Source: Candidatus Limnocylindria bacterium (GTDB lineage: Bacteria; Chloroflexota; Limnocylindria; P2-11E). Taken from it: a stretch of 62,054 nt of DNA. The notes under the pieces are model-generated. The model was not told where the DNA came from. It saw nothing but the letters and a program-made list of their open reading frames with translations, and searched no databases. The stretch is from NCBI GenBank assembly GCA_036276035.1, contig DASUCM010000105.1, positions 1 through 62,054 on the forward strand, read 5' to 3'. Positions 1 through 62,054 of the stretch are shown in pieces; position 1 is the stretch's first letter, and the number at the start of each line of letters is the position of its first letter. Position numbers and translations under genes: made by a program.

Positions 1-211
1 CGGCCGACCTCGAGAAGGTCGATCGCCTCGGCGAGCGCGTCGACGCGCTGAACGAGCTGCAGCGCGACCTCGAGCGCACCGGGCAGCCTGCCGTGCAGCG
101 GGTCGGCGTCGTGCGCTTCAACCCGGTCACGGACACGGGCGGCGACCAGTCGTTCGCGATCGCGCTCCTCGACGCGCTCGCCGAGACGGTCGACCTTCTC
201 GAGGTCGGCCG
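1..211. repeat. 43-bp imperfect inverted repeat pair (1..43 and 169..211, 41/43 complementary) bracketing a 125-bp segment
   Basis: The reverse complement of 169..211 equals 1..43 except at two positions (gatcgc versus gaccgt). Read directly from the sequence. Confidence 0.9.
3..170 (+). pseudogene. DUF4446-like conserved core fragment, truncated at the window edge and not continuous with its N-terminal part
   Basis: Frame 3 encodes ADLEKVDRLGERVDALNELQRDLERTGQPAVQRVGVVRFNPVTDTGGDQSFAIALLD with nearly all codons ending in G/C. The VRFN..D.GG.QSFA.ALLD motif is recalled from the DUF4446 family. The expected C-terminal half is absent. Confidence 0.45.
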
Positions 212-377
212 CGATCGCGTCGAGCCCCATGCCCTCGCCGTCGGTGAGCAGGCGCCGCAGCCGGCGCCGCAGCATGGACTGCGACCGGTAGAGGAGCGCG
301 ACCGCGACCGCGAGCGCGACGACGGCGACGACGAGCGCGATGAGCGCGAGCTCGACCGTGCGCGGGTCCTGGAACAT
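170..377 (-). pseudogene. DUF4446-like N-terminal fragment (TM helix plus basic/coiled segment), on the opposite strand to its core fragment
   Basis: ATG at 377 gives MFQDPRTVELALIALVVAVVALAVAVALLYRSQSMLRRRLRRLLTDGEGMGLDAIAADLEKVDRLGERV with very high GC3. GC3 drops once the frame passes position 170. The ORF is open to the window edge, so the track does not list it. Confidence 0.5.
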
Positions 378-455
378 GCGCGGACAGTAGCGTGAGCGTT
401 CGGGGCGTCGCTACGCCCGCGGCTCGGTCGTCCGGTTCGCTATGCTTCGCGTCCC

Positions 456-761
456 GTGGCACGCCGGAACCGCAGAGCGACACGCCCCGCGCGGCGCGAG
501 GCCGTGTCCGAACGCCGCGCCGCGGTCCAGGAGACGGCGCGCGAGGCGTCCCGCGACACGCAGCGCGCGCGTGCGCGCGGACGCGTCGTCCGCGCGGGCG
601 CGCCCCGGGCGGTCGGCGAAGCGTCCCCCGCCCTCGAGCGCACGGCCCATCTGGAGCGCGCGTTCGTCGTGAAGGATTTCCGCCGGCTCGTCATCACGGT
701 CGGCGCGATGCTCGCGCTGCTGGCGGCGAGCGGCTTCGCGGTGAACGCCCTGATCCCCTAG
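456..761 (+). CDS. hypothetical Arg-rich protein with a C-terminal TM helix (tail-anchored type)
   Basis: Track ORF with high GC3 in this frame. The C-terminus is VKDFRRLVITVGAMLALLAASGFAVNALIP. I recognise no homology. Confidence 0.3.
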   Translation: MARRNRRATRPARREAVSERRAAVQETAREASRDTQRARARGRVVRAGAPRAVGEASPALERTAHLERAFVVKDFRRLVITVGAMLALLAASGFAVNALIP

Positions 762-788
762 CGCGCCGGGTAGAATGGACGTCGACGC

Positions 789-862
789 GGGCGATTAGCA
801 CAGCTGGTTAGTGCGCACGGTTCACATCCGTGAGGTCGCTGGTTCGAATCCAGCATCGCCCA
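789..862 (+). tRNA. tRNA-Val (anticodon CAC)
   Basis: Manual cloverleaf: acceptor gggcgat/atcgccc, D arm gcac-agctggtta-gtgc, anticodon arm cacgg-ttCACat-ccgtg, T arm gctgg-ttcgaat-ccagc, discriminator a. Confidence 0.95.
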
Positions 863-881
863 CCGGGTCGTCTGACAAGCG

Positions 882-1469
882 ATGGCGACGCCCCTACGCT
901 CGAGCCTCATGGGCAAGCTCATCTACCTCCTGAACACCTCGCTCGATGGCTTCATCGAGACGCCCGACCGCCGCCTCGACTGGACCACGATCGACGAAGA
1001 GCTCCACGGCTGGTTCAACGACCAGATGCGCGCGCTGGACGCCACGCTGTACGGCCGGCGGATCTACGAGCTGATGGCGGCCTACTGGCCGACCGCGGAG
1101 CAGGACCCGGGCGTGACCGACGTCGAGCGCGAGTTCGCGCGCATCTGGGACCCGCTGCCGAAGATCGTGTTCTCGAGGACCCTCGAGCGCGTCGAGCACA
1201 ACTCGCGTCTCGTCCGGGGCGACGTCGGCACCGTGCTCGACGGCGTGCGCCGCGAGTTCGGCGGGGACCTCGGCGTCGCGGGCCCGGACCTCGCCGGTCA
1301 GTTCGTGCGCCGCGGGCTCGTGGACGAGTACCGGCTCGTCACGCACCCCGTCGTGCTCGGGGCCGGCACGCCCTTCTGGCCCGCGCTCGAGCGGCCGCTG
1401 CGGCTACGGCTCCGCGAGTGGCACACCTTCTCGTCCGGTGTCGAGCTCCGCTCGTACACGCCGGCCTAG
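882..1469 (+). CDS. dihydrofolate reductase family protein (RibD C-terminal domain type)
   Basis: KLIYLLNTSLDGFIETPD...LYGRRIYELMAAYWP...YRLVTHPVVLGAGTPFW is typical of this family. An alternative ATG at 909 (MGKLIY) is equally plausible. Confidence 0.85.
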   Translation: MATPLRSSLMGKLIYLLNTSLDGFIETPDRRLDWTTIDEELHGWFNDQMRALDATLYGRRIYELMAAYWPTAEQDPGVTDVEREFARIWDPLPKIVFSRTLERVEHNSRLVRGDVGTVLDGVRREFGGDLGVAGPDLAGQFVRRGLVDEYRLVTHPVVLGAGTPFWPALERPLRLRLREWHTFSSGVELRSYTPA

Positions 1470-1522
1470 ACGCGACGGCCCGACCGCTCGCCCGCGACCG
1501 CGGTCCGGTCCATTGCCGGTGA

Positions 1523-2695
1523 TCATGGCCGCGCGACCGTCGCCTCCAGGTACGCGCGCTTCCAGGCGTCGTCGAGGTCGCCGAACGGCTGCGGCGCGCC
1601 GGGCACCGTCCAGAGGTGGATCATCTCGGGGGTCTTCGGGACGTCGATCGTGCCGATCGGGCATCCCCCGAGCGGACTGAGCAGGCCCGCGAGCCCGGGT
1701 GGCGTGAGCGAGAAGCAGACGTGCTCGTGGCCGTGCCACACGGTGAGCGGGCCGCCGATCGTCGGGCCGGGCCGGCCCATCGGCATCATGAACATCGCGC
1801 CCATGAGCACCGGTCGGCCATCCGGCGCGACCGCGTACACGAGGGTCTCGGGTCGCGCTGGATCGAGGACGCGGTCGTCCTTCTCGTGCGCCGGGTTCGC
1901 CGCGTGGAAGTCGAGGCCGGCGAGGCCGCTCACCTGGTAGCCGTCGGCCGCGGCGAGCGCGGGGTCCGCGTAGCGTGCGAGCGCGATGCGCGTGGCCTCG
2001 AGGAGGTGTGTGGCGGCGGCGCGCTCCGCGGCGGTCGGCTCGCGCATCGGCACGAGCGGAAGGACGGTGCCCGGGCGCGCGACGCTGCCACCGTGCACGT
2101 GATGGTCCGCCGCGTGACCCGGCTCCGACGCCGACGCGCGGAAGGCCCCGGCCCACGAGCTCGCGGCGGTGAGGATCACGAGCGTGCAGGTCACAGCGCT
2201 CCCCGCGAACCCGCGCACCGGCCGCGAGCGGGCGCCGGGCGCGGGCCGCAACACGATCGCGAGCGCGAGGAGCTCGACGAGCTTCGTCGCGATCCCGACC
2301 TGATCAGGAGATGTGCCGGCGATGGCGGATGCCCAGTACGCGCCGACGGAGCCGAACAGCACCGCGGCCCCGAGGCGACCGGGCCGCGATCCGCGAAGGA
2401 CGCGCCGCGCCACCACCGTCAGGAGCCCGGCATCGACGAGGAAGAGCGCGCGGACCCCGCTGCCGTGACCGTCGTGCCCGAGCGCGAGGCCCGCGTGGAT
2501 CGCGGCGGACGTGCCGAGCAGCGCGACGAGGAGCCACTGGACCGGCGCGAGGCGCGGGGCACCGCGCCGCAGCAGCCACGCGCCGGCCGCGAGCACGACG
2601 GCGGCGAGGACGAGCCCGGCGAGGTGCTCGGCGTTGATCTGGTAGAGCGGGCTCCCGCCAGCGACACCGGCGGCGTGTTCGTTCGTCTGCGGCAT
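1523..2695 (-). CDS. integral membrane protein with a C-terminal extracytoplasmic domain (unknown function)
   Basis: In-frame ATG at 2695 (MPQTNEH) lies 2 nt after the upstream stop. Several hydrophobic helices precede a soluble Pro/Gly/His-rich domain. The longer track ORF upstream is Arg-rich filler. Confidence 0.7.
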   Translation of the reverse strand: MPQTNEHAAGVAGGSPLYQINAEHLAGLVLAAVVLAAGAWLLRRGAPRLAPVQWLLVALLGTSAAIHAGLALGHDGHGSGVRALFLVDAGLLTVVARRVLRGSRPGRLGAAVLFGSVGAYWASAIAGTSPDQVGIATKLVELLALAIVLRPAPGARSRPVRGFAGSAVTCTLVILTAASSWAGAFRASASEPGHAADHHVHGGSVARPGTVLPLVPMREPTAAERAAATHLLEATRIALARYADPALAAADGYQVSGLAGLDFHAANPAHEKDDRVLDPARPETLVYAVAPDGRPVLMGAMFMMPMGRPGPTIGGPLTVWHGHEHVCFSLTPPGLAGLLSPLGGCPIGTIDVPKTPEMIHLWTVPGAPQPFGDLDDAWKRAYLEATVARP

Positions 2696-2697
2696 CT

Positions 2698-3129
2698 TCA
2701 GGACCCCCATTCCAGAGCGAGCTGCGCGGTCTCCGCGGACGGGCGCGTCGCGCGCGCCGCGCGGCGCAGCAGCGCGATGACGGACACCGGGAGGACGGAC
2801 CGCGTGAGGAGCGCGACGAGCGGCGGGAGGGACTGCGTGAGCGCGACCGCGAGGACGGCGTCGATCGCGAGCGTCGCGAGGATGAGGCCCTCGACGGCGT
2901 AGACGAGCCGGCGTGACCACGCGCGGCCGGCGCGGATCCGGACGCGCGCGACGAGGATGACGGCGGCGCTCGCGGCGCTGAGCAGGAAGGACGGCCTGGC
3001 GGAGCCGCCGAAGGCGGTGCCCCAGACGAGCGCTTCGATCGTGGTCGCGAGGAGGATCGCGCCCTGGAGCAGGAGGAGGGCGCGCGCGATGTCGAGCAGG
3101 TCTTCGTTGGCCGTTCGGGTCGTGTCCAT
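2698..3129 (-). CDS. small integral membrane protein (unknown function)
   Basis: 143-aa track ORF with four hydrophobic segments and high GC3, adjacent to the next gene. Confidence 0.65.
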   Translation of the reverse strand: MDTTRTANEDLLDIARALLLLQGAILLATTIEALVWGTAFGGSARPSFLLSAASAAVILVARVRIRAGRAWSRRLVYAVEGLILATLAIDAVLAVALTQSLPPLVALLTRSVLPVSVIALLRRAARATRPSAETAQLALEWGS

Positions 3130-3215
3130 GTGAGGATCCTTGCGCCGCCCGATGAGCGCAGCGTGGGCCGTTCATGAGGCCTTCGTGAGCGCTCGACGTG
3201 ACTCCCGTCACGCCG

Positions 3216-4598
3216 TCAGAGCGCCGGCAGCTCCAGCGTCACCGCGGCGCCGCCGCCCGGCGCGTTCGACGCGTGGATCGCGCCGCCGTGCGCGTCGGCG
3301 ATGGCCCGCGCGATCGAGAGCCCGAGCCCGGAGCCCTCGCCGCTCCGCGCAGGGTCGGCGCGGTAGAAGCGCTCGAAGATCCGCTCCTCGCTGCCCTCAG
3401 GGAACCCCGGTCCGGCGTCGCGCACCTCGAGCCGCACCCGGTCGCCCTCGTCCGCGACCGTGACGACGACGGGCGGGCGCCCGTGGCGGAACGCGTTGTC
3501 GAGGAGCACCCGGACGGCGCGCCCGAGCGCATCCGGATCGCCGGAGACGAGGGCCGACCCGTGCGTGTCGAGACGGACGTCCGGCGCGTCGTCGCGCGCG
3601 CGACCCTCTGGACGGTAGCGGCGCGCCTCCTCGGTCGCGACCCGGCGCAGATCCACCGGGCGCCGCTCGACCGCCACGCCCGCGTCCGCGCGCGCGAGGA
3701 CGAGCAGGCCGTCCACCAGCCTGCTCATGCGCTCGGCCTCGGCGGCGACGTCCGCGATCGCCTCGGCCCGGTCGGCGGGGACGGCGTCCGGGCGCTCGCG
3801 CAGGAACTCCGCGTTCGAGCGGATCGTCGCGAGCGGCGTGCGCAGCTCGTGGGAGGCGTCCGCGACGAAGCGCTGCTGCGCCGCGAGCGCCGCTGCGAGA
3901 TCGGCCCGCGAGCCCTGGAGACGGTCGAGCATCGCGTTGAAGCTCGTCGTGAGCCGCCCGACCTCGTCGCGCGAGCTGTTCGCCGGGAGCCGTGTCGACA
4001 GGTCTCCCGTCGTCCCGATCTCGGTGGTGGTCCCGGCGAGCGCGACGAGCGGTCGGACCGCGCGGCCCGCGACGAGCCAGGACACGATCGCGACGACGAC
4101 GAGCGTGATGATCGCCGAGATGACGAGGAAGCTGCGCAGGCCGGCGATCTGGTCGTCGACGAACCCCGTCGGCTGGCCTGCGACGACCAGGCCCGAATCC
4201 GGTCCCCTCACCCACTTCCGCGCGACGACGCGCAGCCCCGAGACCGTGGCGACCGAGCGGCCCTGCTCGTTCGCCTCGACGACCACGGCTGCCGGGATGC
4301 GCGGCGGCGCCCCGTCGAGCAGGCCGGACGCGTAGCGCACCGCCCCGTCCGCCCCGAGGACGAGCAGGAACGGCTCCGTCTGCGTGCGCAGGTCGATGAT
4401 CACTGGCGGTCGCGTGCCGAGCGGCGCGTCGCCGCGCTCGAGACCGGCGGCGGCGGCGTCGGCCATCGTCGTGAGCGTCCGCTCCTGCGCATCGCGGACG
4501 CCGTTCGCGGCGAGACCCGACAGCAGCACGATGAAGATGACCATCCCGACCGCGGCCACGCTCGTCCCGTAGAGCGCGAGGCGTCGTCGCAGCGGCAT
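3216..4598 (-). CDS. sensor histidine kinase (TM-HAMP-HisKA-HATPase)
   Basis: H-box ASHELRTPLATI, N/G boxes (LLDNAFRH, DAGPGF, GSGLGLSI) and an N-terminal TM helix. It sits immediately downstream of its response regulator. Confidence 0.9.
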   Translation of the reverse strand: MPLRRRLALYGTSVAAVGMVIFIVLLSGLAANGVRDAQERTLTTMADAAAAGLERGDAPLGTRPPVIIDLRTQTEPFLLVLGADGAVRYASGLLDGAPPRIPAAVVVEANEQGRSVATVSGLRVVARKWVRGPDSGLVVAGQPTGFVDDQIAGLRSFLVISAIITLVVVAIVSWLVAGRAVRPLVALAGTTTEIGTTGDLSTRLPANSSRDEVGRLTTSFNAMLDRLQGSRADLAAALAAQQRFVADASHELRTPLATIRSNAEFLRERPDAVPADRAEAIADVAAEAERMSRLVDGLLVLARADAGVAVERRPVDLRRVATEEARRYRPEGRARDDAPDVRLDTHGSALVSGDPDALGRAVRVLLDNAFRHGRPPVVVTVADEGDRVRLEVRDAGPGFPEGSEERIFERFYRADPARSGEGSGLGLSIARAIADAHGGAIHASNAPGGGAAVTLELPAL

Positions 4599-4646
4599 CA
4601 GTGCGTCCGGACGGCGCGGGTCACGTGCGACGCGACCATCGTCGCC

Positions 4647-5333
4647 TCACTCCGCTGGCTCGCGCAGGACGTAGCCGACGCCGCGGATCGTGTGGAGCAA
4701 CCGGGGCTGCCCGTCGCTCTCGATCCGCGCGCGCAGACCAGCGACCGTGACGTCCACGACGTTCGAGATCGCGTCGCTCCCGACGCCCCACACGGCCTCG
4801 AGGAGTCGCTCCCGGTCGAGCACCTGCCGCTGGTGACGGAGGAGGTGCTCGAGCAGCTCGAACTGCAGCGCTGTGAGGTCGATCGTTCGCGCGCCGCGCC
4901 GCACCTCGTGCGCGGCGACGTCCATGACGAGGTCAGCGCACCGGAGGATCTCGCGACCTGCAGGCTCGCGCCGCCGGAGCAGCGCTCGTACGCGCGCGAG
5001 GAGCTCGTCGTGCGCGAAGGGTTTCACGAGGTAGTCGTCCGCGCCCGCGTCGAGCCCGGCGACCCGGTCGGAGATCGCGTCGCGCGCGGTGAGCATGAGC
5101 ACCGGCACGTCGGAGCCCTGCCGCAGGCGACGGCAGACCTCGACGCCGTCCAGCCCCGGGAGCATCACGTCGAGGACGACGAGGTCCGGCGGCCGATCCC
5201 GTGCCGCCGCCAGGGCGGCCGGCCCGTCGACCGCGACCTCCACGCCGTGGCCCTCGTACGCGAGCGCGCGCCGGAGGGAGGCGGCGAGACGCGCGTCATC
5301 GTCGACGACGAGGATCCGCCGCTGCGGGGTCAC
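4647..5333 (-). CDS. OmpR-family response regulator
   Basis: Receiver motifs ILVVDDD, DLVVLDVMLPGLDG and LTARD..DYLVKPF, plus a winged-helix C-terminus (LHTIRGVGYVL). Confidence 0.92.
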   Translation of the reverse strand: MTPQRRILVVDDDARLAASLRRALAYEGHGVEVAVDGPAALAAARDRPPDLVVLDVMLPGLDGVEVCRRLRQGSDVPVLMLTARDAISDRVAGLDAGADDYLVKPFAHDELLARVRALLRRREPAGREILRCADLVMDVAAHEVRRGARTIDLTALQFELLEHLLRHQRQVLDRERLLEAVWGVGSDAISNVVDVTVAGLRARIESDGQPRLLHTIRGVGYVLREPAE

Positions 5334-5343
5334 GCCCGCGAGG

Positions 5344-6426
5344 CTATCGCCTCGACGCGACCGCCTTCGCCTTCGACGGGGGCGCCGCCTTCGATGTGCC
5401 GTTCGAGCGCGCGCTCGCCGGCCTCTTCTCGCCCGCGCCGCAGACGGTCTCGATGATGAGCCGCGTCACGACGTAGGGGTCCATGTTCGCGTTCGGCCGG
5501 CGATCCTCGATGTAGCCCTTCTTGTCGCGCGCGACCTGCCACGGGATGCGGATCGACGCGCCGCGGTCCGAGACGCCGTAGCGGAACTCCTTGTAGGAGC
5601 AGGTCTCGTGGAGCCCGGTGAGGCGCTCCTCGATCGCGTGGCCGTAGTTCTGGATGTGGAGGTCGTGCCGCGTTCCGAGCGCCTGCGCCGCGGCGACGCA
5701 CGCGTCGAACGAGCGGCGCATCTCCTTCGTCGAGAAGTTCGTGTGCGCTCCGGCGCCGTTCCAGTCGCCCTTCACGGGCTTCGGGTAGAGCGTCGCCGAC
5801 ACGCCGAAGTCCTCGGCCACGCGGTAGAGCAGCCAGCGCGCGAGCCAGAGCTGGTCCGCGATGAGCGGCGCCGGCAGCGCGCCGATCTGGAACTCCCACT
5901 GCGCCGGCATGACCTCCGCGTTGATGCCGACGATGCCGAGCCCGGCCTCCATGCAGGCCTCGAGATGCGCCTCGATGACGTGGCGGCCGAAGACCTCGTC
6001 GGCGCCGACGCCGCAGTAGTAGCCGCCCTGCGGCGCCGGGAAGCCGTTGTCCGGCCACCCGAGCGGCTTCGCGCCGTCGAAGAGCGTGTACTCCTGCTCG
6101 ATCCCGAACCAGGTGTCGTCCTTCGCGTACTTCTCGGCCACCGCCGCGCATGCCGCGCGGGTGTTCGTCGGGTGGGGCGTCATGTCGGGCAGGAGGACCT
6201 CGGCCATGACGAGCTTGTTGTCCTCGCCGCGGATCGGATCGGGCACGACGAGCACGGGGCGGAGGACGCAGTCGGAGTTCGATCCGGGGGCCTGCAGGGT
6301 GCTCGAACCGTCGAAGCCCCAGATCGGAGGCTCCTCGCCCTTCGGCACGACCTTCGCCTTCGAGCGCAGCTTCGCGGTCGGCTTCGTCCCGTCGATCCAG
6401 ATGTACTCGGCCCGATACGACTTCAT
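5344..6426 (-). CDS. glnII: glutamine synthetase type II
   Basis: YIWIDG..., FDGSST, GIEQEYTLF, NAEVMPAQWEFQIG and NGAGAHTNFS are classic GSII motifs. There is a Lys/Ala-rich C-terminal tail. A GGGGAGGG ribosome-binding site lies upstream. Confidence 0.93.
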   Translation of the reverse strand: MKSYRAEYIWIDGTKPTAKLRSKAKVVPKGEEPPIWGFDGSSTLQAPGSNSDCVLRPVLVVPDPIRGEDNKLVMAEVLLPDMTPHPTNTRAACAAVAEKYAKDDTWFGIEQEYTLFDGAKPLGWPDNGFPAPQGGYYCGVGADEVFGRHVIEAHLEACMEAGLGIVGINAEVMPAQWEFQIGALPAPLIADQLWLARWLLYRVAEDFGVSATLYPKPVKGDWNGAGAHTNFSTKEMRRSFDACVAAAQALGTRHDLHIQNYGHAIEERLTGLHETCSYKEFRYGVSDRGASIRIPWQVARDKKGYIEDRRPNANMDPYVVTRLIIETVCGAGEKRPASARSNGTSKAAPPSKAKAVASRR

Positions 6427-6502
6427 GGCACCCTCCCCGGAATCGTCGTCGCGACGATAGCCGCGGGAAGCGTTGCGCGTCAGCGGCGGCGGGGGTTGCG
6501 GC

Positions 6503-7267
6503 TCAGTGACGCGCGAAGAGAGGGACCGCGTCCAGGTCCGCGCCGCCGGTCGTGGTGAGCGAGACCAGGACCTGCGCCTCGAGCGTGCGGTCGTAGAACG
6601 TCCGCCACGAGGACGGGCCGGGCCCCGTCACGCGCAGGAGCGGGACACCGGCCGTGACCGTCGCTCCGTCCTTCACCAGGATCTCGCTGTCGACGCCGAG
6701 CGCGCCGGGACGGAGCGTCAGCACGCGATCGCTCGAGCGGACGATGACGTACGGGAAGTACGCGAGCCCCGCGACGTTCGCGCCGGTGCGGATCTCACCG
6801 TTGATGAGCTGGTACAGGCGCACCTCGACGCGGCCCGCGAGCGGCGACTCGAGCGTCGCGCCCGGCGCCGCGGAAACGGCCGCGTACGCGCGACCGCCCG
6901 AGCGATAGGGCGCGGCGGTGATCGCGGGGGGCGCCGGAGCGACGGGGGCCGGCGCGGCGACGGCGGGCGCCGCGGTCGGGACGGGCGCGGGCGCTTCGCT
7001 CGCGATGGCCGCCGGGCCCGGCTCGGCGGCCACGGCCGGTGCCAGGGGCGCGGCGACAGCCGGCGCCAGGGGCGCGACGACGGCCGGGACGGCCGTCACG
7101 GGTACCACGGCGGGCTCCGGCGCGAGCCGGAGCGCTGCTGCGCCGACCAGGGCCGCGCCGATGAGGATGCCCGCTGTGCTGGAGAGGATGGGGCGCGCCA
7201 CGCTCAGCCACTGCTCCGGCAGCGCCGGGCGGACCACGGCCAGCTCTCGCGGAAGGGGACCGAACAT
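6503..7267 (-). CDS. membrane-anchored protein with Ala/Pro-rich repeat linker and C-terminal beta-rich domain (degenerate LytM/lipoyl-like?)
   Basis: In-frame ATG at 7267 (MFGPLPREL), then a TM helix, a VAPLAPAVAAPLAPAVAA tandem repeat, and LVKDGATVTAGVPLLRV near the C-terminus. The domain assignment is tentative. Confidence 0.6.
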   Translation of the reverse strand: MFGPLPRELAVVRPALPEQWLSVARPILSSTAGILIGAALVGAAALRLAPEPAVVPVTAVPAVVAPLAPAVAAPLAPAVAAEPGPAAIASEAPAPVPTAAPAVAAPAPVAPAPPAITAAPYRSGGRAYAAVSAAPGATLESPLAGRVEVRLYQLINGEIRTGANVAGLAYFPYVIVRSSDRVLTLRPGALGVDSEILVKDGATVTAGVPLLRVTGPGPSSWRTFYDRTLEAQVLVSLTTTGGADLDAVPLFARH

Positions 7268-7339
7268 CCGTGCCAAGGGACCAACAGTGTCGCGTGGTCT
7301 GTCAAGGGTCCGGCTGCGCCACATCGCGGAGGAAGGCAT

Positions 7340-8302
7340 TTGCCGCACTCCGCGACGTCCCTGCGACCCCAGGCGTACACCTCGGTCCCAAAATGGTCGC
7401 CGCGCGTACGGAGCGAGGGTGGGAAGAGCCTGACCGTCGACATCAGCGAGTGGCTGCGGCTGCGGAAGCTGCTGCGCGAGGCGGCGGAGGCCGCAGAGAC
7501 GGTCGACGCCCTCGAGGAGGTGCGCGTCGACGCGCTGCTCCACGAGCCCGCGCCGACCCCGGCGCCGGTGGAGAAGTCCGAGCGCGAGCGCGTCGTCGAG
7601 CTCGGCGTGACGGGGCTCATCGTCCGCTTCCCCGACAACAATCCGGTCCTGCTCGGCGCGATCAGCCGCATCCAGGGCTGGCGGCCGAACCCGTCGGGGT
7701 CGCACCACGTGCCGTGCACGCTGCCCGCGATCACGAGCCTGCTCGCCTTCGCGGAGATGTACGACTTCGAGCTCACCGACGGCGCGGACTCGATGGTCCG
7801 CCAGCTCATCCGCGACTCGTACAGCTCACGCGAGTGGCAGAGGCAGGCGGAGGCCGCCGCCGCGACCGCGGCGGAGGCACCGCAGCCGCGCCCGCGGATA
7901 CGCATCGTGCCCTCGCAGCGCGACCTCGTGCTGCGCTGGCTGCGGCGGAACGCGCGTGCGCTCGCGGTCGCGGCCCTCATCGCGTATCTCATCGGGCCGA
8001 AGGTCGAGCTCGTGCGCGAAGCGGACCGTGCCTTCCTCGAGCCGGCGCGGCTCGGAGCGGACGCGTCGGTCGCGGCGATGCTGAGCGCGCTCGACCGCTG
8101 CGGGCCGGCGATCGTGCAGCCGGGCGCGGCGGTCCCCGCGGGCTGCGACGCGAGCGTCGCGACGCGCGCCGGCACGACGCGCCTCTCGATCGGGATCCAG
8201 AACCCGCGCCTGCGGTTCTTCTCCTGGCGCGCCGGCGAGGATCTGCGCGGCTTCACGATCTGCGAGCAGTCCGTCCCGCTCGAGGCCTGCTGGGAGCGTT
8301 AG
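7340..8302 (+). CDS. hypothetical protein with a central TM helix
   Basis: An in-frame TTG at 7340 is preceded by GGAGG (7328..7332) with a 7-nt spacer. GC3 is high downstream. It is divergent from the 6503..7267 gene. Confidence 0.55.
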   Translation: MPHSATSLRPQAYTSVPKWSPRVRSEGGKSLTVDISEWLRLRKLLREAAEAAETVDALEEVRVDALLHEPAPTPAPVEKSERERVVELGVTGLIVRFPDNNPVLLGAISRIQGWRPNPSGSHHVPCTLPAITSLLAFAEMYDFELTDGADSMVRQLIRDSYSSREWQRQAEAAAATAAEAPQPRPRIRIVPSQRDLVLRWLRRNARALAVAALIAYLIGPKVELVREADRAFLEPARLGADASVAAMLSALDRCGPAIVQPGAAVPAGCDASVATRAGTTRLSIGIQNPRLRFFSWRAGEDLRGFTICEQSVPLEACWER

Positions 8303-8311
8303 CGCCCGGCG

Positions 8312-9343
8312 CTAGCTGTCCGGATCGTCCGTGGTGCCGCGCGCGGGCCGGTAGCCCTTCTTCTCAGGGTCGCGATGCTGGCGACCCAGTGCCCGGCTCG
8401 CGCGCCTGAGCTCGACCGCCGACTTCCGCATCCGCGCTGACTCGCGCTCGAGCTTCCGCATCCCGGCGAGCCGGAGGGGATCGAGCGCACCGCTCGCGAC
8501 CGCCTCGCGCACCGCGCAGCCCGGCTCCTGCTCGTGCGCGCAGTCGCGGAAGCGACAGCGATCGGCGAGCGCGGCAACGTCGGCGAACGCGGCGTCGATG
8601 ACCTCCTCGCTCACCCAGGCGAAGACCTCGCGCAGCCCCGGCGTGTCGATGACCGCGCCGCCGCCGGGCAGGTGGATGAGCTCGCGCCGCACGCTCGCGT
8701 GACGGCCCTCGCCGAACTCGTCGACCTCGCGCGTCGCGAGCATCGCCGTCGCGGCGAGCGCGTTGATGAGCGTGGACTTACCCGCCCCGGACGGCCCGAG
8801 GAGCACCGCGGTGCGTCCGGGGGCGAGCCGCTCCGCGACGTCCCCGACGCCGTCGCCGGTGACGCTGCTCGTGACGAGGACCGGCACGCCCGGCGCCGCG
8901 CGCGACGCCCGCGTCACCTGGGCGCGGACGTCGGGGCACAGGTCGGCCTTCGTGAGGAGGATGAGCGGCTCGGCGCCGGAGTCGCGCGCGAGCGCGACGT
9001 ACTGCTGGATGCGCATCTGGATCGGCGCGATGTCCCGGTGCAGCGGCACGACGATGAACACGTCGTCGACGTTCGCGGCGAGGATCTGCGCGTCGTGGAT
9101 GCCGGTGTCGCCGCGCCGCACCGCGGACCGCCGGGGCAGGACCGCGTGGATGATGCAGGTTCCTGGCGACTCGGACCGCGCGAGCACGTTGTCGCCGACC
9201 GCGGGGAGGTCGTCGGCGTGGACGGTCTCGTGGCGCAGCCGCCCGGCCAGCGTCCCGGCGAGCTCGCCCGCGTCCGTGTGCAGGACGTAGCCGCCGCGAT
9301 GCTGCGAGATGACGCGCGCGGTGATCTCGCGGGCCTCGGTCAC
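8312..9343 (-). CDS. rsgA: ribosome small-subunit-dependent GTPase A
   Basis: Circularly permuted GTPase motifs (LTKADL, GPSGAGKSTLINAL, DTPG) and a C-terminal Zn motif (CRFRDCAHEQEPGC). GTG at 9343 has GGAG upstream. Confidence 0.9.
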   Translation of the reverse strand: MTEAREITARVISQHRGGYVLHTDAGELAGTLAGRLRHETVHADDLPAVGDNVLARSESPGTCIIHAVLPRRSAVRRGDTGIHDAQILAANVDDVFIVVPLHRDIAPIQMRIQQYVALARDSGAEPLILLTKADLCPDVRAQVTRASRAAPGVPVLVTSSVTGDGVGDVAERLAPGRTAVLLGPSGAGKSTLINALAATAMLATREVDEFGEGRHASVRRELIHLPGGGAVIDTPGLREVFAWVSEEVIDAAFADVAALADRCRFRDCAHEQEPGCAVREAVASGALDPLRLAGMRKLERESARMRKSAVELRRASRALGRQHRDPEKKGYRPARGTTDDPDS

Positions 9344-9404
9344 TGATCGCGCTCCTTCGTGCCCATGGCACAGCGATGTGGGCGCCGCCACATCGGGAGC
9401 GGTG

Positions 9405-9455
9405 CTAGAGGCTGACGCTCCCGGTGGCCGTCGTGCGCGTGCGCTGCTCGGTCAT
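9405..9455 (-). CDS. candidate 16-aa Thr-rich upstream ORF (MTEQRTRTTATGSVSL)
   Basis: ATG at 9455 is preceded by GAAGGAGGTG at a suitable spacing, in the rsgA leader region. It is followed by short hairpins (gatgtgg/ccacatc, gtgcc/ggcac). Confidence 0.25.
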   Translation of the reverse strand: MTEQRTRTTATGSVSL

Positions 9456-9507
9456 TCGTGGCCACCTCCTTCTCCCCGTGACCGGGGCTGCGTCGCGTTC
9501 AACGCTA

Positions 9508-11301
9508 TCACCAGCTGCCGCCACCCCCACCGCCGCCGCCGCCTCCGGAGAAGCCGCCGCCGCCGAAGCCGCTCGAGCCCTTCGACCCCGGCGTGTACGC
9601 GATTGTGCTCGACACGGTGGACGAGAAGGTGGCGAGCTCGCTCGAGAACGCCGACGGCGAGAACGCCCCGTGGCCGACGTACCAGCCCATGCCCTGCATC
9701 GCGCGCGTCGCCTCGCGGTCCAGGCCCTCGAACGCCTTCGCCCAGCGCTCGACGATGCCGAAGACGATCGCGTACGGCAGGTAGGCGGAGAAGATGCCCT
9801 CGCGCTCGGCGAAGGCCGCCCGGTCCTTCTCGGCGGTCTCCATGTAGCGGCGGAAGCCGAGCGTGCGGCGGAGCAGCTCGCTTCCCGCAGCGCTCCGGCG
9901 GGCCATCGCGCTGTGCGTCGCGAGGAGCGCCAGACCGCAGACGATGACCGCAAGGCCGACCAGCCCGAGCCCGAGCCTCGTCCCGAGCAGGAAGACGAGC
10001 CCCGCACCGGCCGCCGCGACGAGGATCCCCACGCCCGCCCACATCGCGCGCGCGTTCTCCGGGTCGCCGGTGAACCAGCGCCGCTCCATCGCGTCCCGGT
10101 AGAGCTGGCGCTGCGCGAGCTTCAGCGACGGCGCGACCTTGCCCTTCCGCTCCGACAGGAGCACCTCGCTCTCGGAGCCGAAGATGCCCTCGATGAGCTG
10201 CCGCTCCCAGCCAGCCAGCGACGCGTCGTCGCGGAGCTTCACCAGGCGCCAGTCGTCGCGGCCGAAGAGCCCGCTGCCCTCCACCTTCTCGATGCGCAGG
10301 ACGCCGCGCACCGCGAGGTCGACGACGGTCGCGGTGAGGTCCTTCGCGTCGGCTCTCTCGTCGAGGATGAGCCCGAGCTGCGCGGGCGTCAGCTTGTCGG
10401 GTGGCTCGTACTCGGGGATGACCGTCGGCGCGTCGAAGAGCGGCGCGGCGCCCTCCTCCGTCTCCTCGACGAAGGCCGCTCGCTTCAGGTACCGCCGGTC
10501 GCGGCCCTGCGCCGACCAGTTCCGGGCCACGAGCGTGAGCCCGCCCACGAGGACGAGGCCCGCGAGGCCGAGGCTCGCGGGCGTCGCGTCGAACCAGCGG
10601 TCGATGTCGCGCGCCCGCTCCTCGTAGATCGCGACGGGAGCGCGCACCGCGCCCTTCGGCAGCCCGACGACGATCGTGAGCTGCTCGCCGGGCTGCAGCG
10701 GCCGCGTCGCCGCGAACGAGACGTGCGGCGGCGCAACGGCGCTGCGGCACGGGTCGGTCGACCCCGTCGGCCCCTGGAAGCACGTCACCTGCGTGACGTT
10801 CGCCGGCGTGCGGACCGTCGCCGTGACCTGGCGGGACGGGACGCCCCACTCCGACCCGTTCACGTTCCAGTACAGCTCGTCATGGTCGTCGAAGGCGTTG
10901 AGGGCACCGCGGACGACGTAGCTGAGGAGGTACGTCTGCCGGCCGCTGATCGTGCGGTCGGGGTCCCCGATCCGGATCCGCTTGTTCGCGCCGTTGTCCT
11001 CGACCTCGTAGCGCCACCCGCGGCCGGAGGCGTCGCGGATGCTCGCCACCTCGAGCTCGTACACGCGGTCGTGCGTGTCGGTGTGCCGGTACCGCACCGG
11101 GATCTCGCGGAAGATCCCGTGCTTCTGCAGCCCGCGGAAGTCGACCTCGATCGTCTCCGTGATGACGAGCGAGCTGTCGGTCTGCATGACGATGCCGGCA
11201 TCGAAGCGGAGGATCTCCCAGCCCTCGTCCGCCGACGCCGCGCCACCCACGAGGAGCGGCACGGCCAGGAGGACGGCGGCGATCGCGCGGAGGGCGGTCA
11301 C
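9508..11301 (-). CDS. DUF2207 domain-containing membrane protein
   Basis: Signal peptide, an N-terminal beta domain (ILRFDAGIVMQTDSSLVITETIEVDF...GIFREIP), multiple TM helices and a poly-Gly C-terminal tail, typical of DUF2207. Confidence 0.85.
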   Translation of the reverse strand: MTALRAIAAVLLAVPLLVGGAASADEGWEILRFDAGIVMQTDSSLVITETIEVDFRGLQKHGIFREIPVRYRHTDTHDRVYELEVASIRDASGRGWRYEVEDNGANKRIRIGDPDRTISGRQTYLLSYVVRGALNAFDDHDELYWNVNGSEWGVPSRQVTATVRTPANVTQVTCFQGPTGSTDPCRSAVAPPHVSFAATRPLQPGEQLTIVVGLPKGAVRAPVAIYEERARDIDRWFDATPASLGLAGLVLVGGLTLVARNWSAQGRDRRYLKRAAFVEETEEGAAPLFDAPTVIPEYEPPDKLTPAQLGLILDERADAKDLTATVVDLAVRGVLRIEKVEGSGLFGRDDWRLVKLRDDASLAGWERQLIEGIFGSESEVLLSERKGKVAPSLKLAQRQLYRDAMERRWFTGDPENARAMWAGVGILVAAAGAGLVFLLGTRLGLGLVGLAVIVCGLALLATHSAMARRSAAGSELLRRTLGFRRYMETAEKDRAAFAEREGIFSAYLPYAIVFGIVERWAKAFEGLDREATRAMQGMGWYVGHGAFSPSAFSSELATFSSTVSSTIAYTPGSKGSSGFGGGGFSGGGGGGGGGGSW

Positions 11302-11328
11302 GCGGGTGACGCTACCGCCCTGGGTGCG

Positions 11329-11619
11329 TCACGGGATGGTGGCGGGAAGGAGCCGCAGCAGGATCGTCTGGACGAACTGGATCGCGATGAGCGCCACGAA
11401 CGGCGAGAAGTCGAACCCCGCGGCCTGCGGCAGCGCGCGGCGGATCGGCCCGAGGATCGGCTCGCTGACGCTCCAGGCGAACTCGCCGATGCCCCAGGGG
11501 ATGCGCATCGTCGGGATCCAGGACTGGATCACGCGCAGGAAGATCGCGAGCGTGATGGCGCCGCCGAGCACGTTGATGAACGCCTCCGCGAAGACGATGA
11601 GCAGGCACGTCGTGCACAC
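11329..11619 (-). CDS. yggT: YggT family membrane protein
   Basis: 96 aa with two TM segments and SEPILGPIRRALP...FDFSPFVALI, characteristic of YggT. Confidence 0.85.
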   Translation of the reverse strand: MCTTCLLIVFAEAFINVLGGAITLAIFLRVIQSWIPTMRIPWGIGEFAWSVSEPILGPIRRALPQAAGFDFSPFVALIAIQFVQTILLRLLPATIP

Positions 11620-11645
11620 GGCCTAGTGCGTCCCGCCGGGAACGG

Positions 11646-12218
11646 TCATGAGCGCTTCACCGGCACGTCGAGCTTGTAGCGCGACGGCGTCGGACCGGTC
11701 TGCCCCTGGTACGAGGAGCCGAGCTGCGGGGAGCCGTACGGGCGCTCCGCCGGCGACGAGAGCGGGAAGAACGAGAGCTGCCCGATCCGCATGCCCGGGT
11801 AGAGGGTGATCGGGATCGTGTTCACGTTCGAGAGCTCGAGCGTGATGTGGCCGTCCCACGCGGGATCGATGAAGCCCGCGGTGCTGTGGATGAGCAGGCC
11901 GAGCCGTCCGAGCGAGCTCTTGCCTTCGACACGCGACACGATGTCGTCCGGCAAGCGGATGCGCTCGCGCGTGGAGCCCAGCACGAACTCGCTCGGGTGA
12001 AGGATGAAGGGCCCGTCCGCCGCCTCGACGAGCTCCGTGATGTCGTCGAGCGGCTTCGCCAGGTCGATGTGCGTGTGCCGAGACGAGCGGAAGACGCGGA
12101 AGCGGTGGTCGAGCCGGATATCGACGCTCGCGGGCTGCACGCACTCGGGGTCGTACGGGTCGATGCCGATGCGACCGCTCTCGATCGCGGCGCGGATGTC
12201 GCGGTCGGATAGGACCAT
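11646..12218 (-). CDS. dcd: dCTP deaminase
   Basis: In-frame ATG at 12218 ([12 protein letters not shown]), with [19 protein letters not shown] and GHITLELSN motifs. Length is 190 aa. Confidence 0.92.
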
Positions 12219-12312
12219 CAGCCGAGCGAGGAGCGGCTTTGCCGCGACAAGCGAGTCCACGCGTGCGGAGCATGCGGCGAGGCCGAAGGCCGAGCGCGAA
12301 GAGCAGGCACCA

Positions 12313-12975
12313 TCAGGCGCGAAGGATACGTTCGCGCAGCTCCGGCCACGTGCGCACGACGAGGTCGGCCTCGGGCACGCGCTCGGTCTCGACGCCCCAG
12401 AGGACCTGCACCGCGAGCGCGCCGGCGCCGCGGGCCATGCGCATGTCGGTCCGCGTGTCGCCGACGACCGCGGTCTCCTCGGGCCGCGCGCCGAGCCGCT
12501 CCATCGCCGCGATGGCGAGGTCCGGCTCGGGCTTCGGGCGCGGGACGGAGTCGCCGCCGAGGTACGCGTCGACCTCGCGCCTGAGGCCGAGGCCACGCAG
12601 GATCCGTTCGCAGTCCGCAGCGCGCTTGCCGGTGACCGTCGCCTGCCGGATCCCGGCGCGGCGGAACGCGCGGAGCGTCGTCAGCGCGCCGCGGTAGAGC
12701 CTCGTCGCAGGGATCGCCACCTCCTCGTAGATCGCGCGGTACTCGGCGCGGTACGTCACCGCATCCTCGGCGCTGAGGTCCGGCCAGGCGACGCGGAACA
12801 GCGCCTCGAGCGGCAGGCCGGTCATCCGCCCGAAGTCCGCGAAGTCGACCGGCGTCCCGCCGTGCTTCGCGATCACCTGGTTCGCGGTGTCGACGACGAA
12901 GCGCACGCTGTCGGTCAGCGTCCCGTCCAGATCCCAGAGGACCGCGCGGATCGCGTGGCGCGGCTGGGTCGTCAG
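12313..12975 (-). CDS. HAD-superfamily hydrolase (phosphoglycolate phosphatase-like)
   Basis: The catalytic motif I ([13 protein letters not shown]) lies upstream of the first ATG/GTG/TTG (12906), so the start must be non-canonical. Candidates are CTG 12975, overlapping the nrdR TGA, or ATC 12951. Motifs VTGK and GDTRTD are present. Confidence 0.8.
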
Positions 12976-13517
12976 CGGCGCTTGCGGCGCGTGGGCGGCG
13001 CCGGCTGCGCGCCGATGGGCAGCGCGATCTGCTCCGCGAGACCGCGCCCGCGCGCGTCCTCGCGCAGGCGGACGAGCTGCGCGAGCTCGTCGTAGAGCGC
13101 GTCCGGGTCATCGAGGCGTGAGTACACGATCTTGAATCGGAGGTAGCTCATCGGATCGAGCGAGGCGAGCCGCTCGAGCACCATCTCCCCGATCCGCTGC
13201 GAGCTGACCTCGGCCGCGCCGCTCTGGCGGATCGTCGTCTCGATGTCGTCGATGAGCTCGCCGATCTGCGCCGCGGTGAGCGCCTTCGAGGCCCCCTTCT
13301 CGATCGCGCTGACGAGCTTGCGGCGGTCGAACTCCTGCTTGGACCCGTCGCGCTTGGTCACCTGGATGCGCGCGGATTCCGCACGCTCCTGTGTCGTGAA
13401 GCGCCCGCCGCAGCCGTCGCAGGCGCGGCGGCGGCGGATCGCGCTGCCCTCATCCGCCTCCCGCGAATCGATGACCCGCGTGTCCGCTCTGTTGCAGGTG
13501 GGGCACCGCACGACCAC
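12972..13517 (-). CDS. nrdR: transcriptional repressor NrdR
   Basis: Zn ribbon CPTC...CDGC followed by an ATP-cone (KRDGSKQEFDRRKL...). A second GTG at 13511 gives the canonical MRCPxC start. Confidence 0.93.
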   Translation of the reverse strand: MVVRCPTCNRADTRVIDSREADEGSAIRRRRACDGCGGRFTTQERAESARIQVTKRDGSKQEFDRRKLVSAIEKGASKALTAAQIGELIDDIETTIRQSGAAEVSSQRIGEMVLERLASLDPMSYLRFKIVYSRLDDPDALYDELAQLVRLREDARGRGLAEQIALPIGAQPAPPTRRKRR

Positions 13518-13572
13518 AAGATATGGGACCTGGGGCCACTACAGAAGGGGGACGCCGCGGCGGGCACGGGAA

Positions 13573-13596
13573 GGCCCCGGTCCTGCGACCGGGGCC
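13573..13596 (-). terminator. GC-rich hairpin (ggccccggtc-ctgc-gaccggggcc), possible terminator
   Basis: Perfect 10-bp stem and 4-nt loop between the small ORF and nrdR. There is only a weak U tract. Confidence 0.5.
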
Positions 13597-13620
13597 CCGA
13601 AGCTCAGTGCGTGGTGACCG

Positions 13621-13698
13621 CTACCGGACGCCGAGCAGGAACAGGATGATCAGCAGCAGGAGCGGGGCGCCGAGCAGCCAGCCGAGGATGAGGATCAT
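13621..13698 (-). CDS. 25-aa hydrophobic peptide (MILILGWLLGAPLLLLIILFLLGVR)
   Basis: ATG at 13698 is preceded by AAAGGAGAGAGAAG. All codons but the stop end in G/C. It is too short for the ORF track. Confidence 0.45.
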   Translation of the reverse strand: MILILGWLLGAPLLLLIILFLLGVR

Positions 13699-13713
13699 CT
13701 TCTCTCTCCTTTA

Positions 13714-14382
13714 TCAGATGCGGTCGGCCGCGCGGTCGACGCGCGCGGCGACCCGGCGGGTGACCCACATCGGCTCGCCGGAGCCCATCCAGCCGCCGAC
13801 GACCCCGCCCATGAGGCCGATGAGCATGGTCGCCGCCGCGGCCATCGCGGAGTTCCGCGCGGCCTTCGCGATGGCCGGGTCGACCGCCTGCCCGGCGACG
13901 GCAGGCTGCGCGGCCGGAGCCGGCGCGAGCCCGGAGTACCAGCCGTTCAGGTACTGCGCCGCCTGTGACGCGAGCGCGAGCAGGACGATGGTCGCGATGA
14001 CGAAGGTGATCGCGCCGTAGAGCGCGGCGGTCTCCGGCACGCGCACGCCGGCGATGCGCACGGCGATGTACCCGCCGAGGACGAACGCCCAGAACGCACT
14101 GAACACCGCGAAGGCGAGCGCCCAGAAGCCCACGCCGCTCCAGTCGGTGACGCGCCCTTCGATCCCCGCGCGGTGGGCGCCGATCGCCGTCCCGATGAAC
14201 CCGAACAGGACGACCGCGACGACGCTGGTGAGAGCGCCGACCCAGATCCCGCTCCAGGTCATCGTGAGCGCGGCGACCGCCGCTTCCGCCCGCGCGCCGG
14301 GCATCCGCGTGGTCGAGGGCCCGTGGTCCCTCACATCCATTGACGTCCTCCCGTGATCACGGGATGCCGCACAAGACTGCAC
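13714..14382 (-). CDS. integral membrane protein (unknown function)
   Basis: Track ORF with 4-5 hydrophobic helices, immediately downstream of ftsZ. An alternative ATG lies at 14340. Confidence 0.6.
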   Translation of the reverse strand: MQSCAASRDHGRTSMDVRDHGPSTTRMPGARAEAAVAALTMTWSGIWVGALTSVVAVVLFGFIGTAIGAHRAGIEGRVTDWSGVGFWALAFAVFSAFWAFVLGGYIAVRIAGVRVPETAALYGAITFVIATIVLLALASQAAQYLNGWYSGLAPAPAAQPAVAGQAVDPAIAKAARNSAMAAAATMLIGLMGGVVGGWMGSGEPMWVTRRVAARVDRAADRI

Positions 14383-14436
14383 CCCGGTCGTACGGCCGGG
14401 GTGCAGGGTGCATGCCAGCGTGTTCGGGGAGCGGAC

Positions 14437-15573
14437 TCAGCGACGGCGCAGGAAGCTCGGGACCTCCAGGTCGTTCGGGTCGTACGACTTCGGCTCCGGC
14501 GCGTGCTCCGCCTTCGGTGCACCGTTCGCGACCGACGCACCCGCCGCGACCGCCGGCCGCTCCGCCTGGCGCGGCTCGGTCTGGCGACGGTAGATGGGCT
14601 GCTCGATCCGCTTCAGCGGCCGCGTCGAGTCGAAGCCCGTCGCGATGACGCTGATCTTCACGTCGCTGCCCATGCGCTCGTCGATGACGGCGCCGAAGAT
14701 GATGTTCGCCTCGGGGTCCGCCGCCGCGTGGATGATCTCCGCCGCCTCGTTCACCTCGAAGAGCGTGAGGTCCGGGCCGCCGGTGATCGTGAACAGCACG
14801 CCACGCGCGCCGTCGATCGACTGCTCGAGGAGCGGCGACATGATCGCCTGCCGCGCGGCATCCGCCGCGCGCGCCTCGCCGGCGCCGTGGCCGATGCCCA
14901 TGAGCGCGCTGCCGGCGTTCGTCATGATCGTCTTCACGTCGGCGAAGTCCAGGTTGATGAGGCCGGGCACCGTGATGAGGTCGCTGATGCCCTGCACGCC
15001 CTGGCGCAGGACGTCGTCGACGATGCGGAACGCGTCGACCATGCTCGTCTTCTTCTCGACGACCTGGAGCAGACGGTCGTTCGGGATCGTGATGAGCGTG
15101 TCGACCTTGTCGACGAGCTCCTGGATCCCCTGCTCCGCGAGGAGCCGGCGCTTCGCGCCCTCGAACTGGAAGGGCTTCGTGACGACGGCGACAGTGAGCG
15201 CGCCGATGTCCTTCGCGATCTCCGCGATGATCGGCGCGGCGCCCGTCCCGGTGCCGCCGCCCATCCCCGCGGTGATGAAGATCATGTCGGCCTCTTTGAG
15301 GGCCTCGTAGAGCTTCTCGCTGTCGTCCTCGGCGCTCTTGCGACCGACCGACGGGTCGGCACCCGCGCCGAGGCCGCGCGTGATCTTGTCGCCGATGCGG
15401 ATCTTGTGGGGCGCATCCGAGAGGAGGAGCGCCTGAGCGTCGGTGTTCACGGAGATGAACTCGACGCCCATGAGCTCGGCCCGGATCATGCGGTTGACGG
15501 CGTTCGAGCCGCCGCCGCCGACGCCCACCACCTTGATGAGCGCGAAGTTCTCGATATCCGAACGTAGCGGCAT
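14437..15573 (-). CDS. ftsZ: cell division protein FtsZ
   Basis: [13 protein letters not shown], the tubulin signature [20 protein letters not shown], and the C-terminal peptide [11 protein letters not shown]. Confidence 0.97.
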
Positions 15574-15575
15574 GA

Positions 15576-15617
15576 GAGGGGCAGCCTCCTTCTCAGGATT
15601 CCATGCCGCTGCCCCTC
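15576..15617 (-). promoter_or_regulatory. 10-bp perfect hairpin in the ftsZ 5' leader enclosing the Shine-Dalgarno sequence
   Basis: gaggggcagc (15576..15585) pairs with gctgcccctc (15608..15617). The GAAGGAGG ribosome-binding site (15586..15593) sits in the loop next to the 3' arm, 2 nt before the stem base and AUG. Confidence 0.35.
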
Positions 15618-15655
15618 CCCTGAGCTTTGAGCATGGGGTTATTCAGTTGCCGTCG

Positions 15656-15683
15656 ACTATACCCCGCCCCCGCTGCATTGGAA
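15656..15683 (-). promoter_or_regulatory. candidate ftsZ promoter (TTCCAA-16 nt-TATAGT)
   Basis: A low-GC patch in the ftsA-ftsZ spacer. The hexamers were read on the minus strand. The -35 is weak. Confidence 0.25.
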
Positions 15684-15737
15684 CACCCTCCGAGCGGCGC
15701 GCCGCGGCGCCGCTCAGGCGCGCTTGGGGGACACGGC

Positions 15738-16973
15738 CTACGGCATCAGCCCGCGAAAGAGCTTGCCGAGCCGCTGGCCGAGGCCCTCGCCGGGCGCGCG
15801 GCCGCGGGCGCGCTCGTCGCCCTCGTTCCAGGACCGGGCGCCCCAGAGCAGCAGGCCGCTCACGGCCGAGTAGGGCGGCGTCTGCACGGAGTCGGTGAGC
15901 CCGCCGAGGCCGCGAGGCGCGACGACCCTGGCGCTCATGCCGAGCTGGTCCCGGCCCGCCCGCGCGATGCCCTGCATGAGCGAGCCCCCGCCGGTGAGGA
16001 CCAGGCCCGCCTGGAGGCGGTTCGTGGCGCCGGCCGTCTCGACCTCCGCCGCCACGAGCTTGAAGAGCTCGAAGATGCGCGACTCGATGATCTCGGCAAC
16101 GTGGCGGCGCGTGACGCCGTGCGAGACGTCCTCGCCGATCGAGGTGATCTGCACGACCTCATCGGGGTCGACGTCGATCGGCAGCGCCGTGCCATGGCGC
16201 AGCTTCACGCTCTCCGCGACGTCCGGGGTCACGCGCAGGACGATGCCGAGGTCCGCGGTGATCGTCCGCGCCCCGATCGGGACCGTCGCCGCGTGCGCGA
16301 TCGAGCCGTCCTGGAAGATCGCGACGTCCGTCGTGTCGCCACCGAGGTCCACGAGGCACACGCCGAGCTCGCGGTCCTCGTCGGCGAGGACGGCCTCGCC
16401 GGTCGCGAGCGGCGCGAGGACGAGCTGGTCGATCTCGATGCCGGCGCGCTGCACGCACTTCGAGAGGTTCTGCACGCTCGTGGACGACGCGGTGACGATG
16501 TGCGTCTCGACCTCGAGGCGCACCGCGCTCATGCCGATCGGGTCGCGCACGCCCGGCTGGCCATCGACGACATAGCCGCGCGGGATGACGTGGAGGATCT
16601 CGCGCGTGTTCGGGATCGACACCGCGCGCGCCGCCTCGATCGCGCGGAGCGTGTCGTCCCGGTGCACGTCGTGGCCGCCGCCCGAGACCGCGACCATGCC
16701 GCGCGAGTTCTGCGACCCGATGTGGCTTCCGGCGATGCCGACGAGCGCGGAGCGGACCTTCAGGCCCGACATGCGCTCCGCGGCCTCGATGGCCGCCGTC
16801 ACGGACTGCACCGTGCGGTCGATGTCGATGACGACGCCCTTGCGCAGGCCGTCGGACGGCGCCTGGCCGATGCCGATGACGTCGACGCCGCCGGTGCGGT
16901 TCAGCTCGCCGATGAGGACGCAGACCTTCGTGGTCCCGATATCGATGCCGACGAGGACGGACTGCTCAGGCAC
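15738..16973 (-). CDS. ftsA: cell division protein FtsA
   Basis: Actin-like ATPase motifs (VGIDIGTTKVCVLIGE, DLGGDTTDVAIF, LTGGGSLMQGI), located upstream of ftsZ. Confidence 0.95.
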   Translation of the reverse strand: MPEQSVLVGIDIGTTKVCVLIGELNRTGGVDVIGIGQAPSDGLRKGVVIDIDRTVQSVTAAIEAAERMSGLKVRSALVGIAGSHIGSQNSRGMVAVSGGGHDVHRDDTLRAIEAARAVSIPNTREILHVIPRGYVVDGQPGVRDPIGMSAVRLEVETHIVTASSTSVQNLSKCVQRAGIEIDQLVLAPLATGEAVLADEDRELGVCLVDLGGDTTDVAIFQDGSIAHAATVPIGARTITADLGIVLRVTPDVAESVKLRHGTALPIDVDPDEVVQITSIGEDVSHGVTRRHVAEIIESRIFELFKLVAAEVETAGATNRLQAGLVLTGGGSLMQGIARAGRDQLGMSARVVAPRGLGGLTDSVQTPPYSAVSGLLLWGARSWNEGDERARGRAPGEGLGQRLGKLFRGLMP

Positions 16974-17018
16974 GCGTCACCCCGGTCCTGCCGTCTCTCC
17001 TCATTCCCCAGCGTGAGG

Positions 17019-17342
17019 TTATAGGAAATGCCTCCGGATGACCGCCACGTTCTGGAAGATGCGCCACCCGAACGCGAACAGGGCGACGAGATAGAGGTCG
17101 ATACCGAGCCGGTCGCCGAGGAACGTGAGCGCCGCCGCGAGCAGGGCGTTCGTGTAGAAGCCCGAAAGGAAGATCCGCGTCGAGAAGTGGCCCTCGAACT
17201 CCGCACGCAGCGCGCCGAGGAGCGAGTCGAGCGCGGCGAGGATGCCGACGGCGGTGTAGCGCGCGAGGTCGATGGGCAGGTTCACGCGCAGCGCGAGGCC
17301 GAGCAGGACGCCCGCGACGAGCCCGAGGAGCGGTAGCCACAT
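17019..17342 (-). CDS. sbp: small basic protein (DUF1290, Sbp-like)
   Basis: MWLPLLGLVAGVLLG...AVGILAALDSLLGALRA...FQNVAVIRR resembles Bacillus Sbp/YlxX. It sits in the same position between ftsQ/divIB and ftsA. Confidence 0.8.
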   Translation of the reverse strand: MWLPLLGLVAGVLLGLALRVNLPIDLARYTAVGILAALDSLLGALRAEFEGHFSTRIFLSGFYTNALLAAALTFLGDRLGIDLYLVALFAFGWRIFQNVAVIRRHFL

Positions 17343-17354
17343 CGACGGAAGTGG

Positions 17355-18002
17355 CTATCGGGGAGAGAAGACGATGCGGTCGGGGCTGCGCACGTCGACG
17401 AAGTCTAGCGGGCGGTCGGGCTCGTTCCGCAGGAACTGACGCGCGACGACGAGCTTCTCGTCGAAGCTCTCCGGCCCGCCGAACCGGATCTCCCATCGCG
17501 AGCCGCTTCGGAGCACCAGGCCGTTCGGCCCCGGCTCGATCACGACCTCGGGCGCGCGCATGTCGGCGCGCAGCTCGCCCGGCGCGAGTGCCGCGAGCCG
17601 GAGCGCGGCGCCGACGAGCGCCGCATCGAGACGCTCGCCCGCGCTCCGTTGCGGACTGCGCAGGTCGCGCACGCGCAGCGCGGGCGCCGCCGTCGGATCG
17701 ACCGACGCGAAGAGCACGCCGTCCGCGTCGACGAACCACTCGGTCCCTTCGACGCGCCAGCGTCCCGCGGCCTCACGCTCGATGAGCGAGATCGTGTACG
17801 TGCCGAGGACGTCGAGCTCGACCGCGGCGTCGCGCACGGACGGCATGGCGCGCAGCCGTGCCCGCGCCTCGGACGCGCTCGCGCGGAATGCGCGCGCGCC
17901 CTGGAGGCCGCTCTGCGCGACAGCGTCGGCGGCCGCGGTGTGCCGCGCGCCGCTCACCGTCCCATCTCGGAGCAGCGCCGCGTCGGTCGCCGCGAGGGCC
18001 AC
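17355..18002 (-). CDS. ftsQ: cell division protein FtsQ (POTRA domain); the true start is probably upstream of 18002
   Basis: POTRA/FtsQ-type body. The frame stays open upstream and encodes RRQAATRRRPRKARIDQGRAAAGVVAALALAALV (basic tail plus TM) without any ATG/GTG/TTG/CTG. ATC 18059 has GGAAGG 5 nt upstream. Confidence 0.8.
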   Translation of the reverse strand: MALAATDAALLRDGTVSGARHTAAADAVAQSGLQGARAFRASASEARARLRAMPSVRDAAVELDVLGTYTISLIEREAAGRWRVEGTEWFVDADGVLFASVDPTAAPALRVRDLRSPQRSAGERLDAALVGAALRLAALAPGELRADMRAPEVVIEPGPNGLVLRSGSRWEIRFGGPESFDEKLVVARQFLRNEPDRPLDFVDVRSPDRIVFSPR

Positions 18003-18108
18003 GAGCGCCGCGAGCGCGAGCGCCGCGACGACGCCAGCGGCCGCGCGTCCCTGATCGATGCGTGCCTTCCGGGGGCGGCGCCTCGTCGCCGCCTGGCGGC
18101 GCGCGGGC

Positions 18109-19209
18109 CTAGCGCGCCCGGCGATCCGCGTCCTCCAGCGCCCAGCCGATGAGCCTCTCGAGGAGCGCCTCGAAGGGGATGCCCGCCGCGCGGGCCGCCT
18201 TCGGAAGGAGGCTGTTCGCCGTCATGCCGGGGATCGTGTTCACCTCGAGCACGACCATCCGGTCGTCCTCCGTCCAGATGAGGTCGGTCCGCGACATGCC
18301 GCGGCAGCGCAGCGCCTGGTGCGCGCGCAGGCCGAGCTCCTGCGCGCGGCGCGCGACGGCGTCCGGGATCCGCGCCGGGCAGATCTCCTCGCTCTCGCCG
18401 GCGTCGTACTTCGCGCCGTAGTCGAAGAACGCGTGCTTCGTCACGATCTCGATGACGGGCAGCGCCTGCAGCTCGTCGTTGCCGATGACGGCGACGGTGA
18501 GCTCGCGCCCGACGGCGCGCTCCTCGACGAGGGCGCGGTCGTCGTAGCGGAGCGCGTCGGCGATCGCGGCCTCGAGCCGGTCGGGAGCCTCGACGATCGC
18601 CGTCCCGACGCTCGAGCCCTGCTGCACCGGCTTCACGAACGCCGGCAGGCGCACCGTGCGGGCCTGCGGGTCGTCGGCACGCGTGACCTCGACGCCGCGC
18701 GGCACCTCGAGCCCGTGCAGCGCGAGGTGCGCCTTCGCCATGACCTTATCCATCGCGAGCGCCGACGAGAGGACCCCCGACCCCGTGTAGGGGATGCCGA
18801 GGATGTCGAGCATGCCCTGGATCTTCCCGTCCTCGCCCCACGGGCCGTGGAGCGCGATGAGCACGACGTCGAGCGGCTCCGCGCCCGCGCCGATCGCGCG
18901 CGTGGCCGGGACGAGCGCGCGCGTCGCGCTCGCGATCTGCGCCTCGAGGCCCTTCGGCAGCGTCTCGTGCGTCGGCAGCGCCTCGAGCCTGCCGCCGCCT
19001 TCCTGGAGCTTCTCGGCCTGGTCGCGCTGCTCCGCCGTGAGCGCGGGATTGCGCGCCATGAGCGCCAGCGGGTCCAGGAGCACGACGTCGTACCGCTCCG
19101 GCGCGAGGCTGGCCGCGATCTGCGCGCCGGTCGCGAGCGAGATGTCGCGCTCCGCCGACGCGCCGCCGGTGAGCACGCCGACACGGATGCGGCGCTTGGG
19201 GGTCACCAC
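18109..19209 (-). CDS. ddl: D-alanine--D-alanine ligase (with a ~45-aa insertion in the N-terminal domain)
   Basis: RVGVLTGGASAEREISL-type start, IALHGPWGEDGKIQG, the ATP-grasp body and EVNTIPGMT. GTG 19209/19206 overlaps the murB TGA. Confidence 0.93.
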   Translation of the reverse strand: MVTPKRRIRVGVLTGGASAERDISLATGAQIAASLAPERYDVVLLDPLALMARNPALTAEQRDQAEKLQEGGGRLEALPTHETLPKGLEAQIASATRALVPATRAIGAGAEPLDVVLIALHGPWGEDGKIQGMLDILGIPYTGSGVLSSALAMDKVMAKAHLALHGLEVPRGVEVTRADDPQARTVRLPAFVKPVQQGSSVGTAIVEAPDRLEAAIADALRYDDRALVEERAVGRELTVAVIGNDELQALPVIEIVTKHAFFDYGAKYDAGESEEICPARIPDAVARRAQELGLRAHQALRCRGMSRTDLIWTEDDRMVVLEVNTIPGMTANSLLPKAARAAGIPFEALLERLIGWALEDADRRAR

Positions 19210-20072
19210 TCCCCCACCCGCTCGACCTCTGGGACGAGCTCGACCCCGAACCGCTCCTTCACCTCGGCCATGCAGCGCTGCATGAGCTCCCAGACGTCCC
19301 GCGCCGAAGCGTCGCCGGTGTTCACGATGAAGTTCGCGTGCTTCTGGCTCACCTCGGCTCCGCCGACGCGCGCCCCCTTGAGGCCGGCCGCCTCGATGAG
19401 CCGTCCCGCGTGGTCGCCCGGCGGGTTGCGGAAGATCGAGCCCGTGTTCGGCTGCGCGAGCGGCTGCTTCTTGATGCGCTCGTTCGCCATCTCCTTGATC
19501 TTCGCGACCGCCGTCGCGCGGTCTCCGCGCCGGCCGCGGAAGCGCGCGCGGAGACAGATGATCGGTGTCCCCTGGAGCGAGCTCGTGCGGTAGGCGTAGC
19601 CGAACGCCGCGTTGTCCTGGGTCCAGACGCCGCCGTTCAGGTCGACGAGCGTCGCGTCGACGAGCGCGTCGGCGGTATCGCTGCCGAACGCGCCGGCGTT
19701 CCCGTGCACCGCGCCGCCCACGGTGCCGGGCACGGTGGCCATCCACTCGAGCCCCTCGATACCGTTCCGCGCGGCGACCGCGGCGACGCTCGCGAGCGGC
19801 GTGCCCGACGCGGCGCTGACGATGGTGCCGTCCACCTCGGTCTCGCTCCACCCGTTATGCAGGACGACGCCGCGGATGCCTCTGTCCGAGACGAGGAGGT
19901 TCGTCCCGCCCCCGAGGATGAAGACCGGCAGCTCGTGCTCGCGCGCGACCTTGATCGCGCCGAGGAGATCGTCCTCGCTCCGCGCCCGCACGTAGTAGTC
20001 GGCCGGCCCGCCGATGCGCAGGGAGGTGTGCTCCTTGAGCGGCTGGTCGCGCGCGCCGAGCCGCTCCGTCAC
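19203..20072 (-). CDS. murB: UDP-N-acetylenolpyruvoylglucosamine reductase
   Basis: FAD-binding LRIGGPADYYV, ILGGGTNLLVSD and GSIFRNP motifs. The GTGA overlap with the murC stop is present. Confidence 0.93.
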   Translation of the reverse strand: MTERLGARDQPLKEHTSLRIGGPADYYVRARSEDDLLGAIKVAREHELPVFILGGGTNLLVSDRGIRGVVLHNGWSETEVDGTIVSAASGTPLASVAAVAARNGIEGLEWMATVPGTVGGAVHGNAGAFGSDTADALVDATLVDLNGGVWTQDNAAFGYAYRTSSLQGTPIICLRARFRGRRGDRATAVAKIKEMANERIKKQPLAQPNTGSIFRNPPGDHAGRLIEAAGLKGARVGGAEVSQKHANFIVNTGDASARDVWELMQRCMAEVKERFGVELVPEVERVGEW

Positions 20073-21475
20073 GCGGGCGTCCGCGCGCGCAGGAGCTCGA
20101 GGAGCCGCTCGCCCGCGGGGCGGATGTCCCCCGCGCCGAGGATGAGGACGACGTCACCGGGCTGCGCGATGTCGGCAAGGAGGCGCGCCGCCTCGTCCGG
20201 GTCGCGGGCGTATGCGGCGCCCGACCGCGTCGCGAGCTCGCGCGAGGCGCCGCGCGCGTCGCTGTCGCGGCGCGCGGAGGCGAAGGTCTCGGCCACGACG
20301 GCGGCGTCGGCCTCCCGCAACGCGGACACGAACTCCTCGAAGAACGCGTCGAGGCGGCTCGCGGTGTGCGGCTGGAACAGCGCGATCACCCGCAGGCCGC
20401 GCGGCCGCATCGCCGCGATCACGGCGCGGATCTCGACGGGGTGATGCGCGTAATCGTCGACGACGGTGATGCGATCCACTCGTCCGAGCTCCTCGAGCCG
20501 GCGCGACGTTCCGGCGAACTTCATCAGCCCGTACCGGATGCGCTCCGCGTCCGCGCCGAGGACGGTCGCGGCCGCGAACGCCGCTGCCGCATTGCGCACG
20601 TTGTGGACGCCGGGCACGTTCAACCCCACATGCGCTGTGACGGTGTTCGGGCCCTTCAGGTCGAACCCGTACGCGAAGGGATGGCGCGACGCGTCGATCC
20701 TTGGCCGGTCCCCCTCGAGGACGATCGTCTCCGGCTCGCTGGCGCGCCAGTCCGCGCGGGCGTCGGTGCCGTAGGTGTGCACCGTGCGACCGGCGAGACG
20801 GGTCCGAGCCTCTCCGGCGAGCGCGAGCGACCCCGCGTCGTCCGCGCACGCGAGGAGCGTGCCGCCGCGGGGGATGCCGCCGACGAAGGTGCGGAAGGCC
20901 TCCATGTAGTCGTCGCGCGAGGGAAAGAGATCGACATGATCGTGGTCGACGTTCGTCACGATCGCGACCGTCGGCGTGAGGGCGTGGAAGACGCGGTCGT
21001 ACTCGTCGGCCTCGATGACAAGCACGTCGCTCGTGCCGACGTGCGCATTCGTCTTGATGTCGCGGAGCGGCGCCCCGCAGATGAGCGACGCGTCGATGCT
21101 CGCCGCCTGCAGCGCCGTCCAGGTCATCGCGGTCGTCGTCGTCTTGCCGTGCGTGCCCGCGACCGCCACCAGGCGCTTCCCCTTCGCGAGGAACCGCCAC
21201 GCGTCGTGCCGCTTCCACAGCGTGACGCCCGACGCGAGCGCGGCGGCCACCTCGGGGTTGTCCTCCGTGTACGCGCTGGAGCGCACGACGATGTCGGCAC
21301 CCGCGATGTGCGACGCGTCGAAGGTGTCGTGCACGGTGGCGCCGTGCGCGCGCAGTGCCTCCGAGAGCGGCCAGCGGCCCCGATCCGAGCCGCTCACCTC
21401 GCCGTGCGCCATGAGGAGCCGGGCGACCGCGGACATCCCGGTGCCGCCGATGCCAACGACGTGGAAGCGGGTCAC
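20069..21475 (-). CDS. murC: UDP-N-acetylmuramate--L-alanine ligase
   Basis: In-frame GTG at 21475 gives VTRFHVVGIGGTGMSAVA, with GTHGKTTTT and the Mur ligase middle and C-terminal domains. Confidence 0.93.
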   Translation of the reverse strand: MTRFHVVGIGGTGMSAVARLLMAHGEVSGSDRGRWPLSEALRAHGATVHDTFDASHIAGADIVVRSSAYTEDNPEVAAALASGVTLWKRHDAWRFLAKGKRLVAVAGTHGKTTTTAMTWTALQAASIDASLICGAPLRDIKTNAHVGTSDVLVIEADEYDRVFHALTPTVAIVTNVDHDHVDLFPSRDDYMEAFRTFVGGIPRGGTLLACADDAGSLALAGEARTRLAGRTVHTYGTDARADWRASEPETIVLEGDRPRIDASRHPFAYGFDLKGPNTVTAHVGLNVPGVHNVRNAAAAFAAATVLGADAERIRYGLMKFAGTSRRLEELGRVDRITVVDDYAHHPVEIRAVIAAMRPRGLRVIALFQPHTASRLDAFFEEFVSALREADAAVVAETFASARRDSDARGASRELATRSGAAYARDPDEAARLLADIAQPGDVVLILGAGDIRPAGERLLELLRARTPA

Positions 21476-21503
21476 GCGTGCCGCCCGGGCGCGCGGGAAC
21501 GGC

Positions 21504-22640
21504 TCATGCGCAGCCTCCGAGCCGCAGGACGTCGCGCGCGAGCTCCACGGCAGCATCGGGCCGCCCGGCCCGCTTCGCCGCCTCACGCATCCGCCCGTGT
21601 CGCGACGGGTCGTTCAGCAGGCCGACGACGACGGCAGCGAGCCGGTCCGAGGACAGCTCGCTCTCCGTGATCAGCGCGGCGGCGCCGAGCTCGACGATGC
21701 TGCGCGCGTTCGCGGCCTGGTGGCCGCCCATCGAGGCGCCGAACGGGATGAGCACGAGCGGCACGCCGAAGGCGAGCGGCTCCGCGATCGACGACGAGCC
21801 CGCGCGCCCCACGATGAGGTCGGCCGATGCAAGGGCCGCGCCCATCTCCTCGCCGAGGAACCCGTACGGGCGGTAGCGGTCGCGGATCTCGGCGGGGAGG
21901 GTCGACCGCTTCGCCTCGAGCCGGGCGAGGTGCGCCGGGCCGGTGTGGTGGACGACGACGGCCTTCCGGAGCAGCTGGGCGAGCGCGCCGGAGAGCGCCT
22001 CGTTCACGCGCTCGGAGCCCTGGCTGCCGCCCGTGACGAGGATGACCGTCTCGTCGCGGGCGATGCCGAGCCGCTCGCGTCCCGTCTCGCACGTCCAGCG
22101 CAGGAGCGAGCGGCGGATCGGGTTGCCGGCGAGGACCGTCTTCCCGGGCGGCAGGTGACGCTCGGTCCCCGGGAACGTCGCGCCGATCCGCTGGGACCAG
22201 CGCGCGAGGGCGCGGTTCGCGCGGCCTGGCAGGACGTTGCCCTCCCAGAGGTAGACCGGGATGCGCAGCGTCCGCGCGGCGAGGACCACCGGGTACGCGA
22301 TCGCGCCGCCGCTCGTGAGGCAGACGGAGGGCCGGAAGCGGAGGAGCTTCACGACGCTCGCGGCGTAGGCGAGCGGGATGCCGAGGTTGTTCGCGAGGAA
22401 CGCGACCTTCGAGTCCGGGTCGCGCAGTGACGCAAGGGGCAGCCGATAGAAGGGGAGGCCCGCCTTCGCCACGAGATCAGCCTCGAGGCCGCGTCGACCA
22501 CCCACGAAGAGGAAACGGACGTCGGGGCGCAGCTCCCGGAGCGCCTCGGCGGCCGCGAGGAGCGGGCTCACGTGTCCCCCGGTCCCGCCGCCCACGAGGA
22601 GCACCCGGCACGCTCGCGCGCTCTGCGCCTTGGCGTCCAA
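21504..22640 (-). CDS. murG: undecaprenyldiphospho-muramoylpentapeptide beta-N-acetylglucosaminyltransferase
   Basis: VLLVGGGTGGHVSPLLA, VTGGSQGS, and GAGTIAE-like GRAGSSSIAE. The start is TTG 22640 or GTG 22604. Confidence 0.93.
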   Translation of the reverse strand: MDAKAQSARACRVLLVGGGTGGHVSPLLAAAEALRELRPDVRFLFVGGRRGLEADLVAKAGLPFYRLPLASLRDPDSKVAFLANNLGIPLAYAASVVKLLRFRPSVCLTSGGAIAYPVVLAARTLRIPVYLWEGNVLPGRANRALARWSQRIGATFPGTERHLPPGKTVLAGNPIRRSLLRWTCETGRERLGIARDETVILVTGGSQGSERVNEALSGALAQLLRKAVVVHHTGPAHLARLEAKRSTLPAEIRDRYRPYGFLGEEMGAALASADLIVGRAGSSSIAEPLAFGVPLVLIPFGASMGGHQAANARSIVELGAAALITESELSSDRLAAVVVGLLNDPSRHGRMREAAKRAGRPDAAVELARDVLRLGGCA

Positions 22641-23727
22641 CGTTGAGGAGTATGCCGACGGCCACGAGGCTCACGCAGAGGGACGAGCCGCCGTACGAAA
22701 TGAAGGGCAGCGTGATGCCGGTCATCGGCACGAGGCTGGCGACCACCGCCATGTTCAGCCAGGCCTGGAAGACGAGCCACGCGGTGATGCCCGTCGCGAG
22801 CAGCGCGCCCGCGTCGTCGGGCGCGCGCAGCGCGATGCGGATCCCCTTGAAGGCGAGGAGCAGGAACAGCACGACGACGCCGAGCGTGCCGAGCAGGCCG
22901 AGCTCGTTGCCGAGGACGGCGAAGATCGAGTCGGTGTAGGCAGCCGGGAGGAAGCCGAACTTCTCCTTCCCGGCGCCGAGGCCCTCGCCGAACGGCCCGC
23001 CGAGCGCCAGCCCGTACAGCGCCTGGATGGTCTGGAAGCCGGCGCCGCGGGGGTCGCTCCACGGATCGAGGAAGGTGAGGATCCGCTGCAGGCGGTACGG
23101 CTGCACGACCGCGAGCGCCGCCACGGCGACGACCGCGAGCGCCGCGAGCGCGCCGAACTCGCGCAGGCGCGCCCCGGCGACGAAGTACATGGCGAAGGCG
23201 ATCGCGACGATGACGATGGATGTCCCGAGGTCCGGCTCCGCGATGACGAGCCCGACGATGAGCGTCGTGATGCCGAGGAACGGCAGCGTGACCGAGAGCC
23301 GGCCCATCGCCGAGCGGCGCGACGCGAACCAGAACGCGAGATACAGGATGAGCGCGAGCTTCGCGAGCTCCGCGGGCTGGACGCCCGCGAACGAGGAGAC
23401 GCGGATCCAGCGCGTCGCGCCGCCGACGCTCGTGCCGACTCCCGGGATGAGCACGGCCACGAGGAGCACGACGGCGAGGCCGAGCGCGGGGAGCGCGAGC
23501 GCGCGGTAGCGGTGGTAGTCGACGCGCGCGGCCACGAGCATCGCGCCGAGACCGATGACCGCCCAGACGGACTGCTGGATGAGGAAGTACCGCGGCTCGT
23601 CGAGCGCGTCAAGGGCGCGGATGCCGCTCGCGCTGTAGACCATCGCGAGGCCGACCGCGAGCAGGACGAGGACGATGCAGAGGAGCGGGAGGTCGTACGA
23701 GGTCGTGCGCGGGAGCCGCACCCTCAT
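22477..23727 (-). CDS. ftsW: peptidoglycan glycosyltransferase FtsW (SEDS family)
   Basis: Ten-TM SEDS pattern with FQPAELAK-like VQPAELAKLAL and LPFISYGGSS. The last ~54 codons (Arg/Pro-rich, low GC3) overlap the murG 5' end. Confidence 0.92.
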   Translation of the reverse strand: MRVRLPRTTSYDLPLLCIVLVLLAVGLAMVYSASGIRALDALDEPRYFLIQQSVWAVIGLGAMLVAARVDYHRYRALALPALGLAVVLLVAVLIPGVGTSVGGATRWIRVSSFAGVQPAELAKLALILYLAFWFASRRSAMGRLSVTLPFLGITTLIVGLVIAEPDLGTSIVIVAIAFAMYFVAGARLREFGALAALAVVAVAALAVVQPYRLQRILTFLDPWSDPRGAGFQTIQALYGLALGGPFGEGLGAGKEKFGFLPAAYTDSIFAVLGNELGLLGTLGVVVLFLLLAFKGIRIALRAPDDAGALLATGITAWLVFQAWLNMAVVASLVPMTGITLPFISYGGSSLCVSLVAVGILLNVGRQGAERASVPGAPRGRRDRGTREPAPRGRRGAPGAAPRRPFPLRGWSTRPRG

Positions 23728-25142
23728 GCCGGCAGCGCCCGCGCGAGCTCGCGGAAGCGATCGCCTCGCTCCTCATACGACTTGAACATGTCGAAGGACG
23801 CCGAGGCCGGGGAGAGGAGGACGACGTCGCCTGGGCGCGCCATCGCGCGCGCGCGCTCGACGGCCTCGTCGAGGGTGGCGGCGCGCTCGACCCGCACCGC
23901 AGAGCTCGGATGCGTGCGCTTGGCCGCGAGGATCGCGGCCTCGATCTCGTCCGCGGACTGGCCGATGAGCACGGCGCCTCGCGCACGGGCGGCGACCGCG
24001 CGTCCGAGCTCCGCGAAGTCGGCGCCCTTGCCGACGCCGCCGAGGATGACGACGGGCGGCCGGGTGTACGCCTCGATGGCCGGGATGGTCGCGTACGGCG
24101 TCGTGCCCTGCGAGTCGTTCACCCACCACACGCCCGCGCGCTCGACGACGAACTCGAGGCGGTGCGGCAGCCCCTCGAACTCCCGGAGCACCGCTCCGAT
24201 CGCGCCGGTCGGGATGCCGTACAGCCCGCCGACGATGGACGCGGCGAGCGCGTTCGAGATGTTGTGCCGTCCGGGGACGCGCAGCTCCCTCGCCGCGCAG
24301 ACGACCTCGCGCCGCTCGCCATCCGCGAGGACGAGGTCCTCCGCGTCATCGAGGAACGCGCCGCGGCGCGGGCGCAGCGAGAGCGAGTACCCGCGGAGCT
24401 CGGAGTCCGCGCCGGTGTGCAGCGCGAGGCTCGTGGGGTCGTCGAGGTTGAGGACCGCGACGTCGCGAGAGCCCTGCCAGCGCACGATGTTGCTCTTCGC
24501 GGCCACGTACGCCTCGCGCGTGCCGTGATGGTCGAGGTGATCCTCGAGGACGTTCGTCACGACGGCGACGTGCGGGCTCCTCCCGATCGTCTCGAGCTGG
24601 AAGCTGGAGAGCTCGAGCACGACGACGTCGTCACGCCCGATGTTCGGGAGCTCCTGGAGGACGGCCGTGCCGATGTTGCCGCCGACGTGCACGCGGCGCG
24701 GACCGGCCCGGAGGATCCGCGACACGAGCGTCATCGTCGTGCTCTTCCCCTTCGTCCCGGTGACGCCGACGATCTCCGCGGGGCAGAGCCGGAAGAACAG
24801 CGACATCTCGGTGAGCACGGGGATGTCGCGCTGCCGCGCGCGCAGGATCGTCGGCGAGCGCGGGCGGATGCCCGGGATGACGAACACGTAGTCCGGATCC
24901 GCGAGCGCCTGGTCGTCGCTCGACGGCCCGAGGATGAGCTCCACCGGAAGGTCGCCGAGCCGCGCGATCCCGGTCGCGAGCTGCTCGCGCGGCTGCGGGT
25001 CGCTGATCGTGACGCGGGCTCCGTTGTCGACGAGGAAGCGCGCGATGCCGGCCGCGGTCCGGCCGCTCCCCAGCCCGACGATGGTGACCCGCTTCCCCGC
25101 GAAGTCGGCGGCGTGGACGGGCGCGTCGAAGATGAAGCTCAA
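23724..25142 (-). CDS. murD: UDP-N-acetylmuramoylalanine--D-glutamate ligase
   Basis: TTG 25142 (TTGA overlap with the pgeF stop) gives MSFIFDAPVHAADFAGKRVTIVGLGSGRTA, with GTKGKSTT. The ATGA overlap with the ftsW start is present. Confidence 0.92.
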   Translation of the reverse strand: MSFIFDAPVHAADFAGKRVTIVGLGSGRTAAGIARFLVDNGARVTISDPQPREQLATGIARLGDLPVELILGPSSDDQALADPDYVFVIPGIRPRSPTILRARQRDIPVLTEMSLFFRLCPAEIVGVTGTKGKSTTMTLVSRILRAGPRRVHVGGNIGTAVLQELPNIGRDDVVVLELSSFQLETIGRSPHVAVVTNVLEDHLDHHGTREAYVAAKSNIVRWQGSRDVAVLNLDDPTSLALHTGADSELRGYSLSLRPRRGAFLDDAEDLVLADGERREVVCAARELRVPGRHNISNALAASIVGGLYGIPTGAIGAVLREFEGLPHRLEFVVERAGVWWVNDSQGTTPYATIPAIEAYTRPPVVILGGVGKGADFAELGRAVAARARGAVLIGQSADEIEAAILAAKRTHPSSAVRVERAATLDEAVERARAMARPGDVVLLSPASASFDMFKSYEERGDRFRELARALPA

Positions 25143-25888
25143 GCCGGCCGCCCGAGGACCGCGAGCGCGGTGCCCTGCGGCCCGCGCTCGCCGCGCGAGC
25201 GGTAGGACCAAAGGTCCGCGCCGCCGCACCGCGTGCAGAGCCCGGCGAGCTCGACGCTCCGCACGCCCGCGTCGGCGAGCTGCGTCGCGTTCGCGCTCCA
25301 GAGGTCGAAGGTGATCCGGTCGCGGCCGGCGCGGAGCGCGTCCGCGCTCGCGGGGCCGAGCCGCTCGCGGATGACGGCGGCCCGCGCCTCGTCGATCGTG
25401 TAGCAGCACGGGCCGATCGACGGCCCGATCGCGGCGACGAGCGTGCTCACGTCCGCGCCGGCGCCGACGAGCTCGCGCACGAGCGCCTGCGTGACGCGCT
25501 TCGTGGTGCCCTCCCATCCCGCGTGCGCGGCCCCGATGGGCCCGGACGGGCCTGCGACGAGGACCGGCACGCAGTCGGCTGCCGCGACCCCGAGGAGCAC
25601 GCCCTGCTCGTCCGTCCACAGCGCGTCGGCCTCAGGCCAGGGGTCGGCACGGTGTGGCGCGCGCACGACGCGATCGCCGTGGACCTGGCGGACGCGGATG
25701 ACCTCGCGGAACCCGAGGCGCCGCGCGAGCCGCTCGCGCGCCGCGTCCTGCTCATGCTGCGGGAAGACCGAGCCCGCGAGGCTGCCCTCCGCGCGCGTCG
25801 TGAAGCCGGCGACGAGCCCGAGCGCCGTGAGCGACGGCGATCGGTGCAGGCCGTCGACGAGGGGCCAGGCCGTGGCGGTGGCGGTCAC
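25139..25888 (-). CDS. pgeF: peptidoglycan editing factor PgeF (YfiH/DUF152 laccase-domain protein)
   Basis: QVHGDRVV, AADCVPVLV, AHAGWEGT and CTRCG...SYR motifs. Both junctions are 4-nt overlaps. Confidence 0.85.
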   Translation of the reverse strand: MTATATAWPLVDGLHRSPSLTALGLVAGFTTRAEGSLAGSVFPQHEQDAARERLARRLGFREVIRVRQVHGDRVVRAPHRADPWPEADALWTDEQGVLLGVAAADCVPVLVAGPSGPIGAAHAGWEGTTKRVTQALVRELVGAGADVSTLVAAIGPSIGPCCYTIDEARAAVIRERLGPASADALRAGRDRITFDLWSANATQLADAGVRSVELAGLCTRCGGADLWSYRSRGERGPQGTALAVLGRPA

Positions 25889-26913
25889 AGGGGCGTCACG
25901 AAGGCGAGCATCGCCGCGACGATCGCGCCGAGCGCGCCGATGAGCCAGAAGCGCATCGTCACCTGCGACTCCGGCCAGCCGATCGCCTCGAGGTGGTGGT
26001 GGAACGGCGCCATCCGGAACACGCGCTTGCCGCGGAGCTTGTAGGAGCCGACCTGGATGATCACGGACACGGTCTCGGCGACGAAGATGATGCCGGCGAT
26101 CGGCAGCAGCAGGACGAACCCGGTCGTGAGCGCGACCGCGGCGAGCGTCGCGCCGAAGGCGAGCGAGCCGACATCACCCATCATGAAGACGGCTGGGTGC
26201 ACGTTGAACCAGAGGTACGCGAGGAGCGCGCCGACCATCGCGGCGCAGAACACGACGAGCCAGGGAAAGCCTCGGGCCTGCGCGATGAACGCGAAGGCGA
26301 GGAAGGCGAACACAGCGAGGCCGCCCGCGAGGCCGTCGAGCCCGTCGGTGAGGTTCACCGCGTTCGACATCGCGATGATGACGAAGACCGCCAGGGCCAC
26401 GAAGGCGGGGGCACCGATCTCGAGCTCGCCGTAGAGCGGCACGTACACGCCGGTGATGCCGAAGTGACGCTGGATGTACAGCGCCCCGGCGATCCCGACG
26501 ATGAGCTGCCAGACCAGCTTGTGACGCCCGCGGATCCCGAAGCCGTAGGCGACGTTCACGTAGTCGTCGATCGCGCCGAGCGCGCCGACCGCCACGAGCG
26601 CCCCGACAGGCACGATCGTCTGGGCGAGATACGCGCCTCGCATGGTGTCGGGCGGCGACGTATCCGGGAGCGGCGAGTCCGGGATGATCGCGTACAGCAC
26701 CACCCAGATGAGAGCGACGACGCCGATCGGGAGGAGCCCGCCCATCGTGAGCAGTCCCTGCTTCGCGTAGTGCGAGCGCGGCCCCTCGCGGCGGATCTGC
26801 TTACCGATGCGGAAGTAGCGGAGCGCGCGGATGAACGGCGCCGTGAGGACGAGGCCGAGGACGAACGCGAGGAGCAGCACGCCGAGGGCGAGCCCGGACG
26901 GGCCCTGCGTCAC
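25885..26913 (-). CDS. mraY: phospho-N-acetylmuramoyl-pentapeptide transferase
   Basis: GTG 26913 (GTGA overlap with the murF stop), with MGGLL, NLTDGLDGLA and MGDVGSLAFGA motifs. The longer track ORF upstream is filler overlapping murF. Confidence 0.95.
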   Translation of the reverse strand: MTQGPSGLALGVLLLAFVLGLVLTAPFIRALRYFRIGKQIRREGPRSHYAKQGLLTMGGLLPIGVVALIWVVLYAIIPDSPLPDTSPPDTMRGAYLAQTIVPVGALVAVGALGAIDDYVNVAYGFGIRGRHKLVWQLIVGIAGALYIQRHFGITGVYVPLYGELEIGAPAFVALAVFVIIAMSNAVNLTDGLDGLAGGLAVFAFLAFAFIAQARGFPWLVVFCAAMVGALLAYLWFNVHPAVFMMGDVGSLAFGATLAAVALTTGFVLLLPIAGIIFVAETVSVIIQVGSYKLRGKRVFRMAPFHHHLEAIGWPESQVTMRFWLIGALGAIVAAMLAFVTPL

Positions 26914-28289
26914 GCGTGTGCCCTCGGCGCGGCGAGCGCGTCGGCGAGACGGTCGAGCGCGAGCGCGCGCGAGCCCTTTACGAGCACCGTGTCGCCGTCG
27001 CGCAGCGAGCGCTGCAGGAGGATGAGCGCCTCGGCGCTGTCTGCGGCCGCGTGGGCGTCCGCGTGGCCCGCGCTCCGCGCGGCCGAGACGATCGTCTGCG
27101 CGAGCTCGCCGACGCCGATGATGAGCTGCGCGGAGCGTGCCGCATCGCGCCCGACGTCCTCGTGCGCGTCCGCCGAGAGCTCGCCGAGCTCGCGCATGTC
27201 GCCGAGGACCGCGACGCGCCGGCCGGGGACCTCGCGCAGGAGCGCGAGCGCCGCGTGCACCGCCGCGGGGCTCGCGTTGTAGGAGTCGTCGATCACCGTG
27301 AGGCGCCCGGCGCGGCGGACGCTCATGCGGTGCGCGGGCGGCTCGAGCGTGCCGAGACCGAGCGCCGCCTCGTCGAGCGGGACGCCGAGCATGACGGCGG
27401 CGCCGATCGCCGCGAGCGACGCCGTGACGAGGTGCCGGCCGGGGAGCGGGATCGACGCCGGAGCGCTGGCGCCCTCGTAGCTCACGGTGAAGGACGTCCC
27501 GTCGAGCCCGCGCGAGGTGACGCCGGTCGCGCGCAGCGCAGCGTCGGCGGACTCGCCGTAGAGCACGACGCGCGCCTTCGTGAGGGACGCGAGGCCGCGC
27601 ACACGCCGGTCGTCGGCATTCAGGAGCGCCGTGCCGTCCGCCGGCAGCGACTCGATGAGCTCGGCCTTGCCGCGCGCGATCGCGTCGACGCTCGGCGTGC
27701 GCGAGTAGTGCGTCGGCCGGTCGGGGACCGTCGTGATGATGCCGATCACCGGCCGGACGAGGCGGCAGAGATCCGCGATCTCGCCAGGGACGTAGAAGCC
27801 GAGCTCGAGCACCGCGACCTCGTGGGACGGCTCCAGCAGGAGGAGCGTGAGCGGCACGCCGATCTCGTTGTTGAAGGATGCGGCGGGGCTGAGCACGCGG
27901 TACCTCGTGCCCAGGGTCGCGGCCGCAGCCTGCTTCGCGGTCGTCTTTCCGGCGTTGCCGGTGATGCCGACGACCGGGATGGGATGCGCGTCCCGCTGGG
28001 CCTCGGCGACGCGGCGCAGCGCGTGCGGCACGTCGGCGACCTGGACGAGCAGCGCGTCGCCGGGGACACCATCGGGGATGCGCTCCACGACCGCGCCCGC
28101 GCACCCGCGTCGGATCGCGTCCGCGACGAAGTCGTGGCCGTCACGCTGATCCCGCAGCGCGAAGAAGAGCGAGCCGGGCTCGGCGATGCGCGAATCGAAG
28201 GCCCCGCCGCTGAAGGTCCGTTCGGGGTCGGCGCGACCGCGGACGACCCGTCCCCCGCTCGCATCGAGGAGCCGCTCGAGCGTGAACAC
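26910..28289 (-). CDS. murF: UDP-N-acetylmuramoyl-tripeptide--D-alanyl-D-alanine ligase
   Basis: GITGNAGKTTAK, DDSYNASP and MRELG motifs with the Mur ligase domain order. Confidence 0.92.
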   Translation of the reverse strand: MFTLERLLDASGGRVVRGRADPERTFSGGAFDSRIAEPGSLFFALRDQRDGHDFVADAIRRGCAGAVVERIPDGVPGDALLVQVADVPHALRRVAEAQRDAHPIPVVGITGNAGKTTAKQAAAATLGTRYRVLSPAASFNNEIGVPLTLLLLEPSHEVAVLELGFYVPGEIADLCRLVRPVIGIITTVPDRPTHYSRTPSVDAIARGKAELIESLPADGTALLNADDRRVRGLASLTKARVVLYGESADAALRATGVTSRGLDGTSFTVSYEGASAPASIPLPGRHLVTASLAAIGAAVMLGVPLDEAALGLGTLEPPAHRMSVRRAGRLTVIDDSYNASPAAVHAALALLREVPGRRVAVLGDMRELGELSADAHEDVGRDAARSAQLIIGVGELAQTIVSAARSAGHADAHAAADSAEALILLQRSLRDGDTVLVKGSRALALDRLADALAAPRAHA

Positions 28290-28322
28290 GCGGAGGCAAT
28301 CCTAGTGTCACGACACTTGGGA

Positions 28323-30002
28323 CTAGGGCGCGCGGTCGGGCTGCACGCGCGCGGTCCGCAGCGCGTCGAGGGCAAGGCCCTTGAAGGCCGCGGTCGCCGT
28401 CAGGGTGCCGAGCAGGCGTGACTGCGGCCGCTCGAGGACCACGACCGCCACGAAGCGTGGATCGTCGGCGGGCGCGAAGCCCGCGAAGGAGCTGATGTAC
28501 TCGTCGCTCTCGTACGAGCCCGAGCGGTCCGGGATCTGCGCCGTCCCGGTCTTGCCGGCGACGCTGAACGCGGGCAGCGACGCGTTCTTCGCGAGCCCGT
28601 TGTCGACCGTCGACAGCAGCATCGATCGCATCGCCGCCGCCGTCTCGGACGAGATGACCCGCCGGACGGCGACCGGCGCGGTGCGGTGCTCCCCATCCGC
28701 ATCGCGCCGGCTCGCCACGACGTAGGGCCGGTGCAGGACGCCGCCGTTCGCGAACGCCGCGTAGGCGCCCGCGAGCTGGAGCGGCGTCACGGTCAGCCCC
28801 TGCCCGAACGACGCCGTGCCGACGTCGACGGGGTACCACTCGGCGAGCGGCCGCAGCGAGCCGCTCTGCTCGCCGGCGAGATCGACCCCGGTGCGCTGGC
28901 CGAACCCGAAGCTCCCGAGCGACGAGTGCAGCCGCTCCGCGCCGAGCTTGCTGCCGACGAAGACCGCGCCCGCGTTCGCCGAGCGTTCGAGGACCTGCGT
29001 CACCGTCGTCGGGCCCCAGGCGCGCCCCAGCGCGTTGTTCAGGCGGCGGCCGCCGATGATCGCGAACCCGACGTCGTTGTAGGTCGTCGCCGGCGTCACG
29101 AGGCCCCTCTCGAGAGCGGCCGCGACGGTGATGCCCTTCAGGGTCGAGCCGGGCTCGTAGGTCCACGCGACGCAGCGGTCGCGGAGGACCTCGAGATCCG
29201 TCACGGCGACCGCGGCGGGGTCGAACGAGGGCGCGGACGCGAGCGCGAGGAGCGAGCCGTCCTTCGGATCGACGACGACGATGCAGCCGCTCGTCGCCTT
29301 CTCGCGCTCCATCGCGAGCCGCAGCTCGCGCTCGGCGGCGGTCTGGACGACGAGGTCGATCGTCAGTGTGAGGTCGGAGCCGTTCCGCGAGGGGATCGCC
29401 TGGCGGAGGCCCACGGGGAGCGCGCGGTCGCGCGAGTCGCGCTCGACGACGAGCCGTCCCGGCGTGCCGCGCAGGACGTCGTCGTACGCGGCCTCGATCC
29501 CGTACTGGCCCACGCCGCCGTCGTTCACGAACCCGAGCAGGTGCGCCGCGATCGTCTCGTTCGGATACAGGCGCGCCGGCTCCGTCTCGAAGCCGAGGCC
29601 GGGCACGCGCAGCGCGGCGATCGCGTCCGCGGTGGCCTCGGGCAGCCGGCGGTGGATGAACGTCCACTCGAGCCCGGAGCGCAGCCGCGCGAGGATCGGT
29701 GCCGGATCGCGGCCGAGGAGGACGCCGAGCTGCTGCGCGACGGCGGGTTTGTCGGCGATCCGCGCGGGGATCGCGTACAGCGAGCGCAGCTCGACCGTCG
29801 TCGCGAGGATCGCGCCGTTGCGGTCGCGGATGACGCCGCGGCGCGCGGGGACGACCTCGTCGCTGCGGACCTGGCCGAGCGCGGGGCCGAGCAGCTCGGC
29901 CCGCATGGCGGTCTGCCAGTACGTGAGCTTGCCCGCGAGCAGGAGCGATGCGACGGCGAAGCAGGCGAAGAGGACGCGCAGCCGCGTATGCGACACCGTC
30001 AT
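28323..30002 (-). CDS. ftsI: penicillin-binding protein (FtsI/PBP3-type transpeptidase)
   Basis: N-terminal TM anchor, dimerisation domain, STLK (SxxK), SAN (SxN) and KTGTA motifs. Confidence 0.9.
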   Translation of the reverse strand: MTVSHTRLRVLFACFAVASLLLAGKLTYWQTAMRAELLGPALGQVRSDEVVPARRGVIRDRNGAILATTVELRSLYAIPARIADKPAVAQQLGVLLGRDPAPILARLRSGLEWTFIHRRLPEATADAIAALRVPGLGFETEPARLYPNETIAAHLLGFVNDGGVGQYGIEAAYDDVLRGTPGRLVVERDSRDRALPVGLRQAIPSRNGSDLTLTIDLVVQTAAERELRLAMEREKATSGCIVVVDPKDGSLLALASAPSFDPAAVAVTDLEVLRDRCVAWTYEPGSTLKGITVAAALERGLVTPATTYNDVGFAIIGGRRLNNALGRAWGPTTVTQVLERSANAGAVFVGSKLGAERLHSSLGSFGFGQRTGVDLAGEQSGSLRPLAEWYPVDVGTASFGQGLTVTPLQLAGAYAAFANGGVLHRPYVVASRRDADGEHRTAPVAVRRVISSETAAAMRSMLLSTVDNGLAKNASLPAFSVAGKTGTAQIPDRSGSYESDEYISSFAGFAPADDPRFVAVVVLERPQSRLLGTLTATAAFKGLALDALRTARVQPDRAP

Positions 30003-30030
30003 CGCACCCTCCTCTATTCCTCGCGCGGGG

Positions 30031-30489
30031 CTACTTACGCGCCGCGAGCTCCTGCGCGCTCATGACCGGGACGTGCGAGAGGCGAAGCAGGCCGAGCCGG
30101 GCCGCCTGCGCCTCGATGCGTGCCGGCGCCTCGAGCTTCGCAAGCTGCACGTCGAGGAGCGCGTTCTGGCGCTGGAGCTCCGTGCGCCGCGCCTCGAGGC
30201 GCTGCATCTCGTAGTCATGGGCCGACACGCCGGTGATCTGTCCGAGGTACATCACGGCCAGCAGGAACCCGGCGGCGATCGCGAGCGCCGTGACGCCGAA
30301 CGTGCGGGTCTCCCAGGTGACGCTCTGCGGGCGCTCGCGGGTGCGGCGGACCGCGGCCGGTGCGCGATGGGTGCGGGCGGCCGGACGGGCGGCTGTCCGC
30401 GCCGTGGCCATGCTCCGGGCCGACGCGCGCGCGCGCGTGGAGGGTCGCGCGCGCTGCGCGGCCGGCCGCAGGGAGAGGGACGAGATCAC
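30031..30489 (-). CDS. ftsL: cell division protein FtsL-like (septum formation initiator type)
   Basis: Basic N-terminal tail, a single TM (FGVTALAIAAGFLLAVMYL) and a coiled coil (MQRLEARRTELQRQNALLDVQLAKL), in the position between rsmH and ftsI. Confidence 0.6.
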   Translation of the reverse strand: MISSLSLRPAAQRARPSTRARASARSMATARTAARPAARTHRAPAAVRRTRERPQSVTWETRTFGVTALAIAAGFLLAVMYLGQITGVSAHDYEMQRLEARRTELQRQNALLDVQLAKLEAPARIEAQAARLGLLRLSHVPVMSAQELAARK

Positions 30490-31430
30490 GGCAGCTTCTC
30501 TGCGACGCGGAGCCGTGCGCTGCGGGCGCGCGGGTTGCGTGCGACCTCCGCCGAGTCCGCAGAGAGCGGACGCCGGGTAACGACACGCAGACCCGCGCGA
30601 TGCCCGCAGACGCAGGTGGGGAGGTGGGGAGGACAGATGCAGTCGCGCGATTCCCGGGCGAAGTACTGCTTCACGGCCCGGTCCTCGAGCGAGTGGAACG
30701 CGATGACGGCGAGCCGGCCGCCGGGCCGGAGGATGCGCGTCGCGGCCTCGAGGCCGCGCGCGAGGTTGTCGAGCTCGGCGTTCACGGCCATGCGCAGCGC
30801 CTGGAAGACCCGGGTCGCCGGATCGGTCGACCTCGGGCGGCGCGTCTTCACGCCCGCGACGAACCGTCCGAGCTCGTCGGCGGTCGTGAAGGGGTCGCGG
30901 GCGCGGCGCCGCACGATCGCGTTCGCGACGCGCGCGGCCTCCGGCTCCTCACCGAGCTCGGTGAAGATCCGGCGCAGATCCGCCGCGGACCAGGTGTTCA
31001 CGAGATCGGCCGCCGACCGGCCGGCATCCGGGCCGGCGCGCATGTCCAACGGTCCGGTCGAGCGGAAGCTGAACCCGCGCCCCTCGTCGGCGAGCTGGAT
31101 CGACGAGAGCCCGAGATCGAAGAGGACGCCGTCGAGGTCCGCGAACCCGTGCGCGCGGGCCAGCTCGTCGCAAACCGCGAAGTTGCCTTCCACGACGAGC
31201 GCGCGGCCTCCGAAACGCTCCAGCTCCCGTCGCGCGATCGCGAGGGCCGCAGGATCGCGGTCGAGGCCGAGGAGGCGGCCTGACGGCGCGGTGCGCTCGA
31301 GGATGGCGGCGGCGTGACCGCCGGCGCCGACCGTGCCGTCAAGGAAGCGGCCACCTTCGACGGGATGAAGCTCGGCGAGTACTTCGGCCAGGAGAACCGG
31401 CTCATGAGCCCTCCCACCGCTAGATCCCAA
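30486..31430 (-). CDS. rsmH: 16S rRNA (cytosine1402-N4)-methyltransferase RsmH
   Basis: HEPVLLAEV, DGTVGAGGH, DLGLSS and AFHSLEDR motifs. The nearest in-frame start before HEPVLL is TTG 31430, overlapping the mraZ end by 11 nt. Confidence 0.92.
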   Translation of the reverse strand: MGSSGGRAHEPVLLAEVLAELHPVEGGRFLDGTVGAGGHAAAILERTAPSGRLLGLDRDPAALAIARRELERFGGRALVVEGNFAVCDELARAHGFADLDGVLFDLGLSSIQLADEGRGFSFRSTGPLDMRAGPDAGRSAADLVNTWSAADLRRIFTELGEEPEAARVANAIVRRRARDPFTTADELGRFVAGVKTRRPRSTDPATRVFQALRMAVNAELDNLARGLEAATRILRPGGRLAVIAFHSLEDRAVKQYFARESRDCICPPHLPTCVCGHRAGLRVVTRRPLSADSAEVARNPRARSARLRVAEKLP

Positions 31431-31884
31431 GGTCCTTGAGGGTCTCGCCGATGGAGCGTTCGACGTCCCCGAGGTGGCTGCGCCAGCGCGCGGGCTGCCA
31501 GACCTCGAGGTTGCGCGAGACGCCGACGACGACGGCCTCGTCCGTGAGGCCCGCCCAGTCGCGGAGGTGCTGCGGGATGACGATCCGGCCCTGTCCGTCC
31601 GGGTCCGCCTCATGTGCGCTCGCCACGAGGAAGCGCTGGAAGCGCACCAGGGCGGGATCCGTGCGCGGCCGGCTGGCGATCGCGGCGTTCAGCGACTCCC
31701 ACTCCGGGGCCGGGAAGAGGGCGAGGCACTCGGGATCCCAACGCGTCACGACCGCTCCTTCTTTGAAGCGGGGACGGAACTTTGCGGGGATCGCCAGCCG
31801 ACCCTTCTCGTCCAGCTGGTGCGCGAACTCGCCAGCGAAGATGCTTTCCACTGACCCCTTCGACTGGAGGAGGTGTTTCCCCAC
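31420..31884 (-). CDS. mraZ: transcriptional regulator MraZ
   Basis: Two SpoVT/AbrB-like repeats (DEKGRLAIPAKFR, DGQGRIVIPQHLR). GTG 31851 (VESIFAGEF...) would give the canonical N-terminal length and avoid overlap with the operator repeats. Confidence 0.9.
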   Translation of the reverse strand: MGKHLLQSKGSVESIFAGEFAHQLDEKGRLAIPAKFRPRFKEGAVVTRWDPECLALFPAPEWESLNAAIASRPRTDPALVRFQRFLVASAHEADPDGQGRIVIPQHLRDWAGLTDEAVVVGVSRNLEVWQPARWRSHLGDVERSIGETLKDLGI

Positions 31885-31925
31885 CTTCCCCCACTACTCA
31901 CCACGCGATGGGCAACATACCCCAC
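31879..31925 (-). promoter_or_regulatory. candidate MraZ operator: GTGGGG direct repeats at ~10-nt phasing
   Basis: On the plus strand, ccccac occurs at 31879..31884, 31889..31894 and 31920..31925, with a degenerate caccac at 31899..31904. MraZ is known to bind phased GTGGG-type repeats upstream of its own gene. Confidence 0.5.
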
Positions 31926-31983
31926 TGGGGCGCCCTGTCAAGGCCTTTGTGAGCGCGATCTCAGGGAAAGCGGGCTCGCGCGG

Positions 31984-33315
31984 CTAGACCGCGACGGGAT
32001 CGGGGGCCGGCCAGTCCTCGAGCAGGAGGCTGAGACCGGCGGCCAGCGAGGCGGCGACGGCGCAGGCGAAGAACAGCGCGGACGCGTCGCGCCCCTGGTC
32101 GGCGAGCAGCGACACGAGCAGCGCTCCGACGATCCCGCCCGCATAGCGGCTCGTCGAGAAGATGCCCGAGGCGACGCCCGCCCGCTCCGGCTCGACGGTC
32201 TCGACCGCCGCCGCACGGAGCCCGCCGGCAAGCAGACCGAGTCCCACCCCGCAGGTGAGCAGGCCCGGGATGAGCGCGGCCGGCGCGGCCATGAGGACGA
32301 GCGCGCCGGCCGCGAAGAGCGCGTGTCCCGCCACGCTCGGCCAGCGGCGCCCCGCGCGGTCCGCGAGGCGGCCGCCGACGGGGGCGAGCACGACGCTCGT
32401 CACGAAGAGCGCGGCCAGCGCGGCGCCGCTGGAGAGCGCGGCGGTGCTCGCCTCGGCGGACCGGGCGACGACCACCGGGACGGCGAGCATCGTCGCGTAC
32501 ATGGCGCAGTTGCTCAGCGCGATGGTCCCGTTCGCCGCGGCGAATGTCCTGTCGCGGAAGAGCCGCGGCTGCACGATCGGATCCTCGCGCGCGCGCTCGT
32601 ATCGCACGAGCGCGACCGTGCCGATGACGAGCGCGCCGGTCAGCGCCGCGAGGACGGCCGCCGATGCGCTGCGCACCAGGCTGAGCGTCCACGCCGCACC
32701 GCCAAGGAGGACCGAGAGACCCGCGGCACCGACGACGTCGAAGGGCAGGTAGCGCGGACGCGCATCCCGGGGGATCGCGGCCCAGCCGAGCGCGAGCGCC
32801 GCCGTCACGAGCGGAACGTTCACGGCGAAGGTGGCGCGCCAGTCGAACGCCGCGACGAGCAGGCCACCGAGGACCGGTCCTGCCGCGGCGCCGACGCCGG
32901 TGGCCGCAGCCACGAGCGCGAAGGCGCTGCCCCGGCCGTCGACGACCGCGGTGCGCACGAGCGCCCCCGCGTTCGGCATCAGCACGGCACCCGCGAGCGC
33001 CTGCTGGAGCCGGAACGCGATGAGCCACCCGAGCTCATTCGAGAGCGCCGCGCCGACCGAGGCGGCGGCGAACCAGGCGAGGGCTCCGAGCAGCAGCCGG
33101 CGGCGGCCGAAGGTGTCGCCGAGCTTTCCCCCGACCGGTTGCAGGGCCGCCATCGCGATGAGGTACAGCGTGACGAGCCAGCTCGCGGACACGAGATCGG
33201 TGCCGAGCCCGCTGACGATGTCGGGGAGCGCGATCGCGATCATCGTCGAGTTCAGCGGGATGAGGAGCGATGCGAGGCCGAGCGACGCGACGAGCGGTCG
33301 CGTGCTCCGGCTCAG
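31984..33315 (-). CDS. MFS transporter (drug:H+ antiporter-like, 12-14 TM)
   Basis: TM1 (PLVASLGLASLLIPLNSTMIAIALPDI) and GKLGDTFGRRR (motif A). There is no ATG/GTG/TTG before TM1. CTG 33315 overlaps the upstream TGA (CTGA). Confidence 0.85.
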   Translation of the reverse strand: MSRSTRPLVASLGLASLLIPLNSTMIAIALPDIVSGLGTDLVSASWLVTLYLIAMAALQPVGGKLGDTFGRRRLLLGALAWFAAASVGAALSNELGWLIAFRLQQALAGAVLMPNAGALVRTAVVDGRGSAFALVAAATGVGAAAGPVLGGLLVAAFDWRATFAVNVPLVTAALALGWAAIPRDARPRYLPFDVVGAAGLSVLLGGAAWTLSLVRSASAAVLAALTGALVIGTVALVRYERAREDPIVQPRLFRDRTFAAANGTIALSNCAMYATMLAVPVVVARSAEASTAALSSGAALAALFVTSVVLAPVGGRLADRAGRRWPSVAGHALFAAGALVLMAAPAALIPGLLTCGVGLGLLAGGLRAAAVETVEPERAGVASGIFSTSRYAGGIVGALLVSLLADQGRDASALFFACAVAASLAAGLSLLLEDWPAPDPVAV

Positions 33316-34979
33316 GCCGCGCCCACGATGCGAACGATCCCGGCGTCGCCGTCGACCTCGATCTCCTCGCCATCCCGGATGGACGAGGTGCCGTGGCCGG
33401 TGCCCACGACCGCGGGGATCCCGTACTCGCGCGCGACGATCGCCGAGTGGCTCAGCGCGCCACCGGCGTCGGTGACGAGCGCCCGGATCCGCGCGAAGAG
33501 CGGCGTCCACGGCGCGGCGGTCATCTGCGTCACCAGGATCTCGCCGGCGGCGATGCGCTCGGCCTCCGCGGGCGTGTGCGCCACGCGCGCGATGCCGCGG
33601 GCGCGGCCCGCAGAGCCCGGATGTCCCCGCACGATGCCGTGCTCGCTCGGCGGCGGCGGCGCTCCGGCGAAGCTGAGGGTGGCGCGGTCGACGATGCTCG
33701 TGCCCGCGCCGGGCGAGGGGGCGCCGAGAGACCGCGGGGGATCGATCCGTGCGGCGCGCTCGAGCTCCTGCCGCCGGGCGTCGATCCGACCCCGGAGATC
33801 GGCGGCGGGATGGCCGAGCAGGGCGTCGGCCAGCTCCACCAGCCGCAGGTGGAAGACGTCGTCGACCTCTGGGATCACGCCATCGGCCACGAGGAGCCGC
33901 GCGGCCGCCTGCGCGCGGATGCGCATGAGGAACGATGTCGGGAAGTCGATGTAGAAGTTGTGCGTCTCCTGGATGCGCACAGCGTCCTGCGCCGAGCGGA
34001 GCAGGACCTCGAACTCGTCGCGTACGGGCTGCGGGTACCACCGGATGCGCTCGCGCGCCGCGGAGACCGCGTCGTCCCGCTCGCGTCGCACGGTGGCGAG
34101 CTGCTCTGCCGGGTCGCGCCCGCTCGCGAGCAGCTCCCGGATCTCGCCGAGCACGGCGCCCGGGCGCTCGATCACGCTCGGCTCCGCCGGATCCATGGTG
34201 ATGCCGCGGCGGCCGTACCGCGTGAGGTGCTCGTTGAAGAGCGCGCGGAACGCAGCGGCCTCCGGCGCGGTCTCGATCGCCTGCGCGAGATCCTCCGGGG
34301 CGGCGCTCACGAGCACATCCGCGACCGGTCGGTCAGCCCGGGCCGCGGCGGCGAGGGCCCAGAGCGAGCGCGCGGCCTCGACGGTCTTGGAATCCTCGCC
34401 CTGCAGCAGACGGAGCGCGTCGAGCTGCGTCGCGTCCTCGAACAGCTCGCGGTACAGCTCCGTGAACAGCTCCATCGCCGTCAGCGCCGGAGGCATCACG
34501 AGGAAGTGGATCTCCCAAAGCCGCGCGAACCGCGTCGTGGCGAGCGCGAGCTCCGTCGCGAGCTCCCTGCGGTCGAGCTGCTCGAGCGGCACGGCGTCGA
34601 ACGCTGCGAGGAGCGCCTCGATCTCGGGCAGCATCCCGCTCCAGACCTCGCCCGCGCGGCGCGCGAGCGACACGTAGCGGGCCTCGGCGCGGAGCTTTCG
34701 CGTCGCGAGCTCGGCGGCGGGGAGCTCGAGCGGGCGCGCCCCCCGGTAGAGATAGCCGTTGATCCGCCGCTGGAGCCGCTCGATGGGCCGCTCGAGCGCC
34801 GCGTCGGCCCGCGACATGCCGGTGTCCTGCGAGAGCCGCCGCAGGTCGTGCGTCAGGACCGTGATCGGGCGGGGGTAGTGCAGTCGCGCGAGCGTCCAGG
34901 CGACGGTCGCGTCGCGCGGGTCCTCCCACTCGACCGCGGGGGCTGCCTCCGCCGCGGCGTTCGCGACCGACCCGCTCAC
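33312..34979 (-). CDS. PEP-utilizing enzyme, central plus C-terminal swivel phosphohistidine domain (rifampin phosphotransferase/PpsA-like, C-terminal part)
   Basis: The C-terminus VTDAGGALSHSAIVAREYGIPAVVG is the mobile His domain. GTG 34979 overlaps the upstream TGA (GTGA). Confidence 0.8.
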   Translation of the reverse strand: MSGSVANAAAEAAPAVEWEDPRDATVAWTLARLHYPRPITVLTHDLRRLSQDTGMSRADAALERPIERLQRRINGYLYRGARPLELPAAELATRKLRAEARYVSLARRAGEVWSGMLPEIEALLAAFDAVPLEQLDRRELATELALATTRFARLWEIHFLVMPPALTAMELFTELYRELFEDATQLDALRLLQGEDSKTVEAARSLWALAAAARADRPVADVLVSAAPEDLAQAIETAPEAAAFRALFNEHLTRYGRRGITMDPAEPSVIERPGAVLGEIRELLASGRDPAEQLATVRRERDDAVSAARERIRWYPQPVRDEFEVLLRSAQDAVRIQETHNFYIDFPTSFLMRIRAQAAARLLVADGVIPEVDDVFHLRLVELADALLGHPAADLRGRIDARRQELERAARIDPPRSLGAPSPGAGTSIVDRATLSFAGAPPPPSEHGIVRGHPGSAGRARGIARVAHTPAEAERIAAGEILVTQMTAAPWTPLFARIRALVTDAGGALSHSAIVAREYGIPAVVGTGHGTSSIRDGEEIEVDGDAGIVRIVGAA

Positions 34980-35932
34980 CTCGCGTGCCCGCCGTCGCCC
35001 GCCGTCGTCGTGACGGGACGGCACTGCAGCAGGTAGAGCGTGCCTGCGCGGAACGCGCACTCGACGTCGACCGGCGCGCCGGTCTCGTCCTCGAGCGCGA
35101 GCGCGAGCTCCGCGGCCGCGCGCACGGCGGCGTCGTCGAGCGCGAGGCGCTCGCGGAGGATGCGCGGGACGCGGACCTCGCGCGTGCCGTCCGCCGTTCG
35201 CACCGTCATGCGCTCCTTCGCCCCGACGGTCCGCGACCGGATCACGAGCCGGTCGCGCCGGACGGTGTACACGTCCGGCGTCGCGGTCCCGCCGACGATG
35301 CTCTCGCCGAGACCCCAGCTCGCGTTGATGACGACGTCGTCCGATCCGGTCCGTGGGTCCACGCTGAAGACGACCGCGGCGACGTCCGCCGGGACGAGCT
35401 GCTGCACGAGCACCGCGATCGATCCGGCCGCGTCGAGGCCCTGGGCCCTCCGGTAGGCGAGCGCGCGCTCGGAGCGCACGGACGCGCGGCAGCGCGCGAT
35501 CGCGTCGGCCACCGCGTCCGCTCCCGTCAGGTTGAGGTAGGTGTCGTGCTGTCCGGCGAACGACGCGCCTGCGCCGTCCTCATCCACGGCCGACGAGCGC
35601 ACGGCCACGGCGGGCTCATCCTCTCCCACCCGCCGTCCGAGCTCGCGATACGCCTCGGCGATGGCGGACCGGAGCCCGCTGTCGTCGGGAGCAGCGGTCG
35701 CCGTCAGGCAGAACCCGGCCGGGACGCGGTGGCCGGCGGCGAGCCGGCTGAGGCTCGCGGCCTTGCCGCCGGCGACGCGGGGATCGTCGGCGCCGGGCGC
35801 ACCGAGCCACAGGATGTCGATGACGCGCGAGTCTAGGTGGGACGCACCCGGTCGACGACGTCCTCGAGCACCCGCGCGGCGCGCTCGCGCATGCCCGGCT
35901 CGCGCTGCTCGGGCAGCGGGCTGCCCCACCAC
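34976..35932 (-). CDS. PEP/pyruvate-binding (PPDK_N, ATP-grasp) domain protein, the N-terminal part of a split rifampin phosphotransferase/PpsA-like enzyme
   Basis: VAGGKAASLSRL, AVRSSAVDEDGAGASFAGQHDTYLN and SWGLGESIVGG. GC3 shows coding only begins after the fabH stop (35833). The real start is therefore probably near-cognate (ATC 35821/35815 or CTG 35812) rather than GTG 35932. Confidence 0.8.
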   Translation of the reverse strand: MVGQPAARAARAGHARARRAGARGRRRPGASHLDSRVIDILWLGAPGADDPRVAGGKAASLSRLAAGHRVPAGFCLTATAAPDDSGLRSAIAEAYRELGRRVGEDEPAVAVRSSAVDEDGAGASFAGQHDTYLNLTGADAVADAIARCRASVRSERALAYRRAQGLDAAGSIAVLVQQLVPADVAAVVFSVDPRTGSDDVVINASWGLGESIVGGTATPDVYTVRRDRLVIRSRTVGAKERMTVRTADGTREVRVPRILRERLALDDAAVRAAAELALALEDETGAPVDVECAFRAGTLYLLQCRPVTTTAGDGGHAR

Positions 35933-36912
35933 TCGAGGACCGCGGCGCCCCAGGTGAACCCGCCGCCGAAGGCGACGAGGAGCACCTTCTGCCCGCGCCG
36001 GAGCAGGCCGTCGTTCGCGGCCTCGGCGATCGCGATCGGGATGGACGCGGCGGAGGTGTTCCCGTACTTCTCGAGGTTCACGAAGACCTTGGACATCGGG
36101 ATGTCGAGGCGCTTCGCGACGCCCTCGATGATCCGCCTGTTCGCCTGGTGCGGGATGACGATGTCGATGTCCCTCAGCTCGAGGCCCGCGTCGGCGATCG
36201 CTTCCTCGGCGGCGTCGGCCATCGACTTCACGGCCATCTTGAAGACCTCACCGCCCTGCATCCGGATGAAGTGGTGACCCTTGTCGACGGTGTCGTGCGT
36301 CGCGGGGACGCGCGAGCCGCCGCCCTTCACGTACAGGAGCTCCCCCTTCGCCCCGTCCGAATGGAGCACGGTGGACTCGATGCCGACGGATGCGTTCGAG
36401 GCCTCCAGCACGACGGCTCCCGCGCCGTCGCCGAAGACGACGCAGGTCGTGCGGTCTGTCATGTCGAGCAGGCGCGAGAGCGTTTCGGCGCCGATGACGA
36501 GCGCATTCTTCACCGAGCCGGCGATGATCATCCCGTTCGCGATGGCGAGCGCCGAGACGAAGGAGGTGCAGGCGGCCTCGACGTCGAACGCGCCGGCGCG
36601 CTCCGCGCCGAGCGCCGTCTGGACCAGGCAGGCCGTGGCCGGGAAGAGGTAGTCCGGCGAGCAGGTGCCGACGATGATCAGCTCCACCTCGGAGGGGCGC
36701 ATCCGCGCGCGCTCGAGCGCGATCTTCGCCGCGCGGGTGGACATCGTCGCGGTGCCCTCGCCGTCGGCGGCCCAGCGGCGCTCCTTGATCCCGGTGCGCT
36801 CGGTGATCCACTGGTCGGAGGTCTCGACCATCTTCTCGAGGTCGAAGTTCGTGACGACCCGCGACGGCGCGTAGGAGCCCCACCCGGTCACGACCGCGTT
36901 CTGCTTGGCCAC
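35833..36912 (-). CDS. fabH: beta-ketoacyl-ACP synthase III
   Basis: SDQWITERTGIKERR, the catalytic Cys (EAACTSF), HQAN and GNTSAASIP, plus a ~30-aa C-terminal extension. Confidence 0.9.
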   Translation of the reverse strand: MAKQNAVVTGWGSYAPSRVVTNFDLEKMVETSDQWITERTGIKERRWAADGEGTATMSTRAAKIALERARMRPSEVELIIVGTCSPDYLFPATACLVQTALGAERAGAFDVEAACTSFVSALAIANGMIIAGSVKNALVIGAETLSRLLDMTDRTTCVVFGDGAGAVVLEASNASVGIESTVLHSDGAKGELLYVKGGGSRVPATHDTVDKGHHFIRMQGGEVFKMAVKSMADAAEEAIADAGLELRDIDIVIPHQANRRIIEGVAKRLDIPMSKVFVNLEKYGNTSAASIPIAIAEAANDGLLRRGQKVLLVAFGGGFTWGAAVLEWWGSPLPEQREPGMRERAARVLEDVVDRVRPT

Positions 36913-36913
36913 G

Positions 36914-37279
36914 CTAGCTCTGGTCCGTTGTCCGCTCCGTCGTCTTCGGGCGCGCGCCGCGCGCCGGCACCGCGAGGAGGTCGTCGAGCGCGCCCTCGTA
37001 GGTGCGCAGGAACTCGTGCGCGTCGAGCACCTCGTCGAGCGTCACAGGCGCCTTGCGGCGAGCCGCGCTCGGGTGGTCCTTCTTCGTCGCGACCGCCTTC
37101 GACTCGTCGACGACGACGAGGAGGCGGAACTCGGTCTGGCACGAGTGGCAGATGACCCGGACGATCCAGGCGAGCTCGACCCGCCCGACGAGCTTGATCT
37201 CCGAGCGCGCGTGGTTGGCGCCGCAGACGGTGCACTCGTACTGCTTCGCCTCCTCGCGCAGGTACCGGAGGATGTTCAT
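36914..37279 (-). CDS. small zinc-ribbon protein (CxxC...CxxC), unknown function
   Basis: ATG 37279 overlaps the upstream TGA (ATGA). The product is MNILRYLREEAKQYECTVCGANH...VICHSCQTEF. The longer track ORF upstream is filler overlapping the peptidase gene. Confidence 0.6.
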   Translation of the reverse strand: MNILRYLREEAKQYECTVCGANHARSEIKLVGRVELAWIVRVICHSCQTEFRLLVVVDESKAVATKKDHPSAARRKAPVTLDEVLDAHEFLRTYEGALDDLLAVPARGARPKTTERTTDQS

Positions 37280-39348
37280 GCTCCGACTGTACCTCCAAGG
37301 CGCCAGCCGAGGAACGACCAGATGTCCGCCAGATCGTCCACCTGCTTCGACAGCGGCTTGCCGACGCCGTGGCCGGCGTCGCGGTCGACGCGCAGGAGCA
37401 CGAGCTCCGCGCCCGGATGCGCCTGGAGCAGCGCGGCCATCTTCCGCGCGTGCATCGGGTCGACGCGGCTGTCGCCTTCGGCGGTCGTGAACAGCACCGC
37501 CGGGTAGCGCTCCCCTTCGCGCACGTTGTGGTACGGCGAGTACGCGCGCAGCCAGCGGTACTGCACGGGGTCCTCGGAGGAGCCGTACTCGGCGATCCAG
37601 AAGCGCGCGATGAGGAGGTGCTGGTACCGCAGCATGTCGAGGAGCGGGACGGTGCAGACGATCGCGCCGTAGAGGTCGGGGCGCTGCGTGATGGCCGCGC
37701 CCATGAGCAGGCCGCCGTTCGAGCCGCCGAACGCGCCGACCCGCCCGCGCCGCGTCCAGCCCACGGCGGCGAGGTGCTCGGCTCCCGCGTGCAGGTCGTC
37801 GAACACGTTCTGCTTGTTCGCGAGCATGCCCGCGCGGTGCCACCGCTCGCCGAACTCGCTGCCGCCGCGCAGGTTCGCGAGCGCGTAGACGCCGCCGCGC
37901 TCCGCCCAGAGGATCGCCCCGGCCGTGTACGTCGGGACGCGCGCCACGTTGAAGCCGCCGTAGCCGGTGAGGACCGTCGGGACGTCGCCGGTCGGCGCGA
38001 CATCCGCCCGGTGCACCAGGAACATCGGGATCGCCGTCCCGTCCTTCGAGCGGTACGTCGTCTGATCCACGACGACGGGCGCGCGGAGCGCGGGCTGCGC
38101 CGTTGCCACGAGAGGCGTCGTGCGGCCGGAGGCCGTGTCGAGCGCGTACGCGCGCGGGGAGAGCGCGAACGACTGGAAGGCGAAGCACGCGAGCTCGCTC
38201 TCGGCGTCGGCGGAGATCCCGGATCCCGGGACGCTCGGGGTCACCGCCCCCAGCGCAGGCAGCTCGATCTCGCGCTCGTGCTGCCCGTCACGCCGCCACA
38301 GCGCGAGGCGCGACGTCGCGCGCTCGAGCCGGTGGACAAGGATGCGGTCCCTCGTGAGGTCGAACTCCTCGATGGAGTGGTCGCCCTCGGGGATGACGTC
38401 GCGCCACTCGCGCGGGCGGTCGAACTGCGCGTGGACGATCCGGTAGTTCGGGGCGCCAAGGTTCGTGCGGATCCAGATGCCGTCGCGATCGAGCTGGCCG
38501 CTCGAGAGCCCGTCCTCGCCCTCGACGACGACAGCGAGCCCGCGCTCAGGATGCTCGCGGTCGAGGAGGTACAGGTCGTTCGTCACCCAGCCGCGGAACG
38601 CGCTGAGCAGGACCCAGCGCCCGTCCGGCGAGGTCTGGACGCCGACGATGTCCTCCTTCGCGCGACCCTCGCCGAAGACGATCGGGTCGGCCCTTCCGCC
38701 CGGCGGGGCCTCGCTCAGCTCGTGGTACCGGACGCGGCGGTGGTAGTGCTCGTCGCCCGGCGGGACGGTGCCCGGCTCCGGGTGGGCGACGTAGTAGAAC
38801 CCCTCGCCGGCCCACGCGACCTGCGAGCGCTGGGTGTGCGGGATGGCGATGCCGAGGTCCCGGCCGCTCGCGACGTCGCGCACGTGCAGGGTCGACATCT
38901 CGGTGCCGCCGCGCGACAGCCCGATCGCGACGAGGCGCCCATCCGGCGACGGGTAGTACCAGTCGATCGTGAGGAGGCCGCTGCGATCGAGCTCGTTCGG
39001 GTCGACGAGCGGACGGTCCGCCCCTCCGACGCCGTCGCGGACGTAGAGGACCGCCTGCGCCTGCGCGCCCTCCCGCCGCAGGTGGAAGATCCGTCCCGCG
39101 ACCGGCCGCGGGGTCCCGAGCAGCCCGACGGACAGCAGCTCGCGAAGGCGCGACGCGATCGCCTTGCGCTCGGGGAGCGCGTCGAGGACCGCGCGCGTCC
39201 GCGCGTTCTGTGCGTCCGTCCACTCCGCGACGCGCGGGCTCTGCGCATCCTCGAGCCAGCGGTACGGGTCGGTGACCGTGTCCCCGAAGTAGGTGTCCGC
39301 GACATCCTCGCGCGGCGTCGCGGGCACCGGTGGGATGGCTGGGTCCAC
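37276..39348 (-). CDS. prolyl oligopeptidase (S9A family)
   Basis: N-terminal DPYRWLED, a beta-propeller region, and the catalytic GGSNGGLL with D and H downstream (DRDAGHG). Confidence 0.9.
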   Translation of the reverse strand: MDPAIPPVPATPREDVADTYFGDTVTDPYRWLEDAQSPRVAEWTDAQNARTRAVLDALPERKAIASRLRELLSVGLLGTPRPVAGRIFHLRREGAQAQAVLYVRDGVGGADRPLVDPNELDRSGLLTIDWYYPSPDGRLVAIGLSRGGTEMSTLHVRDVASGRDLGIAIPHTQRSQVAWAGEGFYYVAHPEPGTVPPGDEHYHRRVRYHELSEAPPGGRADPIVFGEGRAKEDIVGVQTSPDGRWVLLSAFRGWVTNDLYLLDREHPERGLAVVVEGEDGLSSGQLDRDGIWIRTNLGAPNYRIVHAQFDRPREWRDVIPEGDHSIEEFDLTRDRILVHRLERATSRLALWRRDGQHEREIELPALGAVTPSVPGSGISADAESELACFAFQSFALSPRAYALDTASGRTTPLVATAQPALRAPVVVDQTTYRSKDGTAIPMFLVHRADVAPTGDVPTVLTGYGGFNVARVPTYTAGAILWAERGGVYALANLRGGSEFGERWHRAGMLANKQNVFDDLHAGAEHLAAVGWTRRGRVGAFGGSNGGLLMGAAITQRPDLYGAIVCTVPLLDMLRYQHLLIARFWIAEYGSSEDPVQYRWLRAYSPYHNVREGERYPAVLFTTAEGDSRVDPMHARKMAALLQAHPGAELVLLRVDRDAGHGVGKPLSKQVDDLADIWSFLGWRLGGTVGA

Positions 39349-39365
39349 GCGCCGACTCTAGACGG

Positions 39366-40259
39366 CTACCCGCTCCGCTTCAGGCGGCCGGTCCGCTTCG
39401 CGTACCGCTCGGCCGAGATGAACAGCCGGAGGCCGATGGGGATCGAGAGCGCGCCGATGAGCAGCGCGGGCCAGACGAGCGGCCACAGCGTGACGAGGTC
39501 GGCCCCGTCGAGGAGCGCCTGGCGCATCCCTTCGATGACGTACGTGGCCGGCGAGATGACCGAGAGCGCCTGGAGCCAGCCGGGAAGGACCGTCGTCGGG
39601 TAGTAGACGCCCGACACGAGGAGCACGACGGCCTGGACGATGTAGGCCATCTGGAGCCCCTTCTCGGTCCAGATGAGCGGGAAGCAGGCCGAGGCGATGC
39701 CGAGACCGATGAACGCCATCGTGCCGACGCCGAGCAGCGCGACCGCCGAGAGGGCGTTCGCGCGGGAGAGGTCCACGTCGATGAAGAGCACGACCGCGAA
39801 GAGCACGAGGATGCTGATGACCGCTGCGCGGAGGATCGTGCCGATCGACATGCCGATGAGGTGCGTGAGCCGCGGCACCGGCGCCATGAACGTGTACTCG
39901 ATGGTGCCCTCCCACTTCTCCCAGGCGATGATCTCGGCGATGTCCTCGAAGACGATGCCGAGGAAGCGCCAGGCGATCGTGCCGACGAGCAGGTAGAGGA
40001 CGAAGCGCGACGTCGTCGCCGGATCCACCTGCTCGCCGGTGATCGCCGGTGCCGCGAGACCGATGTACGCGACGGAGAGGGACGTCGTGATCGAGTAGAT
40101 GATCCAGACGACCTCCCAGAGCCAGTAGCGCTTCATCAGCGCGACCGTCCGCTCGACGAACGCGTACGCGAGCTTCGGCTGCTGCGTGAACGTCGAGAGC
40201 CTTTGACTGGGGCTCGGACCGGGCCGGCGAAGCCGGGCCGGTCCGGACGTCTTGATCAC
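39366..40259 (-). CDS. ABC-2 type transporter permease
   Basis: Six hydrophobic segments. The GTGA overlap with the upstream ATPase stop is present. Confidence 0.85.
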   Translation of the reverse strand: MIKTSGPARLRRPGPSPSQRLSTFTQQPKLAYAFVERTVALMKRYWLWEVVWIIYSITTSLSVAYIGLAAPAITGEQVDPATTSRFVLYLLVGTIAWRFLGIVFEDIAEIIAWEKWEGTIEYTFMAPVPRLTHLIGMSIGTILRAAVISILVLFAVVLFIDVDLSRANALSAVALLGVGTMAFIGLGIASACFPLIWTEKGLQMAYIVQAVVLLVSGVYYPTTVLPGWLQALSVISPATYVIEGMRQALLDGADLVTLWPLVWPALLIGALSIPIGLRLFISAERYAKRTGRLKRSG

Positions 40260-41068
40260 TCTGCGTCATCCACGATGCTGCGGCCCGTCACCGTCATGAA
40301 GACCGACTCGAGGTCGCCGCCGAACCGCTCGCGCAGCTCGTCCGACGTGCCCTCGGCCACCAGGCGCCCGCCGTGGATGATGCCGATGCGGTCCGCGAGC
40401 CGCTCCGCCTCGTCGAGGTCGTGCGTGGTCAGGAGGATGCTCGCGTCGTGCTCGTCCCGAAGGTCGCGCACGAACGTCTGCACCTCCCGCTTGCTCCGGA
40501 TGTCGAGCCCGGTCGTCGGCTCGTCGAGCAGCAGGAGCATGGGCGTCGAGAGGAACGCGCGCGCGATAGACACCTTCTGCTGCATGCCGCGCGACAGCTT
40601 CTCGAGCGGCTCGTCGAAGCGTGCCGAGGGGATCCCGAGGCGGCGGAGGATCGTCGATGCGGTCGCGCGCGACGCTCTCGCGTCGACGCCGTACAACCGT
40701 CCCGCGTAGACGAGGTTCTCCATCGCCGAGAGCTTCTTGAAGAAGGACGCCTCGACCGAGACGCGGTTGATGAGCCGCTTCACCGTGAGCTCCTCGAGCC
40801 CGACGTCGTGGCCGAAGACGCGGACCTCGCCCGCGTCGGCCTCGAGCAGCGTCGAGAAGAGCCGGATGAGCGTCGACTTGCCGGAGCCGTTCGCGCCGAG
40901 CAGCCCGTAGATCTCGCCCCGGCGTACCGAGAGCGAGACGTCGTCGACGGCACGGATCTGCTTGCCGTTCCGCGAGCCGCGGAACGACTTGCTGACCCGC
41001 TGGGCGAGCAGGGCGGACCCGGCCACCCGGGCCGGGGATCGTGGCGCGTCGCGTGTCGCGAGAGCCAT
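40256..41068 (-). CDS. ABC transporter ATP-binding protein
   Basis: Walker A GANGSGKST, signature LSRGMQQKV and Walker B LLLLDEPT. In-frame ATG 41068 has AGGGAA upstream. The track start at 41146 lies inside the terminator hairpin. Confidence 0.9.
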   Translation of the reverse strand: MALATRDAPRSPARVAGSALLAQRVSKSFRGSRNGKQIRAVDDVSLSVRRGEIYGLLGANGSGKSTLIRLFSTLLEADAGEVRVFGHDVGLEELTVKRLINRVSVEASFFKKLSAMENLVYAGRLYGVDARASRATASTILRRLGIPSARFDEPLEKLSRGMQQKVSIARAFLSTPMLLLLDEPTTGLDIRSKREVQTFVRDLRDEHDASILLTTHDLDEAERLADRIGIIHGGRLVAEGTSDELRERFGGDLESVFMTVTGRSIVDDAE

Positions 41069-41114
41069 CGCTCGTTCCCTTTCGAGTCCTGTGCCCACGT
41101 CGCCGTCATCGGCG

Positions 41115-41150
41115 AAACAAAAAGACCGTGGGCCCTTGCTGCCCACGGTC
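41115..41150 (-). terminator. canonical intrinsic terminator (gaccgtgggc-agcaagg-gcccacggtc followed by TTTTTGTTT)
   Basis: Perfect 10-bp stem (41124..41133 with 41141..41150), 7-nt loop and a U tract at 41123..41115 on the minus strand, only ~50 nt upstream of the ABC start codon. Confidence 0.75.
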
Positions 41151-41300
41151 CGGAGGTGCTCGCTGAGCCTGGCTTAGGCCCTAATGGCTCCGGAAAGTGG
41201 GCAGGCTGATCCGAGGATCGACCTCGGTGCGCGGTGCGAAGAGGGTCAACACCAGCTGCGCCACTTCCTTTCGTGATCTCGTCCGCGCGCGTGCGGGACC
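41115..41300 (-). ncRNA. candidate structured 5' leader / riboswitch-like element ahead of the ABC-2 exporter operon
   Basis: Long-range helix aagtggcgcagctgg (41266..41252) with cagcctgcccactt (41210..41195). An internal hairpin ccgagg-tcgat-cctcgg is present. CUGCCCAC can alternatively pair with GUGGGCAG of the terminator 5' arm. Confidence 0.45.
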
Positions 41301-41305
41301 GGCGC

Positions 41306-41335
41306 ACGCTAGCAGGCGGACGCTCGCTCCGTCAA
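41306..41335 (-). promoter_or_regulatory. candidate promoter for the leader (TTGACG-18 nt-TAGCGT)
   Basis: Hexamers read on the minus strand just downstream of the Cys-rich ORF stop. Confidence 0.3.
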
Positions 41336-41363
41336 TGGTGAAGAGATCGCGGCGGCCGGGCCG

Positions 41364-41513
41364 CTAGCAGCAGCACGGTCCGCCGCGCGCGCAGCCCTCG
41401 CAGCAGTAGTCCCGGCCGCCCACGATCACGCGCTCCGCACGGATCGTGATGCGGCAGTTCGCGCAGCGGAGCGGCGGCTGCGCCGCGCCCATCTCGCCGA
41501 CCTGCGTCGTCAT
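41364..41513 (-). CDS. 49-aa Cys-rich protein, TRASH/YHS-like metal-binding pattern
   Basis: MTTQVGEMGAAQPPLRCANCRITIRAERVIVGGRDYCCEGCARGGPCCC. 47 of 49 codons end in G/C and there are 8 Cys. It is not in the ORF track (too short). The listed 41332..41568 ORF in another frame looks spurious. Confidence 0.6.
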   Translation of the reverse strand: MTTQVGEMGAAQPPLRCANCRITIRAERVIVGGRDYCCEGCARGGPCCC

Positions 41514-41538
41514 CGCTCCCGACCGTAGGACGCCGATG

Positions 41539-41570
41539 GTCAACGGCGCGTCGACGGAAGGTCAACATTC
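41539..41570 (-). promoter_or_regulatory. triple direct repeat GAAT-GTTGAC-N5-GTCGAC-N5-GTTGAC (11-nt period), candidate response-regulator operator
   Basis: On the plus strand, gtcaac occurs at 41539, gtcgac at 41550 and gtcaac at 41561. It lies 25-55 nt upstream of the Cys-rich ORF start. It is almost identical to 44101..44132. Confidence 0.5.
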
Positions 41571-41572
41571 GG

Positions 41573-42268
41573 TCACTCCGGCGCCGGGAACTGATACCCC
41601 ACCCCCCGCACGGTGAGGATGTAGCGCGGGGACTGCGGATCGGCCTCGAGCTTGTTCCGCAGCCGGCCCACGTACACCTTCAGGTAGTGCGACTCGTTCC
41701 GGTACTCGGCGCCCCAGACCTTCGCGAGGAGCGTCTCGTGCGGCATCACGCGGCCGGCGTTCGTGGCGAGGTGGTACAGGAGGTTGTACTCGATCGGCGT
41801 CAGCGCGACGTGGCGGCCGCGCACGCTCACGCGCCGCTGTGCGTAGTCGATCTGGAGATCGCCGTGCGTGAGCACGTTCGCCCGGCGCTGGGCGGTCGCC
41901 GAACGGTAGCGCCGGAGCACGGCCTCGATGCGGGCCATGAGCTCCTTGTGGCTGAACGGCTTCGTGATGTAGTCGTCCGCGCCGAGCTCCAGCCCGCGCA
42001 CCTTGTCAGCCTCGAGGTCGCGCGCGGTGATGACGATGATCGGCAGCTCCATCCCCGACGACCGCAGCTCCTCGAGGATGCTGAAGCCGTCGCGTCCCGG
42101 CATCGCGAGGTCGAGCAGGAGCAGGTCGGGCCGCTCGTCCTCCACCCGCGCGATCGCCTCGAGCGCGTTCGTGCACTCCACCACCACGTGGTCGGGCCGG
42201 TGGAACGTGATGCCCATCGCCGTCAGGGCGGCGACATCGGGCTCGTCGTCGACGATGAGGATCTTCAT
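41573..42268 (-). CDS. OmpR/KdpE-like response regulator
   Basis: MKILIVDDEPD, DLLLLDLAMPGRDG and DDYITKPF, with a winged helix (LTVRGVGYQF). Confidence 0.92.
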   Translation of the reverse strand: MKILIVDDEPDVAALTAMGITFHRPDHVVVECTNALEAIARVEDERPDLLLLDLAMPGRDGFSILEELRSSGMELPIIVITARDLEADKVRGLELGADDYITKPFSHKELMARIEAVLRRYRSATAQRRANVLTHGDLQIDYAQRRVSVRGRHVALTPIEYNLLYHLATNAGRVMPHETLLAKVWGAEYRNESHYLKVYVGRLRNKLEADPQSPRYILTVRGVGYQFPAPE

Positions 42269-44046
42269 CCGACCGCTCCGGCGGCGGCCGGGACGGGCTC
42301 GTGCGGAAGCGCCACGACGAAGCGCGCGCCGCGCGGGCCATCCTCGACCCGGATGCGCCCGCCGTGCAGGCCGACGAGGTCCTTCGCGATCGCGAGCCCG
42401 AGGCCCGTGCCGCCGGCGACATCGCGGTCGCGCCGCAGGCGGACGAACTTGTCGAACACACGCTCGCGCTCGTCAGCCGGGATCCCGGGGCCCTCGTCGG
42501 CGACGGCGAGCTCGACCACGTCCCCGGCGCGCGCCGCGCTGAGCTCGATCGCCGCACCGTCCGGCGAGTAGCGGATCGCGTTCGACACGAGGTTCGCGAG
42601 CACCTGCAGCATGCGGCGCCGGTCGACGTAGACGGGTGGCGCCGAGGATGGCGCGATCACGATGCGCTGCCCGCGCGCGCCGGCGAGCGCCTCGTGCGCC
42701 GCCGCCGTCTCGGCGAGCAGCGCGTCGCACGGGATGAACTCGCGGTCGAGCTCGACCTTCGCCTCCTGCAGCTGCGCGATCTCGAGCAGCTCGCCGACGC
42801 TCCTGGTCAGGCGCTGGGCGTGACGTTCGGCCTGCGCGATGAGCGTCCGCGCCTGGTCCGTCATCGATCCGGCCTGGCGGCCAAGGAGCTCGAGCGCGCC
42901 GGAGACGACCGTGAGCGGCGTGCGGAGCTCGTGGCTGACCGCGGCGAGGAACTCGTCCTTCAGGCGGTCGATCTCGCGGAGCGCCTGGGCCTCGCTCGCC
43001 TGCGCGAAGAGCCGCTGGTTCTCGAGGGTCTGCGCGATGAGCGCGGCGACGGCGCCGGAGAGGCGGAGGTCGTCGTCGGTGAACCGGTCGGGCAGCGCGC
43101 GAGAGAGGGTGAACACCGCGATCGCGCGCCCGCCGACGCGGAGCGGCACGAGGATGACCGAGCGGGCGGGCTCGCCGGGCCGCGGCTCGTAGCGCGGGTC
43201 CTCCAGGACGTTCGGCACGAGGATCGGGCGCTCCTCGGCGAGCGCCGCCGCGACGAGGCCGTGCCCGAGCGGAGCCCGCGGCGGGAGAACGTCGTCATCG
43301 CCCGACGCGAGGCGGTGGAGCACCCGGTACTCATCGCGCGCCTCGTCCGCGACGAAGACCGTCGCGCGGTCGAACAGGAGGACCGCCCGCGCCGCATGCA
43401 GGACACGCGGGATGACCTCGTCCGGCGCCGCGACGGTGGCGACGACCTTGGTCGCGACGGCGAGCGCGGCGTCCTCGGCGATGCGGCGCTCGAGCCGGGC
43501 GATGAGGTCCTCGCGCTCGGTGCGGAGCTGGCGCGAGTCGCGCATGACGCGGTCCACGAGCACGGCGGTGAGCGCGTAGACGGACAGCGTGAAGAGGACG
43601 CGCTCCGGCTCGAAGGCGTAGCCGAAGGCCCGGTCGCGAAAGATGACGGTCGCCGTGTAGACCGTGCCGAGCGAAAGGGAGGCGGCGAGGGTGCCGCCCG
43701 TGCCGAAGCGGAACGCGCCGGTCGTGATGACGAGGGGCCCGAGCATGAAGGTGGTCCAGCCCGGATCGGCCGAGAAGAGCACCATCGCCGCGGCCAGCGC
43801 CGCGATGTCGCCCGCGAACGCCGCCCGCGCGACCGTCGCGTGCGCCGCGCGCGAGGCGGCGCGCCGCGAGGCTGCGAGCGCCGCGACGTTATAGAGGACG
43901 ATCCCCGCACCGAGGGCGTAGACGCCCTGCACCGAGAGCGTGGGGAACAGGGGGCCGAGGAGCAGCGCGATCGCCGCGGCGCCCCAGCGCACGCGACCGA
44001 TGGCTCGCTCGACCCGCTGGGCCTCGAGCAGGAGACGGTCGGTCAT
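42265..44046 (-). CDS. sensor histidine kinase with membrane-spanning N-terminus and GAF domain
   Basis: In-frame ATG 44046 (MTDRLLLE), ~5 TM helices, a GAF-like segment, the H-box VSHELRTPLT, and GTGLGLAIAKDLV. The ATGA overlap with the response regulator start is present. Confidence 0.9.
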   Translation of the reverse strand: MTDRLLLEAQRVERAIGRVRWGAAAIALLLGPLFPTLSVQGVYALGAGIVLYNVAALAASRRAASRAAHATVARAAFAGDIAALAAAMVLFSADPGWTTFMLGPLVITTGAFRFGTGGTLAASLSLGTVYTATVIFRDRAFGYAFEPERVLFTLSVYALTAVLVDRVMRDSRQLRTEREDLIARLERRIAEDAALAVATKVVATVAAPDEVIPRVLHAARAVLLFDRATVFVADEARDEYRVLHRLASGDDDVLPPRAPLGHGLVAAALAEERPILVPNVLEDPRYEPRPGEPARSVILVPLRVGGRAIAVFTLSRALPDRFTDDDLRLSGAVAALIAQTLENQRLFAQASEAQALREIDRLKDEFLAAVSHELRTPLTVVSGALELLGRQAGSMTDQARTLIAQAERHAQRLTRSVGELLEIAQLQEAKVELDREFIPCDALLAETAAAHEALAGARGQRIVIAPSSAPPVYVDRRRMLQVLANLVSNAIRYSPDGAAIELSAARAGDVVELAVADEGPGIPADERERVFDKFVRLRRDRDVAGGTGLGLAIAKDLVGLHGGRIRVEDGPRGARFVVALPHEPVPAAAGAVG

Positions 44047-44100
44047 GCGGTGGGCAGAGCCTAGCGGGCCGCGGTGACAGGGCGCATGCGCCCGTTGCCC

Positions 44101-44132
44101 GAATGTTGACGTTCCGTTGACCGGCCGTTGAG
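44101..44132 (+). promoter_or_regulatory. triple direct repeat GAAT-GTTGAC-N5-GTTGAC-N5-GTTGAG (11-nt period), candidate response-regulator operator
   Basis: Repeats at 44105, 44116 and 44127, lying 39-66 nt upstream of the S8 peptidase ATG in the region divergent from the kinase gene. A 14-bp perfect palindrome gggcgcatgcgccc lies at 44081..44094. Confidence 0.5.
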
Positions 44133-44170
44133 CGCGGCAGCGCCATCCTCCCGCCACCACGAACGGGGGT

Positions 44171-45940
44171 ATGGAAATGCAGCCACAAAAGGCAGCCGCG
44201 CTGGTCAGCTCGCTCCTTCTCGCGCTCGCGGTCTCGCTCGCGCCGCTCGGCGGGCAGGCCGCCGCCCAGGCGAGGATCGATCCGACGCTCCAGGCCGCCA
44301 TCCAGCAGGGCGGCACGGTCGCCGCCATCGCGATGTTCGACCATCCGGTCACCGCGATCGACAAGGCACGCCTCCAGGCGGCCGGCGCGACGACGGTCGT
44401 GCCGTACACGCGCTGGCCGTGGGCCGGCGTGATCGGTCCGGCAGGCGCGATCCAGGCGATCGCCGGGTTCGCCGACGTCCGCGAGATGCAGTTCGCGCCG
44501 GACATCGACTTCTACCTGCACGAGAGCGTGAAGCTCATCGGCGCGGACCGCGCGTGGGCGCCGAAGTCGGCTGGCGGGCTCGGCACGACGGGCGCCGGCA
44601 TCGGCGTCGCGATCGTCGACTCCGGGATCAACGCCACGCACCCTGATCTCGCGAAGCGCGTCGTGAAGAACCTGAAGTTCGTCGCCGACTACGTCGTCGA
44701 GACGAACGACTCCGACACGACGAGCGGACACGGCACGCACGTGGCGGGTACCGTCGCGGGCGACGGCACCGCCTCCAAGACGGGGACCTCGGCCGACCTC
44801 GGCGGCTACGGCTACTACACCGGCGTCGCCCCGGGGGCGGACCTCATCGGCCTCGGCGTCGGCGACGGCCGCAACATCATCTGGTCGCTCTCCGCGTTCA
44901 ACTGGATCGCCGACAACCACCGCGCGTACAACATCCGCGTCGTCTCCAACTCCTGGGGCGCGGCGGGCGGAGGGCCGTACAACCCGTCCTCGTCGATCAG
45001 CGTCGCGGCGGAGTCGCTCGCGGACCTCGGGATCACCGTTGTCTTCGCCGCCGGGAACGACGGCGTGAACTCCGGCACGACCTCGAGCGCGAACAACACG
45101 CTCAGCTCCTACTGCGGCGGGCGCGTCATCTGCGTCGCCTCCGGGACGAAGGACCGGACCCTCTCGAGCTTCTCGTCGACCGGCGCGCCGGACAACAGCC
45201 GGACGCCGACGCTCACGGCGCCCGGCACGCGCATCTGCGCGACGCGGAACCCTCACGGCATCACGACCGGCTCCCAGGCCGACGCGGGCCTGTTCGCGGA
45301 CACGCCGGCCGTGCGGCCCGAGTGGCTGCCCTACTACACCTGCATCAGCGGGACGAGCATGGCCACGCCGCACGTGTCCGCGACCGTCGCACTCATGCTC
45401 CAGCTGAACCCGGCGCTCACGCCGGTCGACATCGCGCGCGTGCTCGGCGCGACCGCGAGCGTCATGCCCGGCTATCAGCCGTACCAGGTCGGCGCGGGCT
45501 ACCTCGACGCCTACGCCGCCGCCGCGATGGCAAAGAAGACGCGCAGCACGGGCACCTGCAGGACGAAGAGCGGGAAGCAGCTCGCGACCGTCATCACGAG
45601 CGAGAGCTACAGCGGCACCATCGGGGTAGGCGTCGCCGACGCCGGCGCGGCCGCCCACGACCTGTACCCGTTCACCGTCGGGACGAAGGCGATCCGCGTG
45701 ACCGTGACCATCAACTGGACGACGCCCCAGGATCTGGACCTGCGCGTCCTCTACCCGGACGGGACGCAGGCCTCGTCATCCGGCAACTTCCCGGGCGTCA
45801 CCACGGAGACCGCCACGAAGAGCGACGGCGACTGCAGCGGCTCTCTGCCGGCGGGCCAGTGGACCGCCGACGCGGTCGGCTACGCGACCGTGGCGGAGAG
45901 CTACACCGGCATCATCGAGGTGGAGTACCTCGCGCGCTGA
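44171..45940 (+). CDS. secreted S8 family (subtilisin-like) serine peptidase with C-terminal beta domain
   Basis: Signal peptide and catalytic triad motifs VAIVDSGI, GHGTHVAGTVAG and SGTSMATPHVS. Confidence 0.92.
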   Translation: MEMQPQKAAALVSSLLLALAVSLAPLGGQAAAQARIDPTLQAAIQQGGTVAAIAMFDHPVTAIDKARLQAAGATTVVPYTRWPWAGVIGPAGAIQAIAGFADVREMQFAPDIDFYLHESVKLIGADRAWAPKSAGGLGTTGAGIGVAIVDSGINATHPDLAKRVVKNLKFVADYVVETNDSDTTSGHGTHVAGTVAGDGTASKTGTSADLGGYGYYTGVAPGADLIGLGVGDGRNIIWSLSAFNWIADNHRAYNIRVVSNSWGAAGGGPYNPSSSISVAAESLADLGITVVFAAGNDGVNSGTTSSANNTLSSYCGGRVICVASGTKDRTLSSFSSTGAPDNSRTPTLTAPGTRICATRNPHGITTGSQADAGLFADTPAVRPEWLPYYTCISGTSMATPHVSATVALMLQLNPALTPVDIARVLGATASVMPGYQPYQVGAGYLDAYAAAAMAKKTRSTGTCRTKSGKQLATVITSESYSGTIGVGVADAGAAAHDLYPFTVGTKAIRVTVTINWTTPQDLDLRVLYPDGTQASSSGNFPGVTTETATKSDGDCSGSLPAGQWTADAVGYATVAESYTGIIEVEYLAR

Positions 45941-45967
45941 GCCCTGCGCATCCCTTCCCTACCCCCA

Positions 45968-46006
45968 ACACGAAGGAGGCCCGCCGACGGCGGGCCTCCT
46001 TCGTGT
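45968..46006. terminator. 18-bp perfect hairpin, bidirectional terminator between convergent genes
   Basis: acacgaaggaggcccgcc / ggcgggcctccttcgtgt with a 3-nt centre. Confidence 0.8.
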
Positions 46007-46019
46007 CGTATCCGGACCG

Positions 46020-46169
46020 TCAGGCGACCCTGCGGCCGGTGATGAGCTGGTAGACGAGCACGATGAGCGCGATGACGAGGAGCAGGTGGACAATCGCGCC
46101 GAGGTTCGGCAGCGCCACGATGCCGAGAAGCCAGAGGATCAAGAGGACCGCGATGATCGTCCAGAGCAA
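46020..46169 (-). CDS. lmo0937-family small membrane protein
   Basis: TTG 46169, 9 nt after AAGGAG, gives MLWTIIAVLLILWLLG...HLLLVIALIVLVYQLITGRR, matching the family N-terminus. The track ORF extends to 46205. Confidence 0.7.
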   Translation of the reverse strand: MLWTIIAVLLILWLLGIVALPNLGAIVHLLLVIALIVLVYQLITGRRVA

Positions 46170-46258
46170 CCGGGTCACCTCCTTCCGGAGGGCCGGTATT
46201 CGCACGACCCGTGCCAGCCGGTCAGTCGGGCGGGCGGGCGGGCGAGCGGTGCCTCCGG

Positions 46259-46642
46259 CTAGGCCGACGCCGGCCCGGAGTGCTGCTGCACCAGCTGCAG
46301 CAGGTCGTCGAGCTGGAACGGTTTCGCAAGGAAGCCGTCCGCGCCGATCTCCTTCGCGTCCTTGGCCACGTCGAGCGCTGCCGTGACGATGACGATCGGG
46401 GCGTGCGGGCCCGGCCGCTGGCGGTAGGTGCGGGCGAACTCCCAGCCATCCATGACCGGCATGCGCATGTCGAGGAGGATGACGTCCGGCCGCCCCTGGG
46501 CGACCCGGTCGAGCGCCTGCTGGCCATCCGTCGCTTCCGTGACCTCGTAGCCCTCGTCCGCCAGGACCGTGCGGACGAACTCGCGGATGCCCTTGTCGTC
46601 ATCGACCACGAGGACCCGGGCGCAACGGTTCTCGGTTCCCAT
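46259..46642 (-). CDS. single-domain (CheY-like) response regulator
   Basis: RVLVVDDD, DVILLDMRMPVMDG and GADGFLAKPF. The start is ATG 46642 (or 46690). Confidence 0.85.
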   Translation of the reverse strand: MGTENRCARVLVVDDDKGIREFVRTVLADEGYEVTEATDGQQALDRVAQGRPDVILLDMRMPVMDGWEFARTYRQRPGPHAPIVIVTAALDVAKDAKEIGADGFLAKPFQLDDLLQLVQQHSGPASA

Positions 46643-46810
46643 CCACGCGGCAGGGTACGCCCGCGGGGCCACCCGCGCGAAGAGGACCATCGCCTCACTC
46701 CCGTCGGGCTAGCCCCTTCGGGGCAGACGCGTATCGGACTGGCCCGCCGGAGGCAGCCGGGTGCTGCGCGTCACATCTCCGGAGCAGCGCCGCTCGTACG
46801 GTCTGGTGGG

Positions 46811-48196
46811 ATGAGGGTGGCGGGCGCGCACGGGCTCAGCCCGGTCGCGCGCTTCTCGATCGCGCTCGCGGTGATCCTGGCCGTCGCGGGCCTCACGCTC
46901 GCGGCCGGGACGACCATCCTGTTCGGCCGCTACGTCGAGACCGAGACCGCGCGCTTCACCGAGGACGCCGTCGGCAGCCACTTCGGCACGCTCTTCGAGA
47001 ACGCGGTCTTCGAACGGCCGCTCACCGCCCAGGAGCGCAACGCGCTCGAGGCGCAGGTCGTCTACCACTTCTCCGTCTACGGGATCCTCGCGACGCGCTT
47101 CTACGAGCCGAACGGCCGGATCGTCTTCTCCTACGAGACGAGCGAGATCGGCCGGTCCGTGCCGATCGAGCAGTCCGCGGCCCTGCAGTCGACGCTCGCC
47201 GGCAACGCGCCGCCGCCGGTCCGCCGCGACGTCGTCGCCGACATGCGCTTCGGGATGCCGGGCATGGTCCCCGCGAACGCGCCGGCGTGGATGGGAGATC
47301 ACAGCCACGGCCCGTCCTCGCGTCAGCCGGACGTGCGCCGCGCCGGGACGCTGGAGACCTGGGTCCCGGTGGTCCAGGGAGGGAAGACCATCGGCGCCGC
47401 CGTCGTGTGGCGCTACATCGAGCCGATCGACGCCGCGCTCCGTCAGATCCAGACCCTCTCCGCGGCCATCATCGCGCTCGCCGCTCTGCTGCTCTGGCTC
47501 GTGCTGCGGGGCGTGTACGTGCGGTCGTCCGAGCAGATCGTCGCGCAGAGCCACGCGCTCGGCCGTGCGCTCGCCGAGACGGAGCGGACCTACGACGCGA
47601 CACTGCACGCGCTGTCCAGCGCGCTCGACGTCCGCGACACGGAGACCGAGGGCCACGCGCGCCGCGTCGTCGAGTACATGGAGCTCATCGCGGAGGAGCT
47701 CGGCCTGCCCGAGGAGATGTACGCCACGCTCCGGCGCGGCGCGCTGCTGCACGACATCGGCAAGATCGGGGTGCCCGACCATGTCCTGCGCAAGCCCGGG
47801 CCGCTCACGGATGCCGAGTGGACGGTCATGCGCCGGCATCCCGACCTCGGCGCGGGGATCATCGAGGACATCCCGTTCCTCGAGGAGGTCGCCGTCATCG
47901 TCCGCGCGCACCACGAGCGCTGGGACGGGCGCGGCTACCCGGACGGTCTCGCAGGCAACGACATACCGCTCGGCGCGCGGATCTTCGCGGTGGCCGACTC
48001 GTTCGACGCCATGACCTCGGACCGCCCCTACCGGCTCGGCCGCCCGATGCAGGAGGCGCTCGGCGAGATCGTCGGCGGGCGCGGCACGCAGTTCGACCCG
48101 CAGGTCTGCGACGCATTCCTGCGCATACCGCGCGAGCGGCTCGCCTCGGTCTACGCCGCCGCGCCGCACTCTCACCCGGTGGCTGCGGCCAGCTAG
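46811..48196 (+). CDS. membrane-anchored HD-GYP domain protein (c-di-GMP phosphodiesterase family)
   Basis: In-frame ATG 46811, two TM helices flanking a periplasmic segment, then HDIGKIGVP and HHERWDGRGYP. Confidence 0.88.
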   Translation: MRVAGAHGLSPVARFSIALAVILAVAGLTLAAGTTILFGRYVETETARFTEDAVGSHFGTLFENAVFERPLTAQERNALEAQVVYHFSVYGILATRFYEPNGRIVFSYETSEIGRSVPIEQSAALQSTLAGNAPPPVRRDVVADMRFGMPGMVPANAPAWMGDHSHGPSSRQPDVRRAGTLETWVPVVQGGKTIGAAVVWRYIEPIDAALRQIQTLSAAIIALAALLLWLVLRGVYVRSSEQIVAQSHALGRALAETERTYDATLHALSSALDVRDTETEGHARRVVEYMELIAEELGLPEEMYATLRRGALLHDIGKIGVPDHVLRKPGPLTDAEWTVMRRHPDLGAGIIEDIPFLEEVAVIVRAHHERWDGRGYPDGLAGNDIPLGARIFAVADSFDAMTSDRPYRLGRPMQEALGEIVGGRGTQFDPQVCDAFLRIPRERLASVYAAAPHSHPVAAAS

Positions 48197-48213
48197 TCAC
48201 CACCGTGCTTTGT

Positions 48214-48330
48214 GTGGCTGGATGGCCACGCGGCTCGGCCAGGCTTCATCACGTTGAGCGATCCCTACCGTTGTGACGCCTCGCCGGCTTCGCCGGCTCG
48301 ACCCGTCCTCGCCGCGTGCCATCCAGCCAC
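48214..48330 (+). repeat. copy A of a ~117-nt hairpin-enclosed repeated element
   Basis: An 18-bp outer stem (48214..48232 with 48313..48330) encloses a core that matches the reverse complement of 57074..57191. Confidence 0.7.
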
Positions 48331-48347
48331 TGGAGACGGGTGCGCGT

Positions 48348-49907
48348 CTAGCCCTCGGCGCGCAGCTCTTCGAGGTCGAGGTCGCGCTCGATGCGGCGGC
48401 GGACCTCGTCCGAGATGGCGCCGCGGGCGTGCAGGTCGAGCGCCGCTTCGCGCTCCGCCTCGATGAGCTCCCGGCGGATGCGGCGGTGGACGATGAGCTC
48501 CTCCTCGGGGGCGGCGTCGGGACCGTCGTGGTGCTCAAGAGCGTGCGTGGCCTGATGGGAGTAGCGGGCCTCGAGCGCATCGAGCAGCTCGCCATGGTCC
48601 GAGTACGGCGCGCGAAGCTCCGCGAGCCGCGCGAGCGCCGCGTCCGCCGTCTCCGCACGGGCGTGCGCTTCCTCGTGCCCCGTGTCGTCGGCGACCGTGA
48701 CCCCGAGCCCACGGATCACGAACGGGAGCGTGAGGCCCTGACCGACGAGCGTGGTCGCGATGACGCAGTACGTGATGAAGATGAGCAGGGGTCGCTCGGC
48801 GAGATCGTGTGGGAGCGCGAGCGCGGCGGCGAGCGAGACCGCGCCGCGCATGCCGGCCCAGCCGAGGACGACGACCCACTGCCATGGCGGGTTCGGGTCA
48901 CGGCGGCGGAGCGACGGGCTGAGGAGGCGCGGCAGGTACGTCCCCGGGAAGACCCACACGAACCGCGCGACGATGACGGTCAGCGATACGAGGGCCCCGA
49001 GGCCGAGCAGGCTGCTCGCGGGAATGTCGCCGAGGCCCGCGACGACGGCCGGCAGCTGCAGGCCGACCAGCGTGAAGACGAGCCCGTTCAGGACGAACAC
49101 GACCATCTGCCACACCGCCGCGCCCGCGACACGCGCCTCGCTGGAGAGCGTCCGCGAGGCGTGCTGCCCCACATAGAGGCCCGCGGTGACCGCGGCCAGG
49201 ACGCCGGAGACCCCGAGCTGCTCGGCCGGGAGGTACGCGACGTACGGCGCCAGGAGCGAGACCGTGATCGAGACCGGCGTGTCCGAGAGCCGCCGCCGTA
49301 GCTCGGTCACCGCGAAGCCCACGGCCAGGCCGAGGAGCACTCCGCCGAGCCCGACCGTCAGGAAGCGGCCGCCCGCTTCGACGAGCGAGAAGCTTCCGGT
49401 GACCGCGGCGAGCAGCGCGATGCGGTAGGCGACGAGCGCGGTCGCGTCGTTCAGCAGGCTCTCGCCCTCGAGGATCGTCACGATCCGCTTCGGCGCGCCG
49501 ACGCGCTGCAGGACCGCGGTCGCGGCGATCGCGTCCGGCGGCGCGACGATCGCGCCGAGCGCGAACGCGATCGGCCAGCTCATCGACGGCACCGCGAGCC
49601 GGACGGCGACGGCGACGGCGGCGATGGTGAAGAGCACCAGCCCGACCGCGAGGAGCGCGATCGGCCGCGTGTTCCGCCGGATGTCGCGGATCGACGTGGA
49701 CGCGGCCGCGATGTACAGCAGCGGCGGCAGGAAGAGGAGGAAGACGAGGTCCGGCTCGAGCTCCACGTGCGGCAGGCCCGGGACGAGCCCGATCGCGGTG
49801 CCGCCGACGACCATGAGCAGCGGGTACGGGACGCCGATGCGCCGGGCGACGGCGGCGAGCGCGGCGACGACCGCCATGAGCCCGAGGACGAGCTCGATCT
49901 CGCTCAT
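48348..49907 (-). CDS. Na+/H+ antiporter (CPA1 family, NhaP-like) with cytoplasmic C-terminal domain
   Basis: About 12 TM helices, with LFLLFLPPLLY and ESLLNDATALV motifs. Confidence 0.9.
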   Translation of the reverse strand: MSEIELVLGLMAVVAALAAVARRIGVPYPLLMVVGGTAIGLVPGLPHVELEPDLVFLLFLPPLLYIAAASTSIRDIRRNTRPIALLAVGLVLFTIAAVAVAVRLAVPSMSWPIAFALGAIVAPPDAIAATAVLQRVGAPKRIVTILEGESLLNDATALVAYRIALLAAVTGSFSLVEAGGRFLTVGLGGVLLGLAVGFAVTELRRRLSDTPVSITVSLLAPYVAYLPAEQLGVSGVLAAVTAGLYVGQHASRTLSSEARVAGAAVWQMVVFVLNGLVFTLVGLQLPAVVAGLGDIPASSLLGLGALVSLTVIVARFVWVFPGTYLPRLLSPSLRRRDPNPPWQWVVVLGWAGMRGAVSLAAALALPHDLAERPLLIFITYCVIATTLVGQGLTLPFVIRGLGVTVADDTGHEEAHARAETADAALARLAELRAPYSDHGELLDALEARYSHQATHALEHHDGPDAAPEEELIVHRRIRRELIEAEREAALDLHARGAISDEVRRRIERDLDLEELRAEG

Positions 49908-49940
49908 GCGCGAACGCTATTCCCCGTGCACACTTGACGC

Positions 49941-51878
49941 ATGGCGACCAGCACGCCGAACGCGACGGCGACCGGCCTCACCGAGCGCAACCGCGCGCGG
50001 CTCGAACAGGCGCGTGCCCACCTGCGGCGAATCGAGGAGGCCGGACCGGCCGGCGGCAAGGCGGCGGTGCTCGGTGCCCTGAACGATCTCGGTCTCGAGC
50101 TCGCGACGGCCGGCGCCGAGTGCGGCCTGCTCTCCGAGGTGCACCCCGACGCGAAGACCCGCGCGGCGGCCGAGGAGATCGTGCGTGAGGTGAGCAAGTT
50201 CGCGACGGAGCTCGGCCAGCACCGCGGCCTCTACGACGCGCTCGGAGCGCTCGACGATGCGGGCCTGGACGATCTCGAGCGCAGGCTCGTCTTCCTCCAG
50301 CGCCGGGACATGAAGCGGTCCGGCGTCGAGCTCGGCGACGCCGCGCGCGGGCGCGTGCGCGAGCTGCGCGAGGAGCTCGTGGCGATCACGCAGGCCTTCG
50401 CGCGCAACATCCGCGACGACGTGCGCGGCGTCGACCTCGATCCGGCCGACCTCGATGGGCTCCCGGCCGATTACGTCGCCGCCCACCCGCCCGGCCAGGG
50501 CGGCAGGGTCCGCATCACGACGGACTACCCCGACTACATCCCCTTCATGTCCTACGCGAGGAGCGGCGAGGCCCGCAAGGCGCTCATGCGCGCGCAGAAC
50601 CTGCGCGCGACGCCCGTCAATCTCGAGGTGCTCGACCGCATGCTCGAGCGGCGTCACGAGCTCGCGGGGATCCTCGGCTACCGGACCTACGCGGACTACG
50701 CGACCGAGGACAAGATGATCGAGACGTCGCAGGCGGCGCGCGACTTCATCGAGCGCGCGTTCGACGCCACGCGCGAGGCGGGCGCAGCCGAGACGAAGCG
50801 TCTGCTCGCGCTGAAGAAGCGCCAGGGCCTGCCGGGCGACGAGCTCTACGACTACGAGGTCGGCTACCTCACCGAGCAGGTGAAGGCGAGCGAGCTCGCG
50901 TTCGACGCTCGCGCCGTGCGCCCCTACTTCGAGTACCGGCGCGTGAAGGACGCGATCCTCGAGCTGAACAGCGAGCTCTTCGGCATGACCTTCACGAAGG
51001 TGGAGGCGGAGCTCTGGCACCCGTCCGTCGAGACCTACGACGTGACGGTCGACGGGAAGCACGCGGGGCGGATCTCGCTCGATATGTTCCCGAGGGACGG
51101 GAAGTTCAAGCACGCCGCGTGCTTCGGCTACCGGCCGGGCGTCGGGGGCAAGCAGCTCCCCCACTACGTCCTCGTGTGCAACTTCCCCGATCCCGACGCG
51201 CAGAGCGGCCCCGCGCTCATGGACCACCGCGAGGTCGTCACCTTCTTCCACGAGTTCGGTCACCTCGTGCACTCCATCGTCCGAGGCGGGGTGCCGTGGG
51301 TCCGTCTCGGCCAGGTCGCGGAGTGGGACTTCGTCGAAGCGCCGTCGCAGTTCCTCGAGGAGTGGATCTACGACTACGGCGTGCTGCGGCGATTCGCGAA
51401 GCACGTCGAGACGGGCGAGGCCATCACCGAGGAGCTCGTGAAGCGCCTGCGCGACGCGCGCGACTTCGGCCGCGGCGTGTTCGTGCAGCGCCAGCTGTTC
51501 CTCTCGGCGGTCGCGCTCGAGCTCCACGACCGCGACCCGAAGGAGATCGACACGACGAAGCTCGTCTTCGAGCTCGCCGAGCGCTACTCGCCCTCGACGC
51601 TCGACCCGGAGTCACGATTCCAGGCGAGCTTCGGTCACCTCGAGGGGTACACCTCGAACTACTACACGTACATGTACTCGAAGGTCCTGGCCGTCGACAT
51701 GCTCACCGCGTTCACGAACGGGCTGATGGACCAGGCGCTCGCGCGCCGCTACCGCGACCTCGTCCTCGCGCCCGGCGGCACGAAGCCGGCCGCGGCGCTG
51801 GTGAAGGACTTCCTCGGGCGGCCGTTCAGCTTCGACGCGTTCCGCGACTGGCTCGCGCCGAAGCCCGGGGAGTCTTAG
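49941..51878 (+). CDS. M3 family metallo-oligopeptidase
   Basis: The zinc motif FFHEFGHLVH with a downstream E, and a length of 645 aa typical of thimet/oligopeptidase A-like enzymes. Confidence 0.9.
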   Translation: MATSTPNATATGLTERNRARLEQARAHLRRIEEAGPAGGKAAVLGALNDLGLELATAGAECGLLSEVHPDAKTRAAAEEIVREVSKFATELGQHRGLYDALGALDDAGLDDLERRLVFLQRRDMKRSGVELGDAARGRVRELREELVAITQAFARNIRDDVRGVDLDPADLDGLPADYVAAHPPGQGGRVRITTDYPDYIPFMSYARSGEARKALMRAQNLRATPVNLEVLDRMLERRHELAGILGYRTYADYATEDKMIETSQAARDFIERAFDATREAGAAETKRLLALKKRQGLPGDELYDYEVGYLTEQVKASELAFDARAVRPYFEYRRVKDAILELNSELFGMTFTKVEAELWHPSVETYDVTVDGKHAGRISLDMFPRDGKFKHAACFGYRPGVGGKQLPHYVLVCNFPDPDAQSGPALMDHREVVTFFHEFGHLVHSIVRGGVPWVRLGQVAEWDFVEAPSQFLEEWIYDYGVLRRFAKHVETGEAITEELVKRLRDARDFGRGVFVQRQLFLSAVALELHDRDPKEIDTTKLVFELAERYSPSTLDPESRFQASFGHLEGYTSNYYTYMYSKVLAVDMLTAFTNGLMDQALARRYRDLVLAPGGTKPAAALVKDFLGRPFSFDAFRDWLAPKPGES

Positions 51879-51944
51879 CCCACCTTCGCTTTCGGCGTGG
51901 CGGTCCTATTTACACCACTAGAACATCTGTGCTATCAGCGGCCG

Positions 51945-52574
51945 ATGGCAACGGATGGGCCGCGCGATCGTGAGCTTGAGCGTGAGCGCATGCGTCTGTG
52001 GCGGGAGCGGAACCGCGACGCGTGGAACCGCTATCACCGCGAGTACCAGGCGGAGCTCCGATCGGATCCGGCTCGCTATCAACGGAAGCTCGATTACCAC
52101 AAGGCGTACTACCGCGCCCACCGCGAAGAGATGATCGCGAGACAGCGAGCCCGATACCGCGCCCGCTACCAGAGCGACGCGGAGGGCATCCGTCGTGTCA
52201 AGCGCGACTACCGCGCAAGACATCGCGACAACACGCGCCTGCGCGGTCGTATCGCCAACCATCGGAGACGCTCACGGGTAGGGGCCGAGTTCCTGACGGC
52301 CGCTCTGTGGTACGCGATCCTGGAGACCCAGGCGCATCTATGTGCCTATTGCAGATGCGAAGTTCCCCTCGAGATCGAGCACAAGATCCCGCTTGCCCGC
52401 GGCGGCACGCACGTCCCCGAGAACATCCTCGCGGCCTGTCGGCCCTGCAATCTGCGAAAGGGGACGAAGACGGATGCGGAGTTCCGAAAGTGGCTCGCGG
52501 ACCAGTTCGGCAACGGAGAGGATGGCTGTCCCCTCCATCGGAATCCCGAACAGTTCGAGACGGACAAGGAATGA
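51945..52574 (+). CDS. HNH endonuclease with Arg/Tyr-rich repetitive N-terminal region
   Basis: The HNH core CAYCRCEVPLEIEHKIPLARGGTHVPENILAACRPCNLRKG. GC3 is visibly lower than in neighbours. The track ORF starts at 51897. Confidence 0.85.
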   Translation: MATDGPRDRELERERMRLWRERNRDAWNRYHREYQAELRSDPARYQRKLDYHKAYYRAHREEMIARQRARYRARYQSDAEGIRRVKRDYRARHRDNTRLRGRIANHRRRSRVGAEFLTAALWYAILETQAHLCAYCRCEVPLEIEHKIPLARGGTHVPENILAACRPCNLRKGTKTDAEFRKWLADQFGNGEDGCPLHRNPEQFETDKE

Positions 52575-52601
52575 GGGGCTCGTGATACGAGCCCCTCATT
52601 C
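52569..52601. terminator. 14-bp perfect hairpin, bidirectional terminator
   Basis: gaatgaggggctcg-tgata-cgagcccctcattc. It includes the HNH stop codon. Confidence 0.75.
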
Positions 52602-52625
52602 GCGGAAGCACCTCAGCGAAGATCG

Positions 52626-53165
52626 CTACGACTTCAGCGCAAGCTGGCCACGGATGACGCCAGGTGCATGAAGCGTCGAGTGCAGGTTGAAATAGAACCC
52701 GGCCGGGCTCGTCGCGATCTCGTTCAGCAGGGCCGCGTCGATCGTCGCGATGTTCTTCGTGATCGTCCCGGCGCCCGCGGTGAGCTTCCACTCGCCGGCG
52801 ACCAGGCCCGAGTTCACGACGACGCCGCCGTTCGCCCCCTTGGCGCCGCGGTGGATGTGCATGATGTTGATCTCGGTCGTCGCCGGGCAGCCCTTCACTT
52901 CGACCGCGAACGTCCCGCTGTTCGTCGCCTTGTTCAGCGTGACCGTCGCGGTACCGCTGCACGACGCCTCCGCGCTCGTGATCGGCGGGACCTCCTCGGT
53001 CGGGAGCAGGGTCGCCGTGAGCACGACCGTCGTCGAGGGTGTCGGTGTCGGCGTCGGCGCCGCCGTGGTCGGGGCGGGCGTCGCGGTCGCCTGGGTGGTC
53101 GTTCCGCCGCCCCCGCACGCGGCGAGCGCGAGCGTGGCTGCGAGGCCGATTGCGATGCGCTTCAT
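52626..53165 (-). CDS. CHRD domain-containing lipoprotein
   Basis: Lipobox LALAAC, a Thr/Pro linker, and HIHRGAKGANGGVVV with HSTLHAPGVIRGQL, typical of CHRD. Confidence 0.8.
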   Translation of the reverse strand: MKRIAIGLAATLALAACGGGGTTTQATATPAPTTAAPTPTPTPSTTVVLTATLLPTEEVPPITSAEASCSGTATVTLNKATNSGTFAVEVKGCPATTEINIMHIHRGAKGANGGVVVNSGLVAGEWKLTAGAGTITKNIATIDAALLNEIATSPAGFYFNLHSTLHAPGVIRGQLALKS

Positions 53166-53237
53166 GCAGTTCCCTCCTTGGTGTCGGAGGGGAGTACGTG
53201 CGGGACCGCGTTCCGGATGCCTTGCCGCCCGGGGTGT

Positions 53238-53759
53238 CTAGCGACCGAGGACCAGCCCGGCCGCCGCGCCGAGACCGATGAGCAGCGCGGGATGGATGCG
53301 GCCCTGGATCGTCACTGCCAGCGCCCCGATCGCCAGGGCGATGTGCCACCAGGCGAGCCCGCCGGGCCCCTGCGGCGCGAGGATCGCGACGCCGAACGCG
53401 AGCAGGAGCCCCGAGATCGCGAGAAGCACGCCGCGGCTGAAGCCGGCGAACCCCGGCGAGAGGAGCCGGCCGCGCGCGAACGCGACGAGCGGCACCATCA
53501 CGAGCGGCGGCAGGCATGACGCGACGAGCGCGGCCACGGCGCCGCCGATCCCTCCGGCGAAGTAGCCGAGGCTGACGATGTACGTGCCGTTCGGCCCGGT
53601 CGAGAACCGCCCCACCGCGAGGGCCTGGACGAGCTGCTCGTCCGTCGCGAGCCCGGTGAGCAGCAGGTCCTCCCGCAGGACGGGCAGCGAGCCGTAGCCG
53701 CCCATGCCGAGCGCGGCGGCCTTCAGGAAGATGACGAACAGCGCGAGCGGATCGCTCAC
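53238..53759 (-). CDS. chrA: chromate transporter family protein (short CHR, second half)
   Basis: GTG 53759 (GTGA overlap) gives VSDPLALFVIFLKAAALGMGGYGSLPVL, with FSTGPNGTY-like motifs. Confidence 0.85.
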   Translation of the reverse strand: MSDPLALFVIFLKAAALGMGGYGSLPVLREDLLLTGLATDEQLVQALAVGRFSTGPNGTYIVSLGYFAGGIGGAVAALVASCLPPLVMVPLVAFARGRLLSPGFAGFSRGVLLAISGLLLAFGVAILAPQGPGGLAWWHIALAIGALAVTIQGRIHPALLIGLGAAAGLVLGR

Positions 53760-54352
53760 TCGCTCTCCGGCCCGCGGCCCGTCTCGGGGCGATCGTGGCG
53801 GAGGGCGACGATGCCGGCGAGCCCGAAGGCGATGATCACGACCGCGGGCGAGATCGCGGTCCCGACGAAGGCGAGGAAGGCGAGCGCGATGACGGCCACG
53901 TCGAGCGCGCCGCGCGCGCCGCGGCGCACGGTCCCGCGCGCCGAGATGACGGCGAGCCCAGCGGTCATCCCGGCGGTGACCGGGCCGATGCCGGCGAACG
54001 CCGCCCCGGTGAGCGGATGGCCGGCGGCGCCGCTGAGCGCGGCGGAGAGGGCGACGGTGATGATCGCCGCGGGCACCATCATCCCCGCGACCGACACACC
54101 GACGCCGCGGATCCCGGCCAGCCGGTGTCCGATGAGCCCGGCGAGCGCGACGAGATGGATCCCGGGGCTCAGCTGCGAGAGCGAGTACGACTCCATGAAC
54201 TCGCGGCGGGTCAGCCATCCGGTCCGCTCCACGAGCCGCAGGCGCATGAGGTAGACGGTGCTCGACGCGCCTCCGATCGACTGCGTGCCGACCGCGATCC
54301 ACGCGCGCGCGAGGTCCCCGAGCCGGACCGGTCCTGACGGTGCGTTCGCCAC
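53756..54352 (-). CDS. chrA: chromate transporter family protein (short CHR, first half)
   Basis: LGDLARAWIAVGTQSIGGASSTVYLM. In-frame GTG 54352 was chosen because codons upstream of it overlap the RNase P RNA gene. Confidence 0.8.
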   Translation of the reverse strand: MANAPSGPVRLGDLARAWIAVGTQSIGGASSTVYLMRLRLVERTGWLTRREFMESYSLSQLSPGIHLVALAGLIGHRLAGIRGVGVSVAGMMVPAAIITVALSAALSGAAGHPLTGAAFAGIGPVTAGMTAGLAVISARGTVRRGARGALDVAVIALAFLAFVGTAISPAVVIIAFGLAGIVALRHDRPETGRGPESE

Positions 54353-54395
54353 AGGCGCGAGGCTAGCCGCGCGCGGCGGACGCTGCGGGGGGTGA

Positions 54396-54703
54396 TAGGC
54401 CGAGCAGGCCTCTAAGCCGGGTTCTGTCCCGCCCCTCCTCTCGGAGGTGCGGTGACGGTCATCCATCTCGGGATCGGAGGTCACCCTCCGCCTCTAGCGA
54501 TCGACCCGGGGCGGTGCGGGCGACACCGTGGCCCCTGCGTGATCTTGCTCCAGGAAGCGCTTGCCCGTTTCACCCCGCTTGCGCGGGTTCGTCACTGTGG
54601 CGCTGGCCTCGCCTCACGGCGGGCGGGCGTTACCCGCTTCCCTGCCCTGCGGAGCCCGGACTTTCCTCGGCTTTCGCCGCGACCGTCCGGCCTGCTCGGC
54701 ACG
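54396..54703 (-). ncRNA. rnpB: RNase P RNA (bacterial type A)
   Basis: On the minus strand: GAGGAAAGUCCGGGCUCC (54668..54651), ACAGAACCCGGCUUA (54427..54413), GGUAACGCC and AGAUGGAUGA motifs. The P1 helix pairs ccgagcaggcc (54699..54689) with ggcctgctcgg (54410..54400). The ends are approximate. Confidence 0.9.
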
Positions 54704-54709
54704 AGCATT

Positions 54710-55474
54710 CTAGTCGCGTCGCTGTCCCGCGACCACCCTCTCGAGCAGCTCGGCCGCGCGCAGCTCGTCGGTGCCGATCTGCCGGTCGACCAGTCCCCCG
54801 TAGACGCGCGACAGCGCGATGCCGAGCACCGCCTCGCCGCGCTCGACGAGGTCGCCGGTGAGCCGCACGACGTCGAGGAGCGCGCACCCGAGGTGCGCCC
54901 AGCGCCACTCGCCGATCCGGACCTCGCCGTCGGCGAGCGACGTGTTCTCGCACACGAGGTCACCGTGCACGAGCGAGGTGGGCCAGCCCGCGAGCCGCCG
55001 CGCCGCCTCGGCCGCGTCGTCCGCCAGCTCGGGCGGCGCGAGCGCTGCGATCGCCGCGGGCGGCAGCTCGGGCACGCCGAGGGCCCGAAGGGCGGGCGCG
55101 TCCCCGGCGACCGCGCGCTCGATCGCGACCTTCGCCTCGACGATCGCGCGCGGGTCGGCATCGCACGCGCTCGGCGCATCGACCGTGTCGTCGAGCAGGA
55201 GCCATCGCTTCGCGGGCACCGCGGGCGGCGGGATCCCGCGCGAGTGCACGCGCGGCACGTGCGCGGACTTCCGCGCGAGGAAGGGCAGCAGGTGCACCTC
55301 GAGGTCCCGCTCCCGCGGCACGCGCTTCAGGATGAGCGACCGCTCCAGCCCGCCGGCCACGTAGCGCACGCGCTCGAGCTCGACGTGCGGATCGCGCCGA
55401 ACGATCTCCGAGCGCACGTCGCTCACCTCGGTCCGGAGACTGCGGCCGATGAGCTCCGCGAGCGGGTCGCTCAC
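54710..55474 (-). CDS. phosphotransferase (APH/choline kinase-like) family protein
   Basis: LVHGDLVCEN resembles the catalytic loop and an IGEWRW segment follows. The assignment is weak. Confidence 0.65.
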   Translation of the reverse strand: MSDPLAELIGRSLRTEVSDVRSEIVRRDPHVELERVRYVAGGLERSLILKRVPRERDLEVHLLPFLARKSAHVPRVHSRGIPPPAVPAKRWLLLDDTVDAPSACDADPRAIVEAKVAIERAVAGDAPALRALGVPELPPAAIAALAPPELADDAAEAARRLAGWPTSLVHGDLVCENTSLADGEVRIGEWRWAHLGCALLDVVRLTGDLVERGEAVLGIALSRVYGGLVDRQIGTDELRAAELLERVVAGQRRD

Positions 55475-55887
55475 GGTCCGCGCCGGAGCGCGGCTCGGTC
55501 CAGCTCCCGGTTCACCAGGGCGTCGGCGAGCAGGTTCTCCTCGCGCCGCACGTGCTCGACCGTGCGGTCCGGGAACTGCGCGAGCAGCGCGCCAGCGCGC
55601 AGCGCGAGCGGGCGGAGGCCCGGATGCTTGATCCTCCAGAGCCCGCGCATCTGCTGCACCACGAGCATCGAGTCCATCCGGACGTCGAGCCGCGTCACGC
55701 CGATCCGCTTCGCCTCCTCGAGGCCGACGATGAGGCCGGTGTACTCCGCGACGTTGTTCGTCGCGGTGCCGAGGTACTCGGCGCGCTCCGCGAGGACCTG
55801 GCCGTCCTCCCCCACGAGCACCGCCGCGCCCGCGGCGGGGCCGGGGTTGCCGCGCGCGCCGCCGTCGGCGTAGAGCGTGGCCCTCAT
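55471..55887 (-). CDS. rnhA: ribonuclease HI family protein
   Basis: YADGGARGNPGPAA, NNVAEYTGLI, DSMLVV and ENLLADALVN (DEDD residues). Confidence 0.88.
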   Translation of the reverse strand: MRATLYADGGARGNPGPAAGAAVLVGEDGQVLAERAEYLGTATNNVAEYTGLIVGLEEAKRIGVTRLDVRMDSMLVVQQMRGLWRIKHPGLRPLALRAGALLAQFPDRTVEHVRREENLLADALVNRELDRAALRRGP

Positions 55888-56831
55888 GCCGTGAGGAGGC
55901 CCGCGAAGCGGGCGGCGTCGATGTTCGCGCCGCTCAGCACCGCGACGACGCGCTCGCCGCTGCGCGGCCGCACGCTGCCTGCCAGGAGCGCCGCAACGGC
56001 GACGGCGCCCGCCGGCTCGACGACGAGCCGGGCCCGCTCGAAGACGAACCGGATGCCCTCGCGGATCGCGTCCTCGCTGACCAGGACGACGTCGTCGACC
56101 AGGCGCTGCACGATCTCGAGCGCGAGGACGCCGACCGACGGCGCGGTGCAGCCGTCCGCGATGGTGTCGGTCCGCTCGAGGCGTACCGGCGTCCCTGCGT
56201 CGAGCGACCGGCGCATCGCCGCCGCGCCTTGAGGCTGCACGCCGACCACGCGCGCGCCCCGGCGTCTCGCAGTGACCGCCGTGGCGACCCCCGAGATGAG
56301 ACCGCCGCCCCCGACGGGGACGACGACCAGGTCCACGTCCGGCACGTCCTCGACGATCTCGAGACCGATCGTCCCGGTGCCCGGGATGACGTCGTCCCAG
56401 GGATGGACGAAGCGGAAACCCTCGCCGCGGAGCTCCTCGACGATCGGCATGAGCTTCGTCGTGTCGGGCGCGAAGCGGATCTCCGCCCCGTACGCGCGGG
56501 TCGCGGCGACCTTCGTCGCGGGTGCGGTCTCGGGCATCGCGACGATCACCCGCGCGCCGAACGACCGCGCGGCGTAGGCGACCGCCGCCGCGTGGTTCCC
56601 CGCGCTCATCGTGACGATCCCGCCAGCGCGCTCCGCCGGCGCGAGCGCACCCACCGCGTAGATCGCGCCGCGCGCCTTGAAGGACCCCGTGCGCTGGAGG
56701 CTCTCCGCCTTCAGGTGCGCGGCCGCGCCGACGCGCTCGCCGAGCGCGCGGGAGCTGAGCAGCGGGGTCCTGAGCACGAGCGGCGCGATGACCTCACGCG
56801 CCCGTTCGATGTCAGCGAGGGTGACGGTCAG
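55884..56831 (-). CDS. threonine ammonia-lyase / serine-threonine dehydratase (PLP-dependent, no ACT domain)
   Basis: SFKARGA (PLP Lys) and GNHAAAVAYAA. The conserved N-terminal TLADIERAREVIAPLV lies upstream of the first GTG (56777). CTG 56831 has GGAAGGGGA 4 nt upstream. Confidence 0.88.
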   Translation of the reverse strand: MTVTLADIERAREVIAPLVLRTPLLSSRALGERVGAAAHLKAESLQRTGSFKARGAIYAVGALAPAERAGGIVTMSAGNHAAAVAYAARSFGARVIVAMPETAPATKVAATRAYGAEIRFAPDTTKLMPIVEELRGEGFRFVHPWDDVIPGTGTIGLEIVEDVPDVDLVVVPVGGGGLISGVATAVTARRRGARVVGVQPQGAAAMRRSLDAGTPVRLERTDTIADGCTAPSVGVLALEIVQRLVDDVVLVSEDAIREGIRFVFERARLVVEPAGAVAVAALLAGSVRPRSGERVVAVLSGANIDAARFAGLLTA

Positions 56832-56845
56832 TCGATCCCCTTCCG

Positions 56846-56919
56846 TGGGCCTGCCTGGATTCGAACCAGGGACCAGCGAATTATGAGTTCGCCGCTCTTG
56901 ACCACTGAGCTACAGGCCC
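56846..56919 (-). tRNA. tRNA with CAT anticodon (elongator Met, or Ile2 if lysidinylated)
   Basis: Manual cloverleaf: GGGCCTG/CAGGCCC acceptor, GCTC-AGTGGTCAA-GAGC, GCGAA-CTCATAA-TTCGC, CCTGG-TTCGAAT-CCAGG, discriminator A. The anticodon stem lacks the initiator GGG/CCC. Confidence 0.95.
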
Positions 56920-57073
56920 TAGGAGGCTCGAGCGGATGCTTGCATACGCGTCGAGCCGACGACGGGCCTGTGAGCGGAGCGATACAGGCCCTGGGAGCTC
57001 CGCGCGAACGTCAATCGTACGAGGAGAGAGCGCACTTCAACGTGAGCGCCGGCCGAAGTCAGACCGTTGACAC

Positions 57074-57191
57074 GGCGAGGGGGCGCGTGGCGGCGGGCGG
57101 GTCTGAGCCGGCGAAGCCGGCGAAGGCGTCACAACGGCAGGCGATCGAGGCCGTGATGAAGCCTGCCCGCCCGCCACGCGGCCCCCTCGCC
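57074..57191 (-). repeat. copy B of the ~117-nt hairpin-enclosed repeated element (opposite orientation to copy A)
   Basis: A ~25-bp outer stem (57074..57101 with 57166..57191) encloses the shared core. Confidence 0.7.
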
Positions 57192-57280
57192 GACACCCAG
57201 CCCATAGACTTCGCCAAGGCGCGAACGCTTCCTCGTGCCGCTTGCTGGTACGGTCCTCGTACTGCGCGCGGAGGTTGTGT

Positions 57281-58048
57281 TTGGGCAAGGTCATCGCGCT
57301 CGCGAACCAGAAGGGCGGCGTCGGCAAGACGACCTGCACCATCAACCTCGGCGGCGCGCTCGTCGAGCTCAAGAAGCGGGTCCTCTGCATCGACCTCGAC
57401 CCGCAGGCGAACCTCTCCGTCGGCCTCGGCATCGATCTGAACACGGTCCAGCAGGGCATGGCGAACGTCCTCCTCGACGCCGAGGTCTCGCTGCGGTCGA
57501 TCGTCGTGCCGAGCCGCACGAAGGGGCTCGACGTCGCGCCAACGACGATCGAGCTCTCCGCCGCCGAGGTGGAGCTCTTCAGCGCGATCGGGCGCGAGAT
57601 GGCGCTCCGCGACAAGCTCACGCCGGAGCTGCTCGACCAGTACGACTACATCCTCATCGACTGCCCGCCGACGCTCGGGCTCCTCACGCTGAACGCGCTC
57701 GTCGCGTCCGACGGCGTGATCATCCCGGTCCAGACGCAGTACTACGCGCTGAAGGGCGTCGCTGCGCTGCTGCGGATCATCAAGACGGTGCAGACGAGGC
57801 TGAACCCGGGTCTGCGTGTGCTCGGCCTGCTGCCGACCTTCTACGACAGCCGCACGATCCTCGGGCGTGACATGCTTGATTCGCTGAAGGACCTGAGCGA
57901 GCACCAGGTGTTCAACACGGTCATCCGGCAATCCGTGAAGGTCGGCGAGGCGCCAACGGCCGGCGTGCCGATCACCGTGTACGAGCCGAAGTCGGACGCT
58001 GCGAAGGCGTTCATCGATCTCGCGAAGGAGGTGGTCCGTGCTCAGTAG
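57281..58048 (+). CDS. parA: ParA/Soj chromosome partitioning ATPase
   Basis: TTG 57281, 6 nt after GGAGG, gives MGKVIALANQKGGVGKTT (deviant Walker A). Confidence 0.92.
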   Translation: MGKVIALANQKGGVGKTTCTINLGGALVELKKRVLCIDLDPQANLSVGLGIDLNTVQQGMANVLLDAEVSLRSIVVPSRTKGLDVAPTTIELSAAEVELFSAIGREMALRDKLTPELLDQYDYILIDCPPTLGLLTLNALVASDGVIIPVQTQYYALKGVAALLRIIKTVQTRLNPGLRVLGLLPTFYDSRTILGRDMLDSLKDLSEHQVFNTVIRQSVKVGEAPTAGVPITVYEPKSDAAKAFIDLAKEVVRAQ

Positions 58049-58967
58049 CGGTAAGGGAAAGTCGTTCCGCGCCGCAGGGAGCCGCATCCTCGACCAGGAG
58101 ACCGACTCCCAGGCCGGCATCGTCCGCCTCCTCGGCGCGCGCACGCCGACGGCCGTGCGCGACCTGCCGCTCGCGAAGGTCGTCCCGAACCCCGAGCAGC
58201 CGCGCATGACCTTCCACGAGGACACGCTCAACGAGCTCGCCGCGTCGATCCGCGAGCACGGCGTGCTGCAGCCGATCCTCGTGCGTCCCGCGGGCGACGA
58301 GTTCCAGATCATCGCGGGCGAGCGGCGGTGGCGCGCCTCGAAGATCGCGGGCAAGGAGAGCATCCCCGCGATCGTCGAGCGCTTCGACGACGCGACCGCG
58401 CTCGAGATCGCGCTCATCGAGAACCTCCAGCGCGAGGACCTCTCGCCGCTCGACGAGGCCGTCATCTACAAGAAGATGACGAGCGAGCTCGGCTACTCGA
58501 TCCGTAACCTCGCCGCGAAGCTCGGCAAGGACAAGGGCTACCTCGAGAACCGGCTGCGGCTCGCGTCCGCTCCCGACGACGTGCGGGAGATGGTGAGCCA
58601 GCGCTACGACACGCTGACGCACGCGTACGAGCTCATGAAGGTCGAGGACCAGAAGCGCCGGAAGGCGCTCGTGAAGCAGGTGCTCGAGGGACAGCTCACG
58701 CTCGTCCGGCTCCGCGACCGGGTCGCGAAGGTGCTCGACCCGAAGGCCGTCGAGCCCCGGCCGGCGCCGGAGCTGCCGAAGCTGCGCGACGACACGCTCA
58801 TCACCGCGACGCGCAAGCTGAACGAGGCGCTCGCGGAGCTCGCGCACGCCGTCGGCGACGAGGGCGGCGGGGTGAGCGAGGGCGACCGCCAGAACCTCGC
58901 GAAGTTCCTGACCATCTCGCGCGCCCGGCTCGACAACGTCGTCGCCCGCCTGCGGAGCCGCTCCTGA
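58038..58967 (+). CDS. parB: ParB/Spo0J chromosome partitioning protein
   Basis: NPEQPR, LQPILVRP, IIAGERRWRA and a helix-turn-helix region. Confidence 0.92.
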   Translation: MLSSGKGKSFRAAGSRILDQETDSQAGIVRLLGARTPTAVRDLPLAKVVPNPEQPRMTFHEDTLNELAASIREHGVLQPILVRPAGDEFQIIAGERRWRASKIAGKESIPAIVERFDDATALEIALIENLQREDLSPLDEAVIYKKMTSELGYSIRNLAAKLGKDKGYLENRLRLASAPDDVREMVSQRYDTLTHAYELMKVEDQKRRKALVKQVLEGQLTLVRLRDRVAKVLDPKAVEPRPAPELPKLRDDTLITATRKLNEALAELAHAVGDEGGGVSEGDRQNLAKFLTISRARLDNVVARLRSRS

Positions 58968-59149
58968 GCGACGTCCGCGCGCGCCGCCTCTCGTTCCGGG
59001 CGAGCGTGATCACGTTCGTGCTGATGAGCGCGGTGGTGGTCGCGCTCTCGATGGGCCTGCTCATCCTCATCGACCCGCGGACGCAGGCGTACTGGGGCGG
59101 GCGCCTCGGCGAGCTCCTCGCCTGGCTCCGGGCTCTCGTCGGCCGCTAG
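58964..59149 (+). CDS. possible small membrane protein downstream of parB
   Basis: An open frame with high GC3 encodes ...VITFVLMSAVVVALSMGLLILIDP.... CTG 58964 overlaps the parB TGA (CTGA). An alternative GTG lies at 59006. Confidence 0.3.
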   Translation: MSDVRARRLSFRASVITFVLMSAVVVALSMGLLILIDPRTQAYWGGRLGELLAWLRALVGR

Positions 59150-59158
59150 ACAGCACGA

Positions 59159-59184
59159 GACCCCGCCGTGGTGACGGCGGGGTC
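59159..59184. terminator. 10-bp hairpin gaccccgccg-tggtga-cggcggggtc
   Basis: Perfect stem between convergent small ORFs, with a short T run further downstream. Confidence 0.5.
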
Positions 59185-59224
59185 CGCGCGGGTGGAGGGG
59201 TAAGGGGCTTTTCTTCTCGCGGGT

Positions 59225-59365
59225 CTAGCTCTCGATCGGGATCTGGGTGAGGTCCGCCCGCTGCGCCCGCGTGTCACGCAGGATCGCGACGGTCGTCGCC
59301 GCCAGGCCCGCGAACGAGAAGAGCAGCAGCGCGCTGTCGCTGACGAGGGTCTGCAGGATGTCCAT
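59225..59365 (-). CDS. 46-aa small membrane protein (MDILQTLVSDSALLLFSFAGLAATTVAILRDTRAQRADLTQIPIES)
   Basis: ATG 59365 is preceded by GAGAAAGGAGAG. It is the C-terminal part of a longer track ORF whose upstream part is Arg/Pro filler. Confidence 0.5.
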   Translation of the reverse strand: MDILQTLVSDSALLLFSFAGLAATTVAILRDTRAQRADLTQIPIES

Positions 59366-59502
59366 CTCGCGCCACTCTCCTTTCTCTCCCGAGTCGCCGT
59401 TGGCGCACACGAACGCACGGCCTGTGCCATCAAGCGGGCGAGCGGGGCGTCGCTTCATGTCAGTTGTGCAACGCCGGGGTGGCGGTCCGCGATAGGAGGA
59501 CC

Positions 59503-59988
59503 CTAGGAGATAGGGTCCCCCAGGCGGTGGTACCTGCCGCGGTGGAAGACGAGCGGGAGCCCGTCGCCGAGGTCGTAGCCGAGCAGGGATCCGACGACGA
59601 TCGCGTGAGTGCCCGCGACGTCGAGCCGCGCCGCGACCGCGCACTCCAGCCGCGCGTGCGCTCCGTCGAGCAGCGGCGAGCCGGACAGGGGGCCCGCGCG
59701 GTAGGCCAGGCCCTCGAACTTGCGCTCGCGGTCGCTCGCGAACAGGCGCGACAGCGCGACCTGGTCCTCACCGAGCACGTTCACGGCGAAGTGCGTGGCC
59801 GCGCCGAAGGCGCCGTACGAGCGGTTCCCGCGCTTCAGGCAGACGAGGACCTGCGCCGGCTCCAGCGAGAGCGAGGCGAACGCGTTCACCGTCAGCCCGT
59901 GCGGCTGGCCGCCGGCGGTCGTCGTGACGATGGTCACACCGGTCGCGAAGTGCCCGAGGACCCGGCGGAGCTCGACCTCGCCGGTCAC
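59503..59988 (-). CDS. flavin reductase family protein (FMN-binding split barrel)
   Basis: GTG 59988 (GTGA overlap) gives LRRVLGHFATGVTIVTT...GLTVNAFASLSLEP. Confidence 0.88.
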   Translation of the reverse strand: MTGEVELRRVLGHFATGVTIVTTTAGGQPHGLTVNAFASLSLEPAQVLVCLKRGNRSYGAFGAATHFAVNVLGEDQVALSRLFASDRERKFEGLAYRAGPLSGSPLLDGAHARLECAVAARLDVAGTHAIVVGSLLGYDLGDGLPLVFHRGRYHRLGDPIS

Positions 59989-61286
59989 GACGCGACGGGC
60001 TGCCGGCGGACGCGGACGCGGGCGACGCGGCGGCCGTCGACGGCGGTCACGTCGAAGCGCCAGCCCGCGACCTGGATCGCGTCGCCGACCTTCGCGACGC
60101 GGCCGAGTCGGCCGAACACGAGGCCCCCGACGGTGTCGTAGGGCTCGTCGTCCAGATCCACGGCGAGGCGCTCGCGGAGCGCGTCCAGCGGAGCGAGGCC
60201 ATCGATGAGGTACGTCCCGTTCGACTCGGGGACGAACTGCGGGACCTCGCGGTCGAACTCGTCCTGCACGTCGCCGACGAGCTCCTCGATGATGTCCTCG
60301 ACGGTGATGAGCCCGGCCGTGCCGCCGAATTCGTCGGCGACGATGGCGAGCTGGGTACGCTGGCGGCGGAACTCCGCGAGCGCCTGGTCGAGGCGCATCG
60401 TCTCGGGGACGATCGGCACGCCGCGCATGACGTCCGCGGCGGTCCCTCCGTGCGGCTCGCGGCTGACGAGATCCTTCAGGTGCACGACGCCGACGATGTG
60501 ATCGAGATCGCCGCGAAACACCGGATACCGCGTGAACGGGTGCTGCCGCGCCATCTCGAAGAGCCCGCCGATCGGCGTGTCGTCCGGGACCGCGACCATC
60601 TCCGTCCGCGGGATCATGACCTGTCGCACGTAGGTGTCGGCGAAGTCGAGCGCGTTCCCGACGAGCACCCGCTCCGACTCCTGCAGGATCCCCTTCCGCG
60701 TCGAGACGGCGACGAGCATCTTCAGCTCCTCCTCGCTGTGCGCCTCGAGGTCCTCGCCCGGCTTGATGCCGACGCGACGGAGGAGCGCGTTCGCGCTCGT
60801 GTTCACGGACCAGATGAACGGGTAGAGCACCCGGTAGAAGTAGTGCAGCGGGTGGGCGGACCAGAGCGTCGTCGGCAGCGCCCGCTGGATCGCGAGGTAC
60901 TTCGGCGCCTGCTCCCCCACGACGATGTGGAGGTAGGTGATGATCGCGAACGCGATCGCGAAGCTCACGAAGTGGAAGGCGGTCTCCGACCGCTCGAGGA
61001 GCCAGCCGAACAGCGGCTCGATGAGCTTGGCGACGGCAGGCTCGCCGACGATCCCGAGCGCCAGCGACGCGCCCGTGATGCCGACCTGGCACGCGGAGAG
61101 ATACGAGTCGATGTGGTCGGCGATGTGCGCACCGAGCTTCGCGCGCGCGCTCCCCCCCGCTGCGAGCTCGTCGAGCTGCGTCGCGCGGACGCGCACGATC
61201 GCGAACTCCGCGGCGACGAAGAACGCGTTGAGGAACAGGAGGAAGAGGGTGAGGCCGATGCCCGGCAAGGCCCCGCCGAGATCCAT
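59985..61286 (-). CDS. hemolysin-family / CNNM transporter-associated protein (DUF21-CBS pair-CorC_HlyC)
   Basis: In-frame ATG 61286. N-terminal DUF21 TM region (NAFFVAAEFAIV), CBS pair, and C-terminal GGLVFGRLGRVAKVGD. Confidence 0.9.
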   Translation of the reverse strand: MDLGGALPGIGLTLFLLFLNAFFVAAEFAIVRVRATQLDELAAGGSARAKLGAHIADHIDSYLSACQVGITGASLALGIVGEPAVAKLIEPLFGWLLERSETAFHFVSFAIAFAIITYLHIVVGEQAPKYLAIQRALPTTLWSAHPLHYFYRVLYPFIWSVNTSANALLRRVGIKPGEDLEAHSEEELKMLVAVSTRKGILQESERVLVGNALDFADTYVRQVMIPRTEMVAVPDDTPIGGLFEMARQHPFTRYPVFRGDLDHIVGVVHLKDLVSREPHGGTAADVMRGVPIVPETMRLDQALAEFRRQRTQLAIVADEFGGTAGLITVEDIIEELVGDVQDEFDREVPQFVPESNGTYLIDGLAPLDALRERLAVDLDDEPYDTVGGLVFGRLGRVAKVGDAIQVAGWRFDVTAVDGRRVARVRVRRQPVAS

Positions 61287-61331
61287 GAAGGCCCGATTGT
61301 CGCACGCATCGGACTCCGTAGACTCGGACGC

Positions 61332-61997
61332 GTGCGCATCGATGTCCGCCTCTTCGCTTCCTATCGCGAGGCGGCGGGTGTCGGACGCTTCGATCTCGAG
61401 CTGCCTGCCGGCGCGACGGTGCGCGACGCCGTCGCCCAGATCGTCGATCGGCACCCCATCGTCGCGTCGGGCACGCGCGTCGTGATGGCGCGCAACCGCG
61501 AGTACGTCGACGCGGACGCCGCCCTGGCCGACGGCGACGAGCTCGCGCTCATCCCGCCCGTCTCCGGCGGCGCGACCGCGAGCCGCCCGCGGGTGCTCGT
61601 GAGCGCCGCCCCGCTCTCCGTGGACGCCTGCCTCGACGCGGTGCGCGCGCCCGGCCACGGCGGGCTCGTCGTCTTCGTCGGCACGGTCCGCGACCACAGC
61701 CGGGGCCTGGCCGTCACGCGCCTCGACTACGAGGCCTACCCCGAGATGGCCGAGGCGAAGATGGGCGAGATCGCCGCACGCCTCGAGCGCGAGCACGGCG
61801 CGCGCCTCGCGCTGCATCACCGCGTCGGCGAGCTCGAGATCGGGGAGGCGGCCGTGGTCATCGCCGCCGGCGCGCCGCACCGCGACGCGGCCTTCGCCGC
61901 CGCGCGCGCCGCCATCGACGAGCTGAAGCGCATCGTCCCCATTTGGAAGAAGGAGCACACCGCAGACGGCGCGGTCTGGATCGAAGACCACGCCTGA
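61332..61997 (+). CDS. moaE: MoaD-MoaE fusion (molybdopterin synthase sulfur carrier plus catalytic subunit)
   Basis: In-frame GTG 61332. The MoaD-like part ends in LIPPVSGG and is followed by the MoaE body (VVFVGTVRDHSRG...PIWKKE). Confidence 0.88.
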   Translation: MRIDVRLFASYREAAGVGRFDLELPAGATVRDAVAQIVDRHPIVASGTRVVMARNREYVDADAALADGDELALIPPVSGGATASRPRVLVSAAPLSVDACLDAVRAPGHGGLVVFVGTVRDHSRGLAVTRLDYEAYPEMAEAKMGEIAARLEREHGARLALHHRVGELEIGEAAVVIAAGAPHRDAAFAAARAAIDELKRIVPIWKKEHTADGAVWIEDHA

Positions 61998-62054
61998 GCC
62001 GCTGCGTCTCAGGGCGGCCGGGACTTGGGTGTGGGGCGGCGGGGGACGCCGTCC

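Follow-up and report, generated by a model that had tools for sequence, protein, structure and literature searches.

HpeHI of Rhodococcus, CreHI of Corynebacterium and PpsAB, the phenylphosphate synthase of Thauera, form a subfamily of two-component dikinases according to PMC12167813, which also gives PDB entry 9GOJ as HpeI, locates a conserved catalytic His motif in roughly the last 50 residues of the protein, and reports a Ser before the His for PpsA and CreH. Rifampin phosphotransferase (RPH), according to PMC4844700, carries ATP-grasp, substrate-binding and swivel His domains in a single chain. A split enzyme with likeness to both is encoded in the window, that is, the whole 62,054-nt stretch of Candidatus Limnocylindria bacterium DNA analyzed here, within an array of eight genes that the original prediction had taken for one candidate export, modification or resistance module. 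We consider it likely that the array instead consists of four evolutionarily separate units standing side by side, packed as is usual in the small, compact genome of this soil bacterium. Unit A (41338-39366) would be an ABC-2 exporter of the DrrAB-like kind behind a conserved, structured leader of its own, unit B a cytosolic S9A prolyl oligopeptidase (POP), unit C a zinc-ribbon protein (Znr) with a canonical FabH, and unit D a 3.9-kb inserted cassette for an MFS pump and an ATP-dependent, two-component dikinase acting on a small molecule.

Gene content and packing of the array

All eight genes lie at 31984-41068 on the minus strand, all but znr with Pfam matches, in the content and order originally predicted, and a GC3 frame plot was consistent with their frames. 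The features of the locus are as follows:

41093..41338, minus strand: conserved leader of the ABC-2 exporter, with a terminator-like hairpin and T-run at 41151-41123
40256..41068, minus strand: ABC transporter ATPase, DrrA-like (Pfam ABC_tran, 106 bits)
39366..40259, minus strand: ABC-2 type permease (Pfam ABC2_membrane, 49.9 bits)
37276..39348, minus strand: prolyl oligopeptidase, family S9A (Pfam Peptidase_S9_N, 239.6 bits, and Peptidase_S9, 181.7 bits)
36914..37279, minus strand: zinc-ribbon protein Znr, 121 aa, with two CxxC pairs
35833..36912, minus strand: FabH, beta-ketoacyl-ACP synthase III (Pfam ACP_syn_III and ACP_syn_III_C)
34976..35932, minus strand: ATP-grasp component of the two-component dikinase (Pfam PPDK_N, 245.5 bits), start codon uncertain
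33312..34979, minus strand: substrate-binding and phospho-histidine swivel component of the dikinase (Pfam PEP-utilizers, 82.1 bits)
31984..33315, minus strand: MFS transporter, DHA2/EmrB-like (Pfam MFS_1, 161.4 bits), start codon uncertain
31944..35832, no strand: 3.9-kb insertion, seen in no other genome searched
31914..31941, minus strand: mraZ (dcw) promoter, TTGACA-16-TATGTT, intact downstream of the insertion
31420..31884, minus strand: mraZ, first dcw gene (Pfam MraZ)

The ABC ATPase and ABC-2 permease genes overlap by 4 nt (GTGA), a 17-nt gap separates the permease from POP, POP and Znr overlap by 4 nt (ATGA), one nucleotide lies between Znr and fabH, and the PPDK_N and PEP-utilizers genes again share a 4-nt overlap (GTGA). 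Three of the four 4-nt overlaps originally claimed thus use standard start codons, while the fourth, between the PEP-utilizers and MFS genes, needs a CTG start (the options for MFS are CTG 33315, ATG 33243 and GTG 33510). The further claim that no overlap or gap exceeds 17 nt has to be amended for this junction and for the one between FabH and PPDK_N. For the latter, a GTG start at 35929 or 35932 gives an overlap of ~100 nt and CTG 35812 a gap of 20 nt, these being the options for a gene with no ATG, GTG or TTG near its homologous N-terminus.

Co-directional genes and short junctions favor reading all eight genes as one operon, a single tailoring-and-export or resistance module. Consistent with such a reading, a simple scan of the minus strand over 31984-41068 found no terminator-like site, the sole one being in the leader; the only sigma-70-like site found in 31300-41700 is the mraZ promoter, below the array; and a two-component system and the structured leader lie upstream. 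However, junctions as tight are the norm throughout this genome, a MAG that is 83% complete and comprises 167 contigs. Among the 1132 same-strand neighbouring pairs that crude GC3-based gene calls yielded for the whole genome, 4-nt overlaps account for 316 (28%) and overlaps or gaps of no more than 17 nt for 635 (56%), and five more runs of 8-9 genes elsewhere are equally tight. That is, the coupling of the array is not special. We infer only, for these genes, any co-transcription and the substrates of the enzymes and transporters; transcription that starts at the exporter leader may read through as far as the MFS gene.

Conservation of the locus among relatives

Based on tblastn searches of 16 same-order loci and four class-level outgroups, the usual order in relatives within the order is leader, ABC ATPase, ABC-2 permease, a variable insert, POP, Znr and FabH, and then the mraZ promoter and dcw cluster. 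Znr and FabH were neighbours in all 16 order loci, and mraZ-rsmH-ftsL-PBP followed fabH in all 14 loci having downstream sequence. POP lay directly upstream of Znr in 12 of the 16, and both ABC genes were also present in 12. PPDK_N, PEP-utilizers and MFS genes were found at the locus in none of the 20 (same-order and outgroup). The inserts between ABC-2 permease and POP in relatives encode GNAT, F420H2-reductase-like and glyoxalase proteins and acetyl-CoA synthetase (38 of the 91 called ORFs scanned). The ABC ATPase and ABC-2 permease, which adjoin in most relatives, are separated by an MFS gene in G014; an acetyl-CoA synthetase takes the place of POP in G011; the G005 locus lacks POP and has no comparable substitute for it; and the second family of the order (L017) has retained only Znr-FabH-mraZ.

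The single-module idea fails on two of the refuting conditions set out with the original prediction: three of the eight genes lack conserved synteny, the split dikinase and MFS being at the locus in 0/16 same-order relatives, and no KAS III besides this FabH, an order-wide conserved copy scoring above the curated fabH cut-offs, was found in the genome. The three cassette genes were also not found in three same-genus genomes (query search, E <= 1e-10), variable inserts interrupt the blocks of relatives, and of 12 loci in relatives only 3 have orthologs of the two-component system, proposed as a partner of the array, ahead of the exporter genes. Hence, one operon of eight genes appears very improbable. 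What survives of the idea concerns its parts and not the whole: the three inserted genes alone look like a cassette for phosphorylation and transport of a small molecule, and the ABC-2 exporter is a unit of its own with a conserved leader.

Alternatively, the five genes from the ABC ATPase to FabH might be a functional unit of the family that, for example, makes or exports an acylated or envelope-related product beside the cell-wall cluster, with only the dikinase-MFS cassette being foreign. The family-wide synteny could reflect function instead of inheritance, given the order ABC-ABC2-POP-Znr-FabH-mraZ in 12 of 16 order loci, the POP/Znr overlap seen here, and the conserved leader. However, it may equally be mere inheritance within a family, and several genera carry unrelated genes between the ABC-2 permease and POP. 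The swap of POP in G011, the lack of either gene in G005, the reduced Znr-FabH-mraZ locus of the other family and the probable housekeeping role of FabH (below) also count against such a unit, which we consider unlikely.

Under the preferred, four-unit reading, the ABC-2 exporter would probably expel a toxic small molecule upon induction. Like DrrAB-type, leader-controlled ABC-2 exporters, it combines an ATPase and an ABC-2 permease behind a conserved hairpin-bearing leader but, unlike the DrrAB subfamily itself, it scores under the NCBIfam drrA and drrB cut-offs (TIGR01188 drrA, 228.9 vs 312.45; TIGR01247, 48.1 vs 223.05). Among the 12 relatives' loci holding the ATPase, blastn detected the leader stretch ahead of that gene in 11 (L013 was the miss), and the ATG start of the ATPase at 41068 agrees with the alignments of relatives. 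The POP has an N-terminal beta-propeller and a C-terminal S9 catalytic domain, both over Pfam cut-offs, and its translation contains a GGSNGG serine motif; as a cytosolic S9A enzyme, it would probably serve peptide turnover.

The inserted dikinase and pump genes

In G002 and G003, members of the same genus, blastn homology to the window ends at the fabH stop codon (35833) and restarts in the mraZ promoter, at 31943 in G002 and 31942 in G003; mraZ directly follows fabH in both genomes, and both keep the promoter sequence. No terminal repeats or mobility genes were found at the insertion. By this comparison, the dikinase and MFS genes constitute a three-gene kinase-plus-pump cassette that was recently inserted after the stop codon of fabH and ahead of the mraZ promoter.

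Judging from sequence, the split enzyme is naturally two-component, a dikinase for small molecules of the HpeHI/CreHI/PpsAB type. Like these systems, it has a separate ATP-grasp protein, which matches HpeI (PDB 9GOJ) at E 1.5e-43, and a substrate-binding/His-swivel protein. The motif GGALSHSAIVAR occurs ~47 residues from the C-terminus in the translation of 33312-34979, that is, a GG..SH.AIVAR-type motif less than 50 residues from the end; its Ser before the His agrees with what PMC12167813 gives for PpsA and CreH. A frameshift between the two ORFs, which are in different frames and GTGA-joined, was ruled out as the cause of the split by several lines of evidence. Stand-alone homologs are common (3255 proteins match the ATP-grasp part at E <= 1e-20 in the length range searched, 157-501 aa, and five non-adjacent homologs that were fetched have lengths of 278-292 aa), stand-alone NCBIfam models of the PRK08296 type match the PEP-utilizers protein over most of the models' length, below cut-off, and the three genes recur in identical order in a distant MAG (L045), with the same two-frame split and then MFS; further, the two-component subfamily is a described one.

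Unlike those of HpeHI, at 40.6 and 71.1 kDa, the parts encoded in the window are shorter, at about 286-318 and 555 aa, and unlike HpeHI, CreHI and PpsAB, they have no adjacent aromatic-catabolism genes but are followed by an MFS pump, which does not reach the DHA2/EmrB subfamily cut-off (TIGR00711, 174.7 vs 230.2). The enzyme also shares the three-domain logic of RPH, although in two chains instead of one, and its second component aligns to PDB 5FBS over residues 347-552. It is, however, not an RPH ortholog, since both parts fall far under the cut-off of the NF041857 equivalog (182.1 and 131.5 bits vs 999). Dikinase-MFS pairing occurs in all three informative loci of relatives, with a fused dikinase (two more loci end at contig ends). 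In a tree of 28 ATP-grasp sequences, five fused copies of the family, including this genome's own paralog, formed one clade (100/99) and the window's copy grouped among split forms (98/94), which places the cassette dikinase in an apparently separate lineage from the fused copies.

Two of the cassette genes have no canonical start codon at the point where homology sets in, so that expression of the cassette may be poor, or the cassette may be in decay. It might even be a decaying, non-functional remnant or a chimera of MAG assembly. Such a reading would fit the fact that neither the ATP-grasp gene nor the MFS gene has an ATG, GTG or TTG at its homologous N-terminus, the fragmented state of the MAG, and the slightly higher G+C of the insert (0.75 vs 0.69-0.72 in the flanks). 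However, none of the three frames is interrupted and their GC3 is at least 0.9, the catalytic His motif is preserved, the ATP-grasp part shares 76-91% identity with other metagenome proteins, one of which (P0118) carries a comparable N-terminal extension ahead of the same residues, and the insertion is cleanly bounded by a stop codon on one side and a promoter on the other. We find decay or chimerism unlikely. In the cassette enzyme, the ATP-grasp subunit would charge the swivel-domain His of the second subunit with pyrophosphate, and the swivel-bearing subunit would next phosphorylate a bound small molecule. As the role of the cassette we favor, at slightly less than even odds, detoxification or resistance linked to efflux; the main alternative, by analogy with HpeHI, is the capture of phenolic compounds for catabolism, which we regard as plausible but somewhat less likely.

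FabH, Znr and the dcw cluster

KAS III enzymes use a Cys-His-Asn catalytic triad, and the corresponding residues of the array FabH (C115, H255 and N285) are invariant among 20 aligned orthologs. Like the FabH of type II fatty-acid synthesis, the protein exceeds both curated cut-offs (TIGR00747, 416.1 vs 292.1; NF006829, 439.7 vs 249). It is the single PF08541 match in the genome (83% complete), and orthologs are present in all 24 family relatives (66-89% identity) and in 60 of the 62 order genomes, this one included. Znr was found in 61 of the 62 order genomes, and in 60 of them the FabH ortholog is the next gene downstream, on the same strand (genomes >=80% complete; Znr and FabH tables compared by hand), or in 57 of 58 without the unpublished genomes G008, G053 and G057. 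A second FabH-like gene, of 52-58% identity, occurs in 12 of the 62. The array FabH is probably the housekeeping copy because it passes the curated cut-offs, is the only KAS III found, and follows Znr almost throughout the order.

FabH had been remarked on as a lone KAS III without fabD, fabG, acpP and fabF partners. The genes are indeed apart, unlike those of the usual type II FabH, but fabD-, fabF-, fabG- and fabK-like genes sit on contigs other than that of the array. No acpP was found in the 83% complete MAG; since both this incompleteness and the missing acpP allow for it, a second fabH could be missing from the assembly as well. Also unlike the usual type II FabH, the protein bears a C-terminal extension of ~30 residues, conserved within the family, and its gene is preceded by a lineage-specific zinc-ribbon gene and followed by mraZ. 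The dcw cluster runs to ftsZ at about 14440 and comprises MraZ, MraW, PBP, Mur ligases, MraY, FtsW, MurG, MurB, Ddl, FtsA and FtsZ (Pfam). FabH would start the organism's fatty-acid synthesis, with fabH, in the order, directly upstream of the mraZ promoter and this cluster.

Znr had no Pfam or NCBIfam match. C16, C19 and C44 are invariant and C47 nearly so among 37 homologs, which also share a conserved C-terminal motif. Its AlphaFold model has a mean pLDDT of 73.5, and Foldseek against PDB returned nothing below E 0.1. In virtually all genomes of the order, Znr lies directly before fabH, and the pair directly before the promoter of mraZ. It is on this basis intriguing to hypothesize, as quite a long shot, that Znr is a lineage-specific partner or regulator of the only FabH that couples the start of membrane lipids to expression of the cell-wall/division cluster. 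If true, this would tie the onset of membrane-lipid synthesis to the expression of the dcw cluster.

Gene content and packing of the row

The eight genes between 41068 and 31984 had been proposed to form a single export, modification or resistance module. The gene content, order and strand claimed for the row are largely right according to Pfam and to the GC3 frame plot, which backs the reading frames of all eight genes.

Features of the row and other annotated features of the window
41068-31984 (-): ABC ATPase, ABC-2 permease, two-domain S9 prolyl oligopeptidase (POP), zinc-ribbon protein (Znr), FabH, ATP-grasp (PPDK_N), swivel (PEP-utilizers) and MFS genes, in this order (Pfam)
37276-39348 (-): POP
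36914-37279 (-): Znr
35833-36912 (-): FabH
54397-54698 (-): RNase P RNA (class A) (Rfam)
789-862 (+): tRNA gene (Rfam)
56846-56919 (-): tRNA gene (Rfam)

The swivel gene product carries its PEP-utilizers domain at its end, and Znr is a 121-aa protein with two CxxC pairs and without a Pfam family assignment. Upstream of the row lie an OmpR-type response regulator and a GAF-containing histidine kinase; 99 nt past it begins the dcw cluster (mraZ, rsmH, an ftsL-like gene, a PBP gene and Mur ligases, then mraY, ftsW, murG, murB, ddl, ftsA and ftsZ). Rfam at gathering thresholds gave no match within 31984-41600.

The tight junctions claimed for the row stand only in part. Three 4-nt overlaps with standard start codons are present (GTGA at the ABC ATPase/ABC-2 permease and ATP-grasp/swivel junctions, ATGA at POP/Znr), and the ABC-2 permease/POP and Znr/FabH gaps are 17 nt and 1 nt, respectively. 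The FabH/ATP-grasp and swivel/MFS junctions, however, are not as claimed: there is no ATG, GTG or TTG near the homologous N-terminus of the ATP-grasp gene, for which the candidate start codons are two GTGs lying about 100 nt within fabH (35929 and 35932) and a CTG at 35812, and the MFS codon needed for a 4-nt overlap (33315) is CTG. Such packing is ordinary for the host genome, a metagenome-assembled genome (MAG) of 2.1 Mb in 167 contigs, 83% complete (G+C of the window about 72%). Based on crude GC3-based gene calls, 316 of the 1132 same-strand neighbour pairs genome-wide show a 4-nt overlap and 635 either overlap or are separated by no more than 17 nt, and five further runs of 8-9 genes are packed equally tightly.

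Synteny across relatives and the Znr-FabH pair

We fetched the fabH neighbourhoods of 16 same-order genomes and 4 class-level outgroups, and mapped the window proteins onto them by tblastn. The common order is ABC ATPase, ABC-2 permease, a variable insert, POP, Znr, FabH, mraZ, rsmH, ftsL and PBP. The Znr-FabH pair is found in all 16 order loci and mraZ follows fabH in all 14 loci having downstream sequence; POP precedes the Znr gene in 12/16 order loci and both ABC genes are present in 12/16. Of the 12 loci that have the ATPase, only 3 have orthologs of the histidine kinase and response regulator upstream. The ATP-grasp, swivel and MFS genes, that is, three of the eight genes of the proposed module, are absent by tblastn from all 20 loci (16 order and 4 outgroup). 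Based on the 38 of 91 called ORFs of these loci that were scanned, the ABC-2 permease-POP interval varies by genus, holding a GNAT-like, F420H2-reductase-like, glyoxalase or acetyl-CoA synthetase gene; in one genome (G014) the ABC genes are separated by an MFS gene, and in another (G011) POP is replaced by acetyl-CoA synthetase. Since inserts and replacements vary among the relatives, the block is loosely syntenic rather than a fixed operon. In G011 (locus L018, 11435-13645) the acetyl-CoA synthetase gene immediately precedes Znr-fabH, and in a further genome, G024 (locus L016, 5623-7575), such a gene lies upstream of POP; since this enzyme supplies the FabH primer substrate, its position may not be accidental.

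A lone KAS III gene had been listed among the parts of the proposed module. The FabH of the row scores above the curated cut-offs of TIGR00747 and NF006829, and its C115, H255 and N285 are invariant in 20 orthologs. The genome has no other PF08541 match, and a search with the FabH sequence itself at E <= 1e-20 gives no second hit. Elsewhere in the assembly, contig C56 carries fabD-, fabF-, fabG- and fabK-like genes and ends inside the fabG-like gene, and contig C97 carries a MarR-fabF-accB-like group; acpP was not found in the 83%-complete assembly, which shows the limits of an assembly of this completeness. Across the order, 61 of the 62 genomes (at least 80% complete) have a Znr ortholog, and 60 of these 61 have a FabH ortholog as the next gene downstream, in the same orientation, the one exception being a Znr gene cut off, apparently at a contig end (the Znr and FabH tables were compared by hand; leaving out the unpublished genomes G008, G053 and G057 gives 57/58). 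A FabH-like paralog (52-58% identity) occurs in addition in 12/62 order genomes, and others have more distant KAS III-like genes. The 60/61 adjacency thus marks the Znr-linked FabH as the universally kept copy, most likely the housekeeping enzyme. A literature search on Limnocylindria fatty acid returned nothing relevant.

The 117 Znr homologs found are all unnamed or 'hypothetical'; the organism names attached to Znr homologs point to Chloroflexota, probably Candidatus Limnocylindria, as the host lineage. The protein atlas holds only 'hypothetical' clusters, from Chloroflexota and Dormibacterota. In the alignment of the homologs, a zinc ribbon at the N-terminus is followed by a basic linker and, towards the C-terminus, by a conserved helix motif. 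A Foldseek search of the PDB with the structure model (mean pLDDT 73.5) had no hit below E 0.1, and generic zinc ribbons (e.g., Rpp21, NrdR and Trm112) ranked highest. The family profile matches 64 of 301 sampled Chloroflexota genomes. Outside the order, no FabH was found near a Znr-family gene in 20 fetched loci (roughly +/-5 kb around), and paralogs and distant members have diverse contexts (e.g., rsmG/phosphoribosyltransferase/SpoIID or HSP20/ADH/Usp; 39 of 122 and 40 of 119 called ORFs scanned in the surveys). Hence, the fabH linkage is confined to one order, where it may be simply inherited. In other Chloroflexota families, distant members immediately follow a BFN-domain (bifunctional nuclease) gene of the same orientation in 6/19 loci (L062-L067), and adjoin a class-V aminotransferase gene in 4 further loci.

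A predicted dikinase-pump cassette between fabH and mraZ

Nucleotide homology to the same-genus genomes G002 and G003 extends as far as the stop codon of fabH (35833) and is regained within the promoter region of mraZ, at 31943 (G002) or 31942 (G003), and the 3.9 kb in between correspond exactly to the ATP-grasp, swivel and MFS genes (the cassette, 31944-35832). Within 31300-41700, no sigma-70-like site was found other than the mraZ promoter (TTGACA-16-TATGTT, 31941-31914). No mobility genes flank the insert, and searches for terminal direct or inverted repeats gave only weak GC-rich matches. The mraZ promoter/5' region (31884-31943, -) holds several GTGGGG/GTGGTG repeats, also kept in G002 and G003, which look similar to direct repeats that serve as MraZ binding sites in other bacteria. 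At the other end, FabH extends about 30 residues past its family model (residues about 329-359; window 35833-35930), an extension kept within the family and not in class-level outgroups; this stretch also contains the sole canonical start option for the ATP-grasp gene of the insert.

The first two cassette genes encode a predicted split dikinase. Against the rifampin phosphotransferase equivalog, its ATP-grasp and swivel parts score 182 and 131 bits vs. a cut-off of 999, and both are far below every curated NCBIfam cut-off. The ATP-grasp part has 3255 matching proteins at E <= 1e-20 (157-501 aa length range searched); five fetched non-adjacent homologs are 278-292 aa long, and several fetched homologs start with M-x-I/V-L/V-W-L exactly where homology to the window's ATP-grasp part starts. 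The swivel part is covered by stand-alone PRK08296-type models. Locus L045, from a MAG labelled Bacillota, has the same three genes with the same split, order and strand (56%, 40% and 42% identity). A frameshift or pseudogene origin of the split is ruled out by the 3255 matches, the 278-292-aa homologs and the same split in L045. The ATP-grasp part matches HpeI (9GOJ) at E 1.5e-43, and the swivel part carries GGALSHSAIVAR about 47 residues before its C-terminal end (translation). HpeHI, CreHI and PpsAB have been placed in a two-component small-molecule dikinase subfamily homologous to RPH, with a mechanism in which ATP presented by the ATP-grasp component pyrophosphorylates the swivel His, and phosphate passes from there to a phenolic substrate (PMC12167813). 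A literature search pairing PF01326 with PF00391 found nothing relevant.

Family relatives have fused versions of the dikinase elsewhere in their genomes, and an MFS homolog (45-48% identical) lies convergent at the 3' end of the fused gene in 3 of 5 loci, those without contig-end cuts; a related-locus search with the swivel part returned 4 loci. A tree was built from 28 ATP-grasp sequences. It unites the five fused copies of the family in a single clade (100/99) and places the copy of the window among split forms, with support of 100/100 for its grouping with close metagenome relatives and 98/94 for the next node; the tree is midpoint-rooted only, so the direction of transfer is not readable from it. 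Judged by these sequences, the cassette is a lineage separate from the resident fused paralogs. One locus, L031 (G006:C1:1160000-1172000), encodes at 2395-6420 one ATP-grasp segment followed by two tandem substrate-binding/swivel segments in one frame, and this one-to-two layout adjoins an MFS gene.

The exporter leader and the reading of the row

The exporter leader (41338-41093), which holds a terminator-like hairpin, is kept upstream of the ATPase in 11/12 relatives' loci, with or without the two-component system. Between the response regulator and the leader lies a 49-aa cysteine-rich ORF (41364-41513, -; CxxC ... YCCxxC ... terminal CCC; GC3 0.96) with no Pfam match. Same-genus G001 shows no homology upstream of 41338, and hence the ORF, together with the two-component system and the subtilase, appears to be additional in the host genome. 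In G001 (locus L008) and G003 (locus L010), a CheY-like regulator and an HD-domain gene lie within about 1 kb of the exporter; the same genes are at 46.2-48.2 kb in the window (compared region 41573-45937), which suggests a second indel comprising the histidine kinase, response regulator and subtilase. The kinase-regulator pair is also found at the exporter locus in three more distant genera.

Taken together, the loose synteny, the cassette insertion and the housekeeping fabH do not bear out the one-module reading. Instead, the row most probably comprises four pieces squeezed in before the dcw promoter: a putatively inducible ABC-2 exporter, a peptidase, the probable housekeeping fabH together with its small, lineage-specific partner gene, and a dikinase-pump cassette that was newly inserted. 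Every piece belongs to an already known kind. It is important to note that neither co-direction nor 4-nt overlaps establish a functional module where a genome is small and gene-dense, and that a lone fabH does not point to secondary metabolism if the genome has no other copy. The row also offers an uncharacterised Chloroflexota zinc-ribbon family with one member fixed before fabH throughout one order, and a clean, datable case of a two-component dikinase and MFS cassette that landed between a housekeeping gene and the dcw promoter. The kinase-pump pairing recurs elsewhere and, from its sequence, represents a candidate small-molecule phosphorylation-and-transport unit.

Follow-up and report, generated by a model that had tools for sequence, protein, structure and literature searches.

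The multidrug ABC exporter BmrCD of Bacillus subtilis is controlled by ribosome-mediated transcriptional attenuation at bmrB, where translation of the leader is needed for induction by ribosome-targeting antibiotics (PMC4191407). Other leaders of this kind, those of vmlR, msrD, and mycobacterial whiB7, sense ribosome stalling or translation stress and turn on a resistance or stress gene (PMC9226507, PMC10314930, PMC10274678). Here, we analyzed a 62,054-nt stretch of a Candidatus Limnocylindria contig (DASUCM010000105.1; the window), in which a leader of comparable design precedes the genes of an ABC-2 exporter. Soils are rich in uncultured Candidatus Limnocylindria and related Chloroflexota, whose gene regulation is almost unknown. 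From its sequence and conservation, we consider it likely that this leader controls the exporter genes as a ribosome-mediated (leader-peptide) transcription attenuator. It looks like an undescribed family that precedes ABC-2 exporter genes of soil Chloroflexota: a literature search, mostly without subscription journals, returned no description of this leader and no antibiotic-responsive uORF-terminator leader for Chloroflexota or for ABC-2 pumps.

Like bmrB-bmrCD, the locus has a short leader ORF (uORF; translated in bmrB, predicted here), alternative stem-loops, one of them an intrinsic terminator, and an ABC exporter reached by read-through. The two leaders have no sequence relationship, however, and they differ in several respects. 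BmrCD is a type IV (ABCB-like) heterodimer, whereas the Limnocylindria genes encode an ABC-2/DrrA-like ATPase and a separate permease. The bmrB terminator is embedded in the coding region; here, 30 nt separate the end of the uORF from the terminator hairpin, the uORF contains the antiterminator strand only, and a helix that sequesters the Shine-Dalgarno (SD) sequence is part of the switch. The vmlR, msrD, and whiB7 leaders share the combination of uORF and intrinsic terminator (PMC9226507, PMC10314930, PMC10274678) but act on genes for ABC-F ribosome-protection factors or for a transcription factor instead of an ABC-2 pump, and neither their uORFs nor their structures are related in sequence to those of the Limnocylindria leader. 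The coordinates of the leader, all in a minus-strand reading of the window, and of the exporter genes are given in Table 1.

Table 1. Leader elements and exporter genes, in order of transcription
Feature	Position	Strand	Description
Promoter	41306..41335	-	-35 TTGACG (41335..41330), 18-nt spacer, -10 TAGCGT (41311..41306)
5'-terminal stem-loop P0	41281..41300	-	GUCCCGC..GCGGAC; hairpin at same position in orthologues
Shine-Dalgarno block	41262..41273	-	GAAAGGAAGUGG; 3' half doubles as P1 5' arm
Leader ORF (predicted)	41181..41252	-	GTG start 41252, 23 codons (MLTLFAPRTEVDPRISLPTFRSH), TAG stop 41183..41181
Hairpin P2, inside uORF	41211..41227	-	CCGAGG (41227..41222)-ucgau-CCUCGG (41216..41211)
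Switch strand (region 2 + P3 5' arm)	41188..41204	-	CUGCCCAC-uu-UCCGGAG; pairs with P1 arm or 41155..41139
Switch-strand partner	41139..41155	-	CUCCGGA-cc-GUGGGCAG; overlaps terminator 5' arm; from MFE structure and duplex energies
Intrinsic terminator	41115..41150	-	10-bp stem (41150..41141 with 41133..41124), 7-nt loop, U-tract
Post-terminator hairpin	41091..41114	-	CGCCGAUGACGGCG, then ACGUGGGCAC; from comparison of orthologues
ABC ATPase, DrrA-like ABC-2-type nucleotide-binding protein	40256..41068	-	PF00005
ABC-2 permease	39366..40259	-	PF01061 ABC2_membrane, E = 3.8e-13; start overlaps ATPase stop

The predicted transcription start is at ∼41299. The promoter upstream of it had been proposed in the initial annotation, and its pattern (TTGACN-17/18-TAnnnT, 31 to 33 nt before the SD) is kept in 109 of 118 unique orthologous upstream regions; it fails a strict E. 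coli-type consensus scan. At the 3' end, a terminator scan recovered the canonical terminator that had been placed shortly before the ATPase gene, with GACCGUGGGC and GCCCACGGUC as stem arms, AGCAAGG as the loop, and UUUUUGUUU (41123..41115) as the tract that follows. It is the sole strong intrinsic terminator on the minus strand between 28 and 45 kb. The ATPase ATG at 41068 is 46 nt past the U-tract. In several orthologues, this distance is only ∼25 nt, which leaves no space for an internal promoter. Transcription of the exporter genes must therefore pass through the terminator, and the early proposal that they depend on read-through holds. Less of the proposed 8-gene array under the leader survives: only the ATPase and the ABC-2 permease are constant partners, and the prolyl oligopeptidase and later genes represent lineage-specific synteny. 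The best NCBIfam match of the ATPase is TIGR01188 drrA, with a score under its cutoff, and the nearest PDB sequences are ABCA-type NBDs. A mechanically called ORF at 39358..40269 was rejected as the permease, being in the wrong frame and without family matches.

The leader is conserved 5' of orthologous genes for the DrrA-like ATPase and ABC-2 permease at 20 genome loci, found by protein homology, and at 120 metagenome loci. The latter were chosen by a pattern that fixes three conserved blocks, so this set cannot show covariation within those blocks. A genome-wide search with the pattern CCTGCCCAC..CCGTGGG..CCACGG was discarded, as it gave mostly chance matches in other high-GC phyla and a few extra Chloroflexota loci. 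The ATPase follows directly on the same strand in 108/108 metagenome loci with enough downstream sequence, and the gene 5' of the leader varies among orthologues. Both observations, together with the ∼25-nt spacers that force transcription through the terminator, speak against reading the leader as a stand-alone ∼185-nt small RNA, or as the mere terminator of the upstream two-component operon, with no link to the exporter. The conserved promoter and strong terminator would fit a small RNA, attenuator-derived small RNAs are known (PMC6614838), and no other terminator follows the response regulator and Cys-rich ORF of that operon in the window; on balance, we regard either version as very improbable.

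Between promoter and terminator lies the uORF with its strong SD, both overlooked in the initial annotation. The SD block is nearly invariant among the 20 genome orthologues and is complementary to the 16S 3' end typical of bacteria (the window has no 16S gene). Spanning 22 to 27 codons, 23 of them in the window, the uORF is open in 125/125 unique leaders, which encode 90 different peptides. In 123/125, region 2 begins 21 nt ahead of the uORF stop codon, which is TAG in 120 of the 125 leaders, TAA in 3, and TGA in 2. Length changes of the uORF are multiples of 3 nt in 110/111 cases; the distance from the start codon to region 2 takes six values, again with 110/111 multiples of 3. The start codon follows the SD by 8 to 16 nt, with a long SD-to-AUG spacing of 15 to 16 nt (16 to 17 nt in another numbering) in two loci, L011 and L017. 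Entropy is flat across codon positions, suggesting that translation itself matters rather than the peptide sequence, and the uORF is probably translated.

What such translation could report is not spelled out by the codons. The uORF lacks a run of regulatory codons for any single amino acid and thus points to no specific signal, and the codon cluster for a sensed amino acid that typifies attenuators of the trp/his/leu type is absent. The only recurrent codon cluster is Arg-Arg, which abuts the switch strand; a stall there would mask that strand.

A small peptide gene, a terminator, and an ABC-2 transporter make up a common bacteriocin layout, and in the window, as in many Limnocylindria loci, a prolyl oligopeptidase gene follows downstream. 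The small ORF might accordingly encode a secreted or bioactive peptide (bacteriocin- or RiPP-like) with the pump as its exporter or immunity function and the terminator as a constitutive leaky stop that gives a high peptide:pump ratio. The sequence of the 90 peptides is barely constrained, however, with flat codon-position entropy, and no modifying enzyme is consistently linked; the oligopeptidase lies at variable distances and is absent outside Limnocylindria. A peptide-maturation module including the oligopeptidase was rejected because this linkage is variable and lineage restricted. A conserved competition among pairings around a stop codon with fixed 21-nt spacing would also be purposeless for a secreted peptide, and we give this explanation hardly any weight.

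That competition centers on CUGCCCAC, which has two alternative partners, GUGGCGCAG and GUGGGCAG. Its complementarity to the latter (41204..41197 with 41146..41139) had been noted before; it extends through UCCGGAG (41194..41188) with CUCCGGA (41155..41149), and the extended antiterminator pairing is the MFE structure of the whole leader. For the first partner, the initial annotation described a long helix. One of its arms, AAGUGGCGCAGCUGG at 41266..41252, was correct, but the other, CAGCCUGCCCACUU, begins at 41208 rather than 41210 (2 nt off) and ends at 41195, and instead of 14 to 15 bp, the actual helix P1 has 10 bp with one bulge, AAGUGG-[C]-GCAG (41266..41256) with CUGC-CCACUU. The perfect hairpin P2, also seen earlier, is present as described. 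Its variants among orthologues include CGCGGG/CCCGCG, CCGGGG/CCCCGG, and CGCAGG/CCUGCG.

The two pairings of the switch strand are mutually exclusive, as first suggested, and both are kept in orthologous leaders. The duplex of region 2 with the terminator arm has an energy of -29.4 kcal/mol (shuffles, -12.3 ± 2.8), and that of the SD segment with region 2 has -24.3 kcal/mol (shuffles, -14.4 ± 3.3); in 20/20 genome orthologues, both are far more stable than shuffled controls. P1 is re-registered through compensating changes in six of the loci (L001, L011/L017, L012, L013, and L016). A plain MAFFT alignment misaligns the competing helices and the variable interior of the ORF, and RNAalifold therefore recovered from it only the terminator, with 9 pairs, of which 2 show compensatory changes. 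On an alignment fitted to a covariance model (CM) that was built from a hand-drawn "off" structure, and whose pair counts are biased towards that structure, 99.2% of terminator cells over 87 distinct sequences and 72% of P2 cells are paired, with three P2 pairs changing on both sides. The antiterminator pairing was judged by duplex energies.

More distant Chloroflexota homologues retain the SD, uORF, terminator, and antiterminator, and the sequences of the last two differ and covary: GAUCUGuGCCC/GGGCCAGAUC, GGCUCAUGGUC/GACCGUGAGCC, and CAGCCUGU/ACAGGCUG. Duplexes of each homologue's own pair beat shuffles in 34/34 loci (mean z = -2.06). When partners were swapped, the own partner was better by about 3 to 11 kcal/mol in 7/8 types and by 0.9 kcal/mol in type D2. 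In types A, B, C, and D1, the distance from the beginning of the antiterminator strand to the stop codon is ∼21 nt; from the uORF stop to the start of the terminator hairpin, it is 21 to 37 nt. P1 was not significant outside subfamily A.

An arrangement of P1, antiterminator, and terminator is also that of many "off" riboswitches, P2 covaries, and the whole leader folds better than its shuffles (z = -2.56). In a metabolite riboswitch, the P1-closed helix and P2 would form an aptamer, a ligand would stabilize P1 and with it the terminator, and the ORF would be incidental. Neither a curated aptamer match nor a noncoding core with invariant unpaired nucleotides, the marks of such an element, was found in the leader. 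At gathering score, Rfam returned only RNase P and two tRNAs in the whole window, all outside the leader, and at E ≤ 10 over 40950..41450, it returned only subthreshold chance matches. The best of these, the SdsR/RyeB small RNA (RF00111), was rejected, with 22 bits against a cutoff of 38 and an alignment resting on the terminator hairpin. Beyond such chance or terminator-only matches, the leader matched no Rfam 15 family. In the region that P1 encloses, no unpaired nucleotide is invariant, and the length of this region (48 to 60 nt) varies almost only in steps of 3. The start codon is conserved at SD spacing, and the stop codon mutates only to other stops; a noncoding aptamer would need none of these signals. 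We therefore consider a riboswitch improbable. Of the original label "riboswitch or attenuator," the second half is favored and the first is not supported, given the lack of an Rfam match, the variable interior with its steps of 3, and the conserved uORF.

A conserved uORF with an SD, a start codon, and a fixed stop points to the logic of leader-peptide attenuation. The leader combines a short ORF with a ribosome-binding site, maintained across relatives; an intrinsic terminator between this ORF and the regulated gene, without an intervening promoter; and an antiterminator that excludes the terminator and has one strand under predicted ribosome control. As in the trp/his/phe-type attenuators of Proteobacteria, four segments form 1:2 and 3:4 pairings or a 2:3 pairing, and the leader stop is placed so that a terminating ribosome masks segment 2. 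Those attenuators terminate without translation or after complete translation and read through when a ribosome is held upstream, the behavior predicted here. They differ in having a run of regulatory codons for a single amino acid, in drawing segment 1 from a stretch inside the ORF instead of the SD/start region, and in controlling a biosynthetic pathway rather than an exporter.

From these parts, we infer conditional termination, its direction, and its signal as follows. Transcription would begin at the conserved promoter near 41299, and the strong SD would drive translation of the 23-codon uORF (41252..41181), whose last eight codons hold the switch strand CUGCCCACuuUCCGGAG. Three fates can be envisaged for this strand. 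It may fold back on the SD/start region as P1, hiding the SD and leaving the terminator free. It may instead pair with the terminator 5' arm as an antiterminator, allowing RNA polymerase to read into the ATPase and permease genes. Finally, a ribosome at the end of the uORF may cover it, in which case the terminator would form and transcription would stop at ∼41115; the stop codon, fixed 21 nt after the start of the switch strand, would place the terminating ribosome on it. Higher expression would thus be expected whenever polymerase moves on while ribosomes lag or are retained at or close to the uORF start, and such a delay could reflect translation stress, for example from ribosome-targeting compounds.

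Folding with a masking ribosome is partly consistent with these steps. At the decision point, modeled as a shortened transcript, the antiterminator formed in 32/40 leaders with a ribosome at the start and in 0/40 with a ribosome at the stop, the latter being partly built in because the mask covers the switch strand. Without a ribosome, the outcome was split (antiterminator in 23/40 and P1 in 18/40). Full-length equilibrium folding favored the terminator in most loci regardless of the mask and so discriminates weakly, less well than folding of the shortened transcripts; for the window leader, the terminator was lost only with a ribosome at the start.

The switch strand also encodes a recurrent motif, (G)R-S-[L/V]-P followed by 3 to 5 residues and the stop, which raises the question of whether the peptide itself contributes. 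A regulatory nascent arrest or sensor peptide could delay the ribosome on the antiterminator strand or stall it there. How long the ribosome stays, perhaps under the influence of a small molecule such as the exporter substrate, would set the termination frequency; this would refine attenuation by the leader peptide, not contradict it. SecM, ApdA, ApdP, and TnaC are similar in that a short peptide has a conserved Arg-x-x-Pro-like C-terminal motif near the end of an upstream regulatory ORF, and short ligand-sensing leader peptides and RAPP-type arrest motifs provide precedents (PMC10951233, PMC7897499). R-S-[LV]-P is common to three subfamilies whose codons for Arg and Ser differ (CGC AGC CUG CCC in A, AGA UCU GUG CCC in B, and AGG AGU CUG CCU in C), and the distance from motif to stop is fixed within each. 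The N termini in L002 and L018 are alike (MSNSYILRQ and MSNGFVIRQ) even though Ser is encoded by AGT in one and TCG in the other.

Other observations speak against such a role. Within a subfamily, not even the third codon positions of the block vary. Because the block coincides exactly with the strand paired to the terminator arm, RNA pairing alone accounts for most of the conservation. The conserved nucleotides are kept but read in another frame in L002 and L019, the motif is missing in subfamily D, and the remainder of the peptide has flat codon-position entropy. Unlike in the known arrest peptides, the motif is neither RAPP nor RGPP and the leader is not upstream of Sec or YidC genes; no related Pro-Pro motif upstream of protein-localization genes, as expected of a RAPP-like peptide, was found, only R-S-[LV]-P-x3-5-stop before the ABC-2 exporter. 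Since the motif nucleotides are the antiterminator strand itself, a function of the peptide is at most putative, and we regard an arrest or sensor peptide as unlikely, though the least so of the alternatives. Rather doubtful, too, is the more specific proposal that (G)R-S-[L/V]-P...stop is a new nascent-peptide sensor, tuned by a small molecule (plausibly the exporter substrate), that holds the ribosome on the antiterminator strand. If it were true, a ligand-sensing leader like those of TnaC, SpeFL, or Erm would act on an intrinsic terminator and would be widespread in uncultured soil Chloroflexota, with an occurrence in at least one Symbiobacteriaceae genome.

Attenuation by the leader peptide, which we favor, would have consequences beyond this contig. 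The leader offers a concrete regulatory element with >100 natural sequence variants before an ABC-2 exporter that is widely conserved. Should read-through prove responsive to translation inhibitors, the pump would be marked as an inducible system for resistance or detoxification in soil communities, and uORF-based antibiotic sensing would extend to another phylum and another class of transporter. The 21-nt spacing from strand to stop, kept across sequence-divergent subfamilies, amounts to a natural experiment on the footprint of a terminating ribosome in attenuation. The leader could also enter Rfam-type libraries and thereby improve the annotation of Chloroflexota metagenomes.

Two further hairpins flank the switch. 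The one after the terminator is missing from short-spacer orthologues and is present again in six loci (L001, L002, L009, L011, L017, and L018). At the position of P0, orthologues have hairpins of other sequence, read by eye as CACGCC..GCGUGG, CCCCC..GGGGG, and CUCGCGC..GCGCGAG.

The leader, ∼270 nt of the minus strand, separates a two-component operon from an ABC transporter operon, whose products make up a predicted DrrA-like ABC-2 exporter. The ATPase comparison places the window in the Chloroflexota, close to Candidatus Limnocylindria. Taken mechanically, the longest ORF past the ATPase (39358..40269, minus strand) lies in an incorrect frame rich in Arg and His, matched no family, and was rejected; the overlapping ORF is the real permease.

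Features of the leader and its flanks in the window
Feature	Coordinates	Strand	Remark
GAF histidine kinase	44505..42265	-	upstream flank
OmpR-type regulator	42268..41573	-	upstream flank
Cys-rich ORF, 49 codons	41513..41364	-	upstream flank, directly after the response regulator
Promoter TTGACG-18 nt-TAGCGT	41335..41330, 41311..41306	-	
SD-side strand AAGUGGCGCAGCUGG	41266..41252	-	
Upstream ORF, peptide MLTLFAPRTEVDPRISLPTFRSH	41252..41181	-	predicted
Hairpin CCGAGG-ucgau-CCUCGG	41227..41211	-	
P1 partner strand CAGCCUGCCCACUU	41208..41195	-	
Terminator 5′-arm octamer GUGGGCAG	41146..41139	-	
Intrinsic terminator, 10-bp stem, then UUUUUGUUU	41150..41141 with 41133..41124, then 41123..41115	-	terminator scan
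ABC ATPase	41068..40256	-	PF00005, downstream of leader
ABC-2 permease, 297 codons	40259..39366	-	PF01061, downstream of leader

The initial annotation had reported a promoter, a long helix, a hairpin, an intrinsic terminator, and a competing octamer pairing, and all were found on the minus strand. The terminator (41150..41115) is the sole strong one that the scan called on this strand in 28 to 45 kb, and its U-tract ends 46 nt 5′ of the ATPase ATG. Both strands of the Shine-Dalgarno (SD)-side helix, P1, are present, but CAGCCUGCCCACUU begins at 41208 rather than 41210, and the helix has 10 bp and a single bulged C. The competing pairing is even longer than claimed: the switch strand, CUGCCCAC-uu-UCCGGAG (41204..41188), pairs with CUCCGGA-cc-GUGGGCAG, and this antiterminator is the minimum free energy structure of the whole leader. 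Duplex energies were −29.4 kcal/mol for the antiterminator (shuffled controls, −12.3 ± 2.8) and −24.3 kcal/mol for the SD helix (shuffled controls, −14.4 ± 3.3). With both pairings above controls and conserved in orthologues, the terminator/antiterminator logic stands.

A recognizably homologous leader lies directly 5′ of the ATPase in 20 genome loci (ATPase identity, 67 to 78%), and a metagenome search with a pattern of three conserved blocks retrieved at least 120 loci. Among the metagenome matches listed with at least 300 nt downstream, 108 of 108 have the ATPase orthologue downstream on the same strand. The upstream neighbor is the two-component system in five loci only and another gene in most; prolyl oligopeptidase and FabH follow in synteny only within Limnocylindria, at variable distances. 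Since neighbors vary on both sides, we conclude that the functional unit is promoter, leader, ATPase, and permease, and that the eight-gene operon of the initial annotation was an overreach. Of 118 unique upstream regions among the matches listed, 109 keep the promoter pattern TTGACN-17/18-TAnnnT at 31 to 33 nt 5′ of the SD. Only ∼25 nt separate U-tract and ATG in several orthologues; thus, the transporter genes must be reached by read-through, as had been proposed.

To assess covariation, we aligned 100 leaders, 87 of them distinct, with a covariance model and thereby fitted the alignment to a structure that we supplied. In this structure-fitted alignment, 87.4% of cells in the “off” structure are paired, versus 31 to 47% with slid partners; pairing reaches 99.2% in the terminator, 92.8% in P1, 72% in P2 (the hairpin inside the upstream ORF, with double changes at three pairs), and 69% in P3, whose 5′ arm is UCCGGAG. 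The pattern used to pick the metagenome leaders fixes their cores, so these leaders are biased for covariation; genome loci (L numbers), found via the protein, provide less biased evidence. There, P1 is kept by other sequences in L001 (GAGCGG with CCGCCUC) and in L011 and L017 (GGCAGGG with CCCUGCC) and with shifted bulges in L012, L013, and L016.

Nearly invariant across genome orthologues is the block GAAAGGAAGUGG, which we take, given typical bacterial 16S 3′ ends, to be an extended SD; a start codon follows 8 to 16 nt past it. Among the matches listed, all 125 unique leaders carry an upstream ORF (uORF) of 22 to 27 codons from start to stop, and in 123 of them the stop lies 21 nt past the point where CUGCCCAC begins. 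Stop codons are TAG (120 leaders), TAA (3), and TGA (2), changing only to other stops, and the same leaders encode 90 different peptides. The distance from start to switch strand takes six values, from 48 to 60 nt, which are multiples of three in 110 of the 111 canonical-GTG leaders among these matches. Entropy is flat over codon positions (0.61/0.64/0.61 and 0.70/0.79/0.97). Judged from sequence, the reading frame is under selection and the peptide mostly is not. A noncoding aptamer would hardly account for this pattern, which is the signature of a predicted regulatory leader ORF. The initial annotation, which had overlooked the uORF, leaned toward a riboswitch; this leaning was not borne out, as Rfam 15 returned no family for the leader at the gathering score. 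At an E value of ≤10, there were subthreshold matches only, the best being a terminator-driven one to SdsR (22 bits versus a cutoff of 38).

The covariance model also gave weak matches directly 5′ of more distant ATPase homologues, in other Chloroflexota, including Thermomicrobiales, and in one Symbiobacteriaceae metagenome-assembled genome (MAG). On inspection, these loci have an SD, a uORF (26 to 45 codons), a hairpin, and a terminator in the same layout. In the MAG (L074, upstream of 6001), uORF, antiterminator, and terminator (CAGCCUGU with ACAGGCUG) precede a homologous ABC ATPase outside the Chloroflexota. The layout was absent at the Rubrobacter and other Actinomycetota homologues inspected. 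Antiterminator and terminator sequences differ among subfamilies and match inside each.

Pairing strands of the leader subfamilies
Subfamily	Antiterminator strand	Terminator 5′ arm
A	CUGCCCAC	GUGGGCAG
B	GAUCUGuGCCC	GGGCCAGAUC
C	CUGCCU-CGGU	ACCG-c-GGGCAG
D1	GGCUCAUGGUC	GACCGUGAGCC
E	CAGCCUGU	ACAGGCUG

In all 34 loci, pairing between the uORF 3′ end and its own terminator arm is stronger than in shuffles (mean z = −2.06); it is also stronger than pairing with the arms of other types, by ∼3 to 11 kcal/mol in seven of eight types and by 0.9 kcal/mol in D2. In subfamilies A, B, C, and D1, the antiterminator strand begins ∼21 nt 5′ of the stop codon, and the terminator hairpin starts 21 to 37 nt past the uORF stop.

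In subfamilies A, B, and C, the uORF ends in (G)R-S-[LV]-P plus 3 to 5 residues, loosely resembling arrest motifs. That the three share this motif despite different Arg and Ser codons might reflect selection on the peptide and would fit a nascent-peptide sensor. We consider such a sensor improbable, however: within a subfamily, not even third positions vary in the motif block, which is itself the pairing strand, and subfamily D lacks the motif. Moreover, L002 (5757..5923) and L019 (5654..5837) keep the switch-strand nucleotides and read the block in a frame unlike that of all other leaders, in L002 via a compensated indel pair, which suggests that the RNA sequence there counts more than the amino acids.

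The leader is predicted to have the geometry of a classical attenuator: when the stop codon occupies the A site, the ribosome would shield the P3 5′ arm and the greater part of the switch strand but would leave the terminator out of reach. We folded transcripts ended at the end of the terminator 5′ arm from 40 loci under ribosome masks. The antiterminator formed in 0/40 loci with a mask at the stop, partly by construction, in 32/40 with a mask on SD and start, and in 23/40 without a mask, where P1 formed in 18/40. In full-length folding of the window leader, the terminator was kept without a ribosome and with one at codon 8 or at the stop; placing the ribosome on the start was the one condition that abolished it. 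On the basis of the geometry and the masked folding, we propose three states. Complete translation of the uORF would lead to termination; failure to initiate would tend toward P1 and termination, subject to the split in unmasked folding; and a ribosome that is held up or trapped on or close to the start would allow the antiterminator and exporter expression. The element probably belongs to the leader-peptide attenuators; it is widespread and, in the literature searched, undescribed. By analogy with bmrB-bmrCD (PMC4191407) and related leaders, we infer that the physiological signal would be translation stress.

The gap between terminator and ATPase holds a further hairpin (41091..41114, minus strand), CGCCGAUGACGGCG, followed by ACGUGGGCAC, where the GUGGGC motif, complementary to the terminator 3′ arm and the switch strand, occurs once more. 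The hairpin recurs in L001, L002, L009, L011, L017, and L018, is absent with short spacers, and may be a second layer on read-through transcripts.

Upstream, the Cys-rich ORF (CxxC...CCxxC...CCC) has tblastn matches at the same position in L001 and L009 and a weak match to NF041023 (PP0621 family; E = 3e-4, below cutoff); it may encode a small metal-binding protein. At 33312..35932 (minus strand), PPDK_N (ATP-grasp) and PEP-utilizers mobile domains, usually housed in a single PEP-synthase/phosphotransferase-like protein of ∼870 amino acids, are divided between ORFs 34976..35932 and 33312..35060, which overlap in different frames; a sequencing error, a frameshift, or a pair of genes could explain this. 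The sole consensus-grade σ70-like promoter in 28 to 45 kb, TTGACA-16-TATGTT (31914..31941, minus strand), sits upstream of MraW methyltransferase and penicillin-binding-protein (cell-division) genes; because of it, the genes downstream of the exporter do not form one long operon into the cell-division cluster. Elsewhere, the window carries a bacterial class A RNase P RNA (54397..54698, minus strand) and tRNA genes at 56846..56919 (minus strand) and 789..862 (plus strand).

Follow-up and report, generated by a model that had tools for sequence, protein, structure and literature searches.

The window, a stretch of 62,054 nucleotides from a Candidatus Limnocylindria bacterium, was made up of housekeeping DNA with a cell-division cluster (ftsZ, ftsA and mur genes) and parAB. 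Candidatus Limnocylindria is an abundant uncultured class of Chloroflexota in soil and freshwater. Two copies of a repeated element were present in the window. Copy A was located at 48214-48330 on the + strand between the convergent HD-GYP and NhaP genes, and copy B at 57074-57191 on the - strand in the divergent spacer between tRNA-Met and parA. Reading of both regions confirmed these positions, which an earlier note on this DNA had given. GC skew showed no signal for a replication origin between A and B.

The two copies shared four blocks of 14, 13, 19 and 6 nt (Table 1), which sum to 52 and agree with the roughly 52 identical nt over a core of about 66 nt that had been counted by eye. Automatic alignment of the A/B core stretch showed 51 identical positions in 70 columns, with a core length of 66-70 nt, and the blocks surrounded a variable stretch of 14 nt and two single-base indels. 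A 27-base pattern of two blocks had 2 matches in the 62-kb window against 0.00 expected (100 shuffles). Each copy was closed by a long stem, as had also been described: in copy A gtggctggatggccacgcg paired with cgcgtgccatccagccac with one bulged C, and in copy B ggcgagggggccgcgtggcgggcggg paired with cccgcccgccgccacgcgccccctcgcc. In these two copies the stem of 20-28 bp carried a branched loop of 66 nt. The predicted folding energy was -65.2 kcal/mol for A and -87.2 kcal/mol for B, with z-scores of -5.8 and -7.5, respectively, compared with dinucleotide shuffles. The reverse strands of A and B folded about as well as the forward strands.

Table 1. Positions of the repeat copies, their parts and the adjoining direct repeat in the window
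Feature	Position (strand)	Remarks
Shared block caggcttcatcacg	A 48240-48253 (+); B 57165-57152 (-)	
Shared block ccgttgtgacgcc	A 48268-48280 (+); B 57137-57125 (-)	
Shared block tcgccggcttcgccggctc	A 48281-48299 (+); B 57123-57105 (-)	
Shared block gacccg		Fourth block, common to A and B
Left CTAG	48193-48196 (+)	Holds HD-GYP stop TAG, 48194-48196; left copy of the 4-bp direct repeat
Outer left 17 nt of the 151-nt insert, tcaccaccgtgctttgt	48197-48213 (+)	Common to no other copy; pairs weakly with 48331-48347
Copy A, 5' arm	48214-48239 (+)	Outer gtggctggat copy-specific; inner GGC[C]ACGCGGCTCGGC homologous to other copies; bulged C at 48226/48227
Copy A, conserved core	48240-48305 (+)	caGGCTTCATCACG, variable 14 nt, ccgttgtGACGCC, hairpin 2 TCGCCGGC-ttc-GCCGGCTC, gacccg
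Copy A, 3' arm, tcctcgc cgcgtgccatccagccac	48306-48330 (+)	
Outer right 17 nt of the insert, tggagacgggtgcgcgt	48331-48347 (+)	
Right CTAG	48348-48351 (+)	NhaP stop on the - strand, 48348-48350; right copy of the direct repeat
Copy B, 5' arm, ggcgagggggccgcgtggcgggcggg	57166-57191 (-)	Outer ggcgaggg common only to orthologous copies, partly at empty sites
Copy B, conserved core	57098-57165 (-)	Blocks of A with single-base insertions t (57124) and a (57104)
Copy B, 3' arm, cccgcccgccgccacgcgccccctcgcc	57074-57101 (-)	Overlaps the last four bases of core block gacccg

Census and distribution of the family

The census was based on exact-pattern scans, and the statements on distribution refer to patterns that can be scanned. 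A total of 15 full copies at about 10 loci were collected, and for the patterns scanned no further copies occurred outside Candidatus Limnocylindria/Chloroflexota MAGs and related soil metagenome contigs. The G+C content of the family was about 70-80%. The exact 27-base pattern had 0 matches in 185,579 species genomes, and a scan with the junction pattern returned chance matches only. The metagenome scan added two more loci, L070, which is the orthologue of copy B, and L071, a new locus that adjoins an sdhA-like gene. A relaxed pattern built from positions conserved among the orthologues found 7 real copies in the genome scan: MAG ant_bin.637 held 6 of them and Chloroflexota MAG MGR_bin249 the seventh. 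Eight further matches, in unrelated phyla, lacked the rest of the element and were due to chance. Among the collected contigs, nhmmer and covariance model R1 gave 75-98 bits for true copies (90 bits for the core of copy A and 95.6 bits for the core of copy B) and less than 23 bits for all else. Two copies were added by the profile models, that of L208 and a second, truncated one at the contig end of L199. The pattern searches and the nhmmer search, the latter proposed by the earlier note as a check, did find additional copies, and copy B was present in relatives. The copy number was 2 in the window and at least 7 in MAG ant_bin.637 (6 full copies and 1 cut by a contig end), and the same MAG held the best genome match of NhaP (87% identical).

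The proposed Rfam cmscan was also run. Copies A and B matched no family even at E = 10, and no match was found for eleven further copy-bearing loci; the best overlapping Rfam match was MIR918, which scored 15.5 bits (E = 1.3; gathering score 268). The plasmid collection and the viral contigs contained no similar sequence. A Pfam scan of 36 gene candidates of the window showed no transposase or recombinase domain, and none was found in the genes that flank the other copies. In the collected contigs, the core ends did not occur as part of any longer element.

Copies stood at contig ends in L071, L197 and L199, and L197 was apparently chimeric around the element, which would be in keeping with chance similarity or an assembly artefact. 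However, 0.00 chance matches were expected, the 15 full-length copies came from independent assemblies of NCBI, ENA, JGI and Logan, and the sequence of copy A was identical in the independent Logan contig L001, so that chance or artefact is left with next to no probability. The family is undescribed and multi-copy and, as far as the exact-pattern scans tell, confined to a narrow lineage. A full-text literature search by class name and 'repeat' found no interspersed repeat family for Candidatus Limnocylindria, and the present one would be the first repeat family for this class.

Core and arms of the element

The family core was about 65-70 nt long and asymmetric. It started with GGCTTCATCACG, which was invariant in the 15-copy alignment except for one T variant in L208, and TTCATCACG in the core was invariant apart from one T variant; the search pattern itself fixed part of the core and left GCCGGCTC, the flanking bases and L208 unconstrained. 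After GGCTTCATCACG came about 22 poorly conserved nt, followed by invariant GACGCC, one variable base and the TCGCCGGC-loop-GCCGGCTC of hairpin 2, with loops of TTC, TGC, TCC, TGCG or TTCG. The stem of hairpin 2 was invariant in all copies and hence held no covariation information. The core had been proposed to fold into two hairpins. The upper part of hairpin 1 was specific to A and B: family-wide, only its basal pairs (GGC.TC/GA.GCC) were kept and the upper pairs were lost in most copies, with no covariation and an invariant 5' strand. The 5' motif of hairpin 1 is therefore conserved as sequence and not as helix. A weak match at 40216-40305 of the window was rejected, being an ordinary hairpin at a gene end and similar to no part of the element except hairpin 2.

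The core was enclosed by a helix of 25-30 bp with a bulged C. The earlier note held that the stems of A and B share no sequence, which turned out to be wrong for the inner 16-20 bp or so: including the bulged C, these were homologous (GGC[C]RCGYGGC...CGG.CAG, with the partner GACCCG.CC..GCCGC), and the claim is true only for the outer 8-10 bp, the outer third of the stem. Alignment of the arms of A and B compared with shuffles gave p = 0.005 for the 5' arms and p = 0.04 for the 3' arms. The inner 16-20 bp were common within subfamilies, and inner arms were common to A with B, to B-type copies with L201 and to L195 with L199. The outer 8-10 bp were copy-specific with nearly perfect pairing. The breakpoint of likeness differed from one pair of copies to the next, so that there is no fixed element end; in addition, the 17-nt flanks of A were absent from the other copies, which leaves the ends of the mobile unit undefined. 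Conserved terminal inverted repeats of the MITE kind were not found, as the outermost 8-10 bp and the flanks of A were copy-specific. Weaker complementarity extended beyond the main stem at window copy B (cgaagtc/gacttcg), in the 16-nt outer arms of L201 and in the outer 17 nt of A.

With all copies aligned to the full-structure model, 21 of the 25 pairs of the closing helix were changed on both sides. In this helix 89% of the cells were paired compared to 33-48% with partners slid by 1-3 columns, and these values were reached by 0 of 500 shuffles. This alignment follows the model by construction, and a weak match of L208 on the reverse strand is among its rows. A separate MAFFT alignment of 7 subfamily-1 copies showed 13 compensated pairs. 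Mismatches of the G.T and A.C types in the arms had no strand bias, and folding as RNA and folding as DNA are therefore indistinguishable on this point.

The strong covariation of the closing helix, with G.U and A.C intermediates, and the invariant single-stranded motifs of the core are consistent with a functional structured RNA, either cis-acting or a small RNA, whose helix would be under RNA-folding selection and whose multiloop core would be bound by protein or RNA. Several features of the anatomy argue against it, since core hairpin 1 was not maintained, an Rfam match was absent, the mismatches were without strand bias and both strands folded equally.

Insertion sites and gene context

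At locus A, the convergent HD-GYP and NhaP genes of four relatives (HD-GYP 92, 92, 90 and 81% identical) overlapped by four bases, ..gccagCTAGccctc.., so that a single tetranucleotide served for both stops; L223, L224 and L225 read ..CTAGccctc.. and L218 read ..CTAAccctc... Neither a spacer nor a hairpin was present at this locus in the four relatives. The window read ..gccagCTAG[151 nt]CTAGccctc.., and the 151-nt insert consisted of the 117-nt hairpin and 17 nt on each side. The comparison of orthologous sites, which had been suggested earlier in search of empty hairpins, yielded empty sites without a hairpin in four relatives. Copy A is a lineage-specific 151-bp insertion with a 4-bp direct repeat CTAG, and it was the sole clean case of filled and empty sites with a target duplication as seen in MITEs. 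The CTAG repeat coincides with two stop codons and may therefore also be a product of selection. Since the relatives have neither spacer nor hairpin, the arms arrived with the 151-nt insert. Copy A does sit at the position where a terminator of the convergent genes had been expected, but the relatives have no terminator hairpin there. The arms were also compared with the local flank as possible inverted copies of it: the likeness of the HD-GYP end to the A arm was not significant (p = 0.3-0.4), the empty A sites were without arm sequence and the inner arms were common to several loci, and this origin was rejected.

At locus B, the element was present in L070, L187-190 and L208, in which ParA was 92-95% identical, and was absent in the clade with 87-88% ParA identity (L191, L192, L209 and L210) and in that with 84% (L212-217). 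These orthologues came from the protein index, as the best ParA match of the representative genomes was only 60% identical. Copies have thus been gained or lost between close relatives. No target duplication was visible at locus B. At the position of the outermost arm bases, the empty sites retained gtgcGAGGG..(C)CCT(C): L191 and L209 kept gtgcGAGGG..tCCT, and L210 read gtgtGAGGG-tgcagg-CCCTCtaag, in which these bases form a 5-bp hairpin. They may represent either a small hairpin that served as target or what a deletion has left behind. The filled sites had 9-10 bp of perfect pairing (gtgcgaggga/tccctcgcac), compared to 5 bp or less at the empty sites, where the 3' flank (taag) was different.

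The earlier note had proposed, as one of two readings, a miniature insertion element that lands in the loops of existing hairpins. The insertion was confirmed, while the landing in a pre-existing hairpin failed at copy A. In its general form, this reading holds that the core and short inner arms alone are mobile and insert in the loops of older hairpins, for example terminators. It is favoured by the 5-bp hairpin of L210 at the exact position of the outermost arm and by the arm-end bases kept in L191 and L209, by the copy-specific and nearly perfect outer 8-10 bp, and by the existence of long perfect hairpins between convergent genes, such as that at 45968-46006. However, at A the whole 151 nt were new, the 10-bp outer stem as well as the two 17-nt flanks, the empty parA sites differed from the filled ones both in the length of pairing and in the 3' flank, and no fixed element end was found across pairs of copies. 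Insertion of the core alone is decidedly unlikely on these grounds.

Fourfold-site differences of parA were 0.05-0.39 (0.2-0.39 for all but one pair), and pairing was kept throughout. Over the same comparisons the arms at the parA locus differed by 6-44%, which corresponds to approximately 0.2-1 times the parA fourfold-site rate with pairing retained, in a comparison that is rough because the alignment of L187 was poor and the L188/L189 pair was clearly affected by recombination. In L188 and L189 the ParA protein was identical and the elements differed by 19-26%, which suggests recombination or replacement of the element. Since pairing persists at a fixed parA locus, a purely selfish and immobile copy is inadequate as an explanation, and the pairing needs a host-level benefit of the hairpin or conversion from arm to arm. 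Such conversion is the essence of a DNA-level palindrome without selection for folding, in which intrastrand template switching (quasipalindrome correction) would keep and extend the arms. Arms that diverge at about 0.2-1 times the fourfold-site rate and are still paired, the weaker complementarity beyond the main stem at several copies and wobble mismatches without strand bias all point in this direction. However, the spread of the core to new loci and its conservation would be left unaccounted for, the rate comparison is rough for the reasons given, and the idea of an A arm copied from the end of the adjacent gene found no support when tested (p = 0.3-0.4). As the whole explanation, template switching is improbable.

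The copy of L198 was found antisense inside an ORF of 1140 aa for DnaE2 (error-prone polymerase) and was translated through in frame. Its site was a linker of variable length and sequence between blocks conserved in the homologues, and the gene was occupied in frame without disruption, as is known from Rickettsia palindromic elements. DnaE2 was rejected as a ruler for the insertion boundaries because the linker was too variable among homologues and the boundaries were ambiguous. The remaining copies occupied narrow gaps between genes and could point either way relative to them. They were found upstream of accA and sdhA and downstream of accD; other sites were a gap between two convergent methyltransferase genes and one between a beta-propeller gene and a NUDIX gene. 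Contig L197 started with an inverted copy of dnaE2 sequence that was also present on the far side of the element; either the contig is a chimeric assembly, or the inverted duplication is real, or there are two haplotypes that carry the element in opposite orientations. A flip of the core between the arms, considered for the partial second copy of L199 against L194, was rejected in favour of a collinear alignment (58 vs 50).

The gene context bears on a functional structured RNA in two ways. Copies A, L199, L195, L201 and L203 lay just 3' of a gene in sense orientation, and at the orthologous parA locus pairing was kept at fourfold-site differences of up to 0.39, both in agreement with a structured RNA. 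In contrast, B, L071 and L194 lay upstream of and antisense to the nearest gene and the L198 copy was antisense within a coding region, so that orientation and distance to genes were inconsistent, and copies were present or absent among close relatives. No promoter-like or U-tract terminator-like sites were found around A and B on either strand, and the G+C-rich hairpin with a U-run of an intrinsic terminator was not seen. Overall, a functional structured RNA is unlikely. From the other reading of the earlier note, a structured RNA family, the covarying closing helix stands, while a dedicated RNA gene does not, given the inconsistent context and orientation and the unmaintained hairpin 1.

Nature of the element and comparison with known repeats

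Copies A and B are probably members of a hitherto undescribed family of interspersed palindromes of the MITE/REP/RPE kind, which are small, non-coding and rich in G+C. The size of 117-151 bp, the lack of coding capacity and the presence in multiple copies were as in MITEs. In our best reading the element is neither a dedicated RNA gene nor, at A, a core that landed in an older hairpin, but a mobile palindrome that takes its arms along.

The way of movement we infer entirely. The element would move as a single strand, probably of DNA, folded on itself, and an enzyme encoded in trans would recognise the conserved core shown at the tip of the helix. The arms would matter for pairing alone and not for their sequence, and pairing would be kept through selection among transposing copies or through copying between the arms. 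A trans-acting enzyme on a folded strand would be the simplest model because the helix is variable and the core at its tip is invariant, and it would be similar to the proposed handling of REPs by RAYT transposases (PMC3733652). Once inserted, the element would be transcribed together with the adjacent genes, as a highly stable stem-loop, and would be tolerated at gene ends and between cistrons. From its position, the putative stem-loop may plausibly stop transcription or protect mRNA 3' ends.

A more specific and quite doubtful form of this mobile palindrome is structure-guided mobilisation, in which the enzyme would recognise the core at the tip of any hairpin or cruciform that is long enough and cut at the base of whichever palindrome is extruded, and the arms would be re-templated within the strand. 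The mobile unit would then carry variable amounts of arm and flank. Structure-guided mobilisation would explain the nested likeness of the arms (core, inner arm of the subfamily and copy-specific outer arm), the symmetric extra 17 + 17 nt at copy A and the near-neutral and always compensated divergence of the arms, and possibly also the inverted-duplication contig L197. To our knowledge, structure-reading transposition of this kind has no described bacterial counterpart. The importance of the family would rise sharply if structure-guided mobilisation, which the layered arms suggest, were confirmed.

Judged by analogy, the Rickettsia palindromic elements (RPE) and YPAL/RU-2 of Yersinia are the closest in kind to the Limnocylindria repeat. 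RPE are non-coding, about 105-150 bp long, form a long stem-loop and occur in intergenic regions as well as in frame within genes (PMC2229807). The present family is similarly palindromic, restricted to one lineage, intergenic and in frame within a gene, here at the DnaE2 linker. However, it has no sequence similarity to RPE, its G+C content is about 70-80%, and its centre is conserved and its arms least conserved. RPE-4 and RPE-6 end in a CGTC tag beside the stem (PMC3733652), whereas the Limnocylindria family is without such a tag. YPAL/RU-2 is not A+T-rich, has no terminal TA, and has internal inverted repeats and target duplications (PMC2229807). It measures 168 bp, is conserved throughout, produces duplications of 3-26 bp and has targets that span or adjoin regions of dyad symmetry (PMC2229807). 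The small hairpin of the parA empty site and the palindromic CTAG target at A recall YPAL. The Limnocylindria family differs from it in that one 4-bp duplication is documented, the arms vary between copies and the sequences are unrelated.

Correia/NEMIS, ERIC and RUP are small multi-copy MITEs with filled/empty polymorphism, TA-containing target duplication and stem-loop transcripts (PMC2229807). The Limnocylindria family resembles classical MITEs in being small, non-coding and multi-copy, with filled/empty polymorphism and a short TA-containing duplication. However, classical MITEs have conserved terminal inverted repeats, those of RUP matching an IS, and are mostly A+T-rich, whereas the Limnocylindria family lacks conserved termini, and neither a related IS nor a transposase was found in the genes scanned.

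REPs are G+C-rich extragenic palindromes of 20-40 bp with GTAG/CGTC directly at one end of a stem of 8-9 bp; they lie mostly 3' of genes and sometimes in replication or repair genes (PMC3733652). They are thought to be moved as folded single-stranded DNA by the tyrosine (HUH) transposase RAYT, and subsets of REPs differ in their stems (PMC3733652). Hairpin 2 of the core (GCCGGC-TTC-GCCGGC) is REP-like. The family did not fit the GTAG/CGTC definition of REPs, since the unit of 117-151 bp is 3-6 times too long and GTAG is absent. Unlike in REPs, GACG lies 5-6 nt from hairpin 2, on its 5' side (element strand). No RAYT gene was found among the window genes scanned.

Integron attC sites are imperfect palindromes of 57-141 bp that follow a gene, contain extrahelical bases and, as folded single strands, are recognised by structure and not by sequence. 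Their layout is the opposite of the present one, with conserved outer boxes R''/R' and a variable centre compared to a conserved centre and a variable outer stem here. Identity with attC was rejected, as GTTRRRY/RYYYAAC ends were not visible in A or B and an integrase and a cassette array were absent. In addition, parS half-sites, domain V of group II introns, retron msr/msd and dif/Xer sites were rejected because their motifs or layout did not fit and Rfam was silent. The Limnocylindria repeat is therefore filed as an unusual layout within the small palindromic mobile repeats and as a member of no named family.

This layout combines a centre conserved by sequence with a long helix conserved as pairing alone. 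If the helix is needed for mobility, the stem variants that exist in nature could be used to search for the enzyme that recognises the core; should copying from arm to arm maintain the helix, the family would be a clean natural case of palindrome homogenisation in bacteria. The recent insertions and deletions can separate closely related strains and may serve as a strain marker. The in-frame copy shows that about 44 foreign residues can be accommodated in the linker of DnaE2. Finally, the elements matter for assemblies, in which they coincided with contig ends and with one apparently chimeric contig, and they invite over-extended ORF calls.

Chromosomal setting and the HD-GYP locus

The window is core chromosome, as it carries RNase P RNA, tRNA genes, a cell-division cluster (ftsZ, ftsA, murB, murC, murG and ftsW) and parAB. 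At the HD-GYP locus, the 661-aa ORF at 46211-48196 was found to be over-extended and the gene most likely starts at the ATG at 46811, giving a product of 461 aa in line with homologues of 459-463 aa. The window (region of approximately 46680-48196) and contigs L218 and L223-225 (L-numbers denote contigs of relatives and metagenomes) carry the whole HD-GYP gene, flanked by the response-regulator gene on one side and NhaP on the other. It was missing from L002, L191 and L212, in which the response-regulator and NhaP genes were adjacent. An Ion_trans_2 gene was present in place of NhaP in L219-221. The response-regulator/HD-GYP/NhaP junction is a rearrangement hot spot.

RNA genes, gene-end hairpins and the response-regulator gene of the window
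Feature	Position	Strand	Details
tRNA-Val(CAC)	789-864	+	
Gene-end hairpin	40225-40260	-	GGACCGGCCCGGC-TTC-GCCGGCCCGGTCC
Perfect hairpin	45968-46006		19 bp, 1-nt loop (ACACGAAGGAGGCCCGCCG/CGGCGGGCCTCCTTCGTGT); between S8 peptidase gene (+) and small DUF5670 gene (-)
Response-regulator gene	46259-46642	-	start near 46642
RNase P RNA, class A	54397-54698	-	170 bits
tRNA-Met(CAT)	56845-56919	-	

Gene-end hairpins

Relatives retain the perfect hairpin next to the S8 peptidase gene, and its outer pairs show compensatory changes there (L218, L219, L223 and L191). It looks like an ordinary gene-end hairpin. The gene-end hairpin at 40225-40260 was similar to the core's hairpin 2. The sequence of the latter, GCCGGC-TTC-GCCGGC, may be a common terminator-like motif of the window's genome.

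Region upstream of parA and tRNA-Met

Contigs L188 and L189 encode an identical ParA protein with a fourfold-site difference of 0.05, whereas the spacers upstream of parA and the elements are 19-26% divergent between the two contigs, suggesting recombination with a breakpoint where parA starts. Upstream of tRNA-Met, hairpins (gggcccgtagccc-ttcg-ggctc.ggcccgtc) were observed at 56960-57000 (- strand) of the window and also in L187, L191 and L209. One or two copies lie in the stretch that separates the tRNA from the element site. The hairpins start with a sequence like that of the tRNA-Met gene at its 5' end and may have arisen by partial duplication of the tRNA.

Element copies at contig ends

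Contig ends and elements often fall together. At the start of contig L197 (JBKJTV010000347, positions 1-220), 39 nt of dnaE2 coding sequence occur as an inverted copy that carries two synonymous mismatches, and the same dnaE2 sequence is present again across the element, on its other side. The left half has the antisense arrangement found in L198, a contig with the element inside dnaE2, while in the right half the core is sense and in frame. In L199 (5733-5918), two family copies were arranged tail-to-tail with 35 nt between them downstream of accD. The second of these was interrupted by the contig end and was similar to the copy at 427-562 of L194, which is located upstream of accA on a different contig of the same MAG.
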